A DNA stretch of 64,000 nt from Candidatus Saccharimonadales bacterium (GTDB lineage: Bacteria; Patescibacteriota; Saccharimonadia; Saccharimonadales; JACDFO01), in assembly GCA_038255465.1 (NCBI GenBank), contig JBBSLJ010000002.1, positions 302 through 64,301 of the forward strand. The letters are read 5' to 3'. The position numbers and the translations under genes were made by a program. The notes below the pieces were generated by a model. That model made no database searches and was not told the origin of the DNA. It saw only the letters and a program-made list of their open reading frames with translations. Of the stretch, positions 1 through 64,000 are shown in pieces; position 1 is the first letter of the stretch, and each line of letters begins with the position of its first letter.

Positions 1-741
1 GGGTTTGAAGGGCCTGACTGGGGTGCTGCCTGATGGTCGTCCACTGCTAATGTCCAGCCCGGTGTGTACCGGCTGATAAGGCCAGTGCGGTACACCGAAC
101 CTGGTGGTTATTGTTCCATTAATTGGCCACGCCGCTTCAGTATCAGGCAGCGTCTGGCTAGCTGTTTCTACAGGAGCATGTGCAGCTTGCAACTCTGTTA
201 TATGTGAGTCAATTATCACTACTGGAGCGTGGTCAGACGGTCTTGCAACCGCGCTCACTACAGACGTATTAGACACATATCCTAGTATATTGCCAGGAGT
301 ACGAATTACGAATATCAAACCACTGACCGCGGTGTGAGCAGTGAATGCTATGCCACGACCCACGCCGATAGCTACGAAGGTCACTCCACCACCAACGGCA
401 CGCGCCACACGCTTGCTGCCGTGGACGACAAAATTTGGGCTATTGGCGACAGCCACTGTGGTAGAATGCAGACTGTTGTACACCGTGTGTTCTATCGAAC
501 CTATACCCCGCCCTACCTCATCCATCAAATCCAACATTCCACCAGTAACTATATTAGGGCCTTCATAGCTGCTCGAAAGGCCGACATAAGGAGCGGTATT
601 ATTTGCTTGCTGTGAACTGTTTGCACCCGCGGTGCCTATAGCAGCCCACAAAAGCAGGCACAGAAATAGACCGGCACTAATCACTATGCCAGCGAAAATA
701 AACCGCCATTTAAATAAAAAGATAATTACAGGCTCATTCAT
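1..741 (-). CDS. M23/LytM-family metallopeptidase, C-terminal part cut off by the window edge
   Basis: My own minus-strand translation from the ATG at 741 gives MNEPVIIFLFKWRF... It has an N-terminal TM helix, then ...WPINGTITTRFGVPHWPYQPVHTGLDISSG, which is the WPxxGxIT..FG / HxGxD core of M23 peptidases. The frame stays open to base 1, so it is absent from the ORF track. The plus-strand ORFs at 104-615 are antisense shadows. Confidence 0.8.
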   Translation of the reverse strand, partial: MNEPVIIFLFKWRFIFAGIVISAGLFLCLLLWAAIGTAGANSSQQANNTAPYVGLSSSYEGPNIVTGGMLDLMDEVGRGIGSIEHTVYNSLHSTTVAVANSPNFVVHGSKRVARAVGGGVTFVAIGVGRGIAFTAHTAVSGLIFVIRTPGNILGYVSNTSVVSAVARPSDHAPVVIIDSHITELQAAHAPVETASQTLPDTEAAWPINGTITTRFGVPHWPYQPVHTGLDISSGRPSGSTPVRPFKP

Positions 742-939
742 AACACGCCCTTCTACCACCCACCTTTTGCCCTTGTTTTATACCCTATTTTTGCGTAAAT
801 AGCTAGTGTAATCCCTCATACCGATTACGCTTGCCGAATTAAACGCGGCTTGGTCACTTCTTAAGCGGTCCAAATAAACTTCCAAAAATAAGGGGCATAA
901 TCTTTATATGAAACACCGTTTTAAACGGGAAAAACCAGT

Positions 940-1419
940 CTAATTTACGGACATGCTGTTAAAGTGCTGAATTAATTCTAGGAGTTCAGATTTTTCTACA
1001 GGTTTTAGAGTTAGGTCATATTTCACTACAAAAGGCTTGATTGCGATACCACCGCGGACATTAAAATTACCGAAAACGCGGATTAAACGCGGATTCAACA
1101 CCTCGGATATATCATTTGCGATCTGGTTGACACAATCTTCATGAAATGACCCGTGATTACGATAACTCCCTAGATAGAGTTTTAGACTCTTGCTCTCTAC
1201 GCATAATTTATTGGGGATATAAGCAATATGAATCGTGCCGAAATCAGGCTGCCCAGTCATAGGACAAACGCTAGTAAACTCCATGCACTCCAAACCCACA
1301 ACATGTAAATTCTCCGGATGCTGGTTATCAAATATCTCGAGTATGTCTTTGCTAGGCTCATCGAATTTTAAGTGAGAAGTTTTAGCGCCCAATAACGATA
1401 GCTTCGAAGTATCGCTCAT
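940..1419 (-). CDS. queF: NADPH-dependent 7-cyano-7-deazaguanine (preQ0) reductase
   Basis: EFTSVCPMTGQPDFGTIHIAY matches the QueF catalytic-Cys motif. The 159-aa size fits the unimodular type. It sits 4 nt downstream of yhhQ. Confidence 0.9.
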   Translation of the reverse strand: MSDTSKLSLLGAKTSHLKFDEPSKDILEIFDNQHPENLHVVGLECMEFTSVCPMTGQPDFGTIHIAYIPNKLCVESKSLKLYLGSYRNHGSFHEDCVNQIANDISEVLNPRLIRVFGNFNVRGGIAIKPFVVKYDLTLKPVEKSELLELIQHFNSMSVN

Positions 1420-1423
1420 ATTT

Positions 1424-2143
1424 TTATGTACCGCTCTTACTTATGTCGAAGGGGTTGTAGCTTACCTTTTCATCGAGAACATTAATGCCTTCTTTTCGTT
1501 TAAGAAAGTTCACAACAGCGTATGTGAGTGGGAGAAACAGAATTTCAATACTTAGCTTTATCACATAAGCCGTCACCGCTAAGCGAAAGATAACTGGAGC
1601 AGGTAATGTCCCGATGAACGCGGCGGTAAAAAATACTATCGTGTCAGCTGTCTGGCCAATAAACGACGAACCTATTGCGCGGGCCCAAAAACGACGACCT
1701 TGCATGCGCACCTTCAAACGCGAAAGTACATAAGCATTTACAAACTCACCTACAACGTAAGCTGCTAGACTGGCCGCCACGATGCGAGGGACAAAACCAA
1801 GAATCGACTCATAAGCTTGCTGGTTCGGCCAAAAAGGTGCTGCTGGTAGGTACTGGACAAGTAACAATGACAAGGACAAAAACGTAAGCGCTAAAAACCC
1901 GGTCCAGATAACTCGACGCGTTTTTGCGTATCCATAAACTTCCGCAAAGATATCCCCGAATATATACGCCAACGGAAACAATACGGCTCCACCGACAAAA
2001 GTGGCTGGACCAATAGTGATAAGTTTAGTCGAAACAATATTGGAAGTAATCAGAACCGCCACGAATAGTGCCAAGAGCACTTCAAAATATTTGAACTCAG
2101 TGGTGGCGGAAGATGATACTTTTGTCTTTACAGTTGACATCAA
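1424..2143 (-). CDS. yhhQ: queuosine precursor transporter (YhhQ/DUF165, VUT family)
   Basis: Polytopic membrane protein. FPLAYIFGDIFAEVYGYAKTRRVIW is typical of YhhQ, and it forms an operon with queF. Confidence 0.85.
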   Translation of the reverse strand: MMSTVKTKVSSSATTEFKYFEVLLALFVAVLITSNIVSTKLITIGPATFVGGAVLFPLAYIFGDIFAEVYGYAKTRRVIWTGFLALTFLSLSLLLVQYLPAAPFWPNQQAYESILGFVPRIVAASLAAYVVGEFVNAYVLSRLKVRMQGRRFWARAIGSSFIGQTADTIVFFTAAFIGTLPAPVIFRLAVTAYVIKLSIEILFLPLTYAVVNFLKRKEGINVLDEKVSYNPFDISKSGT

Positions 2144-2286
2144 CGTTTGATTATAGCAAGCAATCGGTAAGGTTCATAACCGATGGTAAAATTGCCGTGC
2201 GTTTTAACAACGAATGTAGGACTTAAGAATGCTGGTGGAGTACATGTACCAGCCTGGAGCAAGAAGTTAGTGGTTAGTTTATACGA

Positions 2287-2847
2287 TTAATTTATATTTT
2301 GCTTGGTGAAAGTCTGGCCGCTTTCCAGTGTCGCGGTTAGAGTATACTGCACGCAATTCTTGGTGGCATTATTGCAGGTGCTTTTATCGGGTGCTGAAAC
2401 ATCATAAGCATATACATTTACACTTGGCCTGGGATCTAAAATGGACTTGGTACCCTTGGGATCTTTTAATGCATTTTCATCTAAGCCCTTCATGTTTGCT
2501 GCGCGCCAAGCGGAGTCATTTAAATCGGTCAACGTAGGATACTTGCCATACTGGGCGTAGTAGGCTTCTACTTGCCCATGGATAGCTTTAATATCTGTTT
2601 GCCTTTCGGTGTCGCGGGCAGCTGAATCCGCGGCGTCTAACTCACCATTTATTGAGTGTGACAACGATTCATCTTTCTTAAGTTCCGTAATCTGATTTTG
2701 GAGATCGCTTACTTGAGCGTTTAAGTTGTTTACTTTGTTTTGATGATAAAACCAAGCCCCTATTGCTACTAGGATCAAGAGAAGAATTATAACTATAAGG
2801 CGCATCAAGGCTGAACCTAACTTACCAAAAAAAGATTGCTTCTCCAC
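2287..2847 (-). CDS. membrane-anchored paralog of the type IV pilin globular domain, lacking a prepilin leader
   Basis: The C-terminal ~110 aa (ERQTDIKAIHGQVEAYYAQYGKYPTLTDLND...CVQYTLTATLESGQTFTKQNIN) are colinear with the head domain of the pilin at 56795..57244. The N-terminus is a plain TM anchor plus coiled coil, with no G/FTxxE motif. Confidence 0.7.
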   Translation of the reverse strand: MEKQSFFGKLGSALMRLIVIILLLILVAIGAWFYHQNKVNNLNAQVSDLQNQITELKKDESLSHSINGELDAADSAARDTERQTDIKAIHGQVEAYYAQYGKYPTLTDLNDSAWRAANMKGLDENALKDPKGTKSILDPRPSVNVYAYDVSAPDKSTCNNATKNCVQYTLTATLESGQTFTKQNIN

Positions 2848-2922
2848 GTTGTTCTCCTCTTATTACTATTGTTAATACTACAGTAACGTGAGGTTAATGA
2901 CTATTAGGGTTTCAGGAACCGC

Positions 2923-3207
2923 TTAGGGTCTTGTTGCTTGGACTATCGACGCTACCATAACAAGCACACCCAAGAATCGTCTGAAATAACTGGTGCCGCC
3001 TGTAATTTCTAAATAAGCCCAAGTAAACAGGAACGCCGTACTTAGATTTTCTGACCAGTTTTTAATGCTTGGTGAGCTTAGTATAATTGAGAAAACTTTA
3101 AAAAGCATCCAGCCAATCAAAGGAACGTTAGGCCACTGCCACACCGCTAATTTTCCATTTGAGTCCTTAAAAAAACCCATGACTCGATTACTGTTAAAAT
3201 TTTTCAT
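2923..3207 (-). CDS. small integral membrane protein, function unknown
   Basis: 94-aa ORF with 2-3 hydrophobic helices. No recognisable motif. Confidence 0.4.
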   Translation of the reverse strand: MKNFNSNRVMGFFKDSNGKLAVWQWPNVPLIGWMLFKVFSIILSSPSIKNWSENLSTAFLFTWAYLEITGGTSYFRRFLGVLVMVASIVQATRP

Positions 3208-3314
3208 GACAGAACAGTAGCATAAATATTATGTGTTCTACTGCAAGATACCTAACGCAAGTAAAGCAAAAGGTTGCTTATAATTATGAGGTTGGTTTGA
3301 CCCTATAGAAATGT

Positions 3315-3878
3315 CTAATGGAACTGCTGCTTGGAACTATTTTTAGCATCTAGTAATTCGTGCATAAGTGTATCGTAACCTTTATAGACCCTATCCTCAT
3401 CAACTACACCAAATTGCATCAAAAAATTCCAAAGATTTTTTTGTATTTCATCTCCATCTACATCATCGTTAGTAAGTTGCTCAACTTCGATAAATATACC
3501 GAGACCGTCAACTTCGTCAATGCAAATTTCCAGCTGATTATATTTTGCAATTTGTCTCGTCTTTTTGATAGGGACTCCATGGGCATAGCCTAATCTTTCA
3601 AGCATATGAGCGATTTCATTTGCATCTTCAATTTTCGACTCCCGCTCATAATTATCTCGTGAGTTTGATGATGCTTTATATTTCATTGTTAAGATTGTTG
3701 CATCATTCTGTCTACGAATCCGAAATATATTCCACGATGGGTCATCTTTGGGCATAGCAGTTTCGTATGTAATGTCGTCCTGTACAATAGGCTCCCTGAA
3801 AGCGATTCCAAGCACTGCCGCTTTTTCAAATAACTTTTTCTTATCACGGATTTTGGCCTTAACTTCAATTTCTCTCAT
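3315..3878 (-). CDS. CYTH-domain protein (CyaB-like class IV adenylate cyclase / triphosphate tunnel metalloenzyme family)
   Basis: It has the N-terminal EIEVKAKI signature (ExExK) and the alternating charged beta-strand pattern typical of CYTH. Confidence 0.75.
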   Translation of the reverse strand: MREIEVKAKIRDKKKLFEKAAVLGIAFREPIVQDDITYETAMPKDDPSWNIFRIRRQNDATILTMKYKASSNSRDNYERESKIEDANEIAHMLERLGYAHGVPIKKTRQIAKYNQLEICIDEVDGLGIFIEVEQLTNDDVDGDEIQKNLWNFLMQFGVVDEDRVYKGYDTLMHELLDAKNSSKQQFH

Positions 3879-3994
3879 AAAAGTAGTATATCAAAATTAA
3901 GAACTTATACCTGTAATACCGAATGGATGAAAATTTCTGCATTTCACGAACGGTTAACCATAATAAATTCTTAAAATTAGCTGAATTATTCGAA

Positions 3995-4258
3995 TTAATG
4001 TAAGCCGAATTTAGACTCTACCTGCTCTTTGTTTATACCATTGATGACATTAGTATAGCCTAAACCGCTTAGAATATTTATGGCTACAGCACTTCGACTG
4101 CCGCTTCTACAGTAAACAATGATAGTACTGTCTTTAGCTATATCGCTTAATTTGGACGCACCTTTTATGAGCTGATCTGGAGGGATATTGCGAGCCCCTT
4201 TTATGTGGCCGCCTTGATATTCGCTTGGTTCTCGTACATCAATAATTGTGTAGTGCAT
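3995..4258 (-). CDS. single-domain rhodanese-like sulfurtransferase
   Basis: It has the active-site loop CRSGSRS and the size of a stand-alone rhodanese. A TATAAT box (4266-4271) lies 7 nt upstream of the ATG, which suggests a leaderless transcript. Confidence 0.85.
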   Translation of the reverse strand: MHYTIIDVREPSEYQGGHIKGARNIPPDQLIKGASKLSDIAKDSTIIVYCRSGSRSAVAINILSGLGYTNVINGINKEQVESKFGLH

Positions 4259-4372
4259 TACATTTATTATAACGGAGCTGGAGGGACATGGTGCTCGCCA
4301 GATTAAATAGGGTAATCATGCCTATTAGTTAGTAGTAGCCATGAATTATTTCAAAAACAATCTAATCCAGAC

Positions 4373-4933
4373 CTAATCTTTGAACGTAAGAGAATCGTAG
4401 ATACTAATAAATGTTTCATGTTCAAAGAAGCTTACGCCTCTCTCGCTTCTTACTATTTTATTCGTTTCATTATTTATTAAAAACCAGGCGGGTACTAAAA
4501 AGAAGTTACCATCTAACTTTTTTTGGTTGTAACCAAGCTTTCGTACTGACTCTAGCCATGGAGGTAGGTGATATATAAAGCCGAATACTGCCAGTTTTGA
4601 TATCTTAACGCCGTACTGCTTATAAAGTTTCATCTCATGATCTGGAATAATTGGGAAGGGTGGTTTAGGCTCATGTCTGTCGTATATGTTGTCAACAATA
4701 TTTTTACGGTTTGATTGTACGATAACTATAACGTGACATTTCTCGTCAGTTAATCGTTTATACTCTAGCGTCAATCGATGTATCGCCAAGTTACACCATG
4801 GACAACCTGAATATCTAAGAAAAACTAATAATGTATACCCGCTACGGTGACTTGCCAGATCAACGGGTGAGCCGAATACATCAATAGCTTTAAAATTGGG
4901 CGCCTTTTGTTCGACGATAACCTTCCCTTTCAT
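4373..4933 (-). CDS. thioredoxin-fold redoxin (AhpC/TSA-like)
   Basis: It has a redox-type motif (SGCPWCN) in a peroxiredoxin-like N-terminal context (KAPNFKAIDVFG...TLLVFLRYSGCPWC). Confidence 0.6.
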   Translation of the reverse strand: MKGKVIVEQKAPNFKAIDVFGSPVDLASHRSGYTLLVFLRYSGCPWCNLAIHRLTLEYKRLTDEKCHVIVIVQSNRKNIVDNIYDRHEPKPPFPIIPDHEMKLYKQYGVKISKLAVFGFIYHLPPWLESVRKLGYNQKKLDGNFFLVPAWFLINNETNKIVRSERGVSFFEHETFISIYDSLTFKD

Positions 4934-5010
4934 ATCTGAAGTATGGCTTTGCTTTTGTTTTAAATCAAGCGGATAAAACTTAAAAAAGAAATGTTTAAGT
5001 ATAAGCGTAC

Positions 5011-5056
5011 TGGAGGGCCAGCGGGGACTTGACCTACCTTCGGCCGGCCCGCAACT
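5011..5056 (-). repeat. tRNA-Lys 3'-end-derived repeat (22-nt identity to the tRNA 3' end, plus a shared extension)
   Basis: The first 22 nt, tggagggccagcggggacttga, are identical to 8421-8442, the antisense of the T-arm and acceptor end of tRNA-Lys. The following cctacctt.ggc.ggcccg.aact is shared with the copy at 8224. Confidence 0.7.
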
Positions 5057-5156
5057 TCACAATTGCAAGCAGGATTACATCGGAAGGTTGCCTTGCCTAT
5101 TTTTCTAAGAGGATGTCTTTATGCGTATAGAGAACTTTAATTATAAATTTCTGGGT

Positions 5157-5411
5157 CTAGTCGTTGCGAGTGATTCTGATTAATTCTTCTTTGCGGGCGC
5201 TTATAGCCATCCCGAGCATAACAGCACCAAGCAATACTAATATTCCACCTATCCAAAGAGCAGTATTACTTGTCTTATTTCCAAGCCCGTAACCAAGGAT
5301 TATACCTATGCCTATTAAGCCAGCCCCAGCTGCAACCCATGTATATATGTTTTTTCTTGTCATAATGGTGTACTCAATGAAGATTATTAGCTTTTGCAAG
5401 TCAGTTGTCAA
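5157..5411 (-). CDS. small membrane protein, function unknown
   Basis: It has two predicted TM helices (WVAAGAGLIGIGIILGYGL, LWIGGILVLLGAVMLGMAI). The true start may be the internal ATG at 5363. Confidence 0.45.
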   Translation of the reverse strand: MTTDLQKLIIFIEYTIMTRKNIYTWVAAGAGLIGIGIILGYGLGNKTSNTALWIGGILVLLGAVMLGMAISARKEELIRITRND

Positions 5412-5429
5412 GCTGCGAAATATAGCGAC

Positions 5430-5891
5430 TTAATCTAATACAATACCTTCGTTTTTATATTCGTATACTTTAAGATTTTTTTCCAAAGGTTTATAATATT
5501 TACCGATTTTATCGCCCAAAAATCGTACAAAGCGATTGCCGTGCATGCGGTCAACTCCAGCTATCATTAACGATTGATCGACTGAAGCTAGAGTAATTCT
5601 CATAAAAACGCCCTCCTTTTGAAACAAAACTGACGCAATCGAGCTGTAGCTCATTATTATGACGGTTGAATTTATAAATTTTTTGTTACAAAACACAACT
5701 CGCTTATTTGTAGCCACAAGTACGGCTTCAGTGCCTTCGTGTATGCATAATATGAGACGAAGCACGACCTCACCTTTGTCGAGAATCGTACGTAATTTAG
5801 CAATGTCTTCGGACTCTTCTAATACCTCTATTTCATCTTCTTCTCTGAAGTTAGAGGGTATATCTAATACCAGATCAGTGTCTTTTTGCAT
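5430..5891 (-). CDS. hypothetical protein, possible bacterial PH-like domain
   Basis: It has an acidic N-terminus followed by a VLVATNKRVVFCNKKF...SVLFQKEG pattern that resembles bPH/YokE-like folds. The similarity is weak. Confidence 0.35.
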   Translation of the reverse strand: MQKDTDLVLDIPSNFREEDEIEVLEESEDIAKLRTILDKGEVVLRLILCIHEGTEAVLVATNKRVVFCNKKFINSTVIIMSYSSIASVLFQKEGVFMRITLASVDQSLMIAGVDRMHGNRFVRFLGDKIGKYYKPLEKNLKVYEYKNEGIVLD

Positions 5892-5971
5892 GTCTTAATG
5901 ATATCAAACTAAGGGCAATAACTTATTATCGTTTAATTTGAATCTCGTTTTTTCATTTCAGCATAAGCGTA

Positions 5972-6001
5972 TTGGGGGCCATAGTAGCCGTTATCGCAAC
6001 T
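5972..6001 (-). repeat. weak member of the tRNA-Lys-end repeat family
   Basis: ttgggggccatagtagccgttatcgcaact. It shares its left flank (ataagcgta.tgg.gggcc) with the 5011 copy and tatcgcaact with the 7525 copy. Confidence 0.4.
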
Positions 6002-6120
6002 AAAATTCGAGAGAGTGCATTGGTTCTTATTTTACCAATATGCCAATAACCATCACGAAGGTCGCCATAGCTAACGGAATATATCAGTTATGAGTGATCT
6101 AGTATTGTGTTCATCATACA

Positions 6121-6172
6121 AACAAAACTCACCCAACTTAAGTCGCAAATGACTTTCAGATTGGGTGAGTTT
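6121..6172 (-). terminator. rho-independent terminator downstream of 6219..7262
   Basis: A 12-bp stem (aaactcacccaa / ttgggtgagttt) is followed by a T-run on the minus strand. Confidence 0.7.
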
Positions 6173-6218
6173 GTCCAAGCCGTGTTATTCAGAAACCACC
6201 AGCTCAGGGTTTAGTTAA

Positions 6219-7262
6219 TTAATGGCTATTTACTGAGTTTTCAATACTGACACCAGCATCGATATCCCTATTGTTATCTGCATCACCACTAGAACTATCT
6301 CCGACTTCAGTGTTTCTATTTGACGAGACATCACCTGATCGAGCATCCTGCTCATTCGTAATGTCTATATCAACATCATTTCGATTAGTAATCGTAACTT
6401 CAGAATTACGACGAATCATTATCGAGTTGTCCGATCCTGAACCGTTGCCGTTACTAATTGAAGCACCGTCATTGGTTGCGTTAGAATTTTGGCGATCTAA
6501 ACGACTTTGCTCACGCTCATTTTGGCGCATTTGTTTAGCTTGTTCCCGCTCTTCACGACGTTGCTCACGCTCGTCTTGACGCGCTTGTTGATCTCGCGCT
6601 TGTTCCCGCTGTCTCTCTGCACGATCAGGTCGCAAATCACCACAGGCACTCGGTGCTGTACCTTCAAATGGCAAGCTCATGTCAAGTGTACTTCTCTTCT
6701 CACCATCATAGGCATTCTTGTCCCCAAACAAGTCTGAAATACCATGCTGGACGACAACACCGTTGGCAACATCTGCTGCCGTAATACCAGCAGGCAATGT
6801 AAATGTTCGCTCGTATGTAACTATTCCATCGCTTGAAGCAACTGGAAATCTATCCAAGGCAAGTCCGCTACTTGCGCTAACATCACCCGTCTCTGTCAGC
6901 GAGACTTCCACCGGACCATAAGAAGGCAGGCCTTCCACAGATGAGATGAAACCGTCACCATCAGTGTCGGCACTCGTATTTGGACATTCGCTATTGCCAC
7001 CAATGTGGAAATGTTGAGCGTGTGGTAAATTTTCAGATGCACCTTGCGTTACTAATCGAACCGTCGCCTGATCGCCTTTAACCATCGCATATAAATCTCC
7101 ACTAACTCCCGATCGATTTAATGGTTTGAGTTGTGCCTCATAGGTTGCAACCCCACTGTCGTGATCCGCAAAAACTTGACCTGCTGGTGCTACAACAAGA
7201 CCAAAGCTCATTAGGCCGACTATAAAGACTTTCTTCACACTAATAGTATTCGCTATATTCAT
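6219..7262 (-). CDS. secreted protein with a CHRD-like N-terminal domain, a Glu/Arg/Gln-rich helical repeat and an Asn/Ser/Asp-rich tail
   Basis: It has a signal peptide (VGLMSFGLVVAPAGQVFA), HAQHFHIGGNSECP plus a DTDGDGFIS Ca-binding-like loop, then RAERQREQARDQQARQDEREQRREEREQAKQMRQNEREQ. The CHRD assignment is tentative. Confidence 0.4.
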   Translation of the reverse strand: MNIANTISVKKVFIVGLMSFGLVVAPAGQVFADHDSGVATYEAQLKPLNRSGVSGDLYAMVKGDQATVRLVTQGASENLPHAQHFHIGGNSECPNTSADTDGDGFISSVEGLPSYGPVEVSLTETGDVSASSGLALDRFPVASSDGIVTYERTFTLPAGITAADVANGVVVQHGISDLFGDKNAYDGEKRSTLDMSLPFEGTAPSACGDLRPDRAERQREQARDQQARQDEREQRREEREQAKQMRQNEREQSRLDRQNSNATNDGASISNGNGSGSDNSIMIRRNSEVTITNRNDVDIDITNEQDARSGDVSSNRNTEVGDSSSGDADNNRDIDAGVSIENSVNSH

Positions 7263-7524
7263 AAATTACACTTTCTTTAATTACTTTACTATCAGTCACG
7301 ATGGTTCGTGAGCTGGATTTATAAGTTATCATGGGCATTGCTTTAATTATGTTAGGTATCTAACATAATTATTTTTCAAATGCATACATTGTTTCTTGTA
7401 ACTGATGTGGTTTGAAATAAACATAAGTAATTAACTTGGCTTAATAAACTAAATCCAACGATTCACAAATACCCAAATCATATAATAAAAATAGCCCTAT
7501 CTTTTCAGACAGAGCTATTTTTAT

Positions 7525-7554
7525 TGGAGGGCCTTAGTCCTGTCTATCGCAACT
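7525..7554 (-). repeat. weak member of the tRNA-Lys-end repeat family
   Basis: tggagggccttagtcctgtctatcgcaact sits next to a strong bidirectional hairpin (aaaatagc...gctatttt) between two minus-strand genes. Confidence 0.4.
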
Positions 7555-7574
7555 GAACTACACATCAAGCAAAC

Positions 7575-8165
7575 TTACATATCTACAGTAATATAATCCT
7601 CGTCACCCATTTCTCTGACTTGATGGTGTGTAGTGGATCTATAATTTTCTAGTATCTTTTTATGTACATCATCAGCGTAATGCGGGAATACCTCAAAGTC
7701 AAAGATCCCCAAGCCAGTTAAGTCGGTAATACCAACTAGATTCTTGTCGAAGTTCGGTAAATTGCAGATAGCAATAGTGGGTGTTAGTACGAGCGCTCCA
7801 GCGCTAAAGCCTGAAAGAATAAAGTTAGACTTCTGAGTAAACTCTATAATGGTTTGATCTAGGCCCGACTTACGCAGGTTGTTCAGTAATGCAAATGCGT
7901 TACCCCCGCTTATTAAAAGTATATTTGAGTCCAAGAGCTTAGTTCTTTCTGTCTCATCGGAAGAGTGGTTATCCACTACATTAAAGCCAGCACCGAATCT
8001 TTGGGCGCAGCTTCGCCATTCCTCGATATATGTCGCCGAGTTGGCGACACCATCACTGGGCATGTATGCCAAAACTTTATCTTTAATTTCGTCATTGAAG
8101 ATTTGAGATAAAATCATCTGCGAATTAGTGTCTGTGATCGTAGAAAATAGAACAGCTCGCTTCAT
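7575..8165 (-). CDS. peptidase S51 family (dipeptidase E-like)
   Basis: LLISGGNAFALLNNLRKSGLD and SGFSAGALV (nucleophile elbow) are typical of S51. The track start (TTG at 8195) lies inside a terminator hairpin, so I prefer the ATG at 8165 (MKRAVLF). Confidence 0.75.
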   Translation of the reverse strand: MKRAVLFSTITDTNSQMILSQIFNDEIKDKVLAYMPSDGVANSATYIEEWRSCAQRFGAGFNVVDNHSSDETERTKLLDSNILLISGGNAFALLNNLRKSGLDQTIIEFTQKSNFILSGFSAGALVLTPTIAICNLPNFDKNLVGITDLTGLGIFDFEVFPHYADDVHKKILENYRSTTHHQVREMGDEDYITVDM

Positions 8166-8223
8166 AGACTTAATAGTAACAAAAAACAGAGACAATTGTC
8201 TCTGTTTTGATTTGATCCTAGAC

Positions 8224-8384
8224 TGGAGGGCCAGCGGGTCCTTGCCCTACCTTTGGCAGGCCCGAAACTATCGTCTTCGAAACAGGTTTTGAAGAGTAGA
8301 TTTCCTTGAGAAATGCCTCCTGGGCATTTCTCAACCGGACACCCTTTTGGCGTGTCCGGGATTCAAGTCTCACACACCAAGCCA
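8224..8384 (-). pseudogene. degenerate copy of the tRNA-Lys 3' half, interrupted by a hairpin-rich insertion of about 95 nt
   Basis: On the minus strand, AGGGTGTCCGG is identical to the tRNA variable/T-stem region. An insertion follows (TTGAGAAATGCC-CAGGA-GGCATTTCTCAA and other hairpins), then GGCAAGGACCCGCTGGCCCTCCA. An inverted copy of the GTGTCCGG segment lies upstream. A hairpin plus T-run follows at 8183-8210. Confidence 0.6.
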
Positions 8385-8385
8385 A

Positions 8386-8420
8386 ATGAAAAACCCCACG
8401 GCGAGGTGGGATTCTTCATT
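8386..8420 (-). terminator. rho-independent terminator after tRNA-Lys
   Basis: On the minus strand, CCCAC-CTCGCC-GTGGG is followed by GTTTTTCATTT, with extended flanking pairing. Confidence 0.65.
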
Positions 8421-8497
8421 TGGAGGGCCAGCGGGGACTTGAACCCCGGACACCCTGCTTAAGAGGCAGGTGCTCTAACCAGCTGAGCTACTGGCCC
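8421..8497 (-). tRNA. tRNA-Lys (anticodon CTT), CCA encoded
   Basis: Manual cloverleaf: acceptor GGGCCAG/CTGGCCC, D arm GCTC-AGCTGGTTA-GAGC, anticodon arm CCTGC-CTCTTAA-GCAGG, T arm CGGGG-TTCAAGT-CCCCG, discriminator T, then CCA. Confidence 0.9.
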
Positions 8498-8556
8498 GCA
8501 TAGAGTAAACTGAAGATAAGGTACGACGACTTGTTAAAGCCATGTGGTTTGCTGGC

Positions 8557-8618
8557 TAGAGCACAGGTGCTGTTGTTGATTTTTGCAGCAAGCTGCGCCA
8601 GCTGAGCTACTGGCCTGA
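8557..8618 (-). pseudogene. partial duplicate of the tRNA-Lys 5' half within the tRNA leader
   Basis: On the minus strand, GGCCAGTAGCTCAGCTGG (18 nt) and AGCACCTG are identical to the tRNA 5' half but separated by a 26-nt insert. An inverted D-arm-like TGCTCTAGCCAGC follows. Confidence 0.55.
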
Positions 8619-8627
8619 AACTCGGGT

Positions 8628-8656
8628 ATATTAACAGATTGGCGATAACCTTTCAA
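8628..8656 (-). promoter_or_regulatory. sigma70-type promoter for the tRNA-Lys transcript
   Basis: On the minus strand, TTGAAA-N17-TAATAT lies about 125 nt upstream of the mature tRNA 5' end. Confidence 0.45.
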
Positions 8657-8702
8657 GACAGCTTCGTTTTAACTTGTTCGATCTTGAACAAAATAAACTA
8701 GT

Positions 8703-9092
8703 TTATTTTGTTGCGGGTTCGACGTTTTTCTTAATGAGATGATTCACTAAAGCGGCTAGGTCCGCTGGGCTTGAATGAGCCTTAATGATGTATTTGTAAG
8801 CACCTAGTTCCATTGCCTCGTGGACGTCTTCTTCTCTTCCCAGATTAGTTAGAACAACAACTTTTACATCCTTGCCGTCCTTACGATCTCTAAATCGGCG
8901 TAGGAACTCAATACCACCCATTTTAGGCATCAAGAGATCAAGTAAGATCACTTTTGGTTTAAATGTTTCAAGCGCATCTAGAGCCTCCTGGCCATTTGAA
9001 GAAGCCTCAATTGTGTGACCATTTTTTTCAAGCACCATTCGGTAGGCTTTGTTGAGCATATCGTTATCTTCTACTATGAGTATGTCTGCCAC
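8703..9092 (-). CDS. single-domain response regulator (REC only)
   Basis: CheY-like receiver: ILIVEDND..., the phospho-acceptor context VILLDLLMP, and KYIIKA. There is no output domain. Confidence 0.9.
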   Translation of the reverse strand: MADILIVEDNDMLNKAYRMVLEKNGHTIEASSNGQEALDALETFKPKVILLDLLMPKMGGIEFLRRFRDRKDGKDVKVVVLTNLGREEDVHEAMELGAYKYIIKAHSSPADLAALVNHLIKKNVEPATK

Positions 9093-9170
9093 TATTGCCT
9101 CCAGGTATTATTTAGCTTTGTCATGAGATTTAAATACATCCTATCTTATATATCACACTTTTTAAAAATG

Positions 9171-11258
9171 TTAAGCCAGAATCGTAACAATAAAGGTGGT
9201 GACTTTTCCTACTGCTGACTTTAAGTCTATTGTACCATCATGCAAATCAATGATCTTTTTAGCCCAGTAGAGTCCTATCCCCGTACCGCCTACTTGTATC
9301 GATAGAGGATTATCTAACCGCGAGAATTTTTGGAAAAGTTTGTTCATATCCTCGACAGCAATACCGACGCCCTCGTCTTTAACCTTAACCGTCACCGCCT
9401 TGCCATCATCCGATGAATCTATACTTACGGTGATCGATTTGCCTTCTACCGTATATTTACTGGCGTTGTCTATAAGGTTTTCAACCACCATGCGAATTCG
9501 TGACTTGTCTACAACCGCATAAATTTGTTCATTTGGCCGATCAAGCAATACTTTTTGCTTTCGTTTAGCAAACTGGGAACGTTGCTCCTGAAGAATGTTC
9601 TCTAATAGCTCGGCCATGTCGGTTTTTTGTTTCGCAAGCACTACTTTGCCCGCATCCACTTGCGCCACCTTCAGCAAATCATTGATGACTTCAAGCTGGC
9701 GCTCATTGCTTTCATAGGCATATTCAAGCATCGTACGCTGGTCATCAGTTACCTCACCAAAATAATTCTCAAGCAACATACCTATAAACTGCTTAACGCC
9801 GGTTGCGGGAGTGCGCAGCTGGTGTGAAGCAAGCGTAATAAATTCATCCTTCGCATCATTCAGCTCAACCAGTGCGTGCTGTTCTTCCAGCATGGTCTTA
9901 TAGCGTTGTTCACTTTCATACAGCGCTTGCTCGGCTAGCTTTGATGAGGTAATGTCTCGGGCGGTACCAAGCATTTTTACTATGGCGCCGTCTTTGTAAA
10001 AAGCCTGTCCTTGGCTTTGCACCCAGTGAACGCTTCCATCAGGCCATATTATTCGATGATGTACCTGAAATGTTTTGCCTGACTTCATCGCGTCTTTAAT
10101 AATTGCCTGCATTTCCGAACGTTCATCGGGATGCAGAAGGGTAATATACTTTTCATAAGTCACGCCCTCGTTTGGTTTCAGCCCGAATAAGCGTTTTAGT
10201 TCTGGCGGCCAATGCAAATTGCCTGACCTGACATCCCATTCCCAAATTCCCATCTTGGATACTTGCATAGCCAAGGCTAAGCGTTCCTCGCTTAAACGTA
10301 GCGCTTCGACAGATTTATGTTGGTCGGTTGCATCTTGTTGCATTCCCCACGCGCGAACCAGCTTGCCGTCATCCACGATTCCGACAAGGCTGTTACGAAA
10401 ATATTTATCTGTTCCGTGCTTGTCTTTTTCATGTGACTCAACATCTGTAAGCCGATAGCCCGATTTAATAAAGGCAGTTAGGTATGCAGTGTTCTTTGGA
10501 TCGTCTTTTATAAGTAGCTCATGCAGACGTAAGCCAGCTAGCGCTTTGTTATCTGGGAATCCATACATCTTTGCCATCGCATCGTTTGCTTCAGCCAGAT
10601 AGCCGTATGTATACATGTGTTTAATTTGTGCGTTTCTGCTTAATGATATATCTAAAGGCACCTCAAATTCATAGCGCCAGATTCCCTCGTGACTATTGTT
10701 GATAAAATCGCTGTAGAGCGTTTCGCTTTTGTTTAAAGCAAATTTTGTTCTTTTAGGCTCATCGCTACTGGTCGCAGTTAGTTCAAGAAGTTGAAGCTCG
10801 GCCTCTTTACGGGCGGTAATATCAACTGAAACATTCATTAAGTGCGACACTTTTCCATCAGCTGTTCTGTCGTAGATGCTTCCGTCAGTATGCAGCCAAA
10901 CCCAGTGCCCTTTTTTATGCTTCATGCGATACTCAAAATTGACGATCGTCTCGTTGTCTGCCGCGCCAGATTTTGCTTTTGAGATTTTATGCAAGGCCGC
11001 CTCGGTCTTCTTCAGTATCAACGGCATGTCATCGGGGTGGACCAAAGCTGAAACAAACGCTAATCCTTTTGATGTAAAATCAGACGGTTTGTAGCCAAGC
11101 AGTTTGGTTACCGTCTTGTTCACGTATTTATAATCACCCGTGATTAAGCTATACACGGCAATCATTGCCGGTAAATGGTCAGCTAGTTGCTCTAAAGCTA
11201 TGCCATTTATCCGCTTACCGTAAACCGAGTTGCCTGTATCGGGACTTTTTTTGACCAA
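9171..11258 (-). CDS. cytoplasmic multi-PAS sensor histidine kinase
   Basis: It has several PAS/PAC repeats, the H-box ASHQLRTPATGVKQF, and HATPase N and G boxes (DNASKYT, DEGVGI, GGTGIGL). No TM helices. The track ORF starts at 11321 and overlaps folC. I prefer the TTG at 11258, which lies 6 nt after a GGAGG. Confidence 0.85.
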   Translation of the reverse strand: MVKKSPDTGNSVYGKRINGIALEQLADHLPAMIAVYSLITGDYKYVNKTVTKLLGYKPSDFTSKGLAFVSALVHPDDMPLILKKTEAALHKISKAKSGAADNETIVNFEYRMKHKKGHWVWLHTDGSIYDRTADGKVSHLMNVSVDITARKEAELQLLELTATSSDEPKRTKFALNKSETLYSDFINNSHEGIWRYEFEVPLDISLSRNAQIKHMYTYGYLAEANDAMAKMYGFPDNKALAGLRLHELLIKDDPKNTAYLTAFIKSGYRLTDVESHEKDKHGTDKYFRNSLVGIVDDGKLVRAWGMQQDATDQHKSVEALRLSEERLALAMQVSKMGIWEWDVRSGNLHWPPELKRLFGLKPNEGVTYEKYITLLHPDERSEMQAIIKDAMKSGKTFQVHHRIIWPDGSVHWVQSQGQAFYKDGAIVKMLGTARDITSSKLAEQALYESEQRYKTMLEEQHALVELNDAKDEFITLASHQLRTPATGVKQFIGMLLENYFGEVTDDQRTMLEYAYESNERQLEVINDLLKVAQVDAGKVVLAKQKTDMAELLENILQEQRSQFAKRKQKVLLDRPNEQIYAVVDKSRIRMVVENLIDNASKYTVEGKSITVSIDSSDDGKAVTVKVKDEGVGIAVEDMNKLFQKFSRLDNPLSIQVGGTGIGLYWAKKIIDLHDGTIDLKSAVGKVTTFIVTILA

Positions 11259-11271
11259 ACCAAACCTCCAG

Positions 11272-12594
11272 TTAACCAACACTACTATTATACGTAAAAA
11301 ACGAGTTATCGCCTTTGCCAAGTCTTATTTTAAGTTTGGGTCTGATGTGATTAAGCAAATAAAACGATCCAGTTACAAGGACAACACTACTTGAAGCATG
11401 CAGTAGCTCTTCAAAAGCTTTCTCGGGGTGAAGAATTATTCTCCACTGTCCGAGCCCTACACTTTCGCAAGCCGCAACTACTTTTGAGGGATCAGTCGAT
11501 GCCTTTTCATTATTCTCAGTAGCAAACGTCGTAATTATAAGCTGGTCACATATAGGCATTAATGCTTTGATACAGCCGACAAGGCTGTCTTGTTTGGTAT
11601 TTACAAAGCTAGCTAAGATAGTGAATTTTTGGTGAGGATATTTATCCGTTAGGCTACCTACCAACGTCTCAAGCTTTTGTTGATTATGAGAGCCGTCTAG
11701 AATAACTGTTTTATCAGTAAATTGAAGTATTTCCATGCGTGCTGGAATGTAAACGCTCGTTGAATCAAGTAGCTGGTTTTGGTTCAATTCGGGCAAATTA
11801 TTCTTGGAAGCCAGAATTTTGTAGGTTGCAACTGCAAGATACCAGTTGCGTCGCTGAAACAAAGATAACGCTTCTGGCAACTGACTATTTTTAATAGGTA
11901 ATATTTCATGTAGCTCTGCATGCTGTCGACTGGCAGCTTGACGAATTATCTCCATGACATCCTGCGCCTGATTGTAGCTTACCACCGAATTATAGGGTTT
12001 TATAATGCCGGATTTTTGAGCAGCGATTTCTGGCAAACTTTTGCCAAGTACTTCCTGATGATCAAGCCCAATATCAGTAATAACCGCCAGTTTATCCTTA
12101 CTAAAAATAACGTTGGTTGCGTCAAGAAGTCCACCTATCCCTACTTCAATTACCGCATATTCACATTTAGCTCGTTTGAATTCCCAGAATGCAAAAGCAG
12201 TCAACAGCTCAAAATAAGTTGGGCTAATACCGCTCTGTTGCACAATATTATGAAAGATTGCAAATTCTTTGCAGAATCTTGCTTCTGACAACGGTTCAAG
12301 CTGGATCTGTGTACGTTCGTTTAATTCGTCAATATGTGGCGATACACTAAGTCCTGTTTTTATACCCGCCTGTTTTAAAAGCGCCGCCACATAGTAGCAA
12401 GTGGATGTCTTGCCTGAAGTGCCCGCTACATGGATTATTTTGTAATCATTTTGCGGGTTGCCTAAGAAATCCATTAACTTACCTATGCGTTCGAGTGTAT
12501 ACGCACCTTTTGGTGAATGGTGCGGGGACAAATAACCTTTAAGTAGCGCACGTACGTCAACAAACGATTTAGGCTGTTCGATAATCTCCTTCAT
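11272..12594 (-). CDS. folC: Mur-ligase-family folylpolyglutamate synthase/dihydrofolate synthase-like protein
   Basis: P-loop HVAGTSGKTST and FolC-like N-terminal and middle-domain architecture. The substrate is not certain in a reduced genome. Confidence 0.7.
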   Translation of the reverse strand: MKEIIEQPKSFVDVRALLKGYLSPHHSPKGAYTLERIGKLMDFLGNPQNDYKIIHVAGTSGKTSTCYYVAALLKQAGIKTGLSVSPHIDELNERTQIQLEPLSEARFCKEFAIFHNIVQQSGISPTYFELLTAFAFWEFKRAKCEYAVIEVGIGGLLDATNVIFSKDKLAVITDIGLDHQEVLGKSLPEIAAQKSGIIKPYNSVVSYNQAQDVMEIIRQAASRQHAELHEILPIKNSQLPEALSLFQRRNWYLAVATYKILASKNNLPELNQNQLLDSTSVYIPARMEILQFTDKTVILDGSHNQQKLETLVGSLTDKYPHQKFTILASFVNTKQDSLVGCIKALMPICDQLIITTFATENNEKASTDPSKVVAACESVGLGQWRIILHPEKAFEELLHASSSVVLVTGSFYLLNHIRPKLKIRLGKGDNSFFTYNSSVG

Positions 12595-12628
12595 ATCTGG
12601 TAAGATGATACACTAGTGCGGCTAGTGC

Positions 12629-12668
12629 GCGCCCGTAGCTCAGCGGATTAGAGTACTTGGATTCGAAC
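12629..12668 (+). pseudogene. tRNA-Arg-like 5' half (acceptor, D arm and anticodon loop only)
   Basis: GCGCCCG-TA-GCTC-AGCGGATTA-GAGT-A-CTTGG-ATTCGAA has no complementary 3' anticodon-stem strand, T arm or acceptor 3' strand downstream. It resembles the 5' half of the intact tRNA at 13024. Confidence 0.6.
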
Positions 12669-13046
12669 AATAAAAGTTGTTATAATCTCTGTGTGGCATA
12701 TAAAAATAATGAGGACCAACGCGCCGCCAGTAAAAGTCATTATCAAGCTAATAAACATAAATACTTAGAGCGTAATAAAAATTACAGGCTCACTATCCGA
12801 AAATTTATTCAATCAATTAAAGAAAATGCACCTTGTTCTGATTGCGGCAAAAGTTATCCATATTATGTAATGGACTTTGACCACCTAGGCAACAAGGAGC
12901 AGGAAATTAGTTTCCTTGCCTCTACGGGTAGAATTGGCCTTTTAAAAAAGGAAATAAAGAAATGCGAGGTCATCTGCGCCAATTGTCATAGAGAAAGAAC
13001 GCATGTAAGATTAATAAGTTTATGCACCCTTAGCTCAGCGGATTAG
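12657..13046 (+). CDS. HNH endonuclease
   Basis: CSDCG...DFDHLGNK...CANCHRERTH is an HNH/zinc-finger nuclease core. The ORF opens inside the anticodon loop of the tRNA fragment and its stop lies in the D loop of tRNA-Arg(TCG). The start is uncertain: TTG at 12657, or GTG at 12693 after a TATAAT at 12682. Confidence 0.8.
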   Translation: MDSNNKSCYNLCVAYKNNEDQRAASKSHYQANKHKYLERNKNYRLTIRKFIQSIKENAPCSDCGKSYPYYVMDFDHLGNKEQEISFLASTGRIGLLKKEIKKCEVICANCHRERTHVRLISLCTLSSAD

Positions 13047-13100
13047 AGCGTCTGTCTTCGGAACAGAAGGTCGTAGGTTCGAATCCTACAGGGTGCACCA
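13024..13100 (+). tRNA. tRNA-Arg (anticodon TCG), CCA encoded
   Basis: Cloverleaf: GCACCCT/AGGGTGC acceptor, anticodon arm TCTGT-CTTCGGA-ACAGA, T arm GTAGG-TTCGAAT-CCTAC. Confidence 0.9.
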
Positions 13101-13180
13101 AATGCTTCTTTCTTAAATTTTGCGGATACAAGTATTGTATAGCTGGAAGATTATTCACCTTACTAGGTTGCGCCTCCCGG

Positions 13181-14419
13181 CTACTGACTTATCAAGTGTT
13201 TTGTTTGCTCTAGCACGGCTTTAGGGATTGATTTAATCGGTCTAAGGCGCTGAGGAGTGAACACTGGGGCCCACGTATTTTTATTACCTGCTACAAGATC
13301 GGTTAAAATCAATGCGGCCACTGTTCCGTTAGATAGGCCCCATTTCTTAAATGCCGTCGCAACATAAAGATTTTTTGACCAAGGATACAGCTTGCCAATA
13401 AGCGGTACTTTGTCATAGGCAATGTAGTCTCTGTCGGACCACTTGTGCGTAATTGTTGTAATACCAAAATGTTTTTCTGCGTAATTCGCTATTTGCTTAA
13501 ACTTGGCCTCTTTGCTTACACGCATTCCAGAAAGATGCCCTCCCCCACCGATTAACAAGTATGGATTATTATTAAATTGTACGGGTAATATTGAATAGTG
13601 CTGTCTGTCGGGCGAAATATACATGCCTGGCATGTCTTTGCTATAGGGAGCTGCAACGATGTATGACTCAGTGGGATATTCGAGTATACAGTAACCACCG
13701 CGCGCCATAAGTGGCATTGTAGGAACATTTGTGGCCACAATTATATGCTTGGCAATCAGCTTGCCTTTTGCGGTGCGTATCGTGCAAGGATTGCCGTCTC
13801 TGATGCTAACTGCTTTACTGTGTTCGAATACGTAGCTACCGTTGCCATGAATTGTAGCAGCCAAACCGATGAGGTACTTCTGAGAGCTAAACTTTGCTTG
13901 GTTAGCAAATTTAACGGCACCCTGCACTTCAAAAGGAAGCGCAAGGCTAGTCTCAAATGATGCGGGCAAGCCTAAGCTGGCCGCTACTTTGGCCTCATTC
14001 TTGAACTTCTCTACCTGCTTTGGGTCAGCAGTATATACATAGTTGTCTGCCCGCTGCCAGTCACAATCGATCTTTTCTTGCTTAATTATACGCTCGACCT
14101 GCTCTATGGCCGCCTCATTGGCCTCACCATACAGCCGGGTAGCATCTGGCCCCAACTGACCCAGAAGTTCGGCATAAATAAGACTATGCTGCGACGTTAC
14201 CTTGCCAGTCGTCCTTCCAGTAGTTCCGCCGCCAACCGTATCTTGATCAAGTACTGCGACTGTAAATCCGGCCTGCTTAAGTAGGTACGCCGAGCTGAGG
14301 CCAGTTATCCCAGCCCCAACTATTGCAGCATCTACCTCTAGTTCTTCATCAAGATGAGAGTAGAGAGATCTTGAATAAGCTTCGCGCCATAATGATTTTT
14401 CTTCTTTAGGTAGTTGCAT
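13181..14419 (-). CDS. FAD-dependent oxidoreductase (DAO/glycine-oxidase-like family)
   Basis: Rossmann dinucleotide motif VDAAIVGAGITGLSSAYLL...VAVLD. The likely start is MQLPKEEK at 14419 rather than the track start at 14458. Confidence 0.75.
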   Translation of the reverse strand: MQLPKEEKSLWREAYSRSLYSHLDEELEVDAAIVGAGITGLSSAYLLKQAGFTVAVLDQDTVGGGTTGRTTGKVTSQHSLIYAELLGQLGPDATRLYGEANEAAIEQVERIIKQEKIDCDWQRADNYVYTADPKQVEKFKNEAKVAASLGLPASFETSLALPFEVQGAVKFANQAKFSSQKYLIGLAATIHGNGSYVFEHSKAVSIRDGNPCTIRTAKGKLIAKHIIVATNVPTMPLMARGGYCILEYPTESYIVAAPYSKDMPGMYISPDRQHYSILPVQFNNNPYLLIGGGGHLSGMRVSKEAKFKQIANYAEKHFGITTITHKWSDRDYIAYDKVPLIGKLYPWSKNLYVATAFKKWGLSNGTVAALILTDLVAGNKNTWAPVFTPQRLRPIKSIPKAVLEQTKHLISQ

Positions 14420-14509
14420 AACAATCCTAAATTTACATAGAGCAAGCAATTGTAGCAATGATATTTCTTGCTACTCACGCAGGAATGTTATGTTCGTATC
14501 GGGTCGTAC

Positions 14510-14893
14510 TTAAACGCTTGTATTTTTTGAAGCACGAACTGGAAGACCAAAACCAATGAACAGGGCTGTACCAGAAATAAAAATATGTAGCACAATATCA
14601 GCCGTGTTGTGTGCAACAAATCCAAGTAAAGGTCTGTCCATGTAGTAGAAACCTAGTAAGGTCACTAGTGCATAGATAACACCGAATACCTGGAAATATG
14701 TTTTGGAAGCAGCTTCACTTGCAAAGCCCGTTACTAGCGCAACAACACCACTTACTAGGTGAATAAGATTATGTACATCGTTTACCTCGAACAAACCCAA
14801 CAGACGACCTCCGGGCGTAAATGCTGGCACAAAACCTAGTATACCCGCAACGAGCAATACCGCACCAAATACTTTTGCTAATGTTCTTAACAT
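14510..14893 (-). CDS. DUF4383-family membrane protein
   Basis: It has four TM helices and an LLGLFEVNDVHNLIHLVSG pattern characteristic of DUF4383. The likely start is MLRTLAKVF. Confidence 0.6.
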   Translation of the reverse strand: MLRTLAKVFGAVLLVAGILGFVPAFTPGGRLLGLFEVNDVHNLIHLVSGVVALVTGFASEAASKTYFQVFGVIYALVTLLGFYYMDRPLLGFVAHNTADIVLHIFISGTALFIGFGLPVRASKNTSV

Positions 14894-15009
14894 AGTAACT
14901 ATACTTTCATTGATTTTAGAGTACATTATCAACAATAGCACACCGTAGTATTTTTAATTGGGCCGCTAAAGTTTTATGATAATTATCCACAATGGTAACA
15001 CCCCGATTC

Positions 15010-15038
15010 TTGTCCGATTTGTTAATAAAAGCTAGGAT
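15010..15038 (+). promoter_or_regulatory. candidate promoter for tRNA-Arg(CCG)
   Basis: TTGTCC-N17-TAGGAT ends 10 nt before the tRNA 5' end. Confidence 0.35.
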
Positions 15039-15048
15039 ACATCAGTAC

Positions 15049-15125
15049 GCACCCTTAGCTCAGCTGGATAGAGCGTTGGTTTCCGGTACCAAAGGTCAGA
15101 GGTTCGAATCCTCTAGGGTGTACCA
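15049..15125 (+). tRNA. tRNA-Arg (anticodon CCG), CCA encoded
   Basis: Cloverleaf: GCACCCT/AGGGTGT acceptor, anticodon arm TTGGT-TTCCGGT-ACCAA, T arm CAGAG-GTTCGAATC-CTCTA region. The last 30 nt are antisense to the recombinase C-terminus. Confidence 0.9.
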
Positions 15126-16613
15126 TATCCCAGTTTTTGATAATGAGATGACCGCTTCAAACGGTTCCTTAAGTGTTAATTGCAGTTTTTGACCGTCTAA
15201 AGTAGCGTTCGAAAGTATGAAGTCTAGTAGGTAGCGTTTTTGCTCTACTTTCGTACTCTCAGCGTCAAATAGTTCAACAGCACGACTGCATACGTCTAGT
15301 AAGTAGCTTGCACCAATGACAAACGATTTATCACCAGCACTATGGTCTTGCAGGTCATCAAGTAATTCTTTCTGACGTTTTTCAATCTTCTTGACCATTC
15401 GCTCAAACACATCGTGACGAGATTTGAATTGTTTGCGGTCTTTGAATAATTCTTCTAGCTCCTCGTCCAATGCATCAAATTCTGTCTGTAAGCGAGTTTT
15501 AGTACCCGTATAACGTTCTTGTTCGCTGGCATGGTTCTTCTCAATCTCTACGATTAAATTGGGGATTAGCTTTTTGGGTAGTTGAATTGATTTGAGTAGC
15601 TTTCGTATTTGGTCAATGAGTAATTGCTCGTCTATCCATACAGCACCATGCTTACCACCGTATTCTGTGCATTTACCGTAAGTCCTGCCGTTATGCTTGG
15701 GACCGTCAAAGGTAATGGAATAATTACATGTGTGGCACTTAAGGTTTTTGAACAGGAACGGCTTACTGTTGTATTTGGTTTTACCATTTGCACGGCGGTT
15801 TTTGACCTCCTGCACTTTGTCCCATAACCATGGTTCAATAATGGTGTCGTAGTTATGGTCGTACTCTTTGCCTTTGTAGACCATTCTGCCGACGTAAAAT
15901 GGGTTAGTTAATATATCTTCCCATTGCGCGGCACTGATGACCACCGCTTTAGCTGTACGGCTGCGTAATCCAGCAGCCTTCATCTCTTTTGCTATTGCCT
16001 TGTATGACAGTCCCGTAGAACGTAGTTCATAGCCTTTACGTATGTGATAATCACGGTCAGCGTCTAAGCGAATGCCCTTAAAAATTACCTTGCCATTATC
16101 GTCGTGTTCTTGGTAGTTCACGTAACCTATTGGTGCACGACCTATCCAGATACCGTCATCAAGCATTTGGTCAAAACGGCGTTTAACGTTATCCCGTATT
16201 GCACCTGAATAGTAGCTGGCTAAGGCTACGTTTATATCAAACTGAAAGTGTGCCGTTGCTGCTGATTCGGAGTTGATAATAAGGTGGTCGTGCGGAAAGT
16301 GCAGTTCAATCTTATCTTGCTTTGCAAGCCTAGTAAGGATAGATTTTTCTTCTGACGAGGAATCCCTAGTAAATCTGTCCACTTTGTCGTGGACGATTAT
16401 TGACTTCTCTTTTGCCTTTAGTAATGGTTCTAAAACCAGTTCACCAAATCGCTTGCGATTGTCCTTGAAAGCCGTTTCGTCAAACTCAATATATTCGTAA
16501 TCTTTATTTTCAAGCCAGTCCAAGCTCTTGGCATAATCTTCAAGCCTTTTCTTTTGGGCTGGGAGAGCCTTTTTCTGGTCCGGGTCAGAAACCCGTGCGA
16601 TTAAATAGTTCAT
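15096..16613 (-). CDS. large serine recombinase (integrase)
   Basis: N-terminal resolvase catalytic motif [11 protein letters not shown], a recombinase domain (PIGYVNY...[12 protein letters not shown]), the zinc ribbon CHTCNYS...[11 protein letters not shown] and a C-terminal coiled coil. Confidence 0.9.
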
Positions 16614-17155
16614 TTTTCATTCTTTCTGGACATACTTACATTATAGTTGTTTAGTATGCTTTTATCAACTGATTCTGGGAAGTTATTTTTGTTATGCTTT
16701 TTTACTATTTCCAGCAATTTTTTATGCTCATCTTCAGTGATTAACGGCTCGTGCAGCCCTTTGAATAGTTGCCCTTTGTAGCTGATATAGCCAACGTAAT
16801 AGGGGTCTGACAGTAGGCGTTTAGTTCTTATCGTATTCCATGTCTTAATTGTGTTTAAGCCATAGAACATCAACGCAATGTTCATGTTGGCAGATTCTAT
16901 GTTTGTTTCACCATTCGCCAGTTTCTTTAGCGTTTCACGTAAGGCTCTGCCGTAACGGTTTACTTTGTAAAGCCCTGCTGTCTCCGTCGTAAAATATCCA
17001 AAAGGTGGGCGGCTTATTGCATAGCCGTTTTTGGCACGGTGTAATAGACCACGCTTTACTGCTTCTGACATCTGTTTATTATGGTACTGTGACATTGCGA
17101 TGGTTATATCCATCATAAATTTCTCTTTTGCTGATATATTCTCTTGCTTATTCAT
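16610..17155 (-). CDS. recombinase-domain protein lacking the catalytic serine domain
   Basis: It starts within the alpha-E-like region (SEAVKRGLLHRAKNGYAISRPPFGY) and continues through the DPYYVGYISYKG recombinase domain. There is no resolvase N-domain, zinc ribbon or coiled coil. It has its own AAAGGAG SD and overlaps the integrase start by 4 nt. Confidence 0.7.
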   Translation of the reverse strand: MNKQENISAKEKFMMDITIAMSQYHNKQMSEAVKRGLLHRAKNGYAISRPPFGYFTTETAGLYKVNRYGRALRETLKKLANGETNIESANMNIALMFYGLNTIKTWNTIRTKRLLSDPYYVGYISYKGQLFKGLHEPLITEDEHKKLLEIVKKHNKNNFPESVDKSILNNYNVSMSRKNEK

Positions 17156-17222
17156 TTCTTTAGCTCCTTTATTGCTTAAAATTGGTTGTGGAGGGCTGCA
17201 CTCTACCGCACAGCCCTTCTGT

Positions 17223-17429
17223 TTATGCTTCTTCTTTTGATTGGTTTTTTTTATTTTTGTCCCATGCTTGTTTCTGACGATCCATAGCGATTAGCGTTTT
17301 CACGAAATTGACTAGATTAAAGTTTATTTCCGCTTCTTCTGCTACTGTAAGTTGCTTACCACATAGCTCCTCGTATGGGCTTTCCGCAGGGTCGCTTCTC
17401 GCTCTTGGTTTCTTGTCTTCTTCCTTCAT
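17223..17429 (-). CDS. small charged hypothetical protein (first gene of the recombinase operon)
   Basis: 68-aa ORF followed by the hairpin GGGCTG...CAGCCC. No recognisable motif. An excisionase or regulator role is only a guess. Confidence 0.4.
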   Translation of the reverse strand: MKEEDKKPRARSDPAESPYEELCGKQLTVAEEAEINFNLVNFVKTLIAMDRQKQAWDKNKKNQSKEEA

Positions 17430-17480
17430 ATTTCTCCCTTATTTTTGACATTACGAACCACAGGTTGCGTATACTCGCAC

Positions 17481-17625
17481 CTATTCTTGCTTATTCTTGT
17501 ATTGGTACTATCTATCTAGTTAAGAAGTAGTAATCCAAGTAGTATTAGTTATCCATTAGAAGTAATCTACTATTTGGGTATCTAGAATCTATTAGATGAA
17601 TAACCTAATAGATATTAGTAATCTA
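17481..17625. repeat. repeat-rich AT-rich intergenic region of the island (iteron/operator-like)
   Basis: It contains the tandem TATTCTTG(C/T)T x2 (17481-17500). AGTAATC[CT]A occurs three times (17529, 17561, 17617). There is also the pair ATTAGAT/AATAGAT (17591, 17607). Confidence 0.45.
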
Positions 17626-17650
17626 TGGCACTGTATAGCCATGGTCCGAA

Positions 17651-17995
17651 TTAGAGGCCAACATCACGTACCTCGTCTTGGCTGACTGGCGTTGCACCTG
17701 GAAACAGGTTCTCCAGCTTATTGTCCCAGATGTAGCGGTCAGCCGCTCTCATGGCTTCGTCTTTTATTAAATCCTGAAGTTCGCTATCCCCACTGAATTC
17801 AATCGGCTTAATCCATTTGCTGCCAACTTTGAACTTAGGCATCTGGAACCATAGACCTCCAAATTTCGAAGGCATTACCGTGCAACTGTTGATGTACATA
17901 CGCAAACTGGGTATGCTGACTTTTACGTACAAAGTGTTGCTATCACGGTTTTCAGCGTACACTTCCGCTGTAATCTTCGTTGTATCTATTTGCAT
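17651..17995 (-). CDS. hypothetical protein (faint SpoVG-like pattern)
   Basis: The preferred start is MQIDTTKI at 17995, a 10-nt overlap with the upstream gene. GGLWFQMPKFKVGSKWIKPIEF...LIKDEAMRA loosely recalls SpoVG, which is not enough for assignment. Confidence 0.35.
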   Translation of the reverse strand: MQIDTTKITAEVYAENRDSNTLYVKVSIPSLRMYINSCTVMPSKFGGLWFQMPKFKVGSKWIKPIEFSGDSELQDLIKDEAMRAADRYIWDNKLENLFPGATPVSQDEVRDVGL

Positions 17996-18363
17996 GACGT
18001 TACTCCATTTATCTGGTGCCAAAGCTCGTGTAATAGTCCGTCCCAATCTTTGGGATTTTGGTCGTGGCTACAATACACTTGGTCAAGCTGGGCTTCTGCC
18101 AGCTCTGTGTTTAGACACTTACGGCGACGTTGGTCTATTAGGAACTTTTTACGTAACCAGTCAGGTTTACGTTTGCCAGCTTGCTCAAAAAGCCACTTGG
18201 CTTTATTTAGCTGCTGACGTGTGATTGTTATTTCGATTTTAGACGAAACTTTACGCTGTAAAGTCGGGTCATAAATCGGTGTTTGGGTACTGAGAGCATA
18301 ATTTATGTGTCCAGTACCTTTTTGTGTATTTTTAGTGCGACTTTCTTCCTTGAAGTCTTTCAT
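17986..18363 (-). CDS. basic hypothetical protein
   Basis: 125-aa Lys/Arg-rich ORF co-oriented in the island. No motif recognised. Confidence 0.4.
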   Translation of the reverse strand: MKDFKEESRTKNTQKGTGHINYALSTQTPIYDPTLQRKVSSKIEITITRQQLNKAKWLFEQAGKRKPDWLRKKFLIDQRRRKCLNTELAEAQLDQVYCSHDQNPKDWDGLLHELWHQINGVTSCK

Positions 18364-18504
18364 TGTTATTGTCCTTAGGTTTATGAGACGCTGACGGGTT
18401 CGCTATTAGTCAGCGTCCATGCGAACCTGCGGTTAATTTTAGAACAGAATAAAGGCGATTCTTAGGGGTAAATCGCTGTTCTTAGCAAGGGTAAAATGCG
18501 GATT

Positions 18505-19236
18505 TTAATCTGGAAAAATAAAAAAGTCTGGCAACTCGTCAATGGGGACTGTGATTGCATTCAGCACCCCTGAATCATGGAGAGAAATTACATTATTTGT
18601 TACACCACAACGCTTGCGTAAGTTATTGAAAGAATCGTTTAATCTATCGGATTCGTCGTGTGCTTCTTTACCTAATCGCAATGTAGTTGTGAGCCTATCA
18701 CGTAGTACTGGATTAGGAGCACCAGCAAATAGTAAATCGAATATCTCTTTAGGCTTGAGTCTGTTCGTTGGTTTTGATTTTTTGAAGTATATAGGCTTGC
18801 CATTAACAAGACCCCTGCCTGAAACAGGATTGTAAAATACGAGATTATCTACCTGAGGAGCTTCACTTCGTTTATCTTCTGGCTCTCCCAACCACTTCAA
18901 TTCTGCATACAATCGCTCTAATTTGTATCTGTTAGTAACAAGTATGCTGAATTCTTTGAAAGTAGCCCTGTTGCTACCTCTGTAATTTGGGTGCTTGAAT
19001 TTGAAAAGTATGATTTGGTGTGTAGCCAACGTGCTTAACGCCGCCATGAATATTGCATAATCTGAATCACCTTCAGCGTCAATGCCAGTGCGTAAGCGAC
19101 CAGGACCATTTAAGCCGATGGGACCGTTATCATTGTAGCCACGTAGACCACTTAGGATTTGGCGAATCATGAAGTGTGTATCTTTTCTCGCTCCACCTTC
19201 AAGATTGAGTCCAACTTGCTTACAAAGTAAATCCAT
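18505..19236 (-). CDS. hypothetical protein
   Basis: 243-aa ORF with no recognisable motif. It is preceded and followed by structured intergenic regions. Confidence 0.45.
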   Translation of the reverse strand: MDLLCKQVGLNLEGGARKDTHFMIRQILSGLRGYNDNGPIGLNGPGRLRTGIDAEGDSDYAIFMAALSTLATHQIILFKFKHPNYRGSNRATFKEFSILVTNRYKLERLYAELKWLGEPEDKRSEAPQVDNLVFYNPVSGRGLVNGKPIYFKKSKPTNRLKPKEIFDLLFAGAPNPVLRDRLTTTLRLGKEAHDESDRLNDSFNNLRKRCGVTNNVISLHDSGVLNAITVPIDELPDFFIFPD

Positions 19237-19277
19237 GTCGCTATTATCGCATGAGATAATAAAGAAAGGAGTAAATA

Positions 19278-19505
19278 ATTACTAAGAAAGCTATCGGTAG
19301 ACCTCCAAAAGTTACCTACCGAACATATATCAAATTAGCAAATGCAATTCAGCATAATGCCACAGTTACTGATGCGACTAGGAACGCAAAAATTAGTCGC
19401 CAGACATTTTACCACTATCTAAATAATGAACCTGTATTCACCGAAATGATGATTAAAGCATATGAGAATCAGACCAAAGTTCCGATGTTTTTTACCCCAT
19501 ACTAA
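19278..19505 (+). CDS. small helix-turn-helix DNA-binding protein with a probable non-canonical start codon (ATT or ATA)
   Basis: This ORF is not in the ORF track. My translation is ITKKAIGRPPKVTYRTYIKLANAIQHNATVTDATRNAKISRQTFYHYLNNEPVFTEMMIKAYENQTKVPMFFTPY*. GRPPK...ISRQTFYHYL is a resolvase/terminase-type HTH. An AGGAG lies at 19267-19271, followed by an in-frame TAA and then ATA ATT. There is no ATG, GTG or TTG near the 5' end. Confidence 0.5.
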   Translation: MTKKAIGRPPKVTYRTYIKLANAIQHNATVTDATRNAKISRQTFYHYLNNEPVFTEMMIKAYENQTKVPMFFTPY

Positions 19506-19752
19506 TCTGACAGCTTGAAGAAAACTTGCACGCTTTTGCTGGGTTTTTGTGAGTTTTGGTGTCAGATAAATAATACGTTGCTTAAGCTATTTTTAGTGGC
19601 AAATGGCGTTGAGCGGTCAAAATATGGAAATAAAATTTTCGTGGCGTTGCTCAATGCCCAGAAACAAAAAGAGATGAAAGGGCTCTTTCAAACCCCTGTG
19701 GGCACTTTGGAGCACTTAGGACGAGTTTCTATACGGAAGTTGTGTAAATTAT

Positions 19753-20142
19753 TTATCTGGTCAAAAAACGGATAATTGCCATTGAAGCAATTAGAATAGC
19801 AAAAATCTCCCAAGGAATTCTCTTAACCTTTTTAGCTCCCGTTGAATGAAGGGCTTCTTTCCATTGAGCAGTAAGCTGGTCTATATCATCTACCTCTCTG
19901 CCAATGGTTTCGCCACGTGCTTTACGGGCTGCAACTTCTGGTGATACATTAAGTGAGTACATCTTGCCGCCCACTTTAAGATAGATAAAGTTCATCTGTA
20001 TTTTGATACTCCGTAACTCAGAGGGAACTACTTCAAAAACAACGTTACCTGTTTCATCAGTTAATGTAAGTTTGTCTGTCAAATTTAAAGTACCAGATTT
20101 TTTGCTTAGACCACTTCGCCAACTCACCTGGCTAGTTATCAT
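19753..20142 (-). CDS. tail-anchored hypothetical protein (PH-like N-domain plus C-terminal TM)
   Basis: GNVVFEVVPSELRSIKIQMNFIYLKVGGKMYSL, then the C-terminal helix IPWEIFAILIASMAIIRFL. It overlaps the upstream gene by 4 nt. Confidence 0.45.
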   Translation of the reverse strand: MITSQVSWRSGLSKKSGTLNLTDKLTLTDETGNVVFEVVPSELRSIKIQMNFIYLKVGGKMYSLNVSPEVAARKARGETIGREVDDIDQLTAQWKEALHSTGAKKVKRIPWEIFAILIASMAIIRFLTR

Positions 20143-21068
20143 TTTGTGTCTCTCTTTGGTTGCTTTGCAGCTAAAGCGTCAATCCTACTGACTACCTGAT
20201 TGGCTTTTATTATGTTTGCATTATTCGGACCAATATCAGAGTCTTTAGTAGCGGCCCTGATGTATGTAAAATACTCGATTCTCAAGGAGTTATATTCCGT
20301 CAAATAGTCAACTTCTTTCTGGATAGGGGTTGGGAATGGCTTTAGTTCTTGAATTTTGGTTATTAAATCTTTATTTGCAGTATATAGTTGCAACGCACTA
20401 TCTACTGACTTCTCAATTTCACGCGGATTGTCAGTAGTACTGCTAACCCTTTCAAATTCAGCTAATGCCTTACTGTCATTACTCGTGAATTCATCTACAT
20501 ATTGTAAATAAGTTTTTGAGTCAAATTTCTCTCCTAGCACAATAAGCGAAAATGTATCACCTAAAGTAATGGTGTTGTCTATTGTTCTGAAGTAAGCCCA
20601 GAATCCACCAAAGAACATAACAATATATGCAACGAGAAAGATAACTGTATTGAGTGTGGCGCGATTTGCACTCCGGAACTCGCCTTTCATGTGCTCATAA
20701 TAATCTGTTAACGGTTTCATGTATTTTTGAGCTGCGAAAGTAATAAGCCCTACATATAAACCAGTGAAGGCGGCCCTTGGTATACTTTGCGGCAATATAA
20801 TCGCTAGAACTAGAAGCAGTGCAGGTACTCCGATAATGAATGAAAATAGTGCAATTTTTGCTGGTTTTATATTCCCTGAGATTTTAAAATTCTTATAGAA
20901 AAAGTAAGCAGCAGCAAAGGGTCCACCGACTATACTGCCAGCAACAACGTCTCTATATCTAAACATTTTGTCAGGCACATTAAGTTGTTCGGGATTTTGA
21001 GCTAATTGCGGTTCAATATTTTGATTTTCTTGAAGTTGTTGATTATTTTCCATAGTCTTATAATACAA
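20139..21068 (-). CDS. four-TM membrane protein with a Gln/Asn-rich N-terminus and a helical C-terminal domain
   Basis: 309-aa ORF with 4 hydrophobic helices between residues ~45-165. No recognisable family. Confidence 0.5.
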   Translation of the reverse strand: MYYKTMENNQQLQENQNIEPQLAQNPEQLNVPDKMFRYRDVVAGSIVGGPFAAAYFFYKNFKISGNIKPAKIALFSFIIGVPALLLVLAIILPQSIPRAAFTGLYVGLITFAAQKYMKPLTDYYEHMKGEFRSANRATLNTVIFLVAYIVMFFGGFWAYFRTIDNTITLGDTFSLIVLGEKFDSKTYLQYVDEFTSNDSKALAEFERVSSTTDNPREIEKSVDSALQLYTANKDLITKIQELKPFPTPIQKEVDYLTEYNSLRIEYFTYIRAATKDSDIGPNNANIIKANQVVSRIDALAAKQPKRDTK

Positions 21069-21279
21069 CAGTGTTCACGTATTATTACCATCTTTAGGCT
21101 CCCGACAATCCTAGTTCGGGCAAACCGTTGCCAAGATACTCTTTAGCAATACGCAACTCTTTGGATATTTGTATAATAGCTTGGTAACAGTCTGTACGTA
21201 ATACATCGGGTAGGTGGTACCATTTCTTATTCTGCAAGCAAGTCAGGCCTAGATCATTGCTCGATTCCCTAAAATTTTT

Positions 21280-21684
21280 ATGTTAAAGTTGTGTTACGAA
21301 TACGGAGGATATATGACAGAGTACCCTGCTACACTTGATGAATTACTGGCGTTAAAAAATGTACCTGTCGTGTCAATCGACCAACAAAGTATGTTCACGT
21401 ATATTAATGCCGCCTTTACTAAAGAGTATGGGTGGACCAAGGCAGACCTTATTGGTAAATCGGTTGTTAAAATTATGCCTGAACATATGAGAAACGCGCA
21501 TACCGTGGGCTTTGCAAGATACCTTGCAACAGAAACATCAGACTTGCTAGGAAAGCCCTTAGCGCTCAACGTTGTATATAAAGACGGCACCGTAAAAACC
21601 TCAAACCATTATATTCTGGGAGATAAAAAAGAATCAACTTGGAGGTTTGCTGCAATAATTGATTACCCACTAGATGGCAAGTAG
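21280..21684 (+). CDS. stand-alone PAS-domain protein
   Basis: PAS fold pattern SIDQQSMFTYINAAFTKEYGWTKADLIGKSV...NVVYKDGT. It overlaps the next kinase gene by 11 nt. Confidence 0.7.
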   Translation: MLKLCYEYGGYMTEYPATLDELLALKNVPVVSIDQQSMFTYINAAFTKEYGWTKADLIGKSVVKIMPEHMRNAHTVGFARYLATETSDLLGKPLALNVVYKDGTVKTSNHYILGDKKESTWRFAAIIDYPLDGK

Positions 21685-22774
21685 CAAAGAAAAATTATTA
21701 GCCGAAGAATTATTACAACTGCATAGAATCCTCGGTTGGATGGACCTTGTAATAGGTAGCGTCGATACTGCCGTATGTGTCGTAGATAAGCCCGGCAATA
21801 TCATATTCAGCAACAATTATTTTGCCAAATTGCTAGCAACTCAACGTGTATTTTTACTCGGGCAACGATTTAATGAAGTATTTCCTTTGAAACACACATC
21901 ATCTCCACTACCTGAATATCTGATTACCACAAATAAGCTTGGAGAAACGTCAAATAACAATGATGTTATCTATGAATGGACCGATAAAGAAAACAACCTG
22001 TTGATTTTCAGGGTTTTTAAGCGCCTTATGCCGGGCAATGAGCAAGTCGTATATCTAATTCAAAATATTACAGATGAGTATGAATTGTCTCTTATGAAAA
22101 ACAATTTTATTAATCTTGCTTCACACCAGTTAAGGACGCCGATGACAGCTATTATGACTTACTCGCATATGTTAAAAAGCTGCTACATGGGTGAACTGAA
22201 TGAACAGCAACAGCAATTAGTAAATACGCTTGTTGATTCATCGGAGCGAATGATTGCTTTAGTTGAGGGTCTTTTAAACATCACGCGGGCACAAAGCACC
22301 AGCAGACTCGTTCAAAATATAGATGTTTTGATAAGTGAAATATTTGAAAAAATACATACGGAACTTGAACCAAGATTGAAAGAGAAAAAACTGCAGTACA
22401 CGTTTGTTATGGATAAGAATATTCCGTTTATACATACTGATGCATCGATACTGCATGAAATTTTTTCGAATTTGATTGTTAATGCGATCCAATATACTCC
22501 AGTTAAAGGTTCTATTCACATCAATGTTAAGTTAAAAAATAACAAGATTTTAATTTCAGTCAGCGACACGGGAATCGGCATACCGAAAGAGCATCAACCG
22601 TACCTATTCAATCAATTTTCAAGGGCTGAAAATGCAATGCAAGAATTTACTGAGGGAACCGGTTTGGGGCTTTATATGGTGAAACTTCTGCTTGATAAAA
22701 TTGGTGGCACCATATCATACACGAGCACATTAAACGTCGGTACAACATTTGTAATATCCGTGCCCTTATCTTAA
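21674..22774 (+). CDS. PAS-like sensor histidine kinase (cytoplasmic)
   Basis: H-box ASHQLRTPMTAI, N box NLIVNAIQYT, G boxes DTGIGI and GTGLGLY. No TM helices. Confidence 0.85.
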   Translation: MASSKEKLLAEELLQLHRILGWMDLVIGSVDTAVCVVDKPGNIIFSNNYFAKLLATQRVFLLGQRFNEVFPLKHTSSPLPEYLITTNKLGETSNNNDVIYEWTDKENNLLIFRVFKRLMPGNEQVVYLIQNITDEYELSLMKNNFINLASHQLRTPMTAIMTYSHMLKSCYMGELNEQQQQLVNTLVDSSERMIALVEGLLNITRAQSTSRLVQNIDVLISEIFEKIHTELEPRLKEKKLQYTFVMDKNIPFIHTDASILHEIFSNLIVNAIQYTPVKGSIHINVKLKNNKILISVSDTGIGIPKEHQPYLFNQFSRAENAMQEFTEGTGLGLYMVKLLLDKIGGTISYTSTLNVGTTFVISVPLS

Positions 22775-22951
22775 AAGCTGGTTGTGTATTTAACGGATGT
22801 CGTCATTAGACTCGATCATGACCCTACCTATCGTTTCTCGGACGCTAGCTCGTCTTTGCTGCCGCGATAGCATTACTAATTATTTTGGGAAAATTGTTCT
22901 ATTATATATCTACTGAGTAGGTGCTTGTAAAAAAGAGGTAAACTATAGCCT

Positions 22952-25003
22952 ATGATCGATAAGCTATCCAGAACTAGCAATTCTTCAACTTCAAAGATCG
23001 TAAACACTACGAACATTGGATTTTTGATTGGTGGCGGTAAAATGGGAAGGATCATGCGTTCATTCGACTGGTCTAAAACTGCCATCGGAGAAACTGAGAC
23101 CTGGGCCGAAAGCCTGCGAACGGCAGTAAGTATCATGTTGAACTCACCTCTCCCAATGTTCGTCTTGTGGGATAAGAATAAACTGACAAATTTATACAAT
23201 GATGCTTATAGTGAAATTCTAGGCAGCAAGCACCCAACGGCACTAGCACAACCCGCTAATGAAGTCTGGGCAGAGATATGGAACAGTCTCGACCCACTCG
23301 TTACTAAGGCATTCAAAACAGGCGAGCCTGTCTATGAGAAGGACCTTCGTCTACTTATAAACCGTCATGGGTCTGAGGAGGAAACCTACTTTACTTTCTC
23401 GTACAGCCCCTTGAGAAATGACACGGGCAGTATTGTCGGCCTCTTTTGCGTCGTAACCGAAACCACGGACGATGTGCTCTCGCGGCAGATATTACAAGAA
23501 AGTGAAGAACGGTTCCGTACGCTCATAGAAAGAAGTGCTGATGCTGTACAACTAGTCTCGCTAAAAGGAGAAATACTGTTTACAAGCGATTCAGTCAAGC
23601 ACGTACTTGGTTATACTCCGGATGAGCTTGCTCATACGGGGATTATGCCCTTTTTACACCCTGAAGATACGGCCTATTTTTTTGAAAATTTCAATAACCT
23701 GATTAAACACCCGGACAAGCAGATCACGATGCAATACCGCGTAAAACATAAAGACGGTAGTTGGGCTTGGCTTGAAACGGTTGGCGTCAACCATATTAAC
23801 ACCCCGAATATTCATGCGTTACTCGGTAACTTTAGAAATATTACAAAGCAGAAGGAAGCAGAAGACAGGCTACGAAGCAGTAATGAGCGATTCCGCGCCC
23901 TAGCGGAGAACATACCTAACCTTGCCTGGATGGCAGATGCCGAAGGATATATTTTTTGGTATAACAATCGCTGGTACGAATATACAGGAACAAAGCCTAA
24001 AGAAATGGAAGGCTGGGGCTGGCAAACCGTACATGACCCCGAGCATCTTCCAAACGTGCTTAAAAGATGGAAACATTCTATTAAAACCGGCAAACCTTTT
24101 GAAATGGTCTTTCCGCTCAAAGGCTATGACGGAAACTACCGCCCTTTCCTAACACGCGTAGTGCCTCTTATAGGCGATGACGGCAAGGTCAAACAGTGGA
24201 TAGGGACTAATACCGATATTTCTGAGCAACAAGAGGTAAAGCGCGCCGAGGCTCGTAACGAAGAGCTTGAAAAAATCGCAAGACAACTAGCAGTACAACG
24301 TAAAGAGCTTATTTCGCTTAATAAAACTAAAGATGAATTTATAGGTATGGCTTCTCATCAGCTACGAACTCCTGCGACCGCCGTCAAACAGTACATCAGC
24401 TTACTCATAGATGAGGTCGTTGGGCCGCTGAACCCAGAACAACTGCAGTTTTTGCACATAGCCTACGACAGCAACGAACGCGAGCTGAATATCATTCATG
24501 ACCTGCTAAAAACAGCTCAAATGGATTCGACTGAATATACACTCAATCAGCAGCGGCATGATATTGTGCGGATCGTGAGTGAGGCCATAAATGATATGAA
24601 ATCAAGTTTCGAGTTCCGGAAGCAGGAAGTTTCTTTTATTAAGCCAGGTAAACCAATCAGGGCATTAGTTGATGAAACAGAAATGAAACTAGTCTTTGTT
24701 AATTTATTAGAAAATGCCAGCAAATATAGCTACCATGGCACAAAAATTAAAGTTGCAATTGAAAAGAAGGATAAATATATAAACATTGTATTCACTGACA
24801 AAGGAGTAGGCATTAGCAAAGATGACCAACAGAGAATATTTGAAAAGTTCACACGTGTTGATAATAGCCTCTCCGACACCGTCACCGGTACGGGGCTTGG
24901 ATTATATTGGGTGAAGCAGCTGATTGGACTGCATAACGGCACCGTTAAACTCACTTCAAGCGCTGGAAAAGGTTCAAAATTTGCCGTTAGACTGCCTCGA
25001 TGA
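22952..25003 (+). CDS. multi-PAS sensor histidine kinase (cytoplasmic)
   Basis: It has three or more PAS/PAC units, the H-box ASHQLRTPATAVKQY and a HATPase domain (NASKYS, DKGVGI, GTGLGLYW). It is a paralog of 9171..11258. Confidence 0.9.
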   Translation: MIDKLSRTSNSSTSKIVNTTNIGFLIGGGKMGRIMRSFDWSKTAIGETETWAESLRTAVSIMLNSPLPMFVLWDKNKLTNLYNDAYSEILGSKHPTALAQPANEVWAEIWNSLDPLVTKAFKTGEPVYEKDLRLLINRHGSEEETYFTFSYSPLRNDTGSIVGLFCVVTETTDDVLSRQILQESEERFRTLIERSADAVQLVSLKGEILFTSDSVKHVLGYTPDELAHTGIMPFLHPEDTAYFFENFNNLIKHPDKQITMQYRVKHKDGSWAWLETVGVNHINTPNIHALLGNFRNITKQKEAEDRLRSSNERFRALAENIPNLAWMADAEGYIFWYNNRWYEYTGTKPKEMEGWGWQTVHDPEHLPNVLKRWKHSIKTGKPFEMVFPLKGYDGNYRPFLTRVVPLIGDDGKVKQWIGTNTDISEQQEVKRAEARNEELEKIARQLAVQRKELISLNKTKDEFIGMASHQLRTPATAVKQYISLLIDEVVGPLNPEQLQFLHIAYDSNERELNIIHDLLKTAQMDSTEYTLNQQRHDIVRIVSEAINDMKSSFEFRKQEVSFIKPGKPIRALVDETEMKLVFVNLLENASKYSYHGTKIKVAIEKKDKYINIVFTDKGVGISKDDQQRIFEKFTRVDNSLSDTVTGTGLGLYWVKQLIGLHNGTVKLTSSAGKGSKFAVRLPR

Positions 25004-25368
25004 CCAAATCAATTCTGATTGTTGAAGACGAAAAGATTTTGCAAAATGTGTATAAAATAATCCTGAGTTCTAAGGGTTATGCGGTTCATACGGCTGATAA
25101 CGGCGTTGAAGGATTACAACAACTAAAGGCTTTGCGACCAGACCTGGTATTACTTGATGTATTTATGCCCGTTATGAACGGCAGAGAGTTTATGAGAAAC
25201 ATAGTCCCAGACGATTATCCCAAGACAAAAATTATCGTTTATACCAATTTATCAGACACTGGCACAGAGACCGAGATGCTCCATCTTGGCGCACATAAGT
25301 TCGTTGTGAAATCCAGCCTAGACCCTCAAGGCTTACTAGCAATGGTGCATGAAATACTAAATGACTGA
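25000..25368 (+). CDS. single-domain response regulator (REC only)
   Basis: ILIVEDEK..., LVLLDVFMP and KFVVKS. The 4-nt overlap with the kinase gene suggests coupling. Confidence 0.9.
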   Translation: MTKSILIVEDEKILQNVYKIILSSKGYAVHTADNGVEGLQQLKALRPDLVLLDVFMPVMNGREFMRNIVPDDYPKTKIIVYTNLSDTGTETEMLHLGAHKFVVKSSLDPQGLLAMVHEILND

Positions 25369-25439
25369 GCCGTTATTGTGATTTAAAATAGATATTTTAA
25401 ACAACTCAGTATACAAGGCCCGGAAAACTCGTTTAAGAT

Positions 25440-25649
25440 TTAACTAATAAAAATAAGGTACAAAATTCCGATTGCCGTGGCAACTACATATGTTACTGCT
25501 ACTGTTTTTATAAATATTTTAAGAGATAGTGATTTTGGTATTCTGCCGACTGTACCGAGCGGTATTTCTAGTGACGGTAGCGTTACGTTCTTGCTATTTA
25601 CAACATCTTGATCTGCGCCATTTTTTGGATGAAAAGTTACCGGTTCCAT
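25440..25649 (-). CDS. small tail-anchored hypothetical protein
   Basis: 69-aa ORF with a C-terminal TM (VAVTYVVATAIGILYLIFI). Confidence 0.35.
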   Translation of the reverse strand: MEPVTFHPKNGADQDVVNSKNVTLPSLEIPLGTVGRIPKSLSLKIFIKTVAVTYVVATAIGILYLIFIS

Positions 25650-25712
25650 TGCCCCGCCTTTATTAGTACTTATCGGTTCTAGCTTAGCGTTTATGCTTTG
25701 AAAAGAAAAGAA

Positions 25713-26240
25713 TTACTTAGAATCTTTTCGAGACTTGGGCGCTGGCAGTTGCTTTTGCGCGGCTAAGGTTTTTTGTAAAACTTCAAGCACACTTAAGGCA
25801 TGATCACGGCTCATGCCTACTCGAGCTATCGCTAGCGGTTGATTATTTGTCCCGCCACCCTGCATAAAATTCATAACCACACCAAAATCATTGGCGCTAA
25901 CATGAACCATGTCGGTATAGACAATCTTAAGATCCTCGGGCGTTACCATTACCGTCTGTTTTACGGACACATCTGATTGCGTGACAACACTGGGCGGATA
26001 GCCTGCCAAATCCCAAAGCTTTTCAGCCTCTTCTTCTTTTAATTCAAAGTGACTGATCAGAAGCAATAAAATATCTTCACCGGGCCGATTTTTGCCCGCC
26101 TCAATAACCTCAAGGTGATCCACACCAATCTCAACAGCACCAGATACATCGGCTAGTGTTTCTTGACGGCTTATACGCATTTTTTTAAGCTTGCGGCCAA
26201 GCTGTTCAAAGGGGTTGTCTGGTCTACTGGTTTTACTCAT
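25713..26240 (-). CDS. XRE-type HTH protein with a DUF3467-like C-terminal domain
   Basis: N-terminal HTH (LKKMRISRQETLADVSGAVEIGVDHLEVIEAG). The C-terminal VYTDMVHVSANDFGVVMNF...ARVGMSRDHALSVLEVLQ resembles DUF3467. Confidence 0.6.
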   Translation of the reverse strand: MSKTSRPDNPFEQLGRKLKKMRISRQETLADVSGAVEIGVDHLEVIEAGKNRPGEDILLLLISHFELKEEEAEKLWDLAGYPPSVVTQSDVSVKQTVMVTPEDLKIVYTDMVHVSANDFGVVMNFMQGGGTNNQPLAIARVGMSRDHALSVLEVLQKTLAAQKQLPAPKSRKDSK

Positions 26241-26329
26241 TCTGTTCTATGCTATCGCTCTCGGGCATTTCATGCAAGTACAAGCAGCAGATCTACTAGG
26301 TAGCTTCAGTAATACTGGAGGGGTATACT

Positions 26330-27394
26330 GTGCTTACAATGTTTATATTAGAAGATGTACCCCTTGCCCAATATTCAACAATGAGGCTTGGCGGCAAAGC
26401 GGCCTATCTGTCGGAAGTACAGTCGCGGGATGATGTTCGTAGTCTAACCGCCTGGGCAAAAGAGCGGAATCTGCCACTTATTATGATTGGCGGCGGCAGT
26501 AATATTATATGGCGTGACGAAGGCTTTGCTGGTCTGGTGTTAGTAAATAAAATCATGGGCTTTGAGATAATTGACGAAGATGTAGAAAACGCATACATTA
26601 CGATTGGTGCCGGTGAAAACTGGGACCAAGCCGTTGAGCGAGCGGTTGCAACCGGTAAAAGCGGTTTGGAGTACTTGTCACTTATACCAGGAACGGCCGG
26701 CGGCGCACCTGTGCAAAATATTGGCGCGTATGGTCATGAGCTAGCAGAAACTTTTGTCTCGCTTGAAGCGTTTGATCTAAACGAGCAAAAGCTTATAAAC
26801 ATACCCGCCGCTGACTGTGGTTTTGGTTATCGGACAAGTAGATTTAAAATTGGGCCAGATAAAGGCAGATACTTAATTACCAGCATCACGCTTCACCTAA
26901 CAAGACCAGTACCTGACGGAAAATACTACCACTGGCTTGAAGAATATTTGCAGGCAAATAACATTTCAAACCCAACTATTCAGGACATAAGGCAGGCGGT
27001 TATTGCAATCAGAACAAAGCGTTTGCCTGATCCTGCCGTCATACCAAACAACGGATCTTTTTTTGCTAACCCCATTATCGACGCCAGCAAATATCACGAG
27101 CTATTAAATAATCACCCCGATCTGGCAGCCTGGCCTTCCAAGTGCTTTTGGGAATTGCCTGACGGCCGTTACAAAGTCGCCGCCGGTGCACTGCTCGACT
27201 ACCTTGGCTTTAAGGATTACCACGATGAAAGTACCGGCATGGCGACCTGGAAAGAACAAGCTTTGGTGCTCATTAACGAACATGCAACCTCGACTGCTAG
27301 TCTTTTAACGTTCAAGCAACAGCTTGTCGATAAAGTGCACGAAAATTTTGGCATTGAACTTGAACAAGAGCCGGAGCTATTACCCGTTCAGTAG
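26330..27394 (+). CDS. murB: UDP-N-acetylenolpyruvoylglucosamine reductase
   Basis: FAD-binding PCMH pattern STMRLGGKAAYL...IGGGSNI and a MurB C-terminal domain. A GGAGGGG SD lies upstream. Confidence 0.9.
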   Translation: MLTMFILEDVPLAQYSTMRLGGKAAYLSEVQSRDDVRSLTAWAKERNLPLIMIGGGSNIIWRDEGFAGLVLVNKIMGFEIIDEDVENAYITIGAGENWDQAVERAVATGKSGLEYLSLIPGTAGGAPVQNIGAYGHELAETFVSLEAFDLNEQKLINIPAADCGFGYRTSRFKIGPDKGRYLITSITLHLTRPVPDGKYYHWLEEYLQANNISNPTIQDIRQAVIAIRTKRLPDPAVIPNNGSFFANPIIDASKYHELLNNHPDLAAWPSKCFWELPDGRYKVAAGALLDYLGFKDYHDESTGMATWKEQALVLINEHATSTASLLTFKQQLVDKVHENFGIELEQEPELLPVQ

Positions 27395-27403
27395 CATGGC
27401 GCG

Positions 27404-28681
27404 CTAGTTGTCGCTAGGCAGCGGGAACTGTTTTGCAAAAGTTGTGATTTCTTTGCGTAATCCGGCAATGAGATTACTGTCGTTTGGCGCTTTTGCGACT
27501 TTACTCATCCACTCGGCAATCGTCACCATATCGGCTTCCTGCAAGCCGCGAGTGGTAAGCGCCGGCGTTCCAATCCTAAGACCGCTTGGTCGAAACGGCG
27601 GCAGTTTATCATCGGGTATGGCATTACAATTGGCCGTGAGCCCGATACTGTCATACAAATCCTGCGCTACTCGGCCGTCGATACCATAGCTAGTCATCAT
27701 ATCAATCTGAATCAAGTGATTGTCCGTGCCATTTGTCACAAGCTTGAAACCTCTTTCCATAAGCTCATCTGCGAGACACTTGGCGTTTTTGATGATCTGC
27801 TGCGCATAATCTCTAAATTCAGGTTTTAAAGCCTCGCCAAACGCAACTGCTTTTGCGGCAATTGAATGCATGTGCGGTCCTCCCTGGAAGCCTGGGAATA
27901 TTTCGCGGTCAATCAGCGTCGGTAAGTTTTCTATAGACTTTTCTAATGTTTTCAGTGGATTGCCAACCGTACCATTGCTCAGGATTAATCCACCCCGTGG
28001 GCCCCGCAGTGTTTTATGTGTCGTGCTGGTAACAATATGAAAACCAAAATCGAAAGGATTAGGCAATGCCTTCCCGACAATAAGGCCAGCAATATGTGCC
28101 ATATCTGCCATCAGTACCGCCCCAACATCGTTACCTATTTCAGCAAACTTGGCGTAATCGAGACTTCGCGGGTAGCCGCTGAAGCCGGCTAGAATAATCT
28201 TCGGCTTTTCTTTTTTAGCAACTGCGTACATTTCTTCATAATCAATTTCACCGGTTTCTACATCCTTAATGCCGTATCGCACAAAGTTATATAGTTTAGC
28301 GCTCGACGTAACGGGGTGGCCGTGCGTTAGGTGACCGCCATGGTCAAGCCGCATGGCCATGATAGTATCACCCGGCTCAAGCCAGGCTTGATAAACGGCG
28401 ATATTTGCGGGCGCTCCGGAATGCGGCTGCACGTTTGCATGATCACATCCAAATAATTTTTTAGCACGTTCAATCGCAAGTAATTCGAGCGGATCAGTAT
28501 TATCCTGGCCGCCGTAATACCGCCTGCCCGGATAACCTTCCGAATATTTGTTTGTAAATACGCTTCCCAGCGCCGTTAGCACGTCCCGGCTTACGTAATT
28601 TTCTGATGGAATGAGCTCCAAACCTTCGCGCTGGCGTTGCTCTTCTGCTTTGATTAAATCCCAAACTGCGTTGTCTTGCAT
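27404..28681 (-). CDS. glyA: serine hydroxymethyltransferase
   Basis: It has the PLP-lysine context VTSTTHKTLRGPRGG and full-length SHMT colinearity. Confidence 0.95.
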   Translation of the reverse strand: MQDNAVWDLIKAEEQRQREGLELIPSENYVSRDVLTALGSVFTNKYSEGYPGRRYYGGQDNTDPLELLAIERAKKLFGCDHANVQPHSGAPANIAVYQAWLEPGDTIMAMRLDHGGHLTHGHPVTSSAKLYNFVRYGIKDVETGEIDYEEMYAVAKKEKPKIILAGFSGYPRSLDYAKFAEIGNDVGAVLMADMAHIAGLIVGKALPNPFDFGFHIVTSTTHKTLRGPRGGLILSNGTVGNPLKTLEKSIENLPTLIDREIFPGFQGGPHMHSIAAKAVAFGEALKPEFRDYAQQIIKNAKCLADELMERGFKLVTNGTDNHLIQIDMMTSYGIDGRVAQDLYDSIGLTANCNAIPDDKLPPFRPSGLRIGTPALTTRGLQEADMVTIAEWMSKVAKAPNDSNLIAGLRKEITTFAKQFPLPSDN

Positions 28682-28786
28682 AACCTATCTCCATACCAAT
28701 ATTTAGGTTTATTCTGTTTGCGTAGAAGATGGTACCTGTCAGATCATTGCTTTATTGTAGCAGTGGAAAACTAAACTAAAAAGCGG

Positions 28787-28814
28787 TTGACCCGTATATC
28801 ACGACTGGTATAAT
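28787..28814 (+). promoter_or_regulatory. promoter of HTH-murA. The near-leaderless geometry is notable.
   Basis: TTGACC-N16-TATAAT. The -10 box ends 10 nt before the ATG at 28825 and there is no SD. Confidence 0.55.
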
Positions 28815-28824
28815 AATCTAGCTT

Positions 28825-30345
28825 ATGATTACAACCAATGAAAAGATCGGTCAACTAATTTATCATGTAAGACAAGAGCGCGGCATGACCCAAGCTGAGT
28901 TTGCAAAACGGCTTGGCACTAGCCAGTCGGCTGTAAATCGAATAGAAAAAGGCAAACAAAATTTAAGCCTCGATACGCTTGGCCGTATTAGCGATGTACT
29001 CAATAAACAAATTGTTAGTATTGGTGAGGGCTCGATCAATCTTAGAGTCGAAGGTGGCCATGAACTGCACGGGGAAATCACCCTCAAGCGCAGCAAAAAC
29101 GCAGCCGTGGCACTGCTCTGTGCCAGTTTACTTAACTATGGCGTAACGAAGTTTAAGGCCTTTCCTAAAATTGAAGAGGTTTTTCGGATTATTGAAGTGC
29201 TCAAGAGCATCGGCGTGCAGGTCAAATGGCTGCCAAATAATGATATAGAAATTCGACGACCACAAGAATTACAGCTAGATAAAATTAATGTCAATTCTGC
29301 AAAGAAAACCCGTAGCGTTTTAATGCTGTTAGGTGTTCTTATGCACGACCACAAGTCTTTTCAAATACCTTTTTCTGGTGGCTGCAAGCTAGGGGAACGC
29401 ACCGTTGAGCCTCATTTGTATGCACTAGAGCAATTTGGAGTAGGCATAACAGCTAAAACCGGCCGCTACGAAGTTGTCGTCGACAAACAACAGCCAGATT
29501 ATATTGTGTTATACGAAACCGGCAATACAGTGACAAACAATGTACTGATGGCTGCGGCTCGTACAGGCACGGAAACCATCGTTCAAGCCGCAAGTGCTGA
29601 CTATATGGTGCAGGATCTATGTCTTTTCTTGCGAAAGTTAGGCGTAAAGATAGATGGTTTTGGCTCACCAGTACTCAAGATTAAAGGCGTGCCATATATT
29701 AAAAAGAACGTTACCTACGCCCCAACCGAAGATCCGATTGAGGCCATGTTTTTTATTTCTGTCGCCACGACTACTAACTCGCACATTACCATAAAGCGCG
29801 TTCCGCTTCGCTGGATTGGCCTAGAGTTATTCAAATTAAAGACTATGGGGCTCCCATTTACTGTCCATGATGTATACAAGGCCGACAATGGCGTCATAGA
29901 ACTGGCTGACATAGAAATCCATAAACATAATGGCAGTATGATTGCACCGCTTGATAAAATACACCCGAATCTATGGCCAGGAGTTAACCCGGATTCAATC
30001 CCCTATTTTGTGCCGATTGTTGGCGTTTGCAAGGGCCGTACACTCATACATGACTGGATATTCGAGAACCGAGCTATTTACTATACGGAAATGACTAAAG
30101 TGGGGATGAACATTGAGCTTGCCGACCCGCATCGTGTTTATATCACTGGTCCTACAAAATTTAATAACGCCGAGGTTGTTTGCCCGCCAGCTCTTCGCCC
30201 TGCTAGTTTGCTCCTTATCGGTATGTTAGCAGCGGAGGGAACAAGTATCCTGCGTAATGTCTATACGATCAATCGTGGATATGAAGATATTGCTGCCCGC
30301 TTGAACAGCCTTGGCGCCAAAGTCACCGTTCTTCATGAACTGTAA
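28825..30345 (+). CDS. murA: UDP-N-acetylglucosamine 1-carboxyvinyltransferase with an N-terminal XRE-type HTH domain
   Basis: Residues 1-65 form an HTH (RGMTQAEFAKRLGTSQSAVNRIEKGKQN). The rest is colinear with the MurA/EPSP-synthase fold, including the catalytic-Cys loop FSGGCKLGERTVEPH. Confidence 0.85.
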   Translation: MITTNEKIGQLIYHVRQERGMTQAEFAKRLGTSQSAVNRIEKGKQNLSLDTLGRISDVLNKQIVSIGEGSINLRVEGGHELHGEITLKRSKNAAVALLCASLLNYGVTKFKAFPKIEEVFRIIEVLKSIGVQVKWLPNNDIEIRRPQELQLDKINVNSAKKTRSVLMLLGVLMHDHKSFQIPFSGGCKLGERTVEPHLYALEQFGVGITAKTGRYEVVVDKQQPDYIVLYETGNTVTNNVLMAAARTGTETIVQAASADYMVQDLCLFLRKLGVKIDGFGSPVLKIKGVPYIKKNVTYAPTEDPIEAMFFISVATTTNSHITIKRVPLRWIGLELFKLKTMGLPFTVHDVYKADNGVIELADIEIHKHNGSMIAPLDKIHPNLWPGVNPDSIPYFVPIVGVCKGRTLIHDWIFENRAIYYTEMTKVGMNIELADPHRVYITGPTKFNNAEVVCPPALRPASLLLIGMLAAEGTSILRNVYTINRGYEDIAARLNSLGAKVTVLHEL

Positions 30346-30948
30346 ATGAATAGTATTAACACGATATTTTTTGACTGGGGCGGCGTAATCGCAGATGATC
30401 CCGGTAATGAGTTTTTGAGTTTGCTACTCAAAAATATTGGTGCAAGCGACGAGCAAGTTCAGATAATATACGACACCTACATGCGGCGCTTTATGAGGGG
30501 CGAACTATCTGAAGCAGAATACTGGAACGAGCTACGAATTAATTACGGCCTCACTATTCATGATTCAATTTCTGATGACTTCAAAAATTGGCGGGGCTTA
30601 TATAAAAATGATGACATTTTGGCGCTAGTAACTAAAGCAAGGGCTCTGGGCCTTCAGACTGCAGTGTTATCAAATGTTATTGAGCCGACCTACAATGTAC
30701 TGCTCGCGGCTGGATATTATGATTATTTTGACGAGGTTATCGCCTCATGTCAGGTTGGATTTGCTAAGCCACAGCAAGAAATCTACCAAATTGCTCTCGA
30801 TCGGTTACATACAACTGCAGCTCAATCAGTATTTATTGATGATAAACAGAAGAATCTAACGCCTGCTGAAAAAATGGGTTTTGAGACTATACTCGCGCAA
30901 AATCCTAAACAAATCATTGATGATCTAACTAACTATTTTCCGACTTAG
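30346..30948 (+). CDS. HAD-superfamily hydrolase (subfamily IA-like)
   Basis: Motif I variant FFDWGGVI, motif II VLSNV and motif IV FIDDKQKN. Confidence 0.7.
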   Translation: MNSINTIFFDWGGVIADDPGNEFLSLLLKNIGASDEQVQIIYDTYMRRFMRGELSEAEYWNELRINYGLTIHDSISDDFKNWRGLYKNDDILALVTKARALGLQTAVLSNVIEPTYNVLLAAGYYDYFDEVIASCQVGFAKPQQEIYQIALDRLHTTAAQSVFIDDKQKNLTPAEKMGFETILAQNPKQIIDDLTNYFPT

Positions 30949-31000
30949 TATTCTAAACACTCGCCTACTTAATAAGAACCATAGCTTAAAATCGAGCTTG

Positions 31001-31588
31001 TCAAAGCTTATCTAAGGCCTGCTTAACGGATGATATCGAGACCGATATGTCATCTTTGCCGTGCAGGGTTACGGTATTGTACCCATGCTCCCTGAAGCTT
31101 GTGAAATCATTTACAAATCGATTAAACGTATCGTCTGACGGGCCGTGGCCGCCCTCTTGTTTTCTTTTTTCGACTCTTTCTTTGGCTACTGTTGCATCAA
31201 TTTCCACTTCGACAACCAATATAGACAAGGTGGTCGTATGCTCGGATGCTTGCAATCGCAAATTGGCGACCATCTTATTAAAAATCTCAAGATTAGTGAA
31301 AGGCTGGTTCCAGATTATCACCTTGCCGGATGCTATACCTTTATAAGCCTTCGCCCGTAAAAACCTATACGCATGCAGCTTTGGGTCAACACCTTCTTGT
31401 GTTTGAACGCTCACGTGTTTTTTGTATTCTTCACTTTCGTAATCGGTTGCATCCGGGTCCAATAGCACAACTTTGTCGGCACCAATTGATTCCTGAAGTT
31501 TAGTAGCAAGATAGGTTTTGCCGCTGCCTGGCAGGCCTCTAATTATTACTACCGCCGGATAATTTTTTGGTATACTCATTCGTTCCAA
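31001..31588 (-). CDS. P-loop ATPase/kinase (AAA_33-like)
   Basis: Walker A GLPGSGKT near the N-terminus. The size and pattern fit small nucleotide/polynucleotide kinases. Confidence 0.6.
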   Translation of the reverse strand: MERMSIPKNYPAVVIIRGLPGSGKTYLATKLQESIGADKVVLLDPDATDYESEEYKKHVSVQTQEGVDPKLHAYRFLRAKAYKGIASGKVIIWNQPFTNLEIFNKMVANLRLQASEHTTTLSILVVEVEIDATVAKERVEKRKQEGGHGPSDDTFNRFVNDFTSFREHGYNTVTLHGKDDISVSISSVKQALDKL

Positions 31589-31709
31589 TCTCTCCGTTTG
31601 CTGTAATTATATTTTAGGACTTTGTTTAAAAAACGACGACGCGTTATCCACTTATCCTATGATAAACTTAATCCAAGCAACCTATCAACTATATCACTGA
31701 AGGAATTCT

Positions 31710-32735
31710 ATGTTCACAGCCGAACAGTTCACGGAAGAAATTACTACCATATTATTGCTCAGTATTCTTACGTTCTGCGTGGCTATGCTTTTGACGCCGA
31801 TCTATACATATTTTGCTTATAAGCATCAGCTCTGGAAGCGCTCCCGTACCCATTCAACCACCGGCGAAGTGCTCACCGTTATAAGTAGTCTTCGAATTAA
31901 GCGAACCGTACCGCTTATGGCTGGGCTTATTACTATAGCTGCAGTTACTTTGGTAACTGCCGTGTTTAATCTTGATCGCCACCAGACTTGGCTGCCATTG
32001 GCAGCTCTTTTGGGCGGTGGAGTGGTTGGTCTTATCGATGATATTATCAACATTAAAGGCAGGGGCGGTAATGTTGCGGGCTTACGAGCGCCAATAAAAT
32101 TCGGCATGATCACAGTCGTTGCGGCAATCGGCGCCTGCTTCTTTTATTACAAACTTGGCTACACAACTATACATATCCCATTCGCGGGAGACCTTATGCT
32201 TGGATGGCTACTCATTCCACTCTTTACCCTAGTAGTCGTTAGTACAAGTAATGCCGTAAATATTAGTGATGGTATGGACGGTCTGGCGGGTGGGCTTTTA
32301 ATAAGTGCTTACAGCGCTTTTGGTGTTATTGCCGCATTGCAGGGAAATTTTGGAATTGCCGGCTTTTGTTTGACAGTTGCCGGCGCCTTGCTGTCATATG
32401 TTTGGTTTAATATTCCGCCGGCACGCTTCTTTATGGGGGACGTAGGTTCGTTTTCGCTTGGGACGGCCTTGGGCGTTGTAGCTATGCTGACTGATACGCT
32501 ATTCTTGCTGCCAATAATTGCAATAGTGTTCGTTGCAGAGGCCGGTTCAACCCTGATTCAAATACTCTCCAAAAAAATACTTCATCGTAAGATTTTTATT
32601 GCAGCACCCGTACATCACCATTTTGAAGCTTCGGGCTGGCCAAAGACAAAGGTAACAATGCGTTTTTGGGTGCTTGGTCAAGCATCCGGGGCAATCGGTA
32701 TTATTTTGGCGCTTATCGGCGGATACACCACTTAG
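31710..32735 (+). CDS. mraY: phospho-N-acetylmuramoyl-pentapeptide transferase
   Basis: It has the motifs NAVNISDGMDGLAGG, GDVGSFSLG and APVHHHFE, and ten TM helices. Confidence 0.95.
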   Translation: MFTAEQFTEEITTILLLSILTFCVAMLLTPIYTYFAYKHQLWKRSRTHSTTGEVLTVISSLRIKRTVPLMAGLITIAAVTLVTAVFNLDRHQTWLPLAALLGGGVVGLIDDIINIKGRGGNVAGLRAPIKFGMITVVAAIGACFFYYKLGYTTIHIPFAGDLMLGWLLIPLFTLVVVSTSNAVNISDGMDGLAGGLLISAYSAFGVIAALQGNFGIAGFCLTVAGALLSYVWFNIPPARFFMGDVGSFSLGTALGVVAMLTDTLFLLPIIAIVFVAEAGSTLIQILSKKILHRKIFIAAPVHHHFEASGWPKTKVTMRFWVLGQASGAIGIILALIGGYTT

Positions 32736-32776
32736 ATCGGTAAATTTAGTTTATCGTTATTTAACAGATTAAATTA

Positions 32777-32893
32777 TTAACGGCTTAACACGTCGAGGAG
32801 GTTAGACTGATAACCTGTTTTTAGCCAAACAATGTAACTACCAGCCGCAGTAATAAGCGTTAATAAGATGACTGTACGGTGCCATTCTTTCAT
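32777..32893 (-). CDS. candidate 38-aa single-TM micro-protein translationally coupled to the sortase
   Basis: This ORF is not in the ORF track. An ATGA stop/start overlap links it to the sortase gene. Translation: MKEWHRTVILLTLITAAGSYIVWLKTGYQSNLLDVLSR. Confidence 0.3.
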   Translation of the reverse strand: MKEWHRTVILLTLITAAGSYIVWLKTGYQSNLLDVLSR

Positions 32894-33495
32894 GTAGGGT
32901 CTTTCAATTTAGCTTGTACAACTAGCCGGTCTTTAGCAGTCCAGATAGGCGTACAGGTGTAAAGCGTAAGTAACGGCTGGTCAGTTGGCGCTTCAATTTC
33001 TACGGCCGAAGCCGGCACAACGAATACTCTCGTCACTTCATATACATATATTGCTTTATCCCAGTAGAGTACTATTTCATCTCCTGTTTGTATTTTATCA
33101 AGATGATAAAATACCGCCGGATCGTTATATGTAAATCGATGTCCGACAATTACCGTATTACCACCTTGGTCAGGGTTACTAGTTTTAGGACGCCGCCAGA
33201 TCCCTTTGCTTAACGCTGCTGCTGTTTGGCCTTCATTAATTTTCTCTTGTAAAACCAACCTAGGTATTACTAGGGTATTTTCATCGGGCACTTGCTCATT
33301 ATTTTGGCTACCGCCATTGTGGTATGCCTCTACTAGCGACGGCTTAGATGGGGAGGATTTCTTCCACCAATACGAAAGATTCGGCAGTAATGGAGCAAAC
33401 ATAATGTAAGCGGCCAAAAATACAACTAAAACGCTAAGCCCATTATTTATGCGCTTCAAGCGTGGCTTACCCTTTTGGTGTTTCATATCTTTCAT
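32890..33495 (-). CDS. sortase (transpeptidase)
   Basis: N-terminal TM anchor, catalytic His (NTVIVGHR), TLxTC box (LTLYTCTP) and Arg (DRLVVQAK). Confidence 0.85.
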   Translation of the reverse strand: MKDMKHQKGKPRLKRINNGLSVLVVFLAAYIMFAPLLPNLSYWWKKSSPSKPSLVEAYHNGGSQNNEQVPDENTLVIPRLVLQEKINEGQTAAALSKGIWRRPKTSNPDQGGNTVIVGHRFTYNDPAVFYHLDKIQTGDEIVLYWDKAIYVYEVTRVFVVPASAVEIEAPTDQPLLTLYTCTPIWTAKDRLVVQAKLKDPT

Positions 33496-33547
33496 ATTTT
33501 ACTCCTAAAATGCATTAACATAAGCGAAACCATGCTATGGAATATTG

Positions 33548-33576
33548 TTGACATATATAGTATTTTACAGTATCAT
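33548..33576 (+). promoter_or_regulatory. strong promoter for the 55-aa LANTG ORF
   Basis: TTGACA-N17-TATCAT lies 30 nt upstream of the ATG, and an AGGAG SD precedes the start. Confidence 0.6.
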
Positions 33577-33606
33577 ACGTTAGATACAAAACATTAGGAG
33601 AAAATA

Positions 33607-33774
33607 ATGAGTATTGAAGGTCAAGTTTTAGGTGCTTCTAGCGTAGCCGGTGGCGGCGCTGCAGCAGCTTCACAACTAGCAAACACTGGCAGCCCAGCAT
33701 TAGTTGGAATTCTAGCCGGGCTTGCGATGATTGTTGTATTGGGTCTAGTTACCCGTTCAGCACAGAGTCGTTAA
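33607..33774 (+). CDS. 55-aa micro-protein consisting essentially of a sortase sorting signal (LANTG, TM helix, basic tail)
   Basis: This ORF is not in the ORF track because it is under 60 aa. Translation: MSIEGQVLGASSVAGGGAAAASQLANTGSPALVGILAGLAMIVVLGLVTRSAQSR. It has its own promoter, SD and terminator, and lies divergent from the sortase. Confidence 0.6.
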   Translation: MSIEGQVLGASSVAGGGAAAASQLANTGSPALVGILAGLAMIVVLGLVTRSAQSR

Positions 33775-33792
33775 GTAATAAGTTAAGGCAAA

Positions 33793-33832
33793 GGGAGGGT
33801 GTCTAAGATTCTTTCTTAGACCCCTCTTTTTC
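33793..33832 (+). terminator. rho-independent terminator after the LANTG ORF
   Basis: The stem GGGAGGGTGTCTAAGA / TCTTAGACCCCTC (one bulge) is followed by TTTTTCTATT. Confidence 0.7.
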
Positions 33833-33842
33833 TATTGCAATT

Positions 33843-35099
33843 ATGAATAATAGTACACTTTTAATTTTGTTGACCCTGGCCATTGTGTCTCTGATTGATT
33901 ATATACCTAGAGCATTCTTATGGGTAAAGAAAGCCATCCAACCGCAAGTTGGTTATGGTCCTGTTCCACGCTATCTTATTATGCCTACCGTATACGGTAA
34001 CATCTCTTATTTGCAGAATATTAAATTCCTAAAACGATATGCCGACAAGGTAGTTATCTGTACTTCAGCATACGAATCACAAGAGTTTTACGGGGCGCTT
34101 CGAAAAGCTTGCCGAAAATATAATTTTAAATACATCTGTGTGCAATTGCCACACGCCAACGGGCGGCCAATTAAAAATGCATATACAATTTATAAGGGCG
34201 CGTTATCTGATATCAACCGTCTTGGCGCACGGAAAGATACCCCGTGTTTACTAATGGATGCGGACACTTACTCCAACGCCAATGTAAACAATCTAGTTCG
34301 GACGTTTATTCATAAAAATCTTGATATTGCTTCGCTTCGTTGTGAAGTAGATAATCCAAGGACTGTTATTGAACAGCTGCAAGCATTTGAGTATCGTTTG
34401 GCCATGGACAACAGACGTATGGATCCATGGTTAACTTCTGGCGCCTGCAACCTTGCTAAGGCGGGCGTTATTAAACATGTATTCTCAAAACACTCTAATT
34501 TCTTTGCTGGGGGGGATATTGAAATTGGTAAACTAGCTCAAGTAATGGGGTATAAGGTTAAGCACATTAATTTTACCTTTTATACTGCAGCACCTGACAC
34601 CTTTAAGGCTTGGTACAACCAGCGACTTATTTGGTTTGCCGGTGGGTTTAGACACCATGTAGCCAATATGGGCAGTTTTGGTTGGCACCACTTCTTTATG
34701 CTGTTTTATAATTCACTGCTTCTATACATGCTTTTCCCACTCCGTTGGCTCGAACTTATTAACTTTCCGCTAACACTCGTTGCAGCAATTTTTCTTTCAT
34801 GGATATATACCGCTATTCTTGCTTATAACAGGGGCTGGAAGGCCGTATATCTCCTGTTGCCTTTTTATGCGTTTATACAGTCGATGTTTATTCTACCTTT
34901 GGCCGTTGGAAGATACGTTAAACTATCTTGGATTCAACGCAGTTTCGGTCTGCTTAAGTACGACCTAACAAACGTAAGCCTGGCTACAAGACTACTTTAT
35001 AAGGGCCTTAACGTCTCAAGCGTTTTATTCATCATCTACACTGCGACAAACTTTACAATGTCACGATGGTATTACTGGAGCCAAAACGGTTGGTACTAA
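33843..35099 (+). CDS. membrane-embedded family 2 glycosyltransferase (synthase-like)
   Basis: LLMDADT (DxD), QAFEYRLA and QRLIW (resembling Q(Q/R)xRW), with several C-terminal TM helices. Confidence 0.7.
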   Translation: MNNSTLLILLTLAIVSLIDYIPRAFLWVKKAIQPQVGYGPVPRYLIMPTVYGNISYLQNIKFLKRYADKVVICTSAYESQEFYGALRKACRKYNFKYICVQLPHANGRPIKNAYTIYKGALSDINRLGARKDTPCLLMDADTYSNANVNNLVRTFIHKNLDIASLRCEVDNPRTVIEQLQAFEYRLAMDNRRMDPWLTSGACNLAKAGVIKHVFSKHSNFFAGGDIEIGKLAQVMGYKVKHINFTFYTAAPDTFKAWYNQRLIWFAGGFRHHVANMGSFGWHHFFMLFYNSLLLYMLFPLRWLELINFPLTLVAAIFLSWIYTAILAYNRGWKAVYLLLPFYAFIQSMFILPLAVGRYVKLSWIQRSFGLLKYDLTNVSLATRLLYKGLNVSSVLFIIYTATNFTMSRWYYWSQNGWY

Positions 35100-35143
35100 T
35101 AGCACCTAGGTATCTTTTATCGATGAAAGTATTCTAGGGACTT

Positions 35144-36565
35144 TTAGTTAGTCTTTGATTTATTATATTCTTCTTGCCATTCGGCTAGGCGTTTGCGCTG
35201 TTGCTCGTTTGGCTGAACAACAGGACGGTTCTTGATAAGTAGGGTGATTGCTTCATCTACCGTAAAGCCCTTGGTGATAAGGTAAGCGGCAGCCATCGTC
35301 GGCCCCCTGCCCTCACCTAGTTGACAGTGAACATATACAGAACCACCATTAGCAATATGTCTCCTGATAAAATCAGTTCCTTGTTTTAAGGCTTTTAATG
35401 TAGGAGGATGCCAATCACGGGTTGGGAGTGAAAGTACTTCAATATCTTCAGGAGGTTTTGGTGATGCTGTCGTTCGCATGCTTACTATTCCTGTAACACC
35501 CCACGATCGAAAAAGACTGTAGCTCCTGCCTGAATATTTACCCCCCAGATACAGACCGGGTGCCACATGGCTGTAACGCAAGGATGGATGTGAGCGCATA
35601 AATGATCTTAAGCGCTGTCCGTAACGATGCAAGCGCAACTTAATACTACGAACAGCTTTTACTAAAGGTGCGACTTCTGTCGGTGCAGGCGGAACAATAA
35701 TCCGGGCCGAGAGTTCGCCCCCGATAATCGTGATTGGTAGGCTGATCTTTCGACTATCGTCGTCGGACAAAACGCTTCTTGGCGCCGTAGTGATAAGTAA
35801 CTTATTTGCTCGATGGACTTCAACTACAGAATCTACGTTTTTGCCAAATGATCTGACTACAAACCACCACAAAAGTCGATGTATTTTGAATGATTTAATA
35901 ATGGCCAGTTGCACGAGACCCGGCGCATGGTTATATGGAAATAACGGTACGCCTAAAACATTATGATTTCCCTGATTCGCAACAATAAATGTATAACCGT
36001 GGACTGTCCGCGCGTCTTTATTATTTAGGGCAAACTCGTACGTTTGTAGTTTTGCACTGCGTGATTTTTTAAGCGCACTCCATGCATACGCAGCTTCTCC
36101 TAGCTTTTTTTTGAGCTTACGGCTGGTTGATTTAATACCCTCCGTCCAGACGCCCATGTGCATATCCAGCACCAATGGCTCGCCATTAATTGTAGCGAGA
36201 TCAACACGCTCGACTACATAAGTACTGTTTGCGTACAGTTCAAGACATTCTATATGCGATGCCGGCAGCCCATAAAACTTCGCTAAAACATTTGCTGTGC
36301 CCCCCGGAAGTATTAGTACTGGCAACTGCTTCAGTCCAAATAATTTGAGCGCAGCAATTATCGTTCCGTCACCCCCATACACGGCTACGGCAGCGTAATC
36401 TTTAAGTCGCACGTTTGCCAGAGCTTTTTCCATTTCAGGAGGAGAAACAATAGTGATAATTCGGTACTTAACTAATTTCTCGTCCAGTACGTCTCGAATT
36501 TCAGCAAGAACGCCGTCCTGCTTCCCTGCCGTGATACACACAACTACCAAAAGTTTCCTAAGCAT
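35144..36565 (-). CDS. fusion of a DAGK-family lipid kinase domain and a dual-specificity (CX5R) phosphatase domain
   Basis: The N-terminal LLVVVCITAGKQDG...YGGDGT...LPGGTANV matches the YegS/BmrU/DAGK catalytic domain. The C-terminal VHCQLGEGRGPTMAAAYLI is an HCX5R(S/T) P-loop. Confidence 0.75.
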   Translation of the reverse strand: MLRKLLVVVCITAGKQDGVLAEIRDVLDEKLVKYRIITIVSPPEMEKALANVRLKDYAAVAVYGGDGTIIAALKLFGLKQLPVLILPGGTANVLAKFYGLPASHIECLELYANSTYVVERVDLATINGEPLVLDMHMGVWTEGIKSTSRKLKKKLGEAAYAWSALKKSRSAKLQTYEFALNNKDARTVHGYTFIVANQGNHNVLGVPLFPYNHAPGLVQLAIIKSFKIHRLLWWFVVRSFGKNVDSVVEVHRANKLLITTAPRSVLSDDDSRKISLPITIIGGELSARIIVPPAPTEVAPLVKAVRSIKLRLHRYGQRLRSFMRSHPSLRYSHVAPGLYLGGKYSGRSYSLFRSWGVTGIVSMRTTASPKPPEDIEVLSLPTRDWHPPTLKALKQGTDFIRRHIANGGSVYVHCQLGEGRGPTMAAAYLITKGFTVDEAITLLIKNRPVVQPNEQQRKRLAEWQEEYNKSKTN

Positions 36566-36620
36566 TAAGTAATCATATCAAAACTACAGATTTAGTGCGC
36601 TTAATCTATGACGTCCGGGA

Positions 36621-37421
36621 TTAGGCTATAAAATGGGTTCCCGATTCACCATGCAATAACTTGCGTACCACATCTTCTGTTCGTCCATTACCAACCCACA
36701 TATCGACTCCGGAATTGTTTGCAATTCGGGCTGCTGAAAATTTGCTAACCATACCGCCCGTACCGTTTGTGCCGTGTGACTGCTGCGCGAAGTGCTCATA
36801 ATCCGAGATATTTTTTATACTACGAATAATTGAATCTGTGTCAGTAACGTCTTCATACACGCCGTCAATATCACTGAGCAGGATCAGCTTCACTCTGCTG
36901 CCAAAAAGTTTCGAATGGCGGATTTTTGCGGCAAGAGTAGCAGCCAGTGTGTCGTTATCGCCAAAAGCAATCTCTTCATGCGTAATAGCATCGTTTTCGT
37001 TCACAATAGCTATGTTGCCATTCTTTAGCAAAGCATGTATTACTTGTAACGCTTCATTACGCTCGCCGTCAGACCCGAGTTCTCTTTGGGTAAGCAATAA
37101 CTCGCCCACAACCTTACCGGACAAGGCATTCGCCCATGCATTGAGAACATGTCGCCAGCCAATGCTTGCCAAACGTTGAAGATCGACAATATCCGTCTCT
37201 TTATTGGGTCGCTTACTTAGCCCTGCCTCAACCATACCGGCGGTAATGGCTGCTGAGGATACCAGCAATATGCTGTTACCTTTTTCTTGTAGTGAAATAA
37301 CTTGATTGCTAATACGCTCAAACGAAGCAACGTCCAAACATTCTGAGCCGTCTTTTGCCCGTTTTATTAAAGCGTTAGTACCTACCTTAATGACTAGTAT
37401 ATTATCAATAACTTCTATCAT
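36621..37421 (-). CDS. proB: glutamate 5-kinase (no PUA domain)
   Basis: Amino-acid-kinase fold: LVIKVGTNAL, LVSSAAITAGM, FGDNDTLAA. Confidence 0.8.
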   Translation of the reverse strand: MIEVIDNILVIKVGTNALIKRAKDGSECLDVASFERISNQVISLQEKGNSILLVSSAAITAGMVEAGLSKRPNKETDIVDLQRLASIGWRHVLNAWANALSGKVVGELLLTQRELGSDGERNEALQVIHALLKNGNIAIVNENDAITHEEIAFGDNDTLAATLAAKIRHSKLFGSRVKLILLSDIDGVYEDVTDTDSIIRSIKNISDYEHFAQQSHGTNGTGGMVSKFSAARIANNSGVDMWVGNGRTEDVVRKLLHGESGTHFIA

Positions 37422-37647
37422 TATTTACTCCTTTAAAGCGACAGAGATTAGGCATAAAAATAGCCCCTTCACCGGGGCTTCTGTGCTTTTTAGTTACTTG
37501 TTGAAATATATCAAAACACCCCGGTTGCTATAGAGGCAGCGGGCGCGGCAACACTGATTTGGTGTATTGATATGAATAACTCATGAATCGTACAGTACGT
37601 TAATTATATCGCCGCGTCAATAATAACTTGTTTTTACACGCTACTAC

Positions 37648-37684
37648 AAAATAAAATACCCGGCAAATGCCGAGTACTTTATTT
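37648..37684 (-). terminator. rho-independent terminator after tRNA-His
   Basis: On the minus strand there is an 18-bp stem (AAAATAAAGTACTCGGCA / TGCCGGGTATTTTATTTT). Its two G-U pairs exist only on that strand. T-rich sequence follows. Confidence 0.65.
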
Positions 37685-37762
37685 TGGGGCGAGCTATGGG
37701 GATCGAACCCACGACCTCCGGAACCACAACCCGGCGCTCTAACCAACTGAGCTAAGCCCGCC
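37685..37762 (-). tRNA. tRNA-His (anticodon GTG) with encoded G-1 and CCA
   Basis: Cloverleaf: G(-1)+GCGGGCT/AGCTCGC acceptor, discriminator C, anticodon arm CCGGG-TTGTGGT-TCCGG, T arm GTGGG-TTCGATC-CCCAT. The track ORF 37600..37833 is spurious. Confidence 0.9.
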
Positions 37763-37921
37763 ACGTCAAAGTGTGATGGTTTGATGACCAAATTGCCGAC
37801 AAAATAAATTTGCTCGGCAATTCTAGCCATCAAGCCAAGCCTTCTCCTTTCAGTTTCGAGAATCCTCTCTCGAAACTGGCTAGAAAACAGGGGTGATTAT
37901 ATCCTATACCAGCTGTAAATA

Positions 37922-38131
37922 CTAGTCTGTCGCCGGCTTTTTTGGCTTCGAAAAATAAAACAAGTAGATAAGTTCTAGAAAGCCGAGGGTATTAAACAAC
38001 AGCAAAGCACCGAACCAAACCTTTTGATTGTTTTGCGCCGAGCGCCACATGCCTACTATTTTAAAAGGCAACGACAACAAAAAACCAATCATTACTGCAC
38101 GAAATAACGGGTCATGAAAATCGTATGTCAT
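37922..38131 (-). CDS. small two-TM membrane protein (PLD-nuclease N-terminal-domain-like)
   Basis: 69 aa, with two helices and a basic C-terminal tail. The family assignment is weak. Confidence 0.35.
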   Translation of the reverse strand: MTYDFHDPLFRAVMIGFLLSLPFKIVGMWRSAQNNQKVWFGALLLFNTLGFLELIYLFYFSKPKKPATD

Positions 38132-38146
38132 ACATATTCCTTATTT

Positions 38147-38223
38147 TGGTGGCCCGAGTAGGACTTGAACCTACGACCTTAGGCTTAGAAGTCCTCTGCT
38201 CTATCCATCTGAGCTATCGGGCC
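38147..38223 (-). tRNA. tRNA-Arg (anticodon TCT), CCA encoded, weak anticodon stem
   Basis: The acceptor GGCCCGA/TCGGGCC, D arm and T arm (GTAGG-TTCAAGT-CCTAC) are canonical. The anticodon arm GAGGA-CTTCTAA-GCCTA has only 3 Watson-Crick pairs (G27/A43 and A31/G39 mismatched). Confidence 0.65.
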
Positions 38224-38235
38224 ACGCTAGTACTT

Positions 38236-38310
38236 TGGTGCGGGTGGGGAGAATCGAACTCCCATCTCAAGTTTGGAAAACTTGCATACTAACCGTTGTA
38301 CTACACCCGC
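38236..38310 (-). tRNA. tRNA-Gly (anticodon TCC), CCA encoded
   Basis: Cloverleaf: GCGGGTG/CACCCGC acceptor, anticodon arm CAAGT-TTTCCAA-ACTTG, T arm GGGAG-TTCGATT-CTCCC. Confidence 0.9.
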
Positions 38311-38371
38311 GTTAACAGATAGAGTATATCACTAGTTATCATTGTATTACATCATATTTGTTATTATTTAG

Positions 38372-38920
38372 CTAAGATATGACCTTTTCCAGCAAGTCTC
38401 CGAGAACATAGGCCAGACTTGCGGCAATCGCTCCAAGCACCAAGGTTTCGGCGATTGATCGAATAACGGGGGCTTGGGCAACGCGGCTCTTTAACATCCC
38501 GATGCCGGCAAAGGCCAGTGCGGTTAGCACGCTGGCAATCAAAAAGAGGTTGCCCGTATTAAGCTTAAACACAAAATCAATAAGGTATGCAAGCAGCGGC
38601 ACCAACCCGACAAGAATAAAAGCAGTATAGGTAGTTACCCCGTTAATAACCGGTGACGGCTCGTCTTTAATGGATTTGCCCTTTTTCACCAGTAATTGTT
38701 GCTCTGATTTTGTAGAAAGATACGAACCAACGCCCATTGAAAATCCGTCAGCAACCAGATTGGCAAAGCCGAGCACCAGCAGCACTTTTACATCAAAGCG
38801 TGCACCAGTCGCTCCCGCTACCACCGCAAAAGTCGTCACAGCTCCGTCAATACCACCGTAAACAAACTCGCTCAAATAGTCTTCTAGATGCTGTTTGCTT
38901 TTCGTTACAATTCCTGCCAC
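38372..38920 (-). CDS. VIT1/CCC1-family iron/manganese transporter
   Basis: N-terminal VYGGIDGAVTTFAVVAG signature and C-terminal TM helices. GTG start. Confidence 0.8.
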   Translation of the reverse strand: MAGIVTKSKQHLEDYLSEFVYGGIDGAVTTFAVVAGATGARFDVKVLLVLGFANLVADGFSMGVGSYLSTKSEQQLLVKKGKSIKDEPSPVINGVTTYTAFILVGLVPLLAYLIDFVFKLNTGNLFLIASVLTALAFAGIGMLKSRVAQAPVIRSIAETLVLGAIAASLAYVLGDLLEKVIS

Positions 38921-39182
38921 TTCTGCCTCCCGGTTTTTTTAGCTATACTAGTACATAGCATAACAGGAGCAGTACGCACTGAACAGAATCGCACAATATA
39001 TTCGTAGGTATCCATTTTTTTATGCGGTACTGTTATTTGGTTGTTTTGGGATAGTCCTTGCTATCGCAAATAAATGGCCGCTTTCAAATGCGGTATTCTT
39101 AATAATCGCTCTGCTCGCCTTAGTAAACGCAAGTAGAAGATCGCTGGACAACCTGCGACATGGCTTTTACGCTATCTACATA

Positions 39183-40469
39183 TTGCCGCTAACCGGCATA
39201 ATTGTTGCGTTGCTTATAAAAGATTTTGAAACAGCAGCCGTATTAGCATTTGTTATAAGCCTCGAACAACCGCTTGTAGATATGGCCGTAAGCGCAAAGA
39301 AGCGTCATGCCAACCTGAGTGCGGCACGCCAGACACCATTTGTGCGCCTGCTCGATAAAGCCAGCCTGCCATTTTTTGTAATGACGCTATTAATAGCAGG
39401 AGGCGTTTGGCTAGCTACTGATCAAATCGGACGTTTTCTTGAAGTTATAGCAAGTGCCTCAGCAGTCCCTTTAATACTTACAGCTCCACTAGTAATAACT
39501 GCTGGGATAAAGAAGTTAAAGCTTGCTGGAATACAACTTTCATCCGCTGCTGTTATAGAACGCACGCACGAAGTCAAAACTCTTATAGTAAAAAAGAGTG
39601 GCGTATTGACAGACACAATAATTGAGGTAAGTAGCGTTACAGCATACAGCACGTTTACAAAGACGGATGTAATCAGGGTGGCTTCGGCGTTAGCTGCCAG
39701 CTCAGACCACGCCGTTGCAAAAGCCATCATTGCGCACTCCGGTCCTGAACAAAAATCAACTATAGCAAAGCATGCCCAGGAAACCACTGGACAGGGCGTA
39801 AGCGGCCGTATGAAGGGCGCGAGCCTGCACATGGGCCGCTTATCATATCTTGAGAGCATGGGGGTGAATATACCGCCTCAGGCGGCTAAAACTACAAAAA
39901 CATCAGTATTTGTAGCCATGGATACAACTATGATGGGTGTCATTGAATTTAATGAGCATCTGCTTCCTGACGCCAAGCGGTTCGCGCAGAAGTTAGGCAA
40001 ACTGGGTATTGCCGCCGTAGAGCTCGTTAGCGGCACTAGTCAGAAATCTACTGACACGATTGCAAAAGCGGCTGGTATCGCCTCTGCGCACGGCAATATG
40101 ACAGCGAGCGGCATAATAAGGCTGTTTGATGAGAAGACACCTCTTGTAGCTTTTGTGGGCAGCGATGTTTCTGATGAGCCGGCAGCAACCGCTGCAGATC
40201 TTAGTATTGCGACAACCCCCTTGCCTGGTTTTGATATAACGATTGACGAGTACACTCCCGACAGATTACTTCTAACGATTAAAACCACTAGACAAATATT
40301 TAGACTGGCGCAAGTACTGTCAGTAACAGGTTTGCTTGCAACGCTGGGACTGATTATTATTGCCGCAACGGGAATTTTACAGCCGATTCAGGCGGCCATG
40401 CTTAACGGGGTGGTTGGCGCGTTATCAATAATTATGGCTGGTATAGCCATCCCAAAGCAAAACCAGTAA
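39183..40469 (+). CDS. degenerate P1B-type (heavy-metal) P-type ATPase homolog lacking all catalytic motifs
   Basis: It is colinear with CopA/ZntA-type ATPases, but DKTGT is KKSGV, CPC is AVP, TGD is SGT and GDGxND is GSDVSD. The actuator (TGES) domain is absent. The reading frame is open upstream to a TAA at 38961. A possible CTG start at 38979 follows an AGGAG and would add two TM helices. Confidence 0.65.
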   Translation: MPLTGIIVALLIKDFETAAVLAFVISLEQPLVDMAVSAKKRHANLSAARQTPFVRLLDKASLPFFVMTLLIAGGVWLATDQIGRFLEVIASASAVPLILTAPLVITAGIKKLKLAGIQLSSAAVIERTHEVKTLIVKKSGVLTDTIIEVSSVTAYSTFTKTDVIRVASALAASSDHAVAKAIIAHSGPEQKSTIAKHAQETTGQGVSGRMKGASLHMGRLSYLESMGVNIPPQAAKTTKTSVFVAMDTTMMGVIEFNEHLLPDAKRFAQKLGKLGIAAVELVSGTSQKSTDTIAKAAGIASAHGNMTASGIIRLFDEKTPLVAFVGSDVSDEPAATAADLSIATTPLPGFDITIDEYTPDRLLLTIKTTRQIFRLAQVLSVTGLLATLGLIIIAATGILQPIQAAMLNGVVGALSIIMAGIAIPKQNQ

Positions 40470-40610
40470 ATTTTAAGTGATGGATGAGCTTGTTACAAAG
40501 ACTGTTTTCTGATTGAGGCATATCCGTAGATATGTCGAGTGAAGAAACAGTTTTTGTAGCTGCTCAGGCGCGGTTAAAAATGCGGGTTTTGTTTTGGAAT
40601 GGCTATAAGC

Positions 40611-41243
40611 TTACAAACTGGCCAAAAGCGCGCATACAACAATCGGAATAAGCAAATCGTCAGACCCATAAATTGCTACATTCTCGGCTATAGTTGCGAT
40701 TACTGGGACTAGCAAGGCAAACACCAGACTAACTGGTAATCCCGGCTCAAACACCATAACCGTTAAAATAATAAAAATAGAAGCATTAAGAAAAGTTAGC
40801 GTACCTACCGTGGTCTTCTGCTGTCCGAATACTCTGTAGCCATTCTTTTTAACATACTTCCGACCTATAAGTGCCGCTAGGCCGTCCGCCAAACTAACGT
40901 GCAGCAACGCTGCTAAGAAAATCCACGGGGAATTGGTGAGTAATGCTGTGGCGGCAATGCCGAGCGGAAAGAACAACTCACCCCATGTTTTGCGTTTTAC
41001 GCTATGTATTGATGCGAACAGGCCGGCAAATCTTGAAACCAAAACGACCGCAAACATTGCGGCAACCAGCATCAATATCTGTTGATCATTTAAAAAAAAT
41101 CCCCAGGTTGCCGCAAATGTCCCAACCAAAATATGGATTAATTTTCGGGAATATTCCCCTTCCAGGATCTTGGCTCGCCAAAGTACTTCTGCCAGTACTA
41201 CAATAACGAAAATCACAAAGACCGTTAGAAGCAAAATTAGCAT
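40611..41243 (-). CDS. polytopic membrane protein of the dolichol/polyprenol kinase - phosphatidate cytidylyltransferase superfamily
   Basis: The SRKLIHILVG and LADGLAALIGRKYVKK patterns are typical of this CTP-dependent kinase family. Confidence 0.5.
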   Translation of the reverse strand: MLILLLTVFVIFVIVVLAEVLWRAKILEGEYSRKLIHILVGTFAATWGFFLNDQQILMLVAAMFAVVLVSRFAGLFASIHSVKRKTWGELFFPLGIAATALLTNSPWIFLAALLHVSLADGLAALIGRKYVKKNGYRVFGQQKTTVGTLTFLNASIFIILTVMVFEPGLPVSLVFALLVPVIATIAENVAIYGSDDLLIPIVVCALLASL

Positions 41244-41279
41244 AATAGTATTATCAGGTGCAGGCCACGAATTGAAAAG

Positions 41280-41474
41280 CTATTTGGTATAGACGCCACT
41301 GCTATAGTTATTTTGCCGATGTTCATATTGTGCTGGTGTAGCGCCTGAAATACTTTGCAAAATACCCGCGATACCCAAAAGCGCCACTAGAGCGATAGAG
41401 ATGTAACGCAAGATATCCTTGAAATTAAATTCCTGGCGCAATAAACCATAGTTTTTTTGCAATAAATGAGCCAT
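41280..41474 (-). CDS. small single-TM hypothetical protein
   Basis: 64-aa ORF with a central helix (ISIALVALLGIAGILQSI). Confidence 0.35.
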   Translation of the reverse strand: MAHLLQKNYGLLRQEFNFKDILRYISIALVALLGIAGILQSISGATPAQYEHRQNNYSSGVYTK

Positions 41475-41625
41475 GTGAAAATTCCTTCGAACGTTTTATT
41501 TATTTTTTGTTTCTATGAACTGCTTATGATTTTAGCAGAGTTTACGAAACTAACGCAAGCTTAAGCTTGTTGTAATTACCTTCATTTATGCTATTATCAA
41601 ACCATAATCTTACAGAAAGAAAAAA

Positions 41626-42183
41626 ATGCAACCCGAAAATAGTAGTATACCGCAGCAATTTGTCGCCCCCAAACCAAAGAAATCCCGGCCTTGGGCACTA
41701 ATGTTTATCAGTATTGTCCTGTTGTGCGCGGTCGGCGCTCTTGGGTATTATTTAAAATCAGAGATAGAAGCACACAGGACCACGTCAAAACAGTTAACCG
41801 AGCAAACAAATATTATCCACGAAAACACGCAGACAATCCGTGATGCAAGGCTTGAACCGAGCTTTCGCAAAGTTCTTCAAGACAACGCCAACCGCGATTG
41901 CAGCAGTAACTCAGCTGTTCTATTTAACACCACAACCTCAATAGAAAAGAATTTGGACGGAACTGCCAAAAAGTATTTTGCGGTTGGGCAGTATGTATGC
42001 AATAACGGTGGCGTAGCGCTTGGTGGTCCTATACGTTTTGCTTCGGCACAATCAGTTAACGCAATTACCTGGGACTTTACATATGGTTCGTCAACTCTAG
42101 AGCCCACCTCTTTGCCTAGTTACATATTTAATACCGATCCGGCCTTGTTCAATCGAAAATACAATAACCCAAAGGTATTTTAA
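41626..42183 (+). CDS. membrane-anchored hypothetical protein
   Basis: N-terminal signal anchor (WALMFISIVLLCAVGALGYYL). No motif. Confidence 0.45.
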   Translation: MQPENSSIPQQFVAPKPKKSRPWALMFISIVLLCAVGALGYYLKSEIEAHRTTSKQLTEQTNIIHENTQTIRDARLEPSFRKVLQDNANRDCSSNSAVLFNTTTSIEKNLDGTAKKYFAVGQYVCNNGGVALGGPIRFASAQSVNAITWDFTYGSSTLEPTSLPSYIFNTDPALFNRKYNNPKVF

Positions 42184-42193
42184 GGAGATTAGC

Positions 42194-42448
42194 GTGGACA
42201 ACGAACAATACATAATTAGGCTGGGTAAGTGCACGGGGCTAGTGTTCTATGCAAGCTATCGTTACTATGAAAAAGAAGGTACATATGAAGAGCTGCAACG
42301 GGAATATAAGAAAGTCCAGAAACATAATAAGATTTTTGGCTGGTGGTTTGGTCTCAGCCCGTTCGTAAACTACCGCTATATAAAAGAAAATAAAAAATCA
42401 ATTAGTGAGCTGCGAGAACTAAGGCGTCAGCAAGGTTTGCCTATATAA
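42194..42448 (+). CDS. hypothetical protein
   Basis: 84-aa ORF 10 nt downstream of the previous gene, preceded by AAGGAG. Confidence 0.4.
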   Translation: MDNEQYIIRLGKCTGLVFYASYRYYEKEGTYEELQREYKKVQKHNKIFGWWFGLSPFVNYRYIKENKKSISELRELRRQQGLPI

Positions 42449-42534
42449 TATCCAGCACAGCTGTTGGCGTCATAAAAGAGTGGTAAATTACTGTAAAAAT
42501 GCTAAAATAGCAGTCTGTAAGTCGGTCATGATAT

Positions 42535-42611
42535 CGGGGTGTGGCGCAGTTGGCTAGCGCGCGCGGTTTGGGACCGTGAGGTCGAAGGTTCGAGTCCTTT
42601 CACCCCGACCA
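42535..42611 (+). tRNA. tRNA-Pro (anticodon TGG), CCA encoded
   Basis: Cloverleaf: CGGGGTG/CACCCCG acceptor, anticodon arm CGCGG-TTTGGGA-CCGTG, T arm GAAGG-TTCGAGT-CCTTT. Confidence 0.9.
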
Positions 42612-42613
42612 AG

Positions 42614-42647
42614 AAAAAAAGCCCAGTCTTGCACTGGGCTTTTTTTC
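42614..42647 (+). terminator. rho-independent terminator after tRNA-Pro
   Basis: AAAAAAAGCCCAGT-CTTGC-ACTGGGCTTTTTTT. Confidence 0.8.
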
Positions 42648-42666
42648 TTGGCTTGAGTTAGTGATC

Positions 42667-42798
42667 GGTTCTTCGACTATCGACAGCTAGAGCTGGCGAT
42701 AGTCGAAGGTTCGGCGTAGCCAAAGTTCTCGCAGGAATTTATTCCGAGAAAGCTTTGGCGGAGAAGGACTTTAGTCCGCTGTCCTTTCATCCCAACGT
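42667..42798 (+). pseudogene. degenerate tRNA-Pro 3'-half copy with a hairpin insertion in the T loop, preceded by an inverted copy
   Basis: GTCGAAGGTTCG (42702-42713) is identical to the tRNA. A ~67-nt insert follows, with the hairpin CCAAAGTTCTCG...CGAGAAAGCTTTGG, then GTCCTTTCATCCCAAC (tRNA: GTCCTTTCACCCCGAC). The upstream inverted repeat CTTCGACTATCG/CGATAGTCGAAG is also present. Confidence 0.6.
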
Positions 42799-42850
42799 AA
42801 TTCGCATTTTTCCCATCTGTTAGAGGCACGGCTTCTTACTTCTCCTCCTC

Positions 42851-43129
42851 TTATTTCTCCTCATTGAGCAATGAAATAATTTGATAACCGTATTTGTCTA
42901 TTTCTTCTTTAGCCCAAAAATTAAAGTCATTAGTTTTACACACATAACCGACTTTACGCGTTAAGCTGCGGCCTGTCGGTTCTTTGGTCTTTGAATCAAT
43001 CTCAACCAAAATAAGCGTGTCGCCTTGATTACACTCCCAGTCCGCTAAACGAAGTTCATACGTCTTTTCGCCACGCTTAATTTTTTCAAAGTATTCGGGC
43101 AGTATCTTCTTCTCAATAGTATTAACCAT
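42851..43129 (-). CDS. ASCH/DUF3850-like domain protein
   Basis: KRGEKTYELRLADWECNQGDTLILVE resembles the DUF3850 (ASCH superfamily) core. Confidence 0.6.
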   Translation of the reverse strand: MVNTIEKKILPEYFEKIKRGEKTYELRLADWECNQGDTLILVEIDSKTKEPTGRSLTRKVGYVCKTNDFNFWAKEEIDKYGYQIISLLNEEK

Positions 43130-43149
43130 ATCATCTGTTATTTTAACAG

Positions 43150-43363
43150 TTTACGGGGGTTATTGATATATTGTGGCTTCCGCTGAGATGGATGGGCGGG
43201 CCACCGTCCGACTTCCGAGCGACCACGAAGGCCTTGGTGTCGGTGATGATGGCAGGGCTGGATGTGACGCACATGAGTGCACCACTCCTTTCACTGGGTA
43301 GTGTGCCGGTTGGCACGGTTTGGCTTGGGAAACAACAACTTCTCAGGAAAACCCCGAAAGGTC
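43150..43363 (-). ncRNA. candidate structured small RNA of about 210 nt (6S-like size and shape; identity unresolved)
   Basis: A GC-rich block lies in AT-rich intergenic DNA. The 5' and 3' ends pair (TTTCGGGGTT / AACCCCCGTAAA, CCTGAGAA / TCTCAGCGG) and there are internal hairpins. The helix GGTGCAC-TCAT-GTGCGTC has two G-U pairs only on the minus strand. A promoter lies immediately upstream. The overlapping track ORFs look spurious. Confidence 0.45.
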
Positions 43364-43369
43364 ATAAAT

Positions 43370-43398
43370 ATTATAGCATTATATTAAAGTTATGTAAA
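43370..43398 (-). promoter_or_regulatory. near-consensus promoter driving the candidate sRNA
   Basis: On the minus strand, TTTACA-N17-TATAAT. Confidence 0.55.
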
Positions 43399-43428
43399 TC
43401 TTGTGCGCCCAGCAAGAGATTGCGGCGG

Positions 43429-44205
43429 TTATTTTAAAACACGATGTATGTGTGTGATGCTATTTGCTAAACCGTTTTGGATATCAACAAGTACGGCATT
43501 AAATTGTTTGGGGCCGTTTGTTTCTAGTTCGTTTTTGCTGGACCGACCGGTTTTCCAGCGATCAGTAATAATCTCCGTTTTTATCCCTAAGCTAGAATGC
43601 AAAATGCCACACATACCTACATCGGTAATATGTGCTGTGCCTTTGGGTAGAACCATTGCGTCGGCCGTGGGCACATGCCAGTGATCGCCAATTACCGCGC
43701 TGGCCCGACCGTCAAGATAATAGCCAATAACACGCTTTTCACTGGAGAAATCGCCATGAAAGTTAACAACAATAGCGTCTGCATTGCTTTGTGGTTCAAG
43801 AATTTCATCAACCGTTTGAAGCGGATTCCTTACTGGTTTTTCGGCGTCTTTCCCGACTATTTGGCCAAGTAAACTAATAATAAGCAAGCTGCCTGAAGCG
43901 TGCTCTACCCGTTTATACCCCACCCCAGGTGTGCCTAGCGGGTAATTAGCCGGGCGAATAACTGGATGCTCGTCAGTTAGTACGCCGCCGCGGAACAAGC
44001 TCCAGTTGCCGCCCGTAAAGAAGTCCACGCCGTAGCTTTGTAGCTCCTGCATGTCTTCTAACGACATGCCTCGGCCTTCTGTCACATTCTCGCCTTGAGC
44101 TATGACAAAATCTATTGCTTGCTCCTGCTTTAAGCTTGGTAAAAGCTCTGCAACCGTATCGATGCCTGGCCGCCCCATAATATCGCCAATATAAAGTATA
44201 TTCAC
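43429..44205 (-). CDS. ymdB: YmdB-family metallophosphoesterase (2',3'-cyclic-nucleotide 2'-phosphodiesterase, TIGR00282)
   Basis: The MNILYIGDIMGRPG start, GENVTEGRGM and NFHGDFSSEK motifs match. It lies close to rny, an arrangement also seen in Firmicutes. Confidence 0.85.
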   Translation of the reverse strand: MNILYIGDIMGRPGIDTVAELLPSLKQEQAIDFVIAQGENVTEGRGMSLEDMQELQSYGVDFFTGGNWSLFRGGVLTDEHPVIRPANYPLGTPGVGYKRVEHASGSLLIISLLGQIVGKDAEKPVRNPLQTVDEILEPQSNADAIVVNFHGDFSSEKRVIGYYLDGRASAVIGDHWHVPTADAMVLPKGTAHITDVGMCGILHSSLGIKTEIITDRWKTGRSSKNELETNGPKQFNAVLVDIQNGLANSITHIHRVLK

Positions 44206-44217
44206 AGGCTTAGTGTA

Positions 44218-44916
44218 CTACTGACTGGTCCGCCGAGGCATTTGTATATCGGGCCGAAGGGTGCCTTCGCGCGTAAAACCGCGTAATAGCCACGTTAATT
44301 TACTTATTAGCTCTCTTTGCTCACTTGGATACGCAGCTGCCTCGCTGGTGGATATTCTGTAGCCCTCACCAGTACGGATGTGCAGTCTTGGCTGATCTTC
44401 TGCAGTGTATGGTTGCCTTATGGATAAAATTGGCCCGCCCCCCTGCATATATTCCCACTCATCAAATAGTGAATATCGTGCGGCCTGAGTGCTCTTACAA
44501 ACAATTAATCCGGCGTGGCTACTGTACAGGAACTCTTGAATATCTAATCGCTGGCTACCGCCGGGTTCATCAATCTCATCATTTACGACTAATCGCAGAA
44601 GGTTGCCATAGGTGGGGTGTTGGGCGGTGCGAAAATAGGCTCGCTGAATAGTTTCTCTTCCGTTAGATGTAACTTCTCTGTAGTGAAACGATGCATTTTC
44701 GTAATCATCATCAGCAAACCCAACTATACGGTTGGCTTGCTTCTCAAGCTCACTGACTAATTGCTCAGTAGGCTTGGCATCATCCGGATTAAAATCAGGC
44801 AGGGTTTGTAAGCCGTTATGACTCAGCTCCCAGCCACTCACATTTTGAGCTGTTACCTGACGGTCTGTTGCAAGTTCCTCGTGATCAGGTTGGAATGGAA
44901 GTTCACCGTAAGCCAT
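44218..44916 (-). CDS. hypothetical protein
   Basis: 232-aa ORF with no recognisable motif. Confidence 0.45.
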   Translation of the reverse strand: MAYGELPFQPDHEELATDRQVTAQNVSGWELSHNGLQTLPDFNPDDAKPTEQLVSELEKQANRIVGFADDDYENASFHYREVTSNGRETIQRAYFRTAQHPTYGNLLRLVVNDEIDEPGGSQRLDIQEFLYSSHAGLIVCKSTQAARYSLFDEWEYMQGGGPILSIRQPYTAEDQPRLHIRTGEGYRISTSEAAAYPSEQRELISKLTWLLRGFTREGTLRPDIQMPRRTSQ

Positions 44917-44991
44917 ATATTCTTTCTAGGCTTTAATTTTACTATATTCACTTTAACAAGTGAATTTACCATTAGACAAGCCGATTATGCG

Positions 44992-45582
44992 TTATCGACG
45001 CTTTACTTCTAGCCAATCCGGGACGGGGCTAAATAATATCTCGGTCCAATGATCTATTTCCGCCTCCGTAACATCATAAACAGCCTGATAGGCAATTTCG
45101 ACACTGCCATGTAACGCTTTGTCCCACGCCAAGCCTAGCTCACTTGCAATCTTTTGTATAGCCACCTCGTTTGGCCCCTCGATTTCAACAAATGGCGGTA
45201 TCCATGGCCACTCGTCAAGTTCAATCTCAAGATCATCAAGTTTCCAGCTTTCACGCTTGGTTTCCTGGTACGACTGCAAATGCAAACCGATTGCCTCAAG
45301 AAACTGGGCCGTTTTATCAAAGTCCTCGACTGTAACTGATACCTCCTTGGTGCCATGAATAGTACGGTCGTTTAGTTGTTTGTAGGCGAGAGTTACTTTG
45401 TCTCCTTCATCACGCAACCGCACCCAGCCGCCAACTTTTTCAAGCCCAAAATCTGAGTAGTCATAGTTTTTACGACGCATAATGCGTAGCGGATGCACAC
45501 ACTGCGCGCCAATAGCCTCTAACTTTTGGCGGACAGCATTATGATCGACATTCAGAAACTTTGCTTCAATTTCTGTCTGCAT
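44992..45582 (-). CDS. CYTH-domain protein (second copy in the window)
   Basis: N-terminal EIEAKF signature and CYTH strand pattern (WVRLRDEGDKVTLAYK...EIELDEW). Confidence 0.75.
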   Translation of the reverse strand: MQTEIEAKFLNVDHNAVRQKLEAIGAQCVHPLRIMRRKNYDYSDFGLEKVGGWVRLRDEGDKVTLAYKQLNDRTIHGTKEVSVTVEDFDKTAQFLEAIGLHLQSYQETKRESWKLDDLEIELDEWPWIPPFVEIEGPNEVAIQKIASELGLAWDKALHGSVEIAYQAVYDVTEAEIDHWTEILFSPVPDWLEVKRR

Positions 45583-45584
45583 GT

Positions 45585-47099
45585 TTATTTTGCAAACTCT
45601 ATGGCGCGGGTTTCACGGATGACGTTGACCTTGATAGTACCCGGATACTGCATGCTTGATTCAATCTTGTTAGCAACATCGCGTGCTAGCTTAATAGCCG
45701 AAAGGTCATCAATTTGACCTGGTTTAACGAACACACGAATTTCACGGCCAGCACTGATTGCATATGATTTTTCAATGCCTGGGAAACCATTGGCAATATT
45801 TTCTAGATCTTTCATGCGCTCGGCAAAGTTTTCAGCAGAAACATTACGGGCTCCTGGGCGCGAAGCGCTGATGGCATCAACCACACGAACAATCAAAGCT
45901 TCGGTAGTAGTAGCTTCCATATCGTCGTGATGGGCCTCTGCGGCATGAGCCACTTCTTCTGGTGCGCCGTATTTACGGAGCATTTCACCACTTATATGGT
46001 GATGTTTTCCTTCCATTTTATGGGTGAGTGCCTTGCCTAAGTCATGGACTAAGGCTGCATATTTGGCGGTTTTCACATTTGCACCCACTTCTTCAGCAAT
46101 AATTCCAGCAATGTGGGCCATTTCGGTGCTATGCTTGAGCACGTTTTGGCCATAACTGGTTCGGAATTTGAGTTCGCCAAGTAGCTCTAGCACTTCACGA
46201 GGTATGCCTATAATCCCGACTTCACGCGCGGCGTCTTCACCCGCACGAACAACTTCTTTCTGAACAGTTTTCTGAGCTTTTTCAACTACTTCCTCAATCC
46301 GACCGGGATGTACGCGGCCGTCTTTGAGCAGCAGCTCCAGCGCCTGGCGGGCAACCTCGCGGCGCACGGGATCGAAACTGGATAAAATAATCATCCCGGG
46401 AGTGTCATCAACCATAATATCGACACCCGTCGCGCGTTGCAAAGCCTGAATATTGCGGCCTTCCTTGCCGATAATGCGGCCCTTCATTTCCTCGTCTTCA
46501 AGCCTGACAGCCGTGACAGTCCGCTCAGCCGTAACTTCACTTGCCATCCGTTCCATAGCGCCGACAATAATTGCACCGGCTTTTTCCTCTGCTAAATCTT
46601 TAGCTTCGTTTTGCAGTTTGGCAACCAGACCGGTTAAATCATTGCGAATATCGCGTTCAGTCATTTGCATCAGTTTTTCGGCTGCATCAGCTTTGGTAAG
46701 TTTAGCTATTTTCTCAAGCTTTTCCTGCTGTTTGCCACGAATATCACGGATTTCGTTCTTTAAGGACTCAACTTCGTCCTCGCCTTTTCTTAAGGCTTCG
46801 GCCCGCTTATCAAGATTATCCAGTTTTCTGTCGAGTGATTCTTCCCGGTCTAGCAATCGTTGTTCAATTTCTTTTACTTCTTTTCGCCTTGTAGCTTCTT
46901 CTCTGCGAGCGTTTTCAGCTAGCTTGGCTGCTTCTTCGCGCGCATCTTCAAGTGCTTTAGCTGCTTCCTTTTTGGCTTTTTTAATCTCTTTTTCAGCCGC
47001 ATCTTCAGCTGATCCCAGCTTTTTCTTGGCTATGGCTTGGTTTGCCCCAAAGCCAAGCCCGGCCCCGACCGCAACGAGTAGTAGGGTAATTGGTTCCAT
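45585..47099 (-). CDS. rny: ribonuclease Y
   Basis: N-terminal TM, a long Lys/Glu coiled coil, a KH domain (GRIIGKEGRNI) and an HD domain (HDLGK...HHD). Confidence 0.95.
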   Translation of the reverse strand: MEPITLLLVAVGAGLGFGANQAIAKKKLGSAEDAAEKEIKKAKKEAAKALEDAREEAAKLAENARREEATRRKEVKEIEQRLLDREESLDRKLDNLDKRAEALRKGEDEVESLKNEIRDIRGKQQEKLEKIAKLTKADAAEKLMQMTERDIRNDLTGLVAKLQNEAKDLAEEKAGAIIVGAMERMASEVTAERTVTAVRLEDEEMKGRIIGKEGRNIQALQRATGVDIMVDDTPGMIILSSFDPVRREVARQALELLLKDGRVHPGRIEEVVEKAQKTVQKEVVRAGEDAAREVGIIGIPREVLELLGELKFRTSYGQNVLKHSTEMAHIAGIIAEEVGANVKTAKYAALVHDLGKALTHKMEGKHHHISGEMLRKYGAPEEVAHAAEAHHDDMEATTTEALIVRVVDAISASRPGARNVSAENFAERMKDLENIANGFPGIEKSYAISAGREIRVFVKPGQIDDLSAIKLARDVANKIESSMQYPGTIKVNVIRETRAIEFAK

Positions 47100-47268
47100 G
47101 TCTGTTTCCTTTCAATACCGGAATATCGCCCAGGCATCACTATCACTTCATTAGCCAGTTTGAAATTCCAGAAAAACAAGTATTAATAACAATATCGGAC
47201 TTTTCTCCCAAAATAAGTATAAAAATCCTATCTAAATAATACGCGGTTTTATAACTTATGGTCAATAA

Positions 47269-48255
47269 CTATTGCTGAACTGCGTAAACTATAAGACGTT
47301 TTTGATATGTATTAGTCCTGACGTCATACCCGCCCGTACAGCTAATCAGGTTAAGCCCTGGCTTGCCGGGCTCTACTGAAGTAAGCGCTTTTGTCATGTC
47401 AACCTTGTCCTGGTCAACGATTTCGGTAGAGACGACCTTGTAACTAAACGTTTTGTTGTCGCCGCGCTCTATCTCTATAGTATCGCCCTGCACTAACTTG
47501 TTTAGCCGATAAAATACGCCTGGCTTAGACGGGCCATGCACGTGGCCATCAATTAAGACTGTGCCGTTTTCGCCGGGTTTAGAGCTGCCCTCATACCAAC
47601 CAGCATCGTTAATATTAGACGGTGCGTTTAGCTCGCCACTAGCCTTCACGCCAAGCCGTTTAATACGAGCACTTACTTCGAGCCGTGGGATCGTAATAAG
47701 TCGCGGCATGTCAGGAGCAACCTGATAGGAGTTAACTGCTTCAGTAGTGACCTCATCTTCTGTGGGCACATCACTCCCTTCGTCTTCGCTCGTGCTCGCC
47801 AATACGGCTACTTGTGCGGCTGCTTCGCGGTTAGTCTTCCAGCCCAAATAGGTAACGGTTGCGCCGCCCATAAATACCATGACAGCCATTGCTACAAGCA
47901 TATTTGATACATGCGTGTTACGGGTAGTAGTTTTAGCTTTGAGCTTTTTAGGCTTATTCCTCACTGCATGCCGTACTAAAACAGCTGATTTTGCTTGTCT
48001 TGGTAGTGCGGGTTTTATATTTGTCTGCATGCGAGCGACGCTAGTGGGCGCTTTAAAGGTTTTTACAATAGGCTTCAGGGAGTTGCTCGCATGCAACTTT
48101 GTTTTTGCTGGCGCAGGAGGCAGCGCAAACCCATCAAGAGATCTGCGGACACGATTTTGCATAGGTTTACGCTCGAAACGGGCAGAGCGGTCGTGTCCTA
48201 TGACTCGACCGCTTGGAGCGGAATTATCTATTCCAATTGTTCTGCCTATAGGCAT
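47269..48255 (-). CDS. sortase (class F-like) with a long basic N-terminal region
   Basis: LITIPRLEVSARI, AGWYEGSSKPGENGTVLIDGHV, LNLISCTG and a catalytic Arg context (QKRLIVYA). The start codon is uncertain. Confidence 0.8.
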   Translation of the reverse strand: MPIGRTIGIDNSAPSGRVIGHDRSARFERKPMQNRVRRSLDGFALPPAPAKTKLHASNSLKPIVKTFKAPTSVARMQTNIKPALPRQAKSAVLVRHAVRNKPKKLKAKTTTRNTHVSNMLVAMAVMVFMGGATVTYLGWKTNREAAAQVAVLASTSEDEGSDVPTEDEVTTEAVNSYQVAPDMPRLITIPRLEVSARIKRLGVKASGELNAPSNINDAGWYEGSSKPGENGTVLIDGHVHGPSKPGVFYRLNKLVQGDTIEIERGDNKTFSYKVVSTEIVDQDKVDMTKALTSVEPGKPGLNLISCTGGYDVRTNTYQKRLIVYAVQQ

Positions 48256-48274
48256 GTTTGCCTCCGTTTTTGTT

Positions 48275-49855
48275 TTATCGTGTTGAAGTTACGCGGTTAT
48301 ATTTTTTGGCTAGTACAATCATTGCACCGGCTGCTAGTACAGTCGCGCCAAGTGTGATGAGCGGATTATTTGCCAGGATTTGGAAGCCAGTATTAGGGCT
48401 CGCTGGTACGCTAACCACAGTTATCACTACATCGTTACCATCACCACCAACGTAGCTGACGCTGTACACGTAACCATCTGCTGTAAATGTAGCGCCTTGT
48501 GCAAGGTTTAAGAAGGTACCAGCCAGTGCATCAGCCGCATCGTTATCGATGATCGTGTATTTTTCTCCGGCCTTTGGCTTGTAGTCATTGAATAGAATGG
48601 TACTTAATGTACCGTTACCCAAGCTTACTGTACCAGTTACCTTTGTTTGGTCGTAACCAGTACAGGCTTCCGTGCCACCTACTTCAAATTCGTATGTTGA
48701 ACCTTCAGCAAAAAATAAATCACCAGTACTAAGACAGCCGGGGCTCAAGCCAGGGGACAGTTTAGCGCCATTAAAAATATCGACTCGTTTTACGGTGCCA
48801 GTGCCCTTTAGAGTACCGCCACTTTGAATTAAAACATCGGCCCGAGAACCAGTTACAATGGCTGTTTCATTGTTTTTAACTACTATATCTTGATTAGGTT
48901 GTGAATCGGCGTAGTTAGTGGTGTAAGGAGCTTCTGCTGTACCACCTTGTGTGCCATTTGGTGTAGCCGAGCCATTTGCCGATGAATTAATAACTAGCGT
49001 GCCGGTGGAACTCGGATCTAAGCTAATTGTAAAATTACCGGTTATTGGTCCTGTAATCGTAACCTTACCGCTGGTGAATACTGATATATTCTTAGCAATA
49101 ACTAAAGCACCCGCAAATGTTATGTCCGAGTCAGTACATAATCCAAAACCACAAGCAGCACCAATGTCGAGGCCCCCAGAGCTAATTCCGGCATTTATAG
49201 TAACCGGCTCGGTCAAGGTACCCATTTTATCCGCGGTCGGTAATAAGAAGTGCAAGAGACCCCCATCAACAATAGTGCCGGCAGACACTGCCCCCAAGGC
49301 AGTTAAGCTGCCGGCAGTTACATTCCCGCCCGTAACTGTAGTAGTACCTGTGAAAGTATTATTACCCGTTAGTTCCAAAAAACCAGTTCCATTTATAGTA
49401 ATATTACCCGTACCGCTTAATACACCAGATAATTTCACACTTCCAGTGCCGGTATTCACTACTGGGTTTGTAGATAAAGATATATCAAGACTAATATCCA
49501 AAAAGCCGTCAGCGGAGTTGCTTATGATGCCTCCGCTCAAAGTTATAGCATTCCCAGCAATTGTATAGCTGGATGAAGCATTGCCATTAAGTGTTATGTT
49601 TGCTAGGACAAGCCCTGAGATATCGTTAGTGTAGGTTTGATCACCCACATCTGTTTCATTATTAAACACAATGTCGTCACCATTTTGAGGCACTACGTCA
49701 CCAGCCCAGTTAGTGGCTGTACTAAAATTATTATTTGCTCCTTCACCGTCCCAGGTTACGGTTGCCGCATGAGCTTTGGGTACTGCTATAACCAATAACG
49801 ACGACAGGCTGAGCAGCATTGAAAGCCCGAATTCGGAAATTCTTTTGAGGTTCAC
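48275..49855 (-). CDS. secreted beta-strand-repeat surface protein with a C-terminal sorting signal
   Basis: It has a signal peptide and repeated G(T/N)..L.L.G.NTFTG.TTV.GG units (autotransporter-associated PATR-like). The C-terminus is PASPNTG, then a hydrophobic segment, then KKYNRVTSTR. Confidence 0.75.
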   Translation of the reverse strand: MNLKRISEFGLSMLLSLSSLLVIAVPKAHAATVTWDGEGANNNFSTATNWAGDVVPQNGDDIVFNNETDVGDQTYTNDISGLVLANITLNGNASSSYTIAGNAITLSGGIISNSADGFLDISLDISLSTNPVVNTGTGSVKLSGVLSGTGNITINGTGFLELTGNNTFTGTTTVTGGNVTAGSLTALGAVSAGTIVDGGLLHFLLPTADKMGTLTEPVTINAGISSGGLDIGAACGFGLCTDSDITFAGALVIAKNISVFTSGKVTITGPITGNFTISLDPSSTGTLVINSSANGSATPNGTQGGTAEAPYTTNYADSQPNQDIVVKNNETAIVTGSRADVLIQSGGTLKGTGTVKRVDIFNGAKLSPGLSPGCLSTGDLFFAEGSTYEFEVGGTEACTGYDQTKVTGTVSLGNGTLSTILFNDYKPKAGEKYTIIDNDAADALAGTFLNLAQGATFTADGYVYSVSYVGGDGNDVVITVVSVPASPNTGFQILANNPLITLGATVLAAGAMIVLAKKYNRVTSTR

Positions 49856-49982
49856 TTTTTTGATCCTTTTATTTTTTGAGATTTTTGTTGTTAATTAATA
49901 CTACTAGATGACTATAGGTTTCTCTGTTTTTTTGTCAAGCCCTTTATGTTTATGTGTTGTGTTAATTACCAGTTTTTGAGCA

Positions 49983-50372
49983 TCATTTGCGCTGGATTGT
50001 TGTGTGTACCGGTGCCCCGTAATCCGGAACTGCAATTTTGTCGGTTTTACCTGCAATAAGATCGTCTATGCCTTCTTCTATCCAGCCGGTACTTCTGGCG
50101 ACAATCGGGATAGCCAGGCTATAAGCTAAAGCGTTCACAACCGACAGGCCTATGCGCAGACCAGTAAAGCTACCACCGCCTTTGTATACAACGATACCTT
50201 TAACATCAGCAAGCTGCTTATCTTGAGAGGCAAGCAGTGTATCAATTTTGTTATTGATTGTCTCGGCTAGGCGACGGTGCGCTTCCCAAACTTCATATAC
50301 AAGCTGCTTGTTGTTATCATACAGGCCAATTTCTGACTCGGGTTTGTCTGTTCTAATGGTCAGTATCAACAT
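49983..50372 (-). CDS. tsaB: short TsaB-like t6A biosynthesis protein
   Basis: MLILTIRTD...GGGSFTGLRIGLSVVNALAYSLAIPIV matches the TsaB N-terminal domain. It is directly adjacent to tsaE. Confidence 0.7.
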   Translation of the reverse strand: MLILTIRTDKPESEIGLYDNNKQLVYEVWEAHRRLAETINNKIDTLLASQDKQLADVKGIVVYKGGGSFTGLRIGLSVVNALAYSLAIPIVARSTGWIEEGIDDLIAGKTDKIAVPDYGAPVHTTIQRK

Positions 50373-50831
50373 TTAATCCTCCTCCGTAAGATATGCCAAG
50401 GATTCATCGGCAGAAACTCTTATTGCACGCTCGTCGGTGTCCAACTGTTCGATCTCTATTGTTAAACGCTTTTCGGGTAGTACATGCCTAAGCGCGTCAC
50501 CCCATTCAATAACCGTTACAATTTTTTGGTCACCCGATAGTTCCATAAGTTCATGCTCCATCAGGCCAGCTTCGGTTAAACGATAAAAATCAAAATGATG
50601 AATAGCAAAATGAGTCGCTATGTATATTTTGCTGACCGTATAAGTCGGGCTAGATACATGATCGACACTGCCGGCACCTTTTACTAATCCGCGCACAAAC
50701 GTCGTCTTACCGCCTCCCAAATCGCTGATAAGTTCAATAAGTTCGCCACCCTTAAGTTTGCGGCCTATGTCCTCGCCAAGCTGTTCTGTTTCAGCTGCTG
50801 CGTGGGTAGTAATAACGCTTTGTGGTTTCAT
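50373..50831 (-). CDS. tsaE: tRNA threonylcarbamoyladenosine biosynthesis ATPase TsaE
   Basis: P-loop SDLGGGKTTFVRGL, SPTYT and HFDFYRL motifs. Confidence 0.85.
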   Translation of the reverse strand: MKPQSVITTHAAAETEQLGEDIGRKLKGGELIELISDLGGGKTTFVRGLVKGAGSVDHVSSPTYTVSKIYIATHFAIHHFDFYRLTEAGLMEHELMELSGDQKIVTVIEWGDALRHVLPEKRLTIEIEQLDTDERAIRVSADESLAYLTEED

Positions 50832-50880
50832 TGGTTATATATGGTACGCCAAACAGTGGTAATTACGCTATACTTATAAT

Positions 50881-51408
50881 ATGCTTCAGCTTAGTGCAGC
50901 TCTTATAGGGAAACCGATTTTATCACTGCAAACCGGCGCGCCAGTTGGTGCGACGCTTGGTGCAATTATTAATCCCAATAATCTTAAAATTGAAGGCTTT
51001 TACTGCCAGGACCGTTATGAAAAAAAGCAGATGATTCTGCTATCACAGGAAATTCGGGACATATTGCCGCAGGGGTTAGTTGTGAACGATCATCATGCGC
51101 TCACCGAAGCGGACGAGCTGGTGCGGATGAAAAAACTTATTTCTATTGCATTTGAACTAGTTGGAAAATCGGTTTACACCGGTGGGCGAACACGTATTGG
51201 AAAGGTTGCGGACTTTGCCGTTGACGATATGTCGCTGTATGTGCAAAAGCTGTATGTTACGCGATCTATATTAAAAAGTTTAAATACCGGCCAGCTCAGT
51301 ATCGATCGTTCCGCCATAATCGAAATTACCGACAAAAAAATTGTGATCCAGGACATCCTGAAACCAACGCCTGCTGCAGCTCCGGCTACCGCTCCCTTAA
51401 CCTCTTAA
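50881..51408 (+). CDS. tandem PRC-barrel-like domain protein
   Basis: LIGKPILSLQTGAPVGATLGAIINPNNLKIEGFY and a second LVGKSVYTGGRTRIGKVADFAVDD unit. Confidence 0.5.
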   Translation: MLQLSAALIGKPILSLQTGAPVGATLGAIINPNNLKIEGFYCQDRYEKKQMILLSQEIRDILPQGLVVNDHHALTEADELVRMKKLISIAFELVGKSVYTGGRTRIGKVADFAVDDMSLYVQKLYVTRSILKSLNTGQLSIDRSAIIEITDKKIVIQDILKPTPAAAPATAPLTS

Positions 51409-51464
51409 AATAACCCTATAAGCCAAACTTTTTATGAAAAAATACGCTATAGCGTGAAATATTA

Positions 51465-52073
51465 TTACTGATTGTCGGTTGAAGAAAGGGCGGATTTTAT
51501 AGCGTCGTAAGAGAAGCCTTGGCGGGCCAGATATTGCATGAGTTTTAAATTGTCTTGGTATTTAGATTGTTTTCGCTTGCGCTCAATTAATTCCGCTAGA
51601 ACCGCTGATTCGTCTGTTTCGTCGGCCTCAATCGCTTGATTGATGATGTCATCAGCAATTCTTTTTTGACGAAGTTCTTGCGCTAATCGGCGCTTAGAAG
51701 TCGCTTTCAGTAGACGCCTGTTTTCTACCCATCGCTTGGCAAAATCCGTATCATCAATATAACCACGATCGCTTAGTCGGATGATGGTAACCTCCTGTAC
51801 GCCCTCGTCGTAGTCTTTGCGCTTCAAATAGTCACGTAACTCCCACTCGCTCCGCATACGGTGAGAAATCAGGTTAAGTGATCGGTCATAGGCTTTATCG
51901 AGTACGGCCTTGTCTTTAAGGTCCACCAATTTTGCTTCATCCAGCTCGAGACCAATTTTTATCCCACTCGCCAAGAGCTCGGATTCTGAAAATGAAAACA
52001 GATAGCTACCATCTACATAAATAGAGTAGCGATCTTGTCTTTTAACCTGCTGCTTAATGGCAGTTATTTTCAT
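51465..52073 (-). CDS. recX: RecX regulatory protein
   Basis: Three-repeat helical pattern (AYDRSLNLISHRMRSEWELRDYLKRK...) in the recA operon context. Confidence 0.75.
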   Translation of the reverse strand: MKITAIKQQVKRQDRYSIYVDGSYLFSFSESELLASGIKIGLELDEAKLVDLKDKAVLDKAYDRSLNLISHRMRSEWELRDYLKRKDYDEGVQEVTIIRLSDRGYIDDTDFAKRWVENRRLLKATSKRRLAQELRQKRIADDIINQAIEADETDESAVLAELIERKRKQSKYQDNLKLMQYLARQGFSYDAIKSALSSTDNQ

Positions 52074-52381
52074 CTGTGAAGATATAAGTCAATCAGATCA
52101 GGAGTGGTCATTACAATGCCACCAATCAATTGGCCAGGCGCCCAGTGAGGATAGTTGGTGGGAGCAGGAATAAATCCTTCGGGTATTCCCTTAATGCCAA
52201 CAGCTTTAGCGTCAGCAAGCAAAGACTCATCAACCTCTGGGCTCGTGCGGTAAGCATCGTCAATCTGTCGCTCACGGTCATCATAAACGATTTGTTCTTC
52301 AGGCGATATGGGCGGATCAACCACCCCAGCTTCTTCTGGTGAAAGTGTTTCACCGGGCATTTGAACTGGTCTGCCTAGCAT
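52070..52381 (-). CDS. acidic, proline-rich hypothetical protein between recA and recX
   Basis: 103-aa ORF with a 4-nt overlap with the recX start. No motif. Confidence 0.4.
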   Translation of the reverse strand: MLGRPVQMPGETLSPEEAGVVDPPISPEEQIVYDDRERQIDDAYRTSPEVDESLLADAKAVGIKGIPEGFIPAPTNYPHWAPGQLIGGIVMTTPDLIDLYLHR

Positions 52382-52509
52382 GTAATACGTCCTTATACTT
52401 ACTTGTACTTATTTTAACCAATTTTTAAATCCTAATCCAATACAGGTTATATCACCTTCGGCAATATCAGCCCATCCATCTATGTTCGTAACGATCGTAT
52501 TGCCGTTAT

Positions 52510-53541
52510 CTATGTCTCTTTTACGACTGCCGCACGTACCTTTTGGGCGATTTCTTCCATGACTTTTGGATTTTCTTTTAAGTAGGTTCTCATGGATTCG
52601 CGGCCGGATACTTTTGTCGCGCCGTACGTCAGCCAGGCACCGCCCTTTTCTACAATTTCATATTTGATACCAAGGTCGAGTATGTCTCCGGATTTTGAAA
52701 TACCTTCGTTATACATAATATCGAACTCTGACTCTCGAAAAGGTGGAGCGACTTTGTTCTTGACCACCTTAACGCGCGTGCGGTTACCGACAACCACATC
52801 ACCGTGCTTAATTTGTGAAATACGGCGAATATCCATGCGTACAGACGCATAAAATTTTAAGGCGTTACCACCGGTAGTTGTTTCCGGGTTGCCAAACATG
52901 ACGCCAATTTTCATACGAATCTGGTTAATGAAAATAACCGTACCCTTGGATTTATTAATAACACCAGTAAGTTTACGGAGCGCTTGACTCATCAGACGTG
53001 CTTGCAAGCCCGGCAAGCTGTCTCCCATATCACCTTCAATTTCGGCTCGTGGCACCAGAGCGGCAACGGAGTCAACCACGATTAAATCAACCGCGTTTGA
53101 ACGGACCAATGTTTCAACAATCTCAAGCGCCTGCTCTCCGTTATCAGGTTGAGAAAGCAACAGATTCTCGACATCCACGCCAATTCGTTTGGCGTAGGAC
53201 GGATCAAGCGCGTGCTCAGCATCAATAAATGCCGCTGTGCCGCCTCGCCGCTGGACTTCTGCAATGGCATGCAGTGTAAGCGTGGTTTTACCGGAACTTT
53301 CGGGACCATAAACCTCAACTACACGGCCCTTCGGAATACCGCCGCCAAGGGCAATATCAAGGCTAAGACAGCCGATCGGAATTGTCTCTACATCTAGTTT
53401 GTGAGCATCGCCCAATTTCATAATCGAGCCCTTGCCGAACTGTTTCTCGATTGTCTCAAGGGCCAGGCCCAAAGCCTTAGACTTGCCTTCAGACGCAGCA
53501 CTAATCTTGTTTTCTTTTGCATTTTCTTTTGCGGTCGCCAT
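52510..53541 (-). CDS. recA: recombinase A
   Basis: [13 protein letters not shown] Walker [10 protein letters not shown] and full-length colinearity with RecA. Confidence 0.97.
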
Positions 53542-53651
53542 AGTATGCCTCCTTCCCTACCCTAGTTGGTTGACAATCAAAAGTATAGCAAAAATCTCGC
53601 CAGTAGCCTTATGGCGTATTTCGCTTATGTCTTTTATAATGACAGGAACTC

Positions 53652-55463
53652 ATGCGTATATCTGATGCTCTGGTGGAAAAATTATTAGTTAATGCCGATC
53701 GGCTAACTAATGAGCAGCTTGCTGCGCTTAAAGAACAGCGTGAAGCTGAGAAAAAGCCACTGCAGGATCTTGTTGTCCAAAACAATATGATTGATGAAAA
53801 AGATCTGACGCGTATCTACGCCGAGGAGATTGACATACCGTATGTTGAGCTTAACCCTAAAGAAATTAAACGCGAAGTCTTAAAACTCATTCCTGAACGG
53901 GTCGCGAGACAATACAACGTGGTTTTGTTTGGGATAGAAGGAGACAAAACCAAGTTACTGGCGATGGAAGATCCTGATGATATCCAAGCCGTTAGCTTCT
54001 TGCAGAAACAGCTCGGCGAGGACATAAGGGTTCATATAGCCACCAGAAGCAGCGTTCAGGCGGCACTCGACCAGTACCGAGGTAGCATGGGCAATGAAAT
54101 TACTAAAGTTGTCGCCACCGAAGACGAAGAAGAAATCAAGGAAGAAGAGCTTAACGAGCAGGACTTGGCCGAGGACTCCCCGATTGCCCAGACGGTTAAT
54201 TTAATTATTGAGTACGCGATTCGTTCCAGCGCTAGTGACATACATATTGAACCACGCGATAGCTTTGTAATTGTCCGCTACCGCGTAGATGGCGTCCTGC
54301 GCGAAGCCAACAAGTTGCCCAAGAAAGTTCATGGCGCCCTTGTCTCACGCATAAAGATTCTGAGTAACCTTAAAATCGACGAACGCCGCGCTCCACAGGA
54401 CGGCCGTTTTAAGATACAGGTTGGCTCAAATACGTACGCCTTACGGGTATCCACACTGCCGATTACTGAAGGCGAGAAGGTTGTTATGCGTATTCTCAAC
54501 GAAGGCAGTCAAGCCGCAGCGCTGGAAGAGCTTGGTTACTGGGGAGCAGCACTTAGTTTGGTCAACAGTGCAATTAAGCAACCACACGGCATGGTTCTAG
54601 TGACTGGTCCGACCGGCTCAGGTAAGTCAACCAGCCTCTTTAGCGTTTTAAGCATACTCAACAAACCAGCTGTCAATATCTCTACTATTGAAGATCCAGT
54701 TGAATATAAAATTCCGGGAGCCAACCAGACACAGGTTAACCCAAAGGCCGGCATGACCTTTGCTGCCGGCCTGCGCGCTCTCTTACGGCAAGATCCGAAC
54801 ATTATCATGGTTGGTGAGATTCGAGACTCTGAGACCGCCGGGTTGGCCGTCCAGGCAGCCCTAACCGGGCACTTGGTCTTTGCGACACTGCACACCAACA
54901 ATGCAGCGACCTGTCTGCCACGCTTGCTTGATATGGAAATCGAACCGTTCTTAATTGCCAGTACTGTCCGTGCCGTTGTCGGTCAGCGGCTCGTTCGACG
55001 ATTATGCGTTGATTGCCGAGATGAAGTAACACCAGAGGCAGCAATGATTAAACAGCTGGAGGGAATTTTTGGCTTCGGTGATGCCGGCGTCATGAAGCGC
55101 GTTCACCAGCTGGAAGAACAAGCGCTTGAAGGTGGAATTGGCAAAGCTAATGCTGGCAAAAGTAAAGTCGATACAACCAAGCTGTCAACTACCGATACTA
55201 AGATAACGCGGCTATTCAAGATGCATGAAGGCGGCTGTGACTCGTGCGGACGTATTGGTTACCGTGGCAGAATGGGTATTTATGAGGTACTTGGTAACAG
55301 CGCCGACGTGCAGAGGCTAATTATCGCCAACGGCACAAGCGACCAGATCCAGCAACAGGCTATCAAGGAAGGCATGATAACTATGCAGTTTGACGGCTTT
55401 ATCAAAGCACTTCGCGGCCAAACAACGGTAGAAGAAATCCTTAGAGTCACGGCAGAAAAATAA
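53652..55463 (+). CDS. pilB: type IV pilus assembly ATPase (GspE/PilB family)
   Basis: It has a T2SSE N-domain, Walker A GPTGSGKST, Asp/His boxes and the tetracysteine CVDC...CDSC. Confidence 0.9.
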   Translation: MRISDALVEKLLVNADRLTNEQLAALKEQREAEKKPLQDLVVQNNMIDEKDLTRIYAEEIDIPYVELNPKEIKREVLKLIPERVARQYNVVLFGIEGDKTKLLAMEDPDDIQAVSFLQKQLGEDIRVHIATRSSVQAALDQYRGSMGNEITKVVATEDEEEIKEEELNEQDLAEDSPIAQTVNLIIEYAIRSSASDIHIEPRDSFVIVRYRVDGVLREANKLPKKVHGALVSRIKILSNLKIDERRAPQDGRFKIQVGSNTYALRVSTLPITEGEKVVMRILNEGSQAAALEELGYWGAALSLVNSAIKQPHGMVLVTGPTGSGKSTSLFSVLSILNKPAVNISTIEDPVEYKIPGANQTQVNPKAGMTFAAGLRALLRQDPNIIMVGEIRDSETAGLAVQAALTGHLVFATLHTNNAATCLPRLLDMEIEPFLIASTVRAVVGQRLVRRLCVDCRDEVTPEAAMIKQLEGIFGFGDAGVMKRVHQLEEQALEGGIGKANAGKSKVDTTKLSTTDTKITRLFKMHEGGCDSCGRIGYRGRMGIYEVLGNSADVQRLIIANGTSDQIQQQAIKEGMITMQFDGFIKALRGQTTVEEILRVTAEK

Positions 55464-55478
55464 TAGGTAACAATACAT

Positions 55479-56690
55479 ATGCAATTCAGCTACACCGCAC
55501 AAACCAAAGAAGGTAAAACCATTCAAGGAACGGCTGACGCGGCCAATAAAGAAGCCTTAGTTAGTCTTCTTGCCAAACAGGGTGCTAGGCCAATTGTGAT
55601 TAGATCTGAAGGCGAAAAAACCAATAAGTCCAAAAGAGGCAAAAAGGTTAAATCCAAGGATCTAGTTGTTTTTACGCGCCAGCTTTCTACCATGGTCTCT
55701 GCGGGCGTACCCCTTACCCGCTCACTCGCAACAATGCAGACTCAAACTGAGAGCAAATACTTCCGACAAGTATTAGCAAATATTATGAAAGAGGTAGAGT
55801 CGGGGCAGCCGCTTGGTGATACATTTGCCAAGTACCCGAGTGTTTTTTCAGAGGTATACGTCAACATGGTTCGTGCCGGCGAGGCTGGTGGTATTTTAGA
55901 TGAGATCTTAAAACGACTCGCTTCGCAGGTTGAACAAGATGCATCGATGCGTAAAAAAATTAAAAGTGCCATGATGTATCCGACCGTTATATTTGGCATT
56001 ACGATCCTAGCTTTTTTTGGGATTATGATATTTGTCATACCTAAACTTGGCAAGATCATTGAAGATTTGGGCGGCCCTGATGCTGAGTTGCCGGTTTATA
56101 CCCAGGCTATGCTTGGTGCCAGTAAATTTATGCAAAGCAACGCAATACTTATTGGTATAGCACTTTTTGGCGCTATTTACGCGTTTAGACGTTACATTAA
56201 GACGCCCAAAGGCAAATTGCAGTGGCACGGAGCACTACTACGTATGCCAGTCATAAAGACACTGATAACTAAAATTGCTATCGCACGGTTTGCAAGAACC
56301 TTTGCGTCTTTGATGTCGGCTGGCGTTGCGGTACTTGATGCGCTTGAGGTTACGGGGGGAGCCATTGGCAATAAAGTTATCGAGAACGAGCTTAAAGAAG
56401 CGGCAAAAGCTGTCAGAAATGGCAAGCAACTCAGCGAGCCGCTGTCTCATAGTAAGCACTTCCCCGCTATCGTTCCGCAGATGCTTGCTATTGGGGAGGA
56501 AACCGGTCAGATTGATACCATTCTAATTAAAGTTGCAGACTTTTACGAAGAAGAGGTAGAGACAACGATAGACGGCCTGAGCTCGCTAATTGAGCCACTT
56601 ATGATCGTAGTCTTAGGTGGAATGGTCGGCCTCATTGCCGCCTCCGTAATGGGTCCGATTGCTTCGCTTAGTAAGAATGTAGGAACGTAA
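55479..56690 (+). CDS. pilC: type IV pilus platform protein (GspF/PilC family)
   Basis: It has two T2SSF repeats and three TM helices, and is adjacent to pilB. Confidence 0.9.
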   Translation: MQFSYTAQTKEGKTIQGTADAANKEALVSLLAKQGARPIVIRSEGEKTNKSKRGKKVKSKDLVVFTRQLSTMVSAGVPLTRSLATMQTQTESKYFRQVLANIMKEVESGQPLGDTFAKYPSVFSEVYVNMVRAGEAGGILDEILKRLASQVEQDASMRKKIKSAMMYPTVIFGITILAFFGIMIFVIPKLGKIIEDLGGPDAELPVYTQAMLGASKFMQSNAILIGIALFGAIYAFRRYIKTPKGKLQWHGALLRMPVIKTLITKIAIARFARTFASLMSAGVAVLDALEVTGGAIGNKVIENELKEAAKAVRNGKQLSEPLSHSKHFPAIVPQMLAIGEETGQIDTILIKVADFYEEEVETTIDGLSSLIEPLMIVVLGGMVGLIAASVMGPIASLSKNVGT

Positions 56691-56695
56691 ATATC

Positions 56696-56723
56696 TTGAT
56701 TTGATACTGGTTATGATTATAAT
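56696..56723 (+). promoter_or_regulatory. promoter of the major pilin gene
   Basis: TTGATT-N16-TATAAT lies about 70 nt upstream of the ATG. Confidence 0.5.
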
Positions 56724-56794
56724 CATCAGCAGATACTTACGCCTGTGTAAGATCAATAAAGTTATAAAAATTTAGAAAGGGTGGGCATACAAAC

Positions 56795-57244
56795 ATGTCT
56801 CTTAAGCAAAATAATAAGGGTTTCACAATTGTTGAACTCTTAATCGTTATTGTCGTTATTGGTATATTAGCGGCGTTGGTTATTACAACCTTTACGGGTA
56901 TCCAACAACGAGCTCGTAATACCGAACGACAAACAGACGTTAAAGCCATTCATGGGCAGGTGGAAGCCTACTACGCTCAGAACGGACGGTATCCAACACT
57001 AGATAACATGAACGACGCAGGTTTTCGAACGGCAAACATGAAGGGTCTTGATATTGATGCATTGAAAGATCCAAAGGGTACGGCCGGAACCTTAGTTGGT
57101 GCAGCAGCTGCTAACGTCTACAGTTACGACGTACAACGAGCTGGTGGTGGTACGTGTGATAACACTACTAATGACTGTGCACAGTACACGCTGACTGCTA
57201 CTAATGAGGGTGGTGGTACGTATACTAAGACTAATTTGAACTAG
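56795..57244 (+). CDS. pilA: major type IV pilin
   Basis: It has a class III signal (KGFTIVELLIVIVVIGILAALVI) and its own promoter and terminator. Confidence 0.9.
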   Translation: MSLKQNNKGFTIVELLIVIVVIGILAALVITTFTGIQQRARNTERQTDVKAIHGQVEAYYAQNGRYPTLDNMNDAGFRTANMKGLDIDALKDPKGTAGTLVGAAAANVYSYDVQRAGGGTCDNTTNDCAQYTLTATNEGGGTYTKTNLN

Positions 57245-57261
57245 TATTTTCCTAGTCAGAC

Positions 57262-57291
57262 AAAAACCCGGGCATTTCGCTCGGGTTTTTG
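57262..57291 (+). terminator. rho-independent terminator after the pilin gene
   Basis: AAAAACCCGGGC-ATTTC-GCTCGGGTTTTTG. Confidence 0.8.
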
Positions 57292-57308
57292 TATAATAAA
57301 GCATAAGC

Positions 57309-57761
57309 ATGACGTGGTTACGACGACCGTTACTTGAAAACGGGTTTACAATTTTAGAGCTATTGATTGCATGCTTTATATTTCCGATAATTGTCGTGGG
57401 CATATCTAACGCCTATGACGCAGTTCGTAAATCGTATACCACCGCCCGAGAACTCAATGAAATATATGCCGTGTTAAGTGCCTGCCCTGAAATAGACCGG
57501 GCCTTGGAGTTTAATTCACTCACCAGCTCGACCAACTGTTTTCCAAACAATACCTTCCAGTCAGAAGGAGCCGGAACGAGCACCATTGTATATAGCCCTG
57601 TGCTAACTGTTACAAACACCGCAGATCTTCCAATAGCCGACCCACTTAAATCAGTAAACGATTCGAAAGTCGTTGATATTAGTGTTGGCTTTCAGAAAAG
57701 CACCGCTCCGCCCCTTAGATTACGTATGCTTGTTACAAGAAATGGGGTAGGTCAGCAGTGA
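57309..57761 (+). CDS. minor pilin (prepilin-type N-terminal cleavage/methylation domain)
   Basis: ENGFTILELLIACFIFPIIVVGI. A TATAAT box (57292-57297) lies 11 nt before the ATG. Confidence 0.8.
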   Translation: MTWLRRPLLENGFTILELLIACFIFPIIVVGISNAYDAVRKSYTTARELNEIYAVLSACPEIDRALEFNSLTSSTNCFPNNTFQSEGAGTSTIVYSPVLTVTNTADLPIADPLKSVNDSKVVDISVGFQKSTAPPLRLRMLVTRNGVGQQ

Positions 57762-58564
57762 ACATCCGGCGTATAAGACTTATGCAACTAAAAAGCACCG
57801 AGGCGGGATTCACGCTGCCAGAAATGATGACCGTGCTGTTTATAACCGGACTGTTTAGCTCGCTCATTCTCTTTTTTGCATTCAGTTACTGGCGTTATGG
57901 CGCTTTACTTGAGGCGGATATGGATACATTTGTAACAAGGCTTAATTCTGGTGATGTGTTGCGCGAGCTGGTCGGTTCATCTACCGGCATGACGATCCAA
58001 AATGGCTTGCCTGATCCAAACCCGCTCGTAATTGACCCCACCGACTCTACGGGCAATTATTGGATCCCTATACATGCTATCCCGGGTAGTCGCCCCATTG
58101 GCAGCACGGGTAGCTACACCCCATTGTCATATTTTAAGCGTATTAGCTTTAACAGTTCCAACCAAGCGGTCATGAACGGTCAGTACCCCTACGAGGACGA
58201 ATATGTCTTGTACCTTGATGGCACGGCCAAGCAGCTCAAGCTACGCTCAATCGCAAATACGGCCGCCACTGGAAACAAGCTGAAGACCAGCTGCCCGCCG
58301 GCAATTGCCAGCAACAGCTGCCCGGCAGATAGAGTCATTGCGGGCGATATTGAATCGGTTGATCTCAGGTTTTTCTCGAGAACCGGAAACTTAATTGACT
58401 ATACATCGGCCTATGATCCCGATATTGATCAGTATATCGGGCCCGATTATCCGGCTGTAGAAGTCATGGAGTTTAAGATTACGCTGACAAAGAAACCGTT
58501 TTTGCAAACCACTAACGCCACCAGAACAAGCACCATTATCCGCATAGCACTGAGGAATACATAA
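57758..58564 (+). CDS. minor pilin
   Basis: EAGFTLPEMMTVLFITGLFSSLILFF. It overlaps the upstream gene by 4 nt. Confidence 0.8.
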   Translation: MNIRRIRLMQLKSTEAGFTLPEMMTVLFITGLFSSLILFFAFSYWRYGALLEADMDTFVTRLNSGDVLRELVGSSTGMTIQNGLPDPNPLVIDPTDSTGNYWIPIHAIPGSRPIGSTGSYTPLSYFKRISFNSSNQAVMNGQYPYEDEYVLYLDGTAKQLKLRSIANTAATGNKLKTSCPPAIASNSCPADRVIAGDIESVDLRFFSRTGNLIDYTSAYDPDIDQYIGPDYPAVEVMEFKITLTKKPFLQTTNATRTSTIIRIALRNT

Positions 58565-58565
58565 T

Positions 58566-59990
58566 ATGAAGACTACCCAACAAAACCAACGTGGCTCAAT
58601 CCTCGTATCAATCATGATTATTACCCTGTTTTTAACAACTTTTATATTTAGCTTAATGGTGCTTGCGAACGCCAATCTTGTCCGTGCCCGTCACCGTATA
58701 CTTCTGCTCCAAGCTATGTACGCAGCCGAATCCGGTGCAGATAGTGCTGTCGCCGCCCTAAACAATGGCAATGATGCCTATACCGGCTCTACTTCAGATG
58801 TCCAGATTCTCTCTGCCGAAACGTACCGGTCTACCTATACCGTAACGGTGGCGCCAGGATCAAATGACAAAGAAAAAATTATTACGGCAGTTGGGAAAGT
58901 TTTTGCTCCTAAAACAGAAGCCACACCTAGCTTTACCCGAAGCATAGAGGTGATAGTGCAGCGAACCAGCCTGACCTCAAGTGCATCGATCATGAGCCGT
59001 AATATTATTGACATCCATTCCGGCGTTAAAAGTGTACGTGCAAAGGATGTATATATTAACGGTTACCTGAATATGAACAAGGACACGACTGAATTTATTG
59101 CAGAGAACGTTACGGTCGGCGATCGTAACACCGGAGCTGGCAATTGTTCGATTGGCGGCGAAGGCAAGCTAACCAAGCCGGCGACATTCTACAATGCCGG
59201 TCAAACAAAAACTAACCTCCTCCTGGCGTTTAACAATTGTATTGCTCCTCCTGGGAACAGTAGTAACACTAACTTTACTGTCACCGCCAATGAACCGAAC
59301 ATTCCTAAAATACAGTCAACCTACATCCCATGGGCCGAATATATGAATAACACTTACCAAAATGCGCCCGGGGGCTGCAGTGATTGGACAACCGGGTCAT
59401 CACCGCGCAGTATCCCAAGCACGGGAAATACAAAAAAAACGCACTACCCCAATTCTGCCCCAAATGTTAGCACTGCCTGTGGGACGGGCGGCGACCTTAA
59501 TCTCGGTAGTACACGATATGACATACGTGATCACGCACATATACGGGCCAGCTTGTGCGCCGCAGCGGCATGTACGCCAAGCTTTTATAATCCCGATACT
59601 GGCCCCTCCGGCATAAAGTTCGTCTTTGTTGAGGGCACCATTAACTTCAACAGTTTCCAAACTGTTTCGGGCAGCGGTTCGATTGTGTTTGTTTCATATG
59701 GCAGCGATCCCGCCTCTAAAGCCAGTGACTGCCCACTCGGTGGGGCTGTGTATCTTGGTAACAGCGGTACAACTGTTGGCCCAGCAGTTTATTTTTTGGC
59801 GAACAACGGTATCTGTCTAGACAAAACCAGGTTTGGGGCTAGTCCATCCCTTGGGGGCATTTCCGGAAAAAACGTTTATATTGCCACCAACCCGGGCACA
59901 CCGTTTGACCTAGGCCTTGACCCACTCTTCCCGGTTGATCAAATCCCGGTTGATCTTTCATGGAAAGCCATTAGATTCAGACGGCTATAA
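58566..59990 (+). CDS. large PilX-N-like pilus-associated protein (candidate tip or adhesin component)
   Basis: The N-terminal QRGSILVSIMIITLFLTTFIFSLMVLANANLVRARH resembles the PilX N-terminal domain. The 474-aa Cys-containing, Asn/Thr/Gly-rich body has no recognisable family. Confidence 0.6.
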   Translation: MKTTQQNQRGSILVSIMIITLFLTTFIFSLMVLANANLVRARHRILLLQAMYAAESGADSAVAALNNGNDAYTGSTSDVQILSAETYRSTYTVTVAPGSNDKEKIITAVGKVFAPKTEATPSFTRSIEVIVQRTSLTSSASIMSRNIIDIHSGVKSVRAKDVYINGYLNMNKDTTEFIAENVTVGDRNTGAGNCSIGGEGKLTKPATFYNAGQTKTNLLLAFNNCIAPPGNSSNTNFTVTANEPNIPKIQSTYIPWAEYMNNTYQNAPGGCSDWTTGSSPRSIPSTGNTKKTHYPNSAPNVSTACGTGGDLNLGSTRYDIRDHAHIRASLCAAAACTPSFYNPDTGPSGIKFVFVEGTINFNSFQTVSGSGSIVFVSYGSDPASKASDCPLGGAVYLGNSGTTVGPAVYFLANNGICLDKTRFGASPSLGGISGKNVYIATNPGTPFDLGLDPLFPVDQIPVDLSWKAIRFRRL

Positions 59991-60042
59991 ATGATATAGT
60001 TATCTGGAATAGCTTATGCTTTGATGGGCAGCATACGAATAC

Positions 60043-61107
60043 ATGAACAATACTTACTTTTATCATGATAAACCGGTGTTTGGGCTTGATATCGGCCTTA
60101 GCAGCCTGAAGGTTATGCAGATAAATCGCAGTCGAAAACAAGACACTGTGGTTGGCTATGGTGTGACAAGTTTTGCTAGCGACCTCTTTGTAGACGGCGT
60201 CCTAACCGACCCCGAGGGGCTAGCCAAAATTGCATACGAACTATTTAGCCAGCATATTGTGGGCGCTATTTCCTCGCGCAGGACGGTAGTCGGTATTCCT
60301 GCCAGCAAGACTTTTACCCGCAGCATGACGTTACCCAAGCTCAAGTCTAAGGATCTTTCTGCGGCCGTGCAACTTGAAGCCGAGCAATACATCCCGATGC
60401 CGACTGATGATTTGTATATGGACTACACCGTTGTTGCGCATACAGATAAAGAGATAGAAATTCTAGCAGTTGCCGTCCCGAAAAAAATTGTTGACTCGTA
60501 CTTAGTCTTAACAAACTTGCTAGGTCTAGAAGTTGTGGCAATCGAAACGACTATTAGCGCTGCCGGACGTCTATTTGTGCAGGCCGAACAAAGCGACGTG
60601 CCCACTGTCTTAATTGACCTAGGGTCACTTTCAACAGATATAAGTATCTACGATAAAGGCCTGGTGGTAACGGGTACGACAGCTGCTGGCGGCGACAGCT
60701 TTACAAAATTGATTGCAGAAAAGCTAAAAGTCACAAGCCAGGAAGCGCACATAATTAAAACAAAGTACGGGCTAGGGCTTAGCAAGAAGCAGAAAGACAT
60801 ATCCGACGGTCTACAACCGATCCTTGACCAGCTTGTCAAAGAAATTAGGCGTATGATCCGATACTATGAAGAACGTTCCAATACTGAAAAGAAAATTGCC
60901 CAAATCGTAACAATGGGCGGTGGCGCAAACATGCCCGGCTTGAGCGAGCACCTAACCAGTACCCTTCGGATACCAGTGCGTATGTGCGATCCTTGGCAGC
61001 ATCTTGAGTTTGACGGTTTGCAGCAACCCAATAGCGTTGAAAAATCAATGTACGTAACGGTAGGCGGTCTGGCCTTGGTGACTCCAAAGGAAGTAGCCTT
61101 ATCATGA
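60043..61107 (+). CDS. pilM: type IV pilus assembly protein PilM (actin-like ATPase fold)
   Basis: GLDIGLSSLKVMQI..., IETTISAAGR and MGGGANMPGL are typical of PilM. Confidence 0.85.
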   Translation: MNNTYFYHDKPVFGLDIGLSSLKVMQINRSRKQDTVVGYGVTSFASDLFVDGVLTDPEGLAKIAYELFSQHIVGAISSRRTVVGIPASKTFTRSMTLPKLKSKDLSAAVQLEAEQYIPMPTDDLYMDYTVVAHTDKEIEILAVAVPKKIVDSYLVLTNLLGLEVVAIETTISAAGRLFVQAEQSDVPTVLIDLGSLSTDISIYDKGLVVTGTTAAGGDSFTKLIAEKLKVTSQEAHIIKTKYGLGLSKKQKDISDGLQPILDQLVKEIRRMIRYYEERSNTEKKIAQIVTMGGGANMPGLSEHLTSTLRIPVRMCDPWQHLEFDGLQQPNSVEKSMYVTVGGLALVTPKEVALS

Positions 61108-61700
61108 TAAATTTACTGCCGCCCCAGTCAAAACAATCAGTACTGTACGCCCGCCGCAATGCCAAACTAATTAAGTGGGTGCTAGCGATCATTCTAGTTG
61201 CTGTCGGCAGTTTAATTATCATAGGGTTTGGGCAGTTATATCTTTCGCGGACAGCCAAAACCTATCAAAAACAGATTGAAGAAGGTCACGAGCGTTTACG
61301 AATCCAGAAGCTCGAAGAAACACAAAATCGGGTTAGTGAAATAAGCAATAATCTTAAGCTTGTCGTGGACGTACTGTCACGAGAAATTTTGTTTTCAAAC
61401 GTACTGCGGGCTGTTGGCGCAGCCATACCCAGCGGTTCAGTACTGACTCAACTTACCATAAATAAAGTTCAGGGCGGTATTGACCTTAAGTTTGAATCCA
61501 AGGATTACCAAACCGGTTCTCAAGTAGTTTTAAACCTGCAGGATCCCGAAAATAAAGTCTTCGAAACCGCGGATATTATTTCTATTATCTGTAATGCCGA
61601 AACCCAGGAAGGCAGTACGTACCCATGTGAAGTCACCGTACGCGCCTTGTTTGGCGATAACAGCCCGTACTTATTTATTAATAATAAGGTGCGACCATGA
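61104..61700 (+). CDS. pilN: PilN-like bitopic pilus alignment protein
   Basis: It has the MINLLPP start, a single TM and a coiled coil. It overlaps pilM by 4 nt. Confidence 0.7.
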   Translation: MINLLPPQSKQSVLYARRNAKLIKWVLAIILVAVGSLIIIGFGQLYLSRTAKTYQKQIEEGHERLRIQKLEETQNRVSEISNNLKLVVDVLSREILFSNVLRAVGAAIPSGSVLTQLTINKVQGGIDLKFESKDYQTGSQVVLNLQDPENKVFETADIISIICNAETQEGSTYPCEVTVRALFGDNSPYLFINNKVRP

Positions 61701-62332
61701 GTGCTAAAAAAGCTTACTTTGCTATGCTTGGCCTGATTTGCTTGCTGACCGTATTAACAGTTGCCGGATTAGTGGGCGGTAATACCATGCTCAAGAAGAA
61801 GTCGGCCGAACTTGTTGAGCTTAAATTACAAGACAGGTTAATTGAAGAACAACAAACAGCGCTGGTACAGGCCAACAAAGACATTGAAAAATATCAGGAG
61901 CTTGAAGCAATTTCGAGAGCAATTGTGCCGCAGGACAAAGATCAAGCAAGAACTGTTCGAGAAATTATTTCGCTTGCTGAGCAGTCAAAAATAAAAATAA
62001 ATTCGATTTCTTTCCCGCAATCAAATCTAGGAGCTGCGCAATCGTCTGCCCCGGCTACAAGCACAAATGGTGGCACCGGCACATCAAAGACACAAACTTC
62101 CCCTATTACCCAAGCTACACCGGTTGAAGGCATTAAAGGGTTGTACCAATTAGCAATTACCATTGAAGTTAATCAGGTTGCTCCGACATATAACCAGCTA
62201 ATTGATTTTTTAAGACGGCTCGAGCAAAACCGCAGGACAGCCCAAGTTACGTCAATTGCAATCAATCCGGAAGGTGAAAACCGTAATTTTGTTAAGTTCC
62301 AGATAGTAATGAATGTATTTATAAAGCCATAG
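61697..62332 (+). CDS. pilO: PilO-like bitopic pilus alignment protein
   Basis: The N-terminal TM, coiled coil, position and 4-nt overlap after pilN support this call. Sequence evidence is weak. Confidence 0.5.
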   Translation: MSAKKAYFAMLGLICLLTVLTVAGLVGGNTMLKKKSAELVELKLQDRLIEEQQTALVQANKDIEKYQELEAISRAIVPQDKDQARTVREIISLAEQSKIKINSISFPQSNLGAAQSSAPATSTNGGTGTSKTQTSPITQATPVEGIKGLYQLAITIEVNQVAPTYNQLIDFLRRLEQNRRTAQVTSIAINPEGENRNFVKFQIVMNVFIKP

Positions 62333-62340
62333 GATAAGTT

Positions 62341-62640
62341 ATGAATTTAGATATCAAAAATATTATTGCCAAGCTGGAACCCATAGTCAAAAATGCTAAA
62401 CGATATACGGTATTTGTTTTTATACTTGCCGTAGTTGGCACGTACGGCTTCTTGGTTTTTCGCATCAACACGCTTGCCAGCCAGGAACCTGATGAAGACG
62501 CAGTTACAGAACGCCTAAAGACCGTACAGCGCCCAAGAATTGATGAAGATGCACTAAGCAAAATTGAAAAGCTTGAAGACCAGAACATTCAACTCAAAAC
62601 ATTGTTTCAAGACGCCCGCGACAACCCGTTTGTTGAGTAG
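62341..62640 (+). CDS. small bitopic protein, last gene of the pilus cluster
   Basis: 99 aa, with a single TM (YTVFVFILAVVGTYGFLVF) and an acidic C-terminus. Confidence 0.45.
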   Translation: MNLDIKNIIAKLEPIVKNAKRYTVFVFILAVVGTYGFLVFRINTLASQEPDEDAVTERLKTVQRPRIDEDALSKIEKLEDQNIQLKTLFQDARDNPFVE

Positions 62641-62684
62641 CCCCATCGAGAGGCGGAGAAAACCGCAGGTTTGTCATATTACCG

Positions 62685-63266
62685 TTAATTACCGAAGGCT
62701 TTTAAGTTTTCTTCGTGTGAATTTACGATGGCTTTACTTGTTTCATATGGCCGAGGAGTGTAGGTAAAGATGTAGTTATTTTGCTCTCCAGCTGTTTCTA
62801 TTACGAGCGTACCGTAATTAAAAATTCGCGCAAAAATTCCCTTTTGTTGCACACTCACATCCTGCACATCACCAATGCTAAGCTGTGAAATTTTCCTGTC
62901 AAACAGGCTGGTATATAAAAGCTGCGCGATTTTTTCAGACGTTACAAGTACTATGTTTGCCTGGTACAAATAGGCTCCAATGGCTGTTCCAACCAAGCCA
63001 CCTATGGTTAATAGAAAGCCAACGCCAATAGCAATGGGTCGTAGCGTTCCCAGGTCAATCCCTAGACCTAAAAAGTCGCGCGTAAATAGTACGGGCCCTA
63101 GCACCAGAAAGGTAAAGATTAACGCTGATATGGCAGCGCCTGAAAAATAAATAATAAACAGTCCGAAGGGATGTTTACGGATCTCCCAGATGAGTTGTTC
63201 ATTCTCATCGAACTCTATCATGTCAAAAAAGCGTCGGGCCCGGGCTGAAAGTTGTTCTACATGCAT
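62685..63266 (-). CDS. membrane protein with a bacterial PH domain (bPH_2/YdbS-like)
   Basis: Two TM helices are followed by TSEKIAQLLYTSLFDRKISQLSIGDVQDVSVQQKGIFARIFNYGTLVIETAG. Confidence 0.7.
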   Translation of the reverse strand: MHVEQLSARARRFFDMIEFDENEQLIWEIRKHPFGLFIIYFSGAAISALIFTFLVLGPVLFTRDFLGLGIDLGTLRPIAIGVGFLLTIGGLVGTAIGAYLYQANIVLVTSEKIAQLLYTSLFDRKISQLSIGDVQDVSVQQKGIFARIFNYGTLVIETAGEQNNYIFTYTPRPYETSKAIVNSHEENLKAFGN

Positions 63267-63275
63267 AAGACCATT

Positions 63276-64000
63276 CTACAGCAACGGCTCTTGCTTGTTA
63301 CTGGTATTCTTCTTACCGAGATGCTGATACGCCTTATGGGTCACTCTCCGACCACGTGGCGTACGCTCAAGCAAGCCAATCTGCATAAGATAAGGCTCGT
63401 AAAAATCCTCTATTGTTCCACGCTCTTCAGAGGTTAGTGCGGCCACCGTTTCAACTCCCACTGGTCCGCCTTCATAATTATCAATAATTGCCAGCAGCAG
63501 CATGCGATCTGCTGGATCCAAACCTAAATTATCGATCTCAAGTAGGCCAAGAGCTTTTTCCGACAACTCCAAATCAATAAAACCATCTCCGTTTACGTCA
63601 GCGTAATCACGCACCCGCTTAAGCAAACGGTTGGCAATTCGGGGAGTGAGCCTCGCTCTAGTTGCCAATGTTTCGGCGGCTGCCTTATCGATTTTAATAC
63701 CTAATATTTGCGCGGCACGTTGAATGATCTGCTGGATTTCATCATGACTATAAAATTCTAAGCGGTGAAGCATACCGAACCGATCGCGAAGTGGCGCGGC
63801 CAATGAACCGGTACGGGTAGTAGCGCCAATAATCGTAAACTTAGGCAAATCAAGTCGGAGTGACCTGGCGCTCGGGCCTTTGCCAAGCATAATATCTAGC
63901 TTGAAGTCTTCCATGGCACTATAAAGCACTTCTTCTACGGTTCGATGCAAACGGTGAATCTCATCAATAAATAATATGTCGCCGTCTTGTAGATTAGTAA
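63276..64000 (-). CDS. ruvB: Holliday junction branch migration helicase RuvB, N-terminal part outside the window
   Basis: [22 protein letters not shown] (sensor/arginine finger) and the winged-helix C-terminus match RuvB. The frame continues past the track start ([14 protein letters not shown] Walker B) to the window edge. Confidence 0.9.

Follow-up and report, generated by a model that had tools for sequence, protein, structure and literature searches.

Described systems closest to the locus

In Actinomyces oris, GspA is full-sized, has a signal peptide and owes its glycosylation to an LCP enzyme. This highly expressed, glycopolymer-bearing glycoprotein is anchored by the sortase SrtA together with SafA, a transmembrane (TM) protein of 52 aa whose gene comes straight after that of the actinobacterial housekeeping sortase (PMC9282373). 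In the Firmicute Mediterraneibacter gnavus, srtB4 lies inside a capsule gene cluster and is required for capsule presentation (PMC13121745). Canonical LPXTG/LAXTG proteins, as modelled by TIGR01167, end in a pentapeptide, a hydrophobic segment and a basic tail. Among GT2 synthases, small membrane partners such as IcaD, PgaD and BcsF are also well known.

The locus described here lies in a stretch of 64,000 nucleotides from a Candidatus Saccharimonadales bacterium (contig JBBSLJ010000002.1), hereafter the window. It is a module of four parts: a sorting-signal mini-protein, a synthase-type GT2, a sortase and a micro-protein in the position of SafA. Full-text literature searches returned no description of this four-part module. 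An earlier sequence-only reading knew of no described system of the kind; with NF058583 and SrtA–SafA–GspA as precedents, the idea is less novel than that reading supposed.

The module resembles Actinomyces SrtA–SafA–GspA, a close functional parallel. In both cases, the sortase gene (that of a housekeeping class E enzyme in A. oris) is followed by the gene for a small single-pass membrane protein. Expression of the substrate is high in A. oris and is predicted from sequence to be so here, and in A. oris a glycopolymer is linked to the wall via a sortase-processed polypeptide, as may also be the case here. However, the substrate in the window is only 55 aa long and has no signal peptide, and the enzyme linked to it is a synthase-type GT2. 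The srtB4 system likewise has a polysaccharide-linked sortase without which the polymer is not presented at the surface, but it belongs to a multi-gene capsule cluster, its sortase is class B-like and the cited part of the source reports no mini-substrate (PMC13121745). Pam pili (10.64898/2026.03.03.709456) were considered as a relative and set aside, being built of unrelated Ig-like pilins.

A stand-alone mini-protein gene under purifying selection

The mini-protein is encoded by a 55-aa ORF at 33607..33774 on the forward strand, and the protein given in the sequence-only reading is its exact translation. It amounts to a sorting signal preceded by a head of 23 residues, which opens with MSIEGQVLGA and continues as a Gly/Ala/Ser linker. 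LANTG occupies residues 24-28 (nt 33676..33690) and is followed by a hydrophobic stretch at about residues 29-48, the putative TM helix, and by the basic tail TRSAQSR.

This ORF is a real gene. A first homology search found 15 homologues at 67-83% identity, and a profile search extended the conserved family to 50 clusters of 53-81 aa, each of them stand-alone and each from Saccharibacteria or metagenome contigs. When 1.84 billion representatives were scanned exhaustively with the profile, 17 matches of 38-66 aa came up, and no larger protein ending in the mini-protein sequence was among them. Across 10 loci, mean pN was 0.25 and mean pS 0.67, the latter saturated, and omega ranged from 0.07 to 0.41, indicating purifying selection. 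Since the homologues stand alone and are under purifying selection, both a chance ORF and a pseudogene left over from a longer LPXTG protein can be excluded; the expression signals given below agree with this, and the gene is as genuine as had been claimed. The head motif could also have been a general C-terminal module of Saccharibacteria, an idea rejected because the exhaustive scan yielded no large protein bearing it. Sorting-signal models aside, the mini-protein has no match in Pfam or NCBIfam, and the PADLOC defence models match neither it nor the sortase or GT2. It is best read from these features as an abundant single-pass membrane protein specific to Saccharibacteria.

Sorting signal, head and topology

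Pentapeptide, hydrophobic segment and basic tail together form a canonical tripartite sorting signal, in agreement with the sequence-only reading. The window mini-protein passes the TIGR01167 cut-off only marginally (16.5 bits against 15.9); within the family, 28 of 40 sequences give a match to this model at E <= 1. NF058583 (LAXTG_small_WW) is a curated model of likewise small LAXTG proteins, with a profile of about 54 positions, but it describes a different family: the window mini-protein has no match to it at E <= 1, and the weak matches of 23 of the 40 members (10-16 bits) fall far below the cut-off of 65.

Unlike canonical LPXTG/LAXTG proteins, the mini-protein carries neither a signal peptide nor a passenger domain, and sequence conservation extends into its TM segment. 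The head (MSIEGQVLGASS...) lacks a basic n-region and so an N-terminal Sec signal peptide, as had been noted. Heads in the family contain on average 0.08 K/R and 1.2 D/E, while tails contain 2.9 K/R; with heads nearly free of K/R and tails basic, the predicted topology is N-out, C-in. The TM segment is unusually well conserved for a discarded sorting signal, at G34, I42, L45 and L47 in particular, and this would fit a long-lived contact between this helix and one of the GT2, as expected of a synthase subunit.

The best-conserved part of the protein is its N terminus, MS[VI][DE]GQVLG, within the first 10 residues, which contradicts the notion of the head as mere filler of a sorting signal. Neither S2 nor R50 varies among 40 sequences, M1 is likewise invariant in the family, and the length of the head is tightly kept. 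These features could be accounted for if the sortase joined heads to one another or to themselves, giving a Gly/Ala-rich polymer or a cyclic RiPP-like peptide. The free N-terminal amine left after removal of Met would then attack the LANT-acyl enzyme, and sortases do cyclise or oligomerise such substrates in vitro. We consider both this outcome and this route very improbable, as the mini-protein has no lysine or pilin motif, class E-like sortases offer no in vivo precedent, no maturation or export genes are co-conserved, and neither the pairing with the GT2 nor the existence of motif-less clades would be explained.

Conservation of LANTG, put forward for testing in the sequence-only reading, is high but incomplete. 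L24, T27 and G28 are each at least 90% conserved in the 40 sequences, and xxxTG is kept in 57 of 66 distinct sequences and absent from 9. Two subclades have lost LxxTG and have nevertheless kept both mini-protein and GT2. The core role of the protein therefore cannot be display by sortase alone, and sortase processing is dispensable for the conserved core function.

Expression signals

A sigma-70-like promoter, TTGACA-17-TATCAT, is found at 33548..33576 on the forward strand; it agrees with the consensus at 11 of 12 positions, a consensus match only, and is the top site in the scanned region. Comparable promoter-like sites (at least 9 of 12 positions), ending 26-49 nt before the mini-protein ATG, occur in 14 of 16 loci. 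The Shine-Dalgarno sequence AGGAG (33596..33600, forward strand) begins 11 nt upstream of the ATG, and a GGAG-type site is present 9-18 nt upstream of the start in all 16 loci (9-14 nt in 15 of them).

Between the mini-protein gene and the GT2 gene lies a GC-rich hairpin with a T-run (33790..33834, forward strand), a predicted intrinsic terminator or attenuator. The 68-nt intergenic region (33775..33842) folds at -26.8 kcal/mol (z = -5.4), a stability reached by 0 of 200 shuffles, and the inner stem of the hairpin was also listed by a separate scan. Ten of 15 loci have a hairpin with a T-run at this position, with varying sequence. An Rfam search of 32000..36000 found no riboswitch or known sRNA, its sole match being a sub-threshold and irrelevant snoRNA.

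Some 12 nt separate the end of the T-run from the GT2 ATG, and the GT2 start is without a Shine-Dalgarno sequence in 12 of 14 loci, the window locus included. A promoter belonging to the GT2 was not found. From this arrangement, the GT2 is most likely expressed through read-through past the hairpin. The mini-protein gene had been taken for an independent unit; it does have its own promoter, Shine-Dalgarno sequence and terminator, but the likely dependence of the GT2 on read-through means that the unit is not a closed one. A strong Shine-Dalgarno sequence and a terminator ahead of an enzyme gene without a Shine-Dalgarno sequence also predict that the mini-protein is made in large, substrate-like excess over the GT2.

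The GT2 is the obligate partner

The invariant, obligate partner of the mini-protein is the GT2, and the sortase is not. In 14 of 14 loci whose sequence extends that far, the GT2 gene directly follows that of the mini-protein, at a gap of 8-68 nt, even though GT2 identity drops to 43% among the paired loci and the flanking genes vary freely. The sortase is head-to-head with the mini-protein gene in 7 of 15 loci and not adjacent in the other 8, so the synteny that had been put forward for testing with both neighbours holds in full for one of them only. One of the sortase-adjacent loci belongs to a deep branch; its mini-protein has LPATG and its GT2 is only 43% identical. The motif is kept in 7 of 7 sortase-adjacent loci versus 6 of 8 without the sortase, a sample too small for significance, and no sortase was found within +-10 kb of the motif-less loci L021 and L022. 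More remote GT2 relatives, at 38-40% identity, have no mini-protein gene and are partnered instead by an exported protein of about 335 aa.

These observations weigh on the interpretation first given to the locus, in which the mini-protein is a minimal sortase substrate whose naked head of about 27 aa decorates the peptidoglycan, with the GT2 mechanistically unlinked. The canonical tripartite signal and the adjacent sortase are in keeping with it, as is the finding that neither the window nor the other loci examined contained a further sorting-signal ORF of 80 aa or more. However, synteny is stricter for the GT2 than for the sortase, the GT2 has no promoter or Shine-Dalgarno sequence of its own and probably relies on read-through from the mini-protein promoter, the motif-less subclades retain the pair, and the top conservation of the N-terminal decapeptide is left unexplained. 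We regard this interpretation as decidedly unlikely. Its factual basis holds, that is, the gene, the sorting signal and the adjacency of a sortase; what has changed is that the GT2 is the stricter partner and LxxTG is dispensable.

The main rival to the carrier reading developed below casts the mini-protein as a subunit bound non-covalently to the synthase, or as its regulator. Its TM helix would pack on the GT2 and its head would cap or gate the exit of the channel, with the sorting signal either incidental or used by the sortase for turnover or release in some lineages. The obligate synteny with the GT2 can be cited for this, together with the conserved TM positions and invariant R50, which suggest a specific helix contact, and the persistence of the mini-protein family after loss of LxxTG in two subclades. 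In distant loci the gap to the GT2 is only 8-27 nt and holds no terminator, as in subunit operons. IcaD–IcaA, PgaD–PgaC and E. coli BcsF are similar in that a small membrane protein is encoded beside a membrane-embedded GT2 synthase. Yet the mini-protein has no sequence similarity to IcaD, PgaD or BcsF, bears a sortase signal, and is encoded upstream of the enzyme, separated from it by a terminator. It is not translationally coupled as in icaAD and pgaCD, and its Shine-Dalgarno sequence and terminator predict an excess of peptide. An incidental motif is also hard to explain where L, T and G have been kept under saturated synonymous change, and a sortase stands head-to-head in 7 loci, the deep branch included. 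On this evidence a subunit role seems rather unlikely.

The sortase and its micro-protein

A membrane-anchored sortase is encoded at 32890..33495 on the reverse strand, divergent from the mini-protein gene. It matches PF04203 with E 3e-28 and 98.5 bits (cut-off 26.6) and TIGR01076 with 62.8 bits (cut-off 39.35). The catalytic His, Cys and Arg (in GHRF, TLYTC and DRLVV) are intact and kept in orthologues, so that the enzyme appears, by its motifs, to be catalytically intact. Orthologues are found at the equivalent position in L002, L005, L007, L008, L010 and L011. It cannot be assigned to class E, to whose LAxTG motif the sequence-only reading had pointed: NF033747 gives 77.1 bits against a cut-off of 160, and although class E is its best class model, those for class D, SrtD and class C come out nearly as high.

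Downstream of the sortase gene, and joined to it by an ATGA overlap, is a 38-aa single-pass micro-protein (32777..32893, reverse strand), predicted to be translationally coupled and in the position of SafA. Such a micro-ORF had been pointed out in the window, and it proves to be conserved. By tblastn and direct reading of the sequence, seven copies of 32-38 aa were located in the window, L002, L005, L007, L008 (two) and L010, each beginning at or over the sortase stop codon. M1, K2, E3, R6, T7 and L10 are invariant, and an aromatic-x-x-W motif marks the outer end of the TM segment in 6 of the 7 copies. There is no match in Pfam or NCBIfam. Unlike SafA, the micro-protein has MKEWHRT and aromatic-x-x-W, and the FPW motif is absent from all copies. 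By its placement it can be considered a positional analogue of SafA.

The GT2 synthase

The enzyme downstream of the mini-protein is a membrane-embedded GT2 of 418 aa (33843..35099, forward strand), matched by PF13632 with E 4e-13. A PDB sequence search gave only noise (E > 0.5), and the fold was approached through an AF2 model (pLDDT 88.4, pTM 0.87). Foldseek against the PDB ranked hyaluronan synthases first (8smn, E 3e-12, TMq 0.60), with matches to them spanning E 3e-12 to 1e-9 at TMq of about 0.6; BcsA and chitin synthases came next. The model thus has the processive synthase fold of the hyaluronan synthase/BcsA/chitin synthase type, in which a GT-A domain is combined with a predicted TM channel. 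D139 and D141 (DxD), D225 (G223-G-D225), Q260, R261 and W264 are invariant. The final motif reads QRLIW as opposed to the canonical QxxRW, and the Arg that normally precedes Trp is absent. In L007 and L009 the GT2 has GalE-type epimerases as neighbours, which hints at UDP-Gal and UDP-GalNAc, besides UDP-Glc and UDP-GlcNAc, as candidate donors.

A possible carrier or anchor for a surface polysaccharide

The mini-protein is very probably coupled in function to the GT2. The reading that we favor, tentatively, goes further and makes the N-out mini-protein a glycan carrier or anchor for the synthase, with the sortase cutting LANTG between T and G (LANT/G) and transferring the product to peptidoglycan. 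In this scheme, the mini-protein would work with the hyaluronan-synthase-like GT2 encoded immediately downstream. Its short acidic head would insert N-out without a signal peptide, by YidC-type or spontaneous insertion, leaving the conserved MS[VI][DE]GQVLG segment and the Gly/Ala/Ser/Thr linker exposed outside, beside the exit of the synthase. There the head may serve as carrier or anchor of the GT2 polysaccharide, with invariant Ser2 and the Ser/Thr-rich linker as candidate attachment sites. The sortase would then move the 27-residue head and its cargo onto lipid II or peptidoglycan; in the subclades without LxxTG, the same conjugate would stay anchored in the membrane. Cleavage by the sortase is probable in the lineage of the window, while a covalent glycan-carrier role is possible but on balance doubtful. 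Together, the evidence suggests, without proving, a peptide stem tying a surface polysaccharide to the cell wall.

Several observations count against the carrier reading. The mini-protein has no N-terminal signal peptide, and we know of no proven sortase substrate without one. Eight of 15 loci have no sortase beside the mini-protein gene, and LxxTG has been lost in two subclades. The active site of the GT2 is cytoplasmic and the head is predicted to be outside, with no demonstrated chemistry to join them. The conserved TM segment of the mini-protein and the QRLIW motif of the GT2 in place of QxxRW are further points of this kind.

A more specific version of the carrier reading, which we judge unlikely, would make the mini-protein a ribosomally made, membrane-anchored primer. 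Ser2 would be presented to the GT2, the polysaccharide built on the head, and the conjugate passed by the sortase to peptidoglycan, or kept in the membrane in the motif-less clades. The membrane-kept and sortase-transferred conjugates would then parallel lipoteichoic and wall teichoic acid, respectively. If true, this would be a protein-primed, sortase-anchored pathway for wall polysaccharide, replacing lipid-linked or LCP routes in organisms that cannot make their own lipids.

Implications for Saccharibacteria

Saccharibacteria spend their lives attached to bacterial hosts, and next to nothing is known of their surface chemistry. Cleavage of the mini-protein, if it occurs, would make it a sortase substrate that has neither signal peptide nor passenger domain, which would stretch the accepted rules for such substrates. 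If it also carries the polymer of the GT2, the module would represent a new means of wall attachment for a polysaccharide and would probably be a determinant of contact with the host.

Gene content and expression signals of the locus

The mini-protein gene (33607..33774, +) encodes exactly the 55 residues quoted in the sequence-only reading, in a window of 43.5% G+C; the named relatives of its locus are all Candidatus Saccharibacteria or Saccharimonadales MAGs. Also placed as claimed are the sortase gene (32890..33495, -; PF04203, E 3e-28; TIGR01076, 62.8 bits versus a cut-off of 39.35), a 38-aa micro-ORF overlapping the sortase stop codon by ATGA (32777..32893, -) and a glycosyltransferase-2 (GT2) synthase gene (33843..35099, +; PF13632, E 4e-13). 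The expression signals ascribed to the mini-protein gene are likewise present: a sigma-70-like promoter, TTGACA-17-TATCAT (33548..33576, +), matching 11/12 consensus positions, a Shine-Dalgarno AGGAG read from the sequence (33596..33600, +) and, in the 68-nt region before GT2, a hairpin (-26.8 kcal/mol, z = -5.4) followed by a T-run.

Conservation and dN/dS, two of the checks proposed for the ORF, bear it out as a real gene. An initial search returned 15 homologues of 54-70 aa (67-83% identity), and a broader profile 50 clusters, every one 53-81 aa; in the longest, start codons look to have been called too far upstream. When 1.84 billion cluster representatives were scanned exhaustively with a profile, 17 matched, all 38-66 aa, and in no case did the sequence form the C-terminal part of a longer protein. 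Nei-Gojobori counts over ten loci (mean pN 0.25 against a saturated mean pS of 0.67; omega 0.07-0.41) make purifying selection clear. A GGAG-type ribosome-binding site precedes the start by 9-18 nt in 16/16 loci (9-14 nt in 15 of them), and a sigma-70-like site (at least 9/12) lies ahead of the gene in 14/16.

Topology and sorting signal

Across 40 diverse members, invariance is confined to S2 and R50, and conservation reaches at least 90% at M1, G9, G15, L24, T27 and G28; close relatives share a fixed N-terminus, MS[VI][ED]GQVLGA throughout, as well as fixed TM positions G34, I42, L45 and L47. The heads carry about one acidic residue and almost no K/R (mean 0.08), the tails a mean of 2.9 K/R, from which the positive-inside rule predicts an N-out, C-in topology. 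The motif, hydrophobic segment and tail of an LPXTG signal are all found in the mini-protein, and a signal peptide is absent. Its TIGR01167 score is 16.5 bits (cut-off 15.9), and the same model picks up 28/40 family members at E <= 1.

The sorting signal is conserved in most lineages, with xxxTG kept in 57 of 66 distinct sequences. Subclades retaining the motif include MSVEGQVLGAS...LANTGNP, MSVDSQTGVG...LANTGLP, MSIDSNVAGIT...LAGTG and MSVNGSVLGAT...LP[AN]TG. The motif is lost in MSSDNAVLGTATTGG...AANND or ATTTD and in MSVD.HVLGT...NTHRT or SSNHK, both of which retain the N-terminal motif, TM helix, basic tail and GT2; in the +-10 kb flanks of two motif-less loci no sortase was found. Survival without LxxTG, together with the conserved TM residues, favours the main rival to the model preferred below, in which the mini-protein would be a non-covalent synthase subunit like IcaD, PgaD or BcsF. 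Motif conservation elsewhere in the family speaks against that rival, which we consider doubtful.

The view that no such system has been described holds for the module of mini-protein, GT2, sortase and micro-ORF, for which full-text literature searching found no description, but not for tiny LAXTG proteins as such. These are not unheard of: NCBIfam curates NF058583, a 'LAXTG motif-containing small protein' family, from which the present family is distinct as judged by its scores of only 10-16 bits against a cut-off of 65.

The synthase as the constant partner

The mini-protein and the synthase form a conserved pair. In 15 independent loci, window included, an orthologous GT2 (416-430 aa) lies 8-68 nt downstream of the mini-protein gene in 14/14 with sequence there (window, L001-L004, L006, L007, L009, L010, L011/L012, L015-L018), and all other genes around the pair vary. 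The expected synteny thus stands for GT2 but only in part for the sortase, which is divergently adjacent in 7/15 loci (window, L002, L005, L007, L008, L010, L011) and absent within 3-4 kb in the remaining eight. This stricter GT2 linkage is left unexplained, as is the conserved N-terminus, by the original proposal of a naked wall peptide, which is very improbable. The sortase synteny that does exist counts against a synthase subunit. In the deep branch L011, GT2 is just 43% identical, the peptide (MSVNGSVLGATT...VLPATGSN) carries a canonical LPATG, and a sortase is again adjacent. GT2 relatives at 38-40% identity lack the mini-protein gene and instead pair with a conserved exported protein of ~335 aa (L013 4220..5233; L014 4202..5224; L019 3718..4719; L020 1479..2495), which has no Pfam match in these four loci and may be an alternative extracellular synthase partner.

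An AF2 model of GT2 (51 sequences; pLDDT 88.4, pTM 0.87) has Xenopus and Chlorella-virus hyaluronan synthases as top Foldseek PDB matches (E 3e-12 to 1e-9, TMq ~0.6), with cellulose synthase BcsA and chitin synthases ranking next. Among the invariant residues are D139-x-D141, G223-G-D225 and Q260-R261-x-x-W264, the last reading QRLIW versus the canonical QxxRW. GT2 is thus a membrane-embedded enzyme of synthase-translocase type with a cytoplasmic active site. GalE-type UDP-hexose 4-epimerase genes directly downstream of GT2 (L007 4524..5552; L009 1868..2890) hint at Gal or GalNAc in the polymer; L011 has a neighbouring epimerase or dehydratase gene. Convergent with GT2 in the window is a 473-aa fusion (35144..36565, -) of a diacylglycerol/lipid-kinase catalytic domain (PF00781) and a C-terminal dual-specificity phosphatase domain (PF00782).

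The T-run ends ~12 nt ahead of the GT2 ATG, leaving no space for a separate promoter. A hairpin and T-run of differing sequence occupy this position in 10/15 loci, and the GT2 start lacks a Shine-Dalgarno in 12/14; the most distant loci have no hairpin, and there the two genes are just 8-27 nt apart. Together, the hairpin and the missing Shine-Dalgarno predict a large excess of peptide over enzyme, a pattern common among structural products and substrates but rarely seen for subunits needed in equimolar amounts.

The sortase and its small partner

The adjacent sortase is intact and belongs to the sortase superfamily, but it cannot be assigned to class E, since it scores 77 bits on the class E model (cut-off 160). 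The coupled micro-ORF proved to be conserved, with seven copies of 32-38 aa, each starting at or over a sortase stop codon. M1, K2, E3, R6, T7 and L10 are invariant, and in 6/7 the TM helix has an aromatic-x-x-W at its outer end. In L008, two tandem sortase paralogues (731..1360 and 1495..2103, -) lie upstream of a single mini-protein gene, each followed by its own MKEWHRT micro-ORF. SafA, a 52-aa protein whose gene directly follows that of the housekeeping class E sortase in actinobacteria, binds SrtA and shields it from signal peptidase (PMC9282373). The micro-ORF is an analogue of SafA in position and architecture and lacks its FPW motif.

Genomic neighbourhood

An MraY gene (31710..32735, +; TIGR00445, 198.6 bits) adjoins the sortase operon, and in L011 genes for a Mur ligase and for a protein of EPSP-synthase fold lie near the cassette, placing it in a cell-wall gene neighbourhood. 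A 506-aa protein (28825..30345, +), whose N-terminus looks by eye like an XRE-type helix-turn-helix, recurs just upstream of the locus (L002 745..2268; L003 2381..3901; L005 1526..3049; L007 658..2184; L010 617..2140). The L011 gene in the corresponding position matches PF00275 (EPSP-synthase/MurA fold); should the protein in the window adopt this fold as well, it would be an uncommon fusion, one that may link regulation with the synthesis of wall precursors. Elsewhere, a tRNA-Arg gene (15049..15125) shares 30 nt with the 3' end of two successive minus-strand ORFs (15096..16613, 16610..17155) that look like a resolvase/recombinase-type pair, and 15049..17155 may be an integrated mobile element. 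The ORFs at 53652..62640 (+), among them a 603-aa one resembling an ATPase, a membrane ORF of 403 aa and several with prepilin-like N-termini (such as ...KGFTIVELLIV), resemble a type IV pilus cluster by eye.

A possible mechanism

The best overall model, which we hold tentatively, makes the mini-protein head a glycan carrier or anchor. The protein would insert N-out, its head would carry or anchor the synthase's polymer, and the sortase would cleave LANT|G and transfer the head to peptidoglycan; in lineages without the motif the conjugate would stay membrane-bound. One precedent is found in A. oris, where SrtA anchors GspA, a highly expressed glycoprotein bearing glycopolymers (PMC9282373). 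Another is M. gnavus srtB4, which sits among the genes of a capsule cluster and is required for presentation of the capsule (PMC13121745). The boldest reading, a peptide-primed, sortase-anchored polysaccharide, is improbable, and would be of high interest if true.
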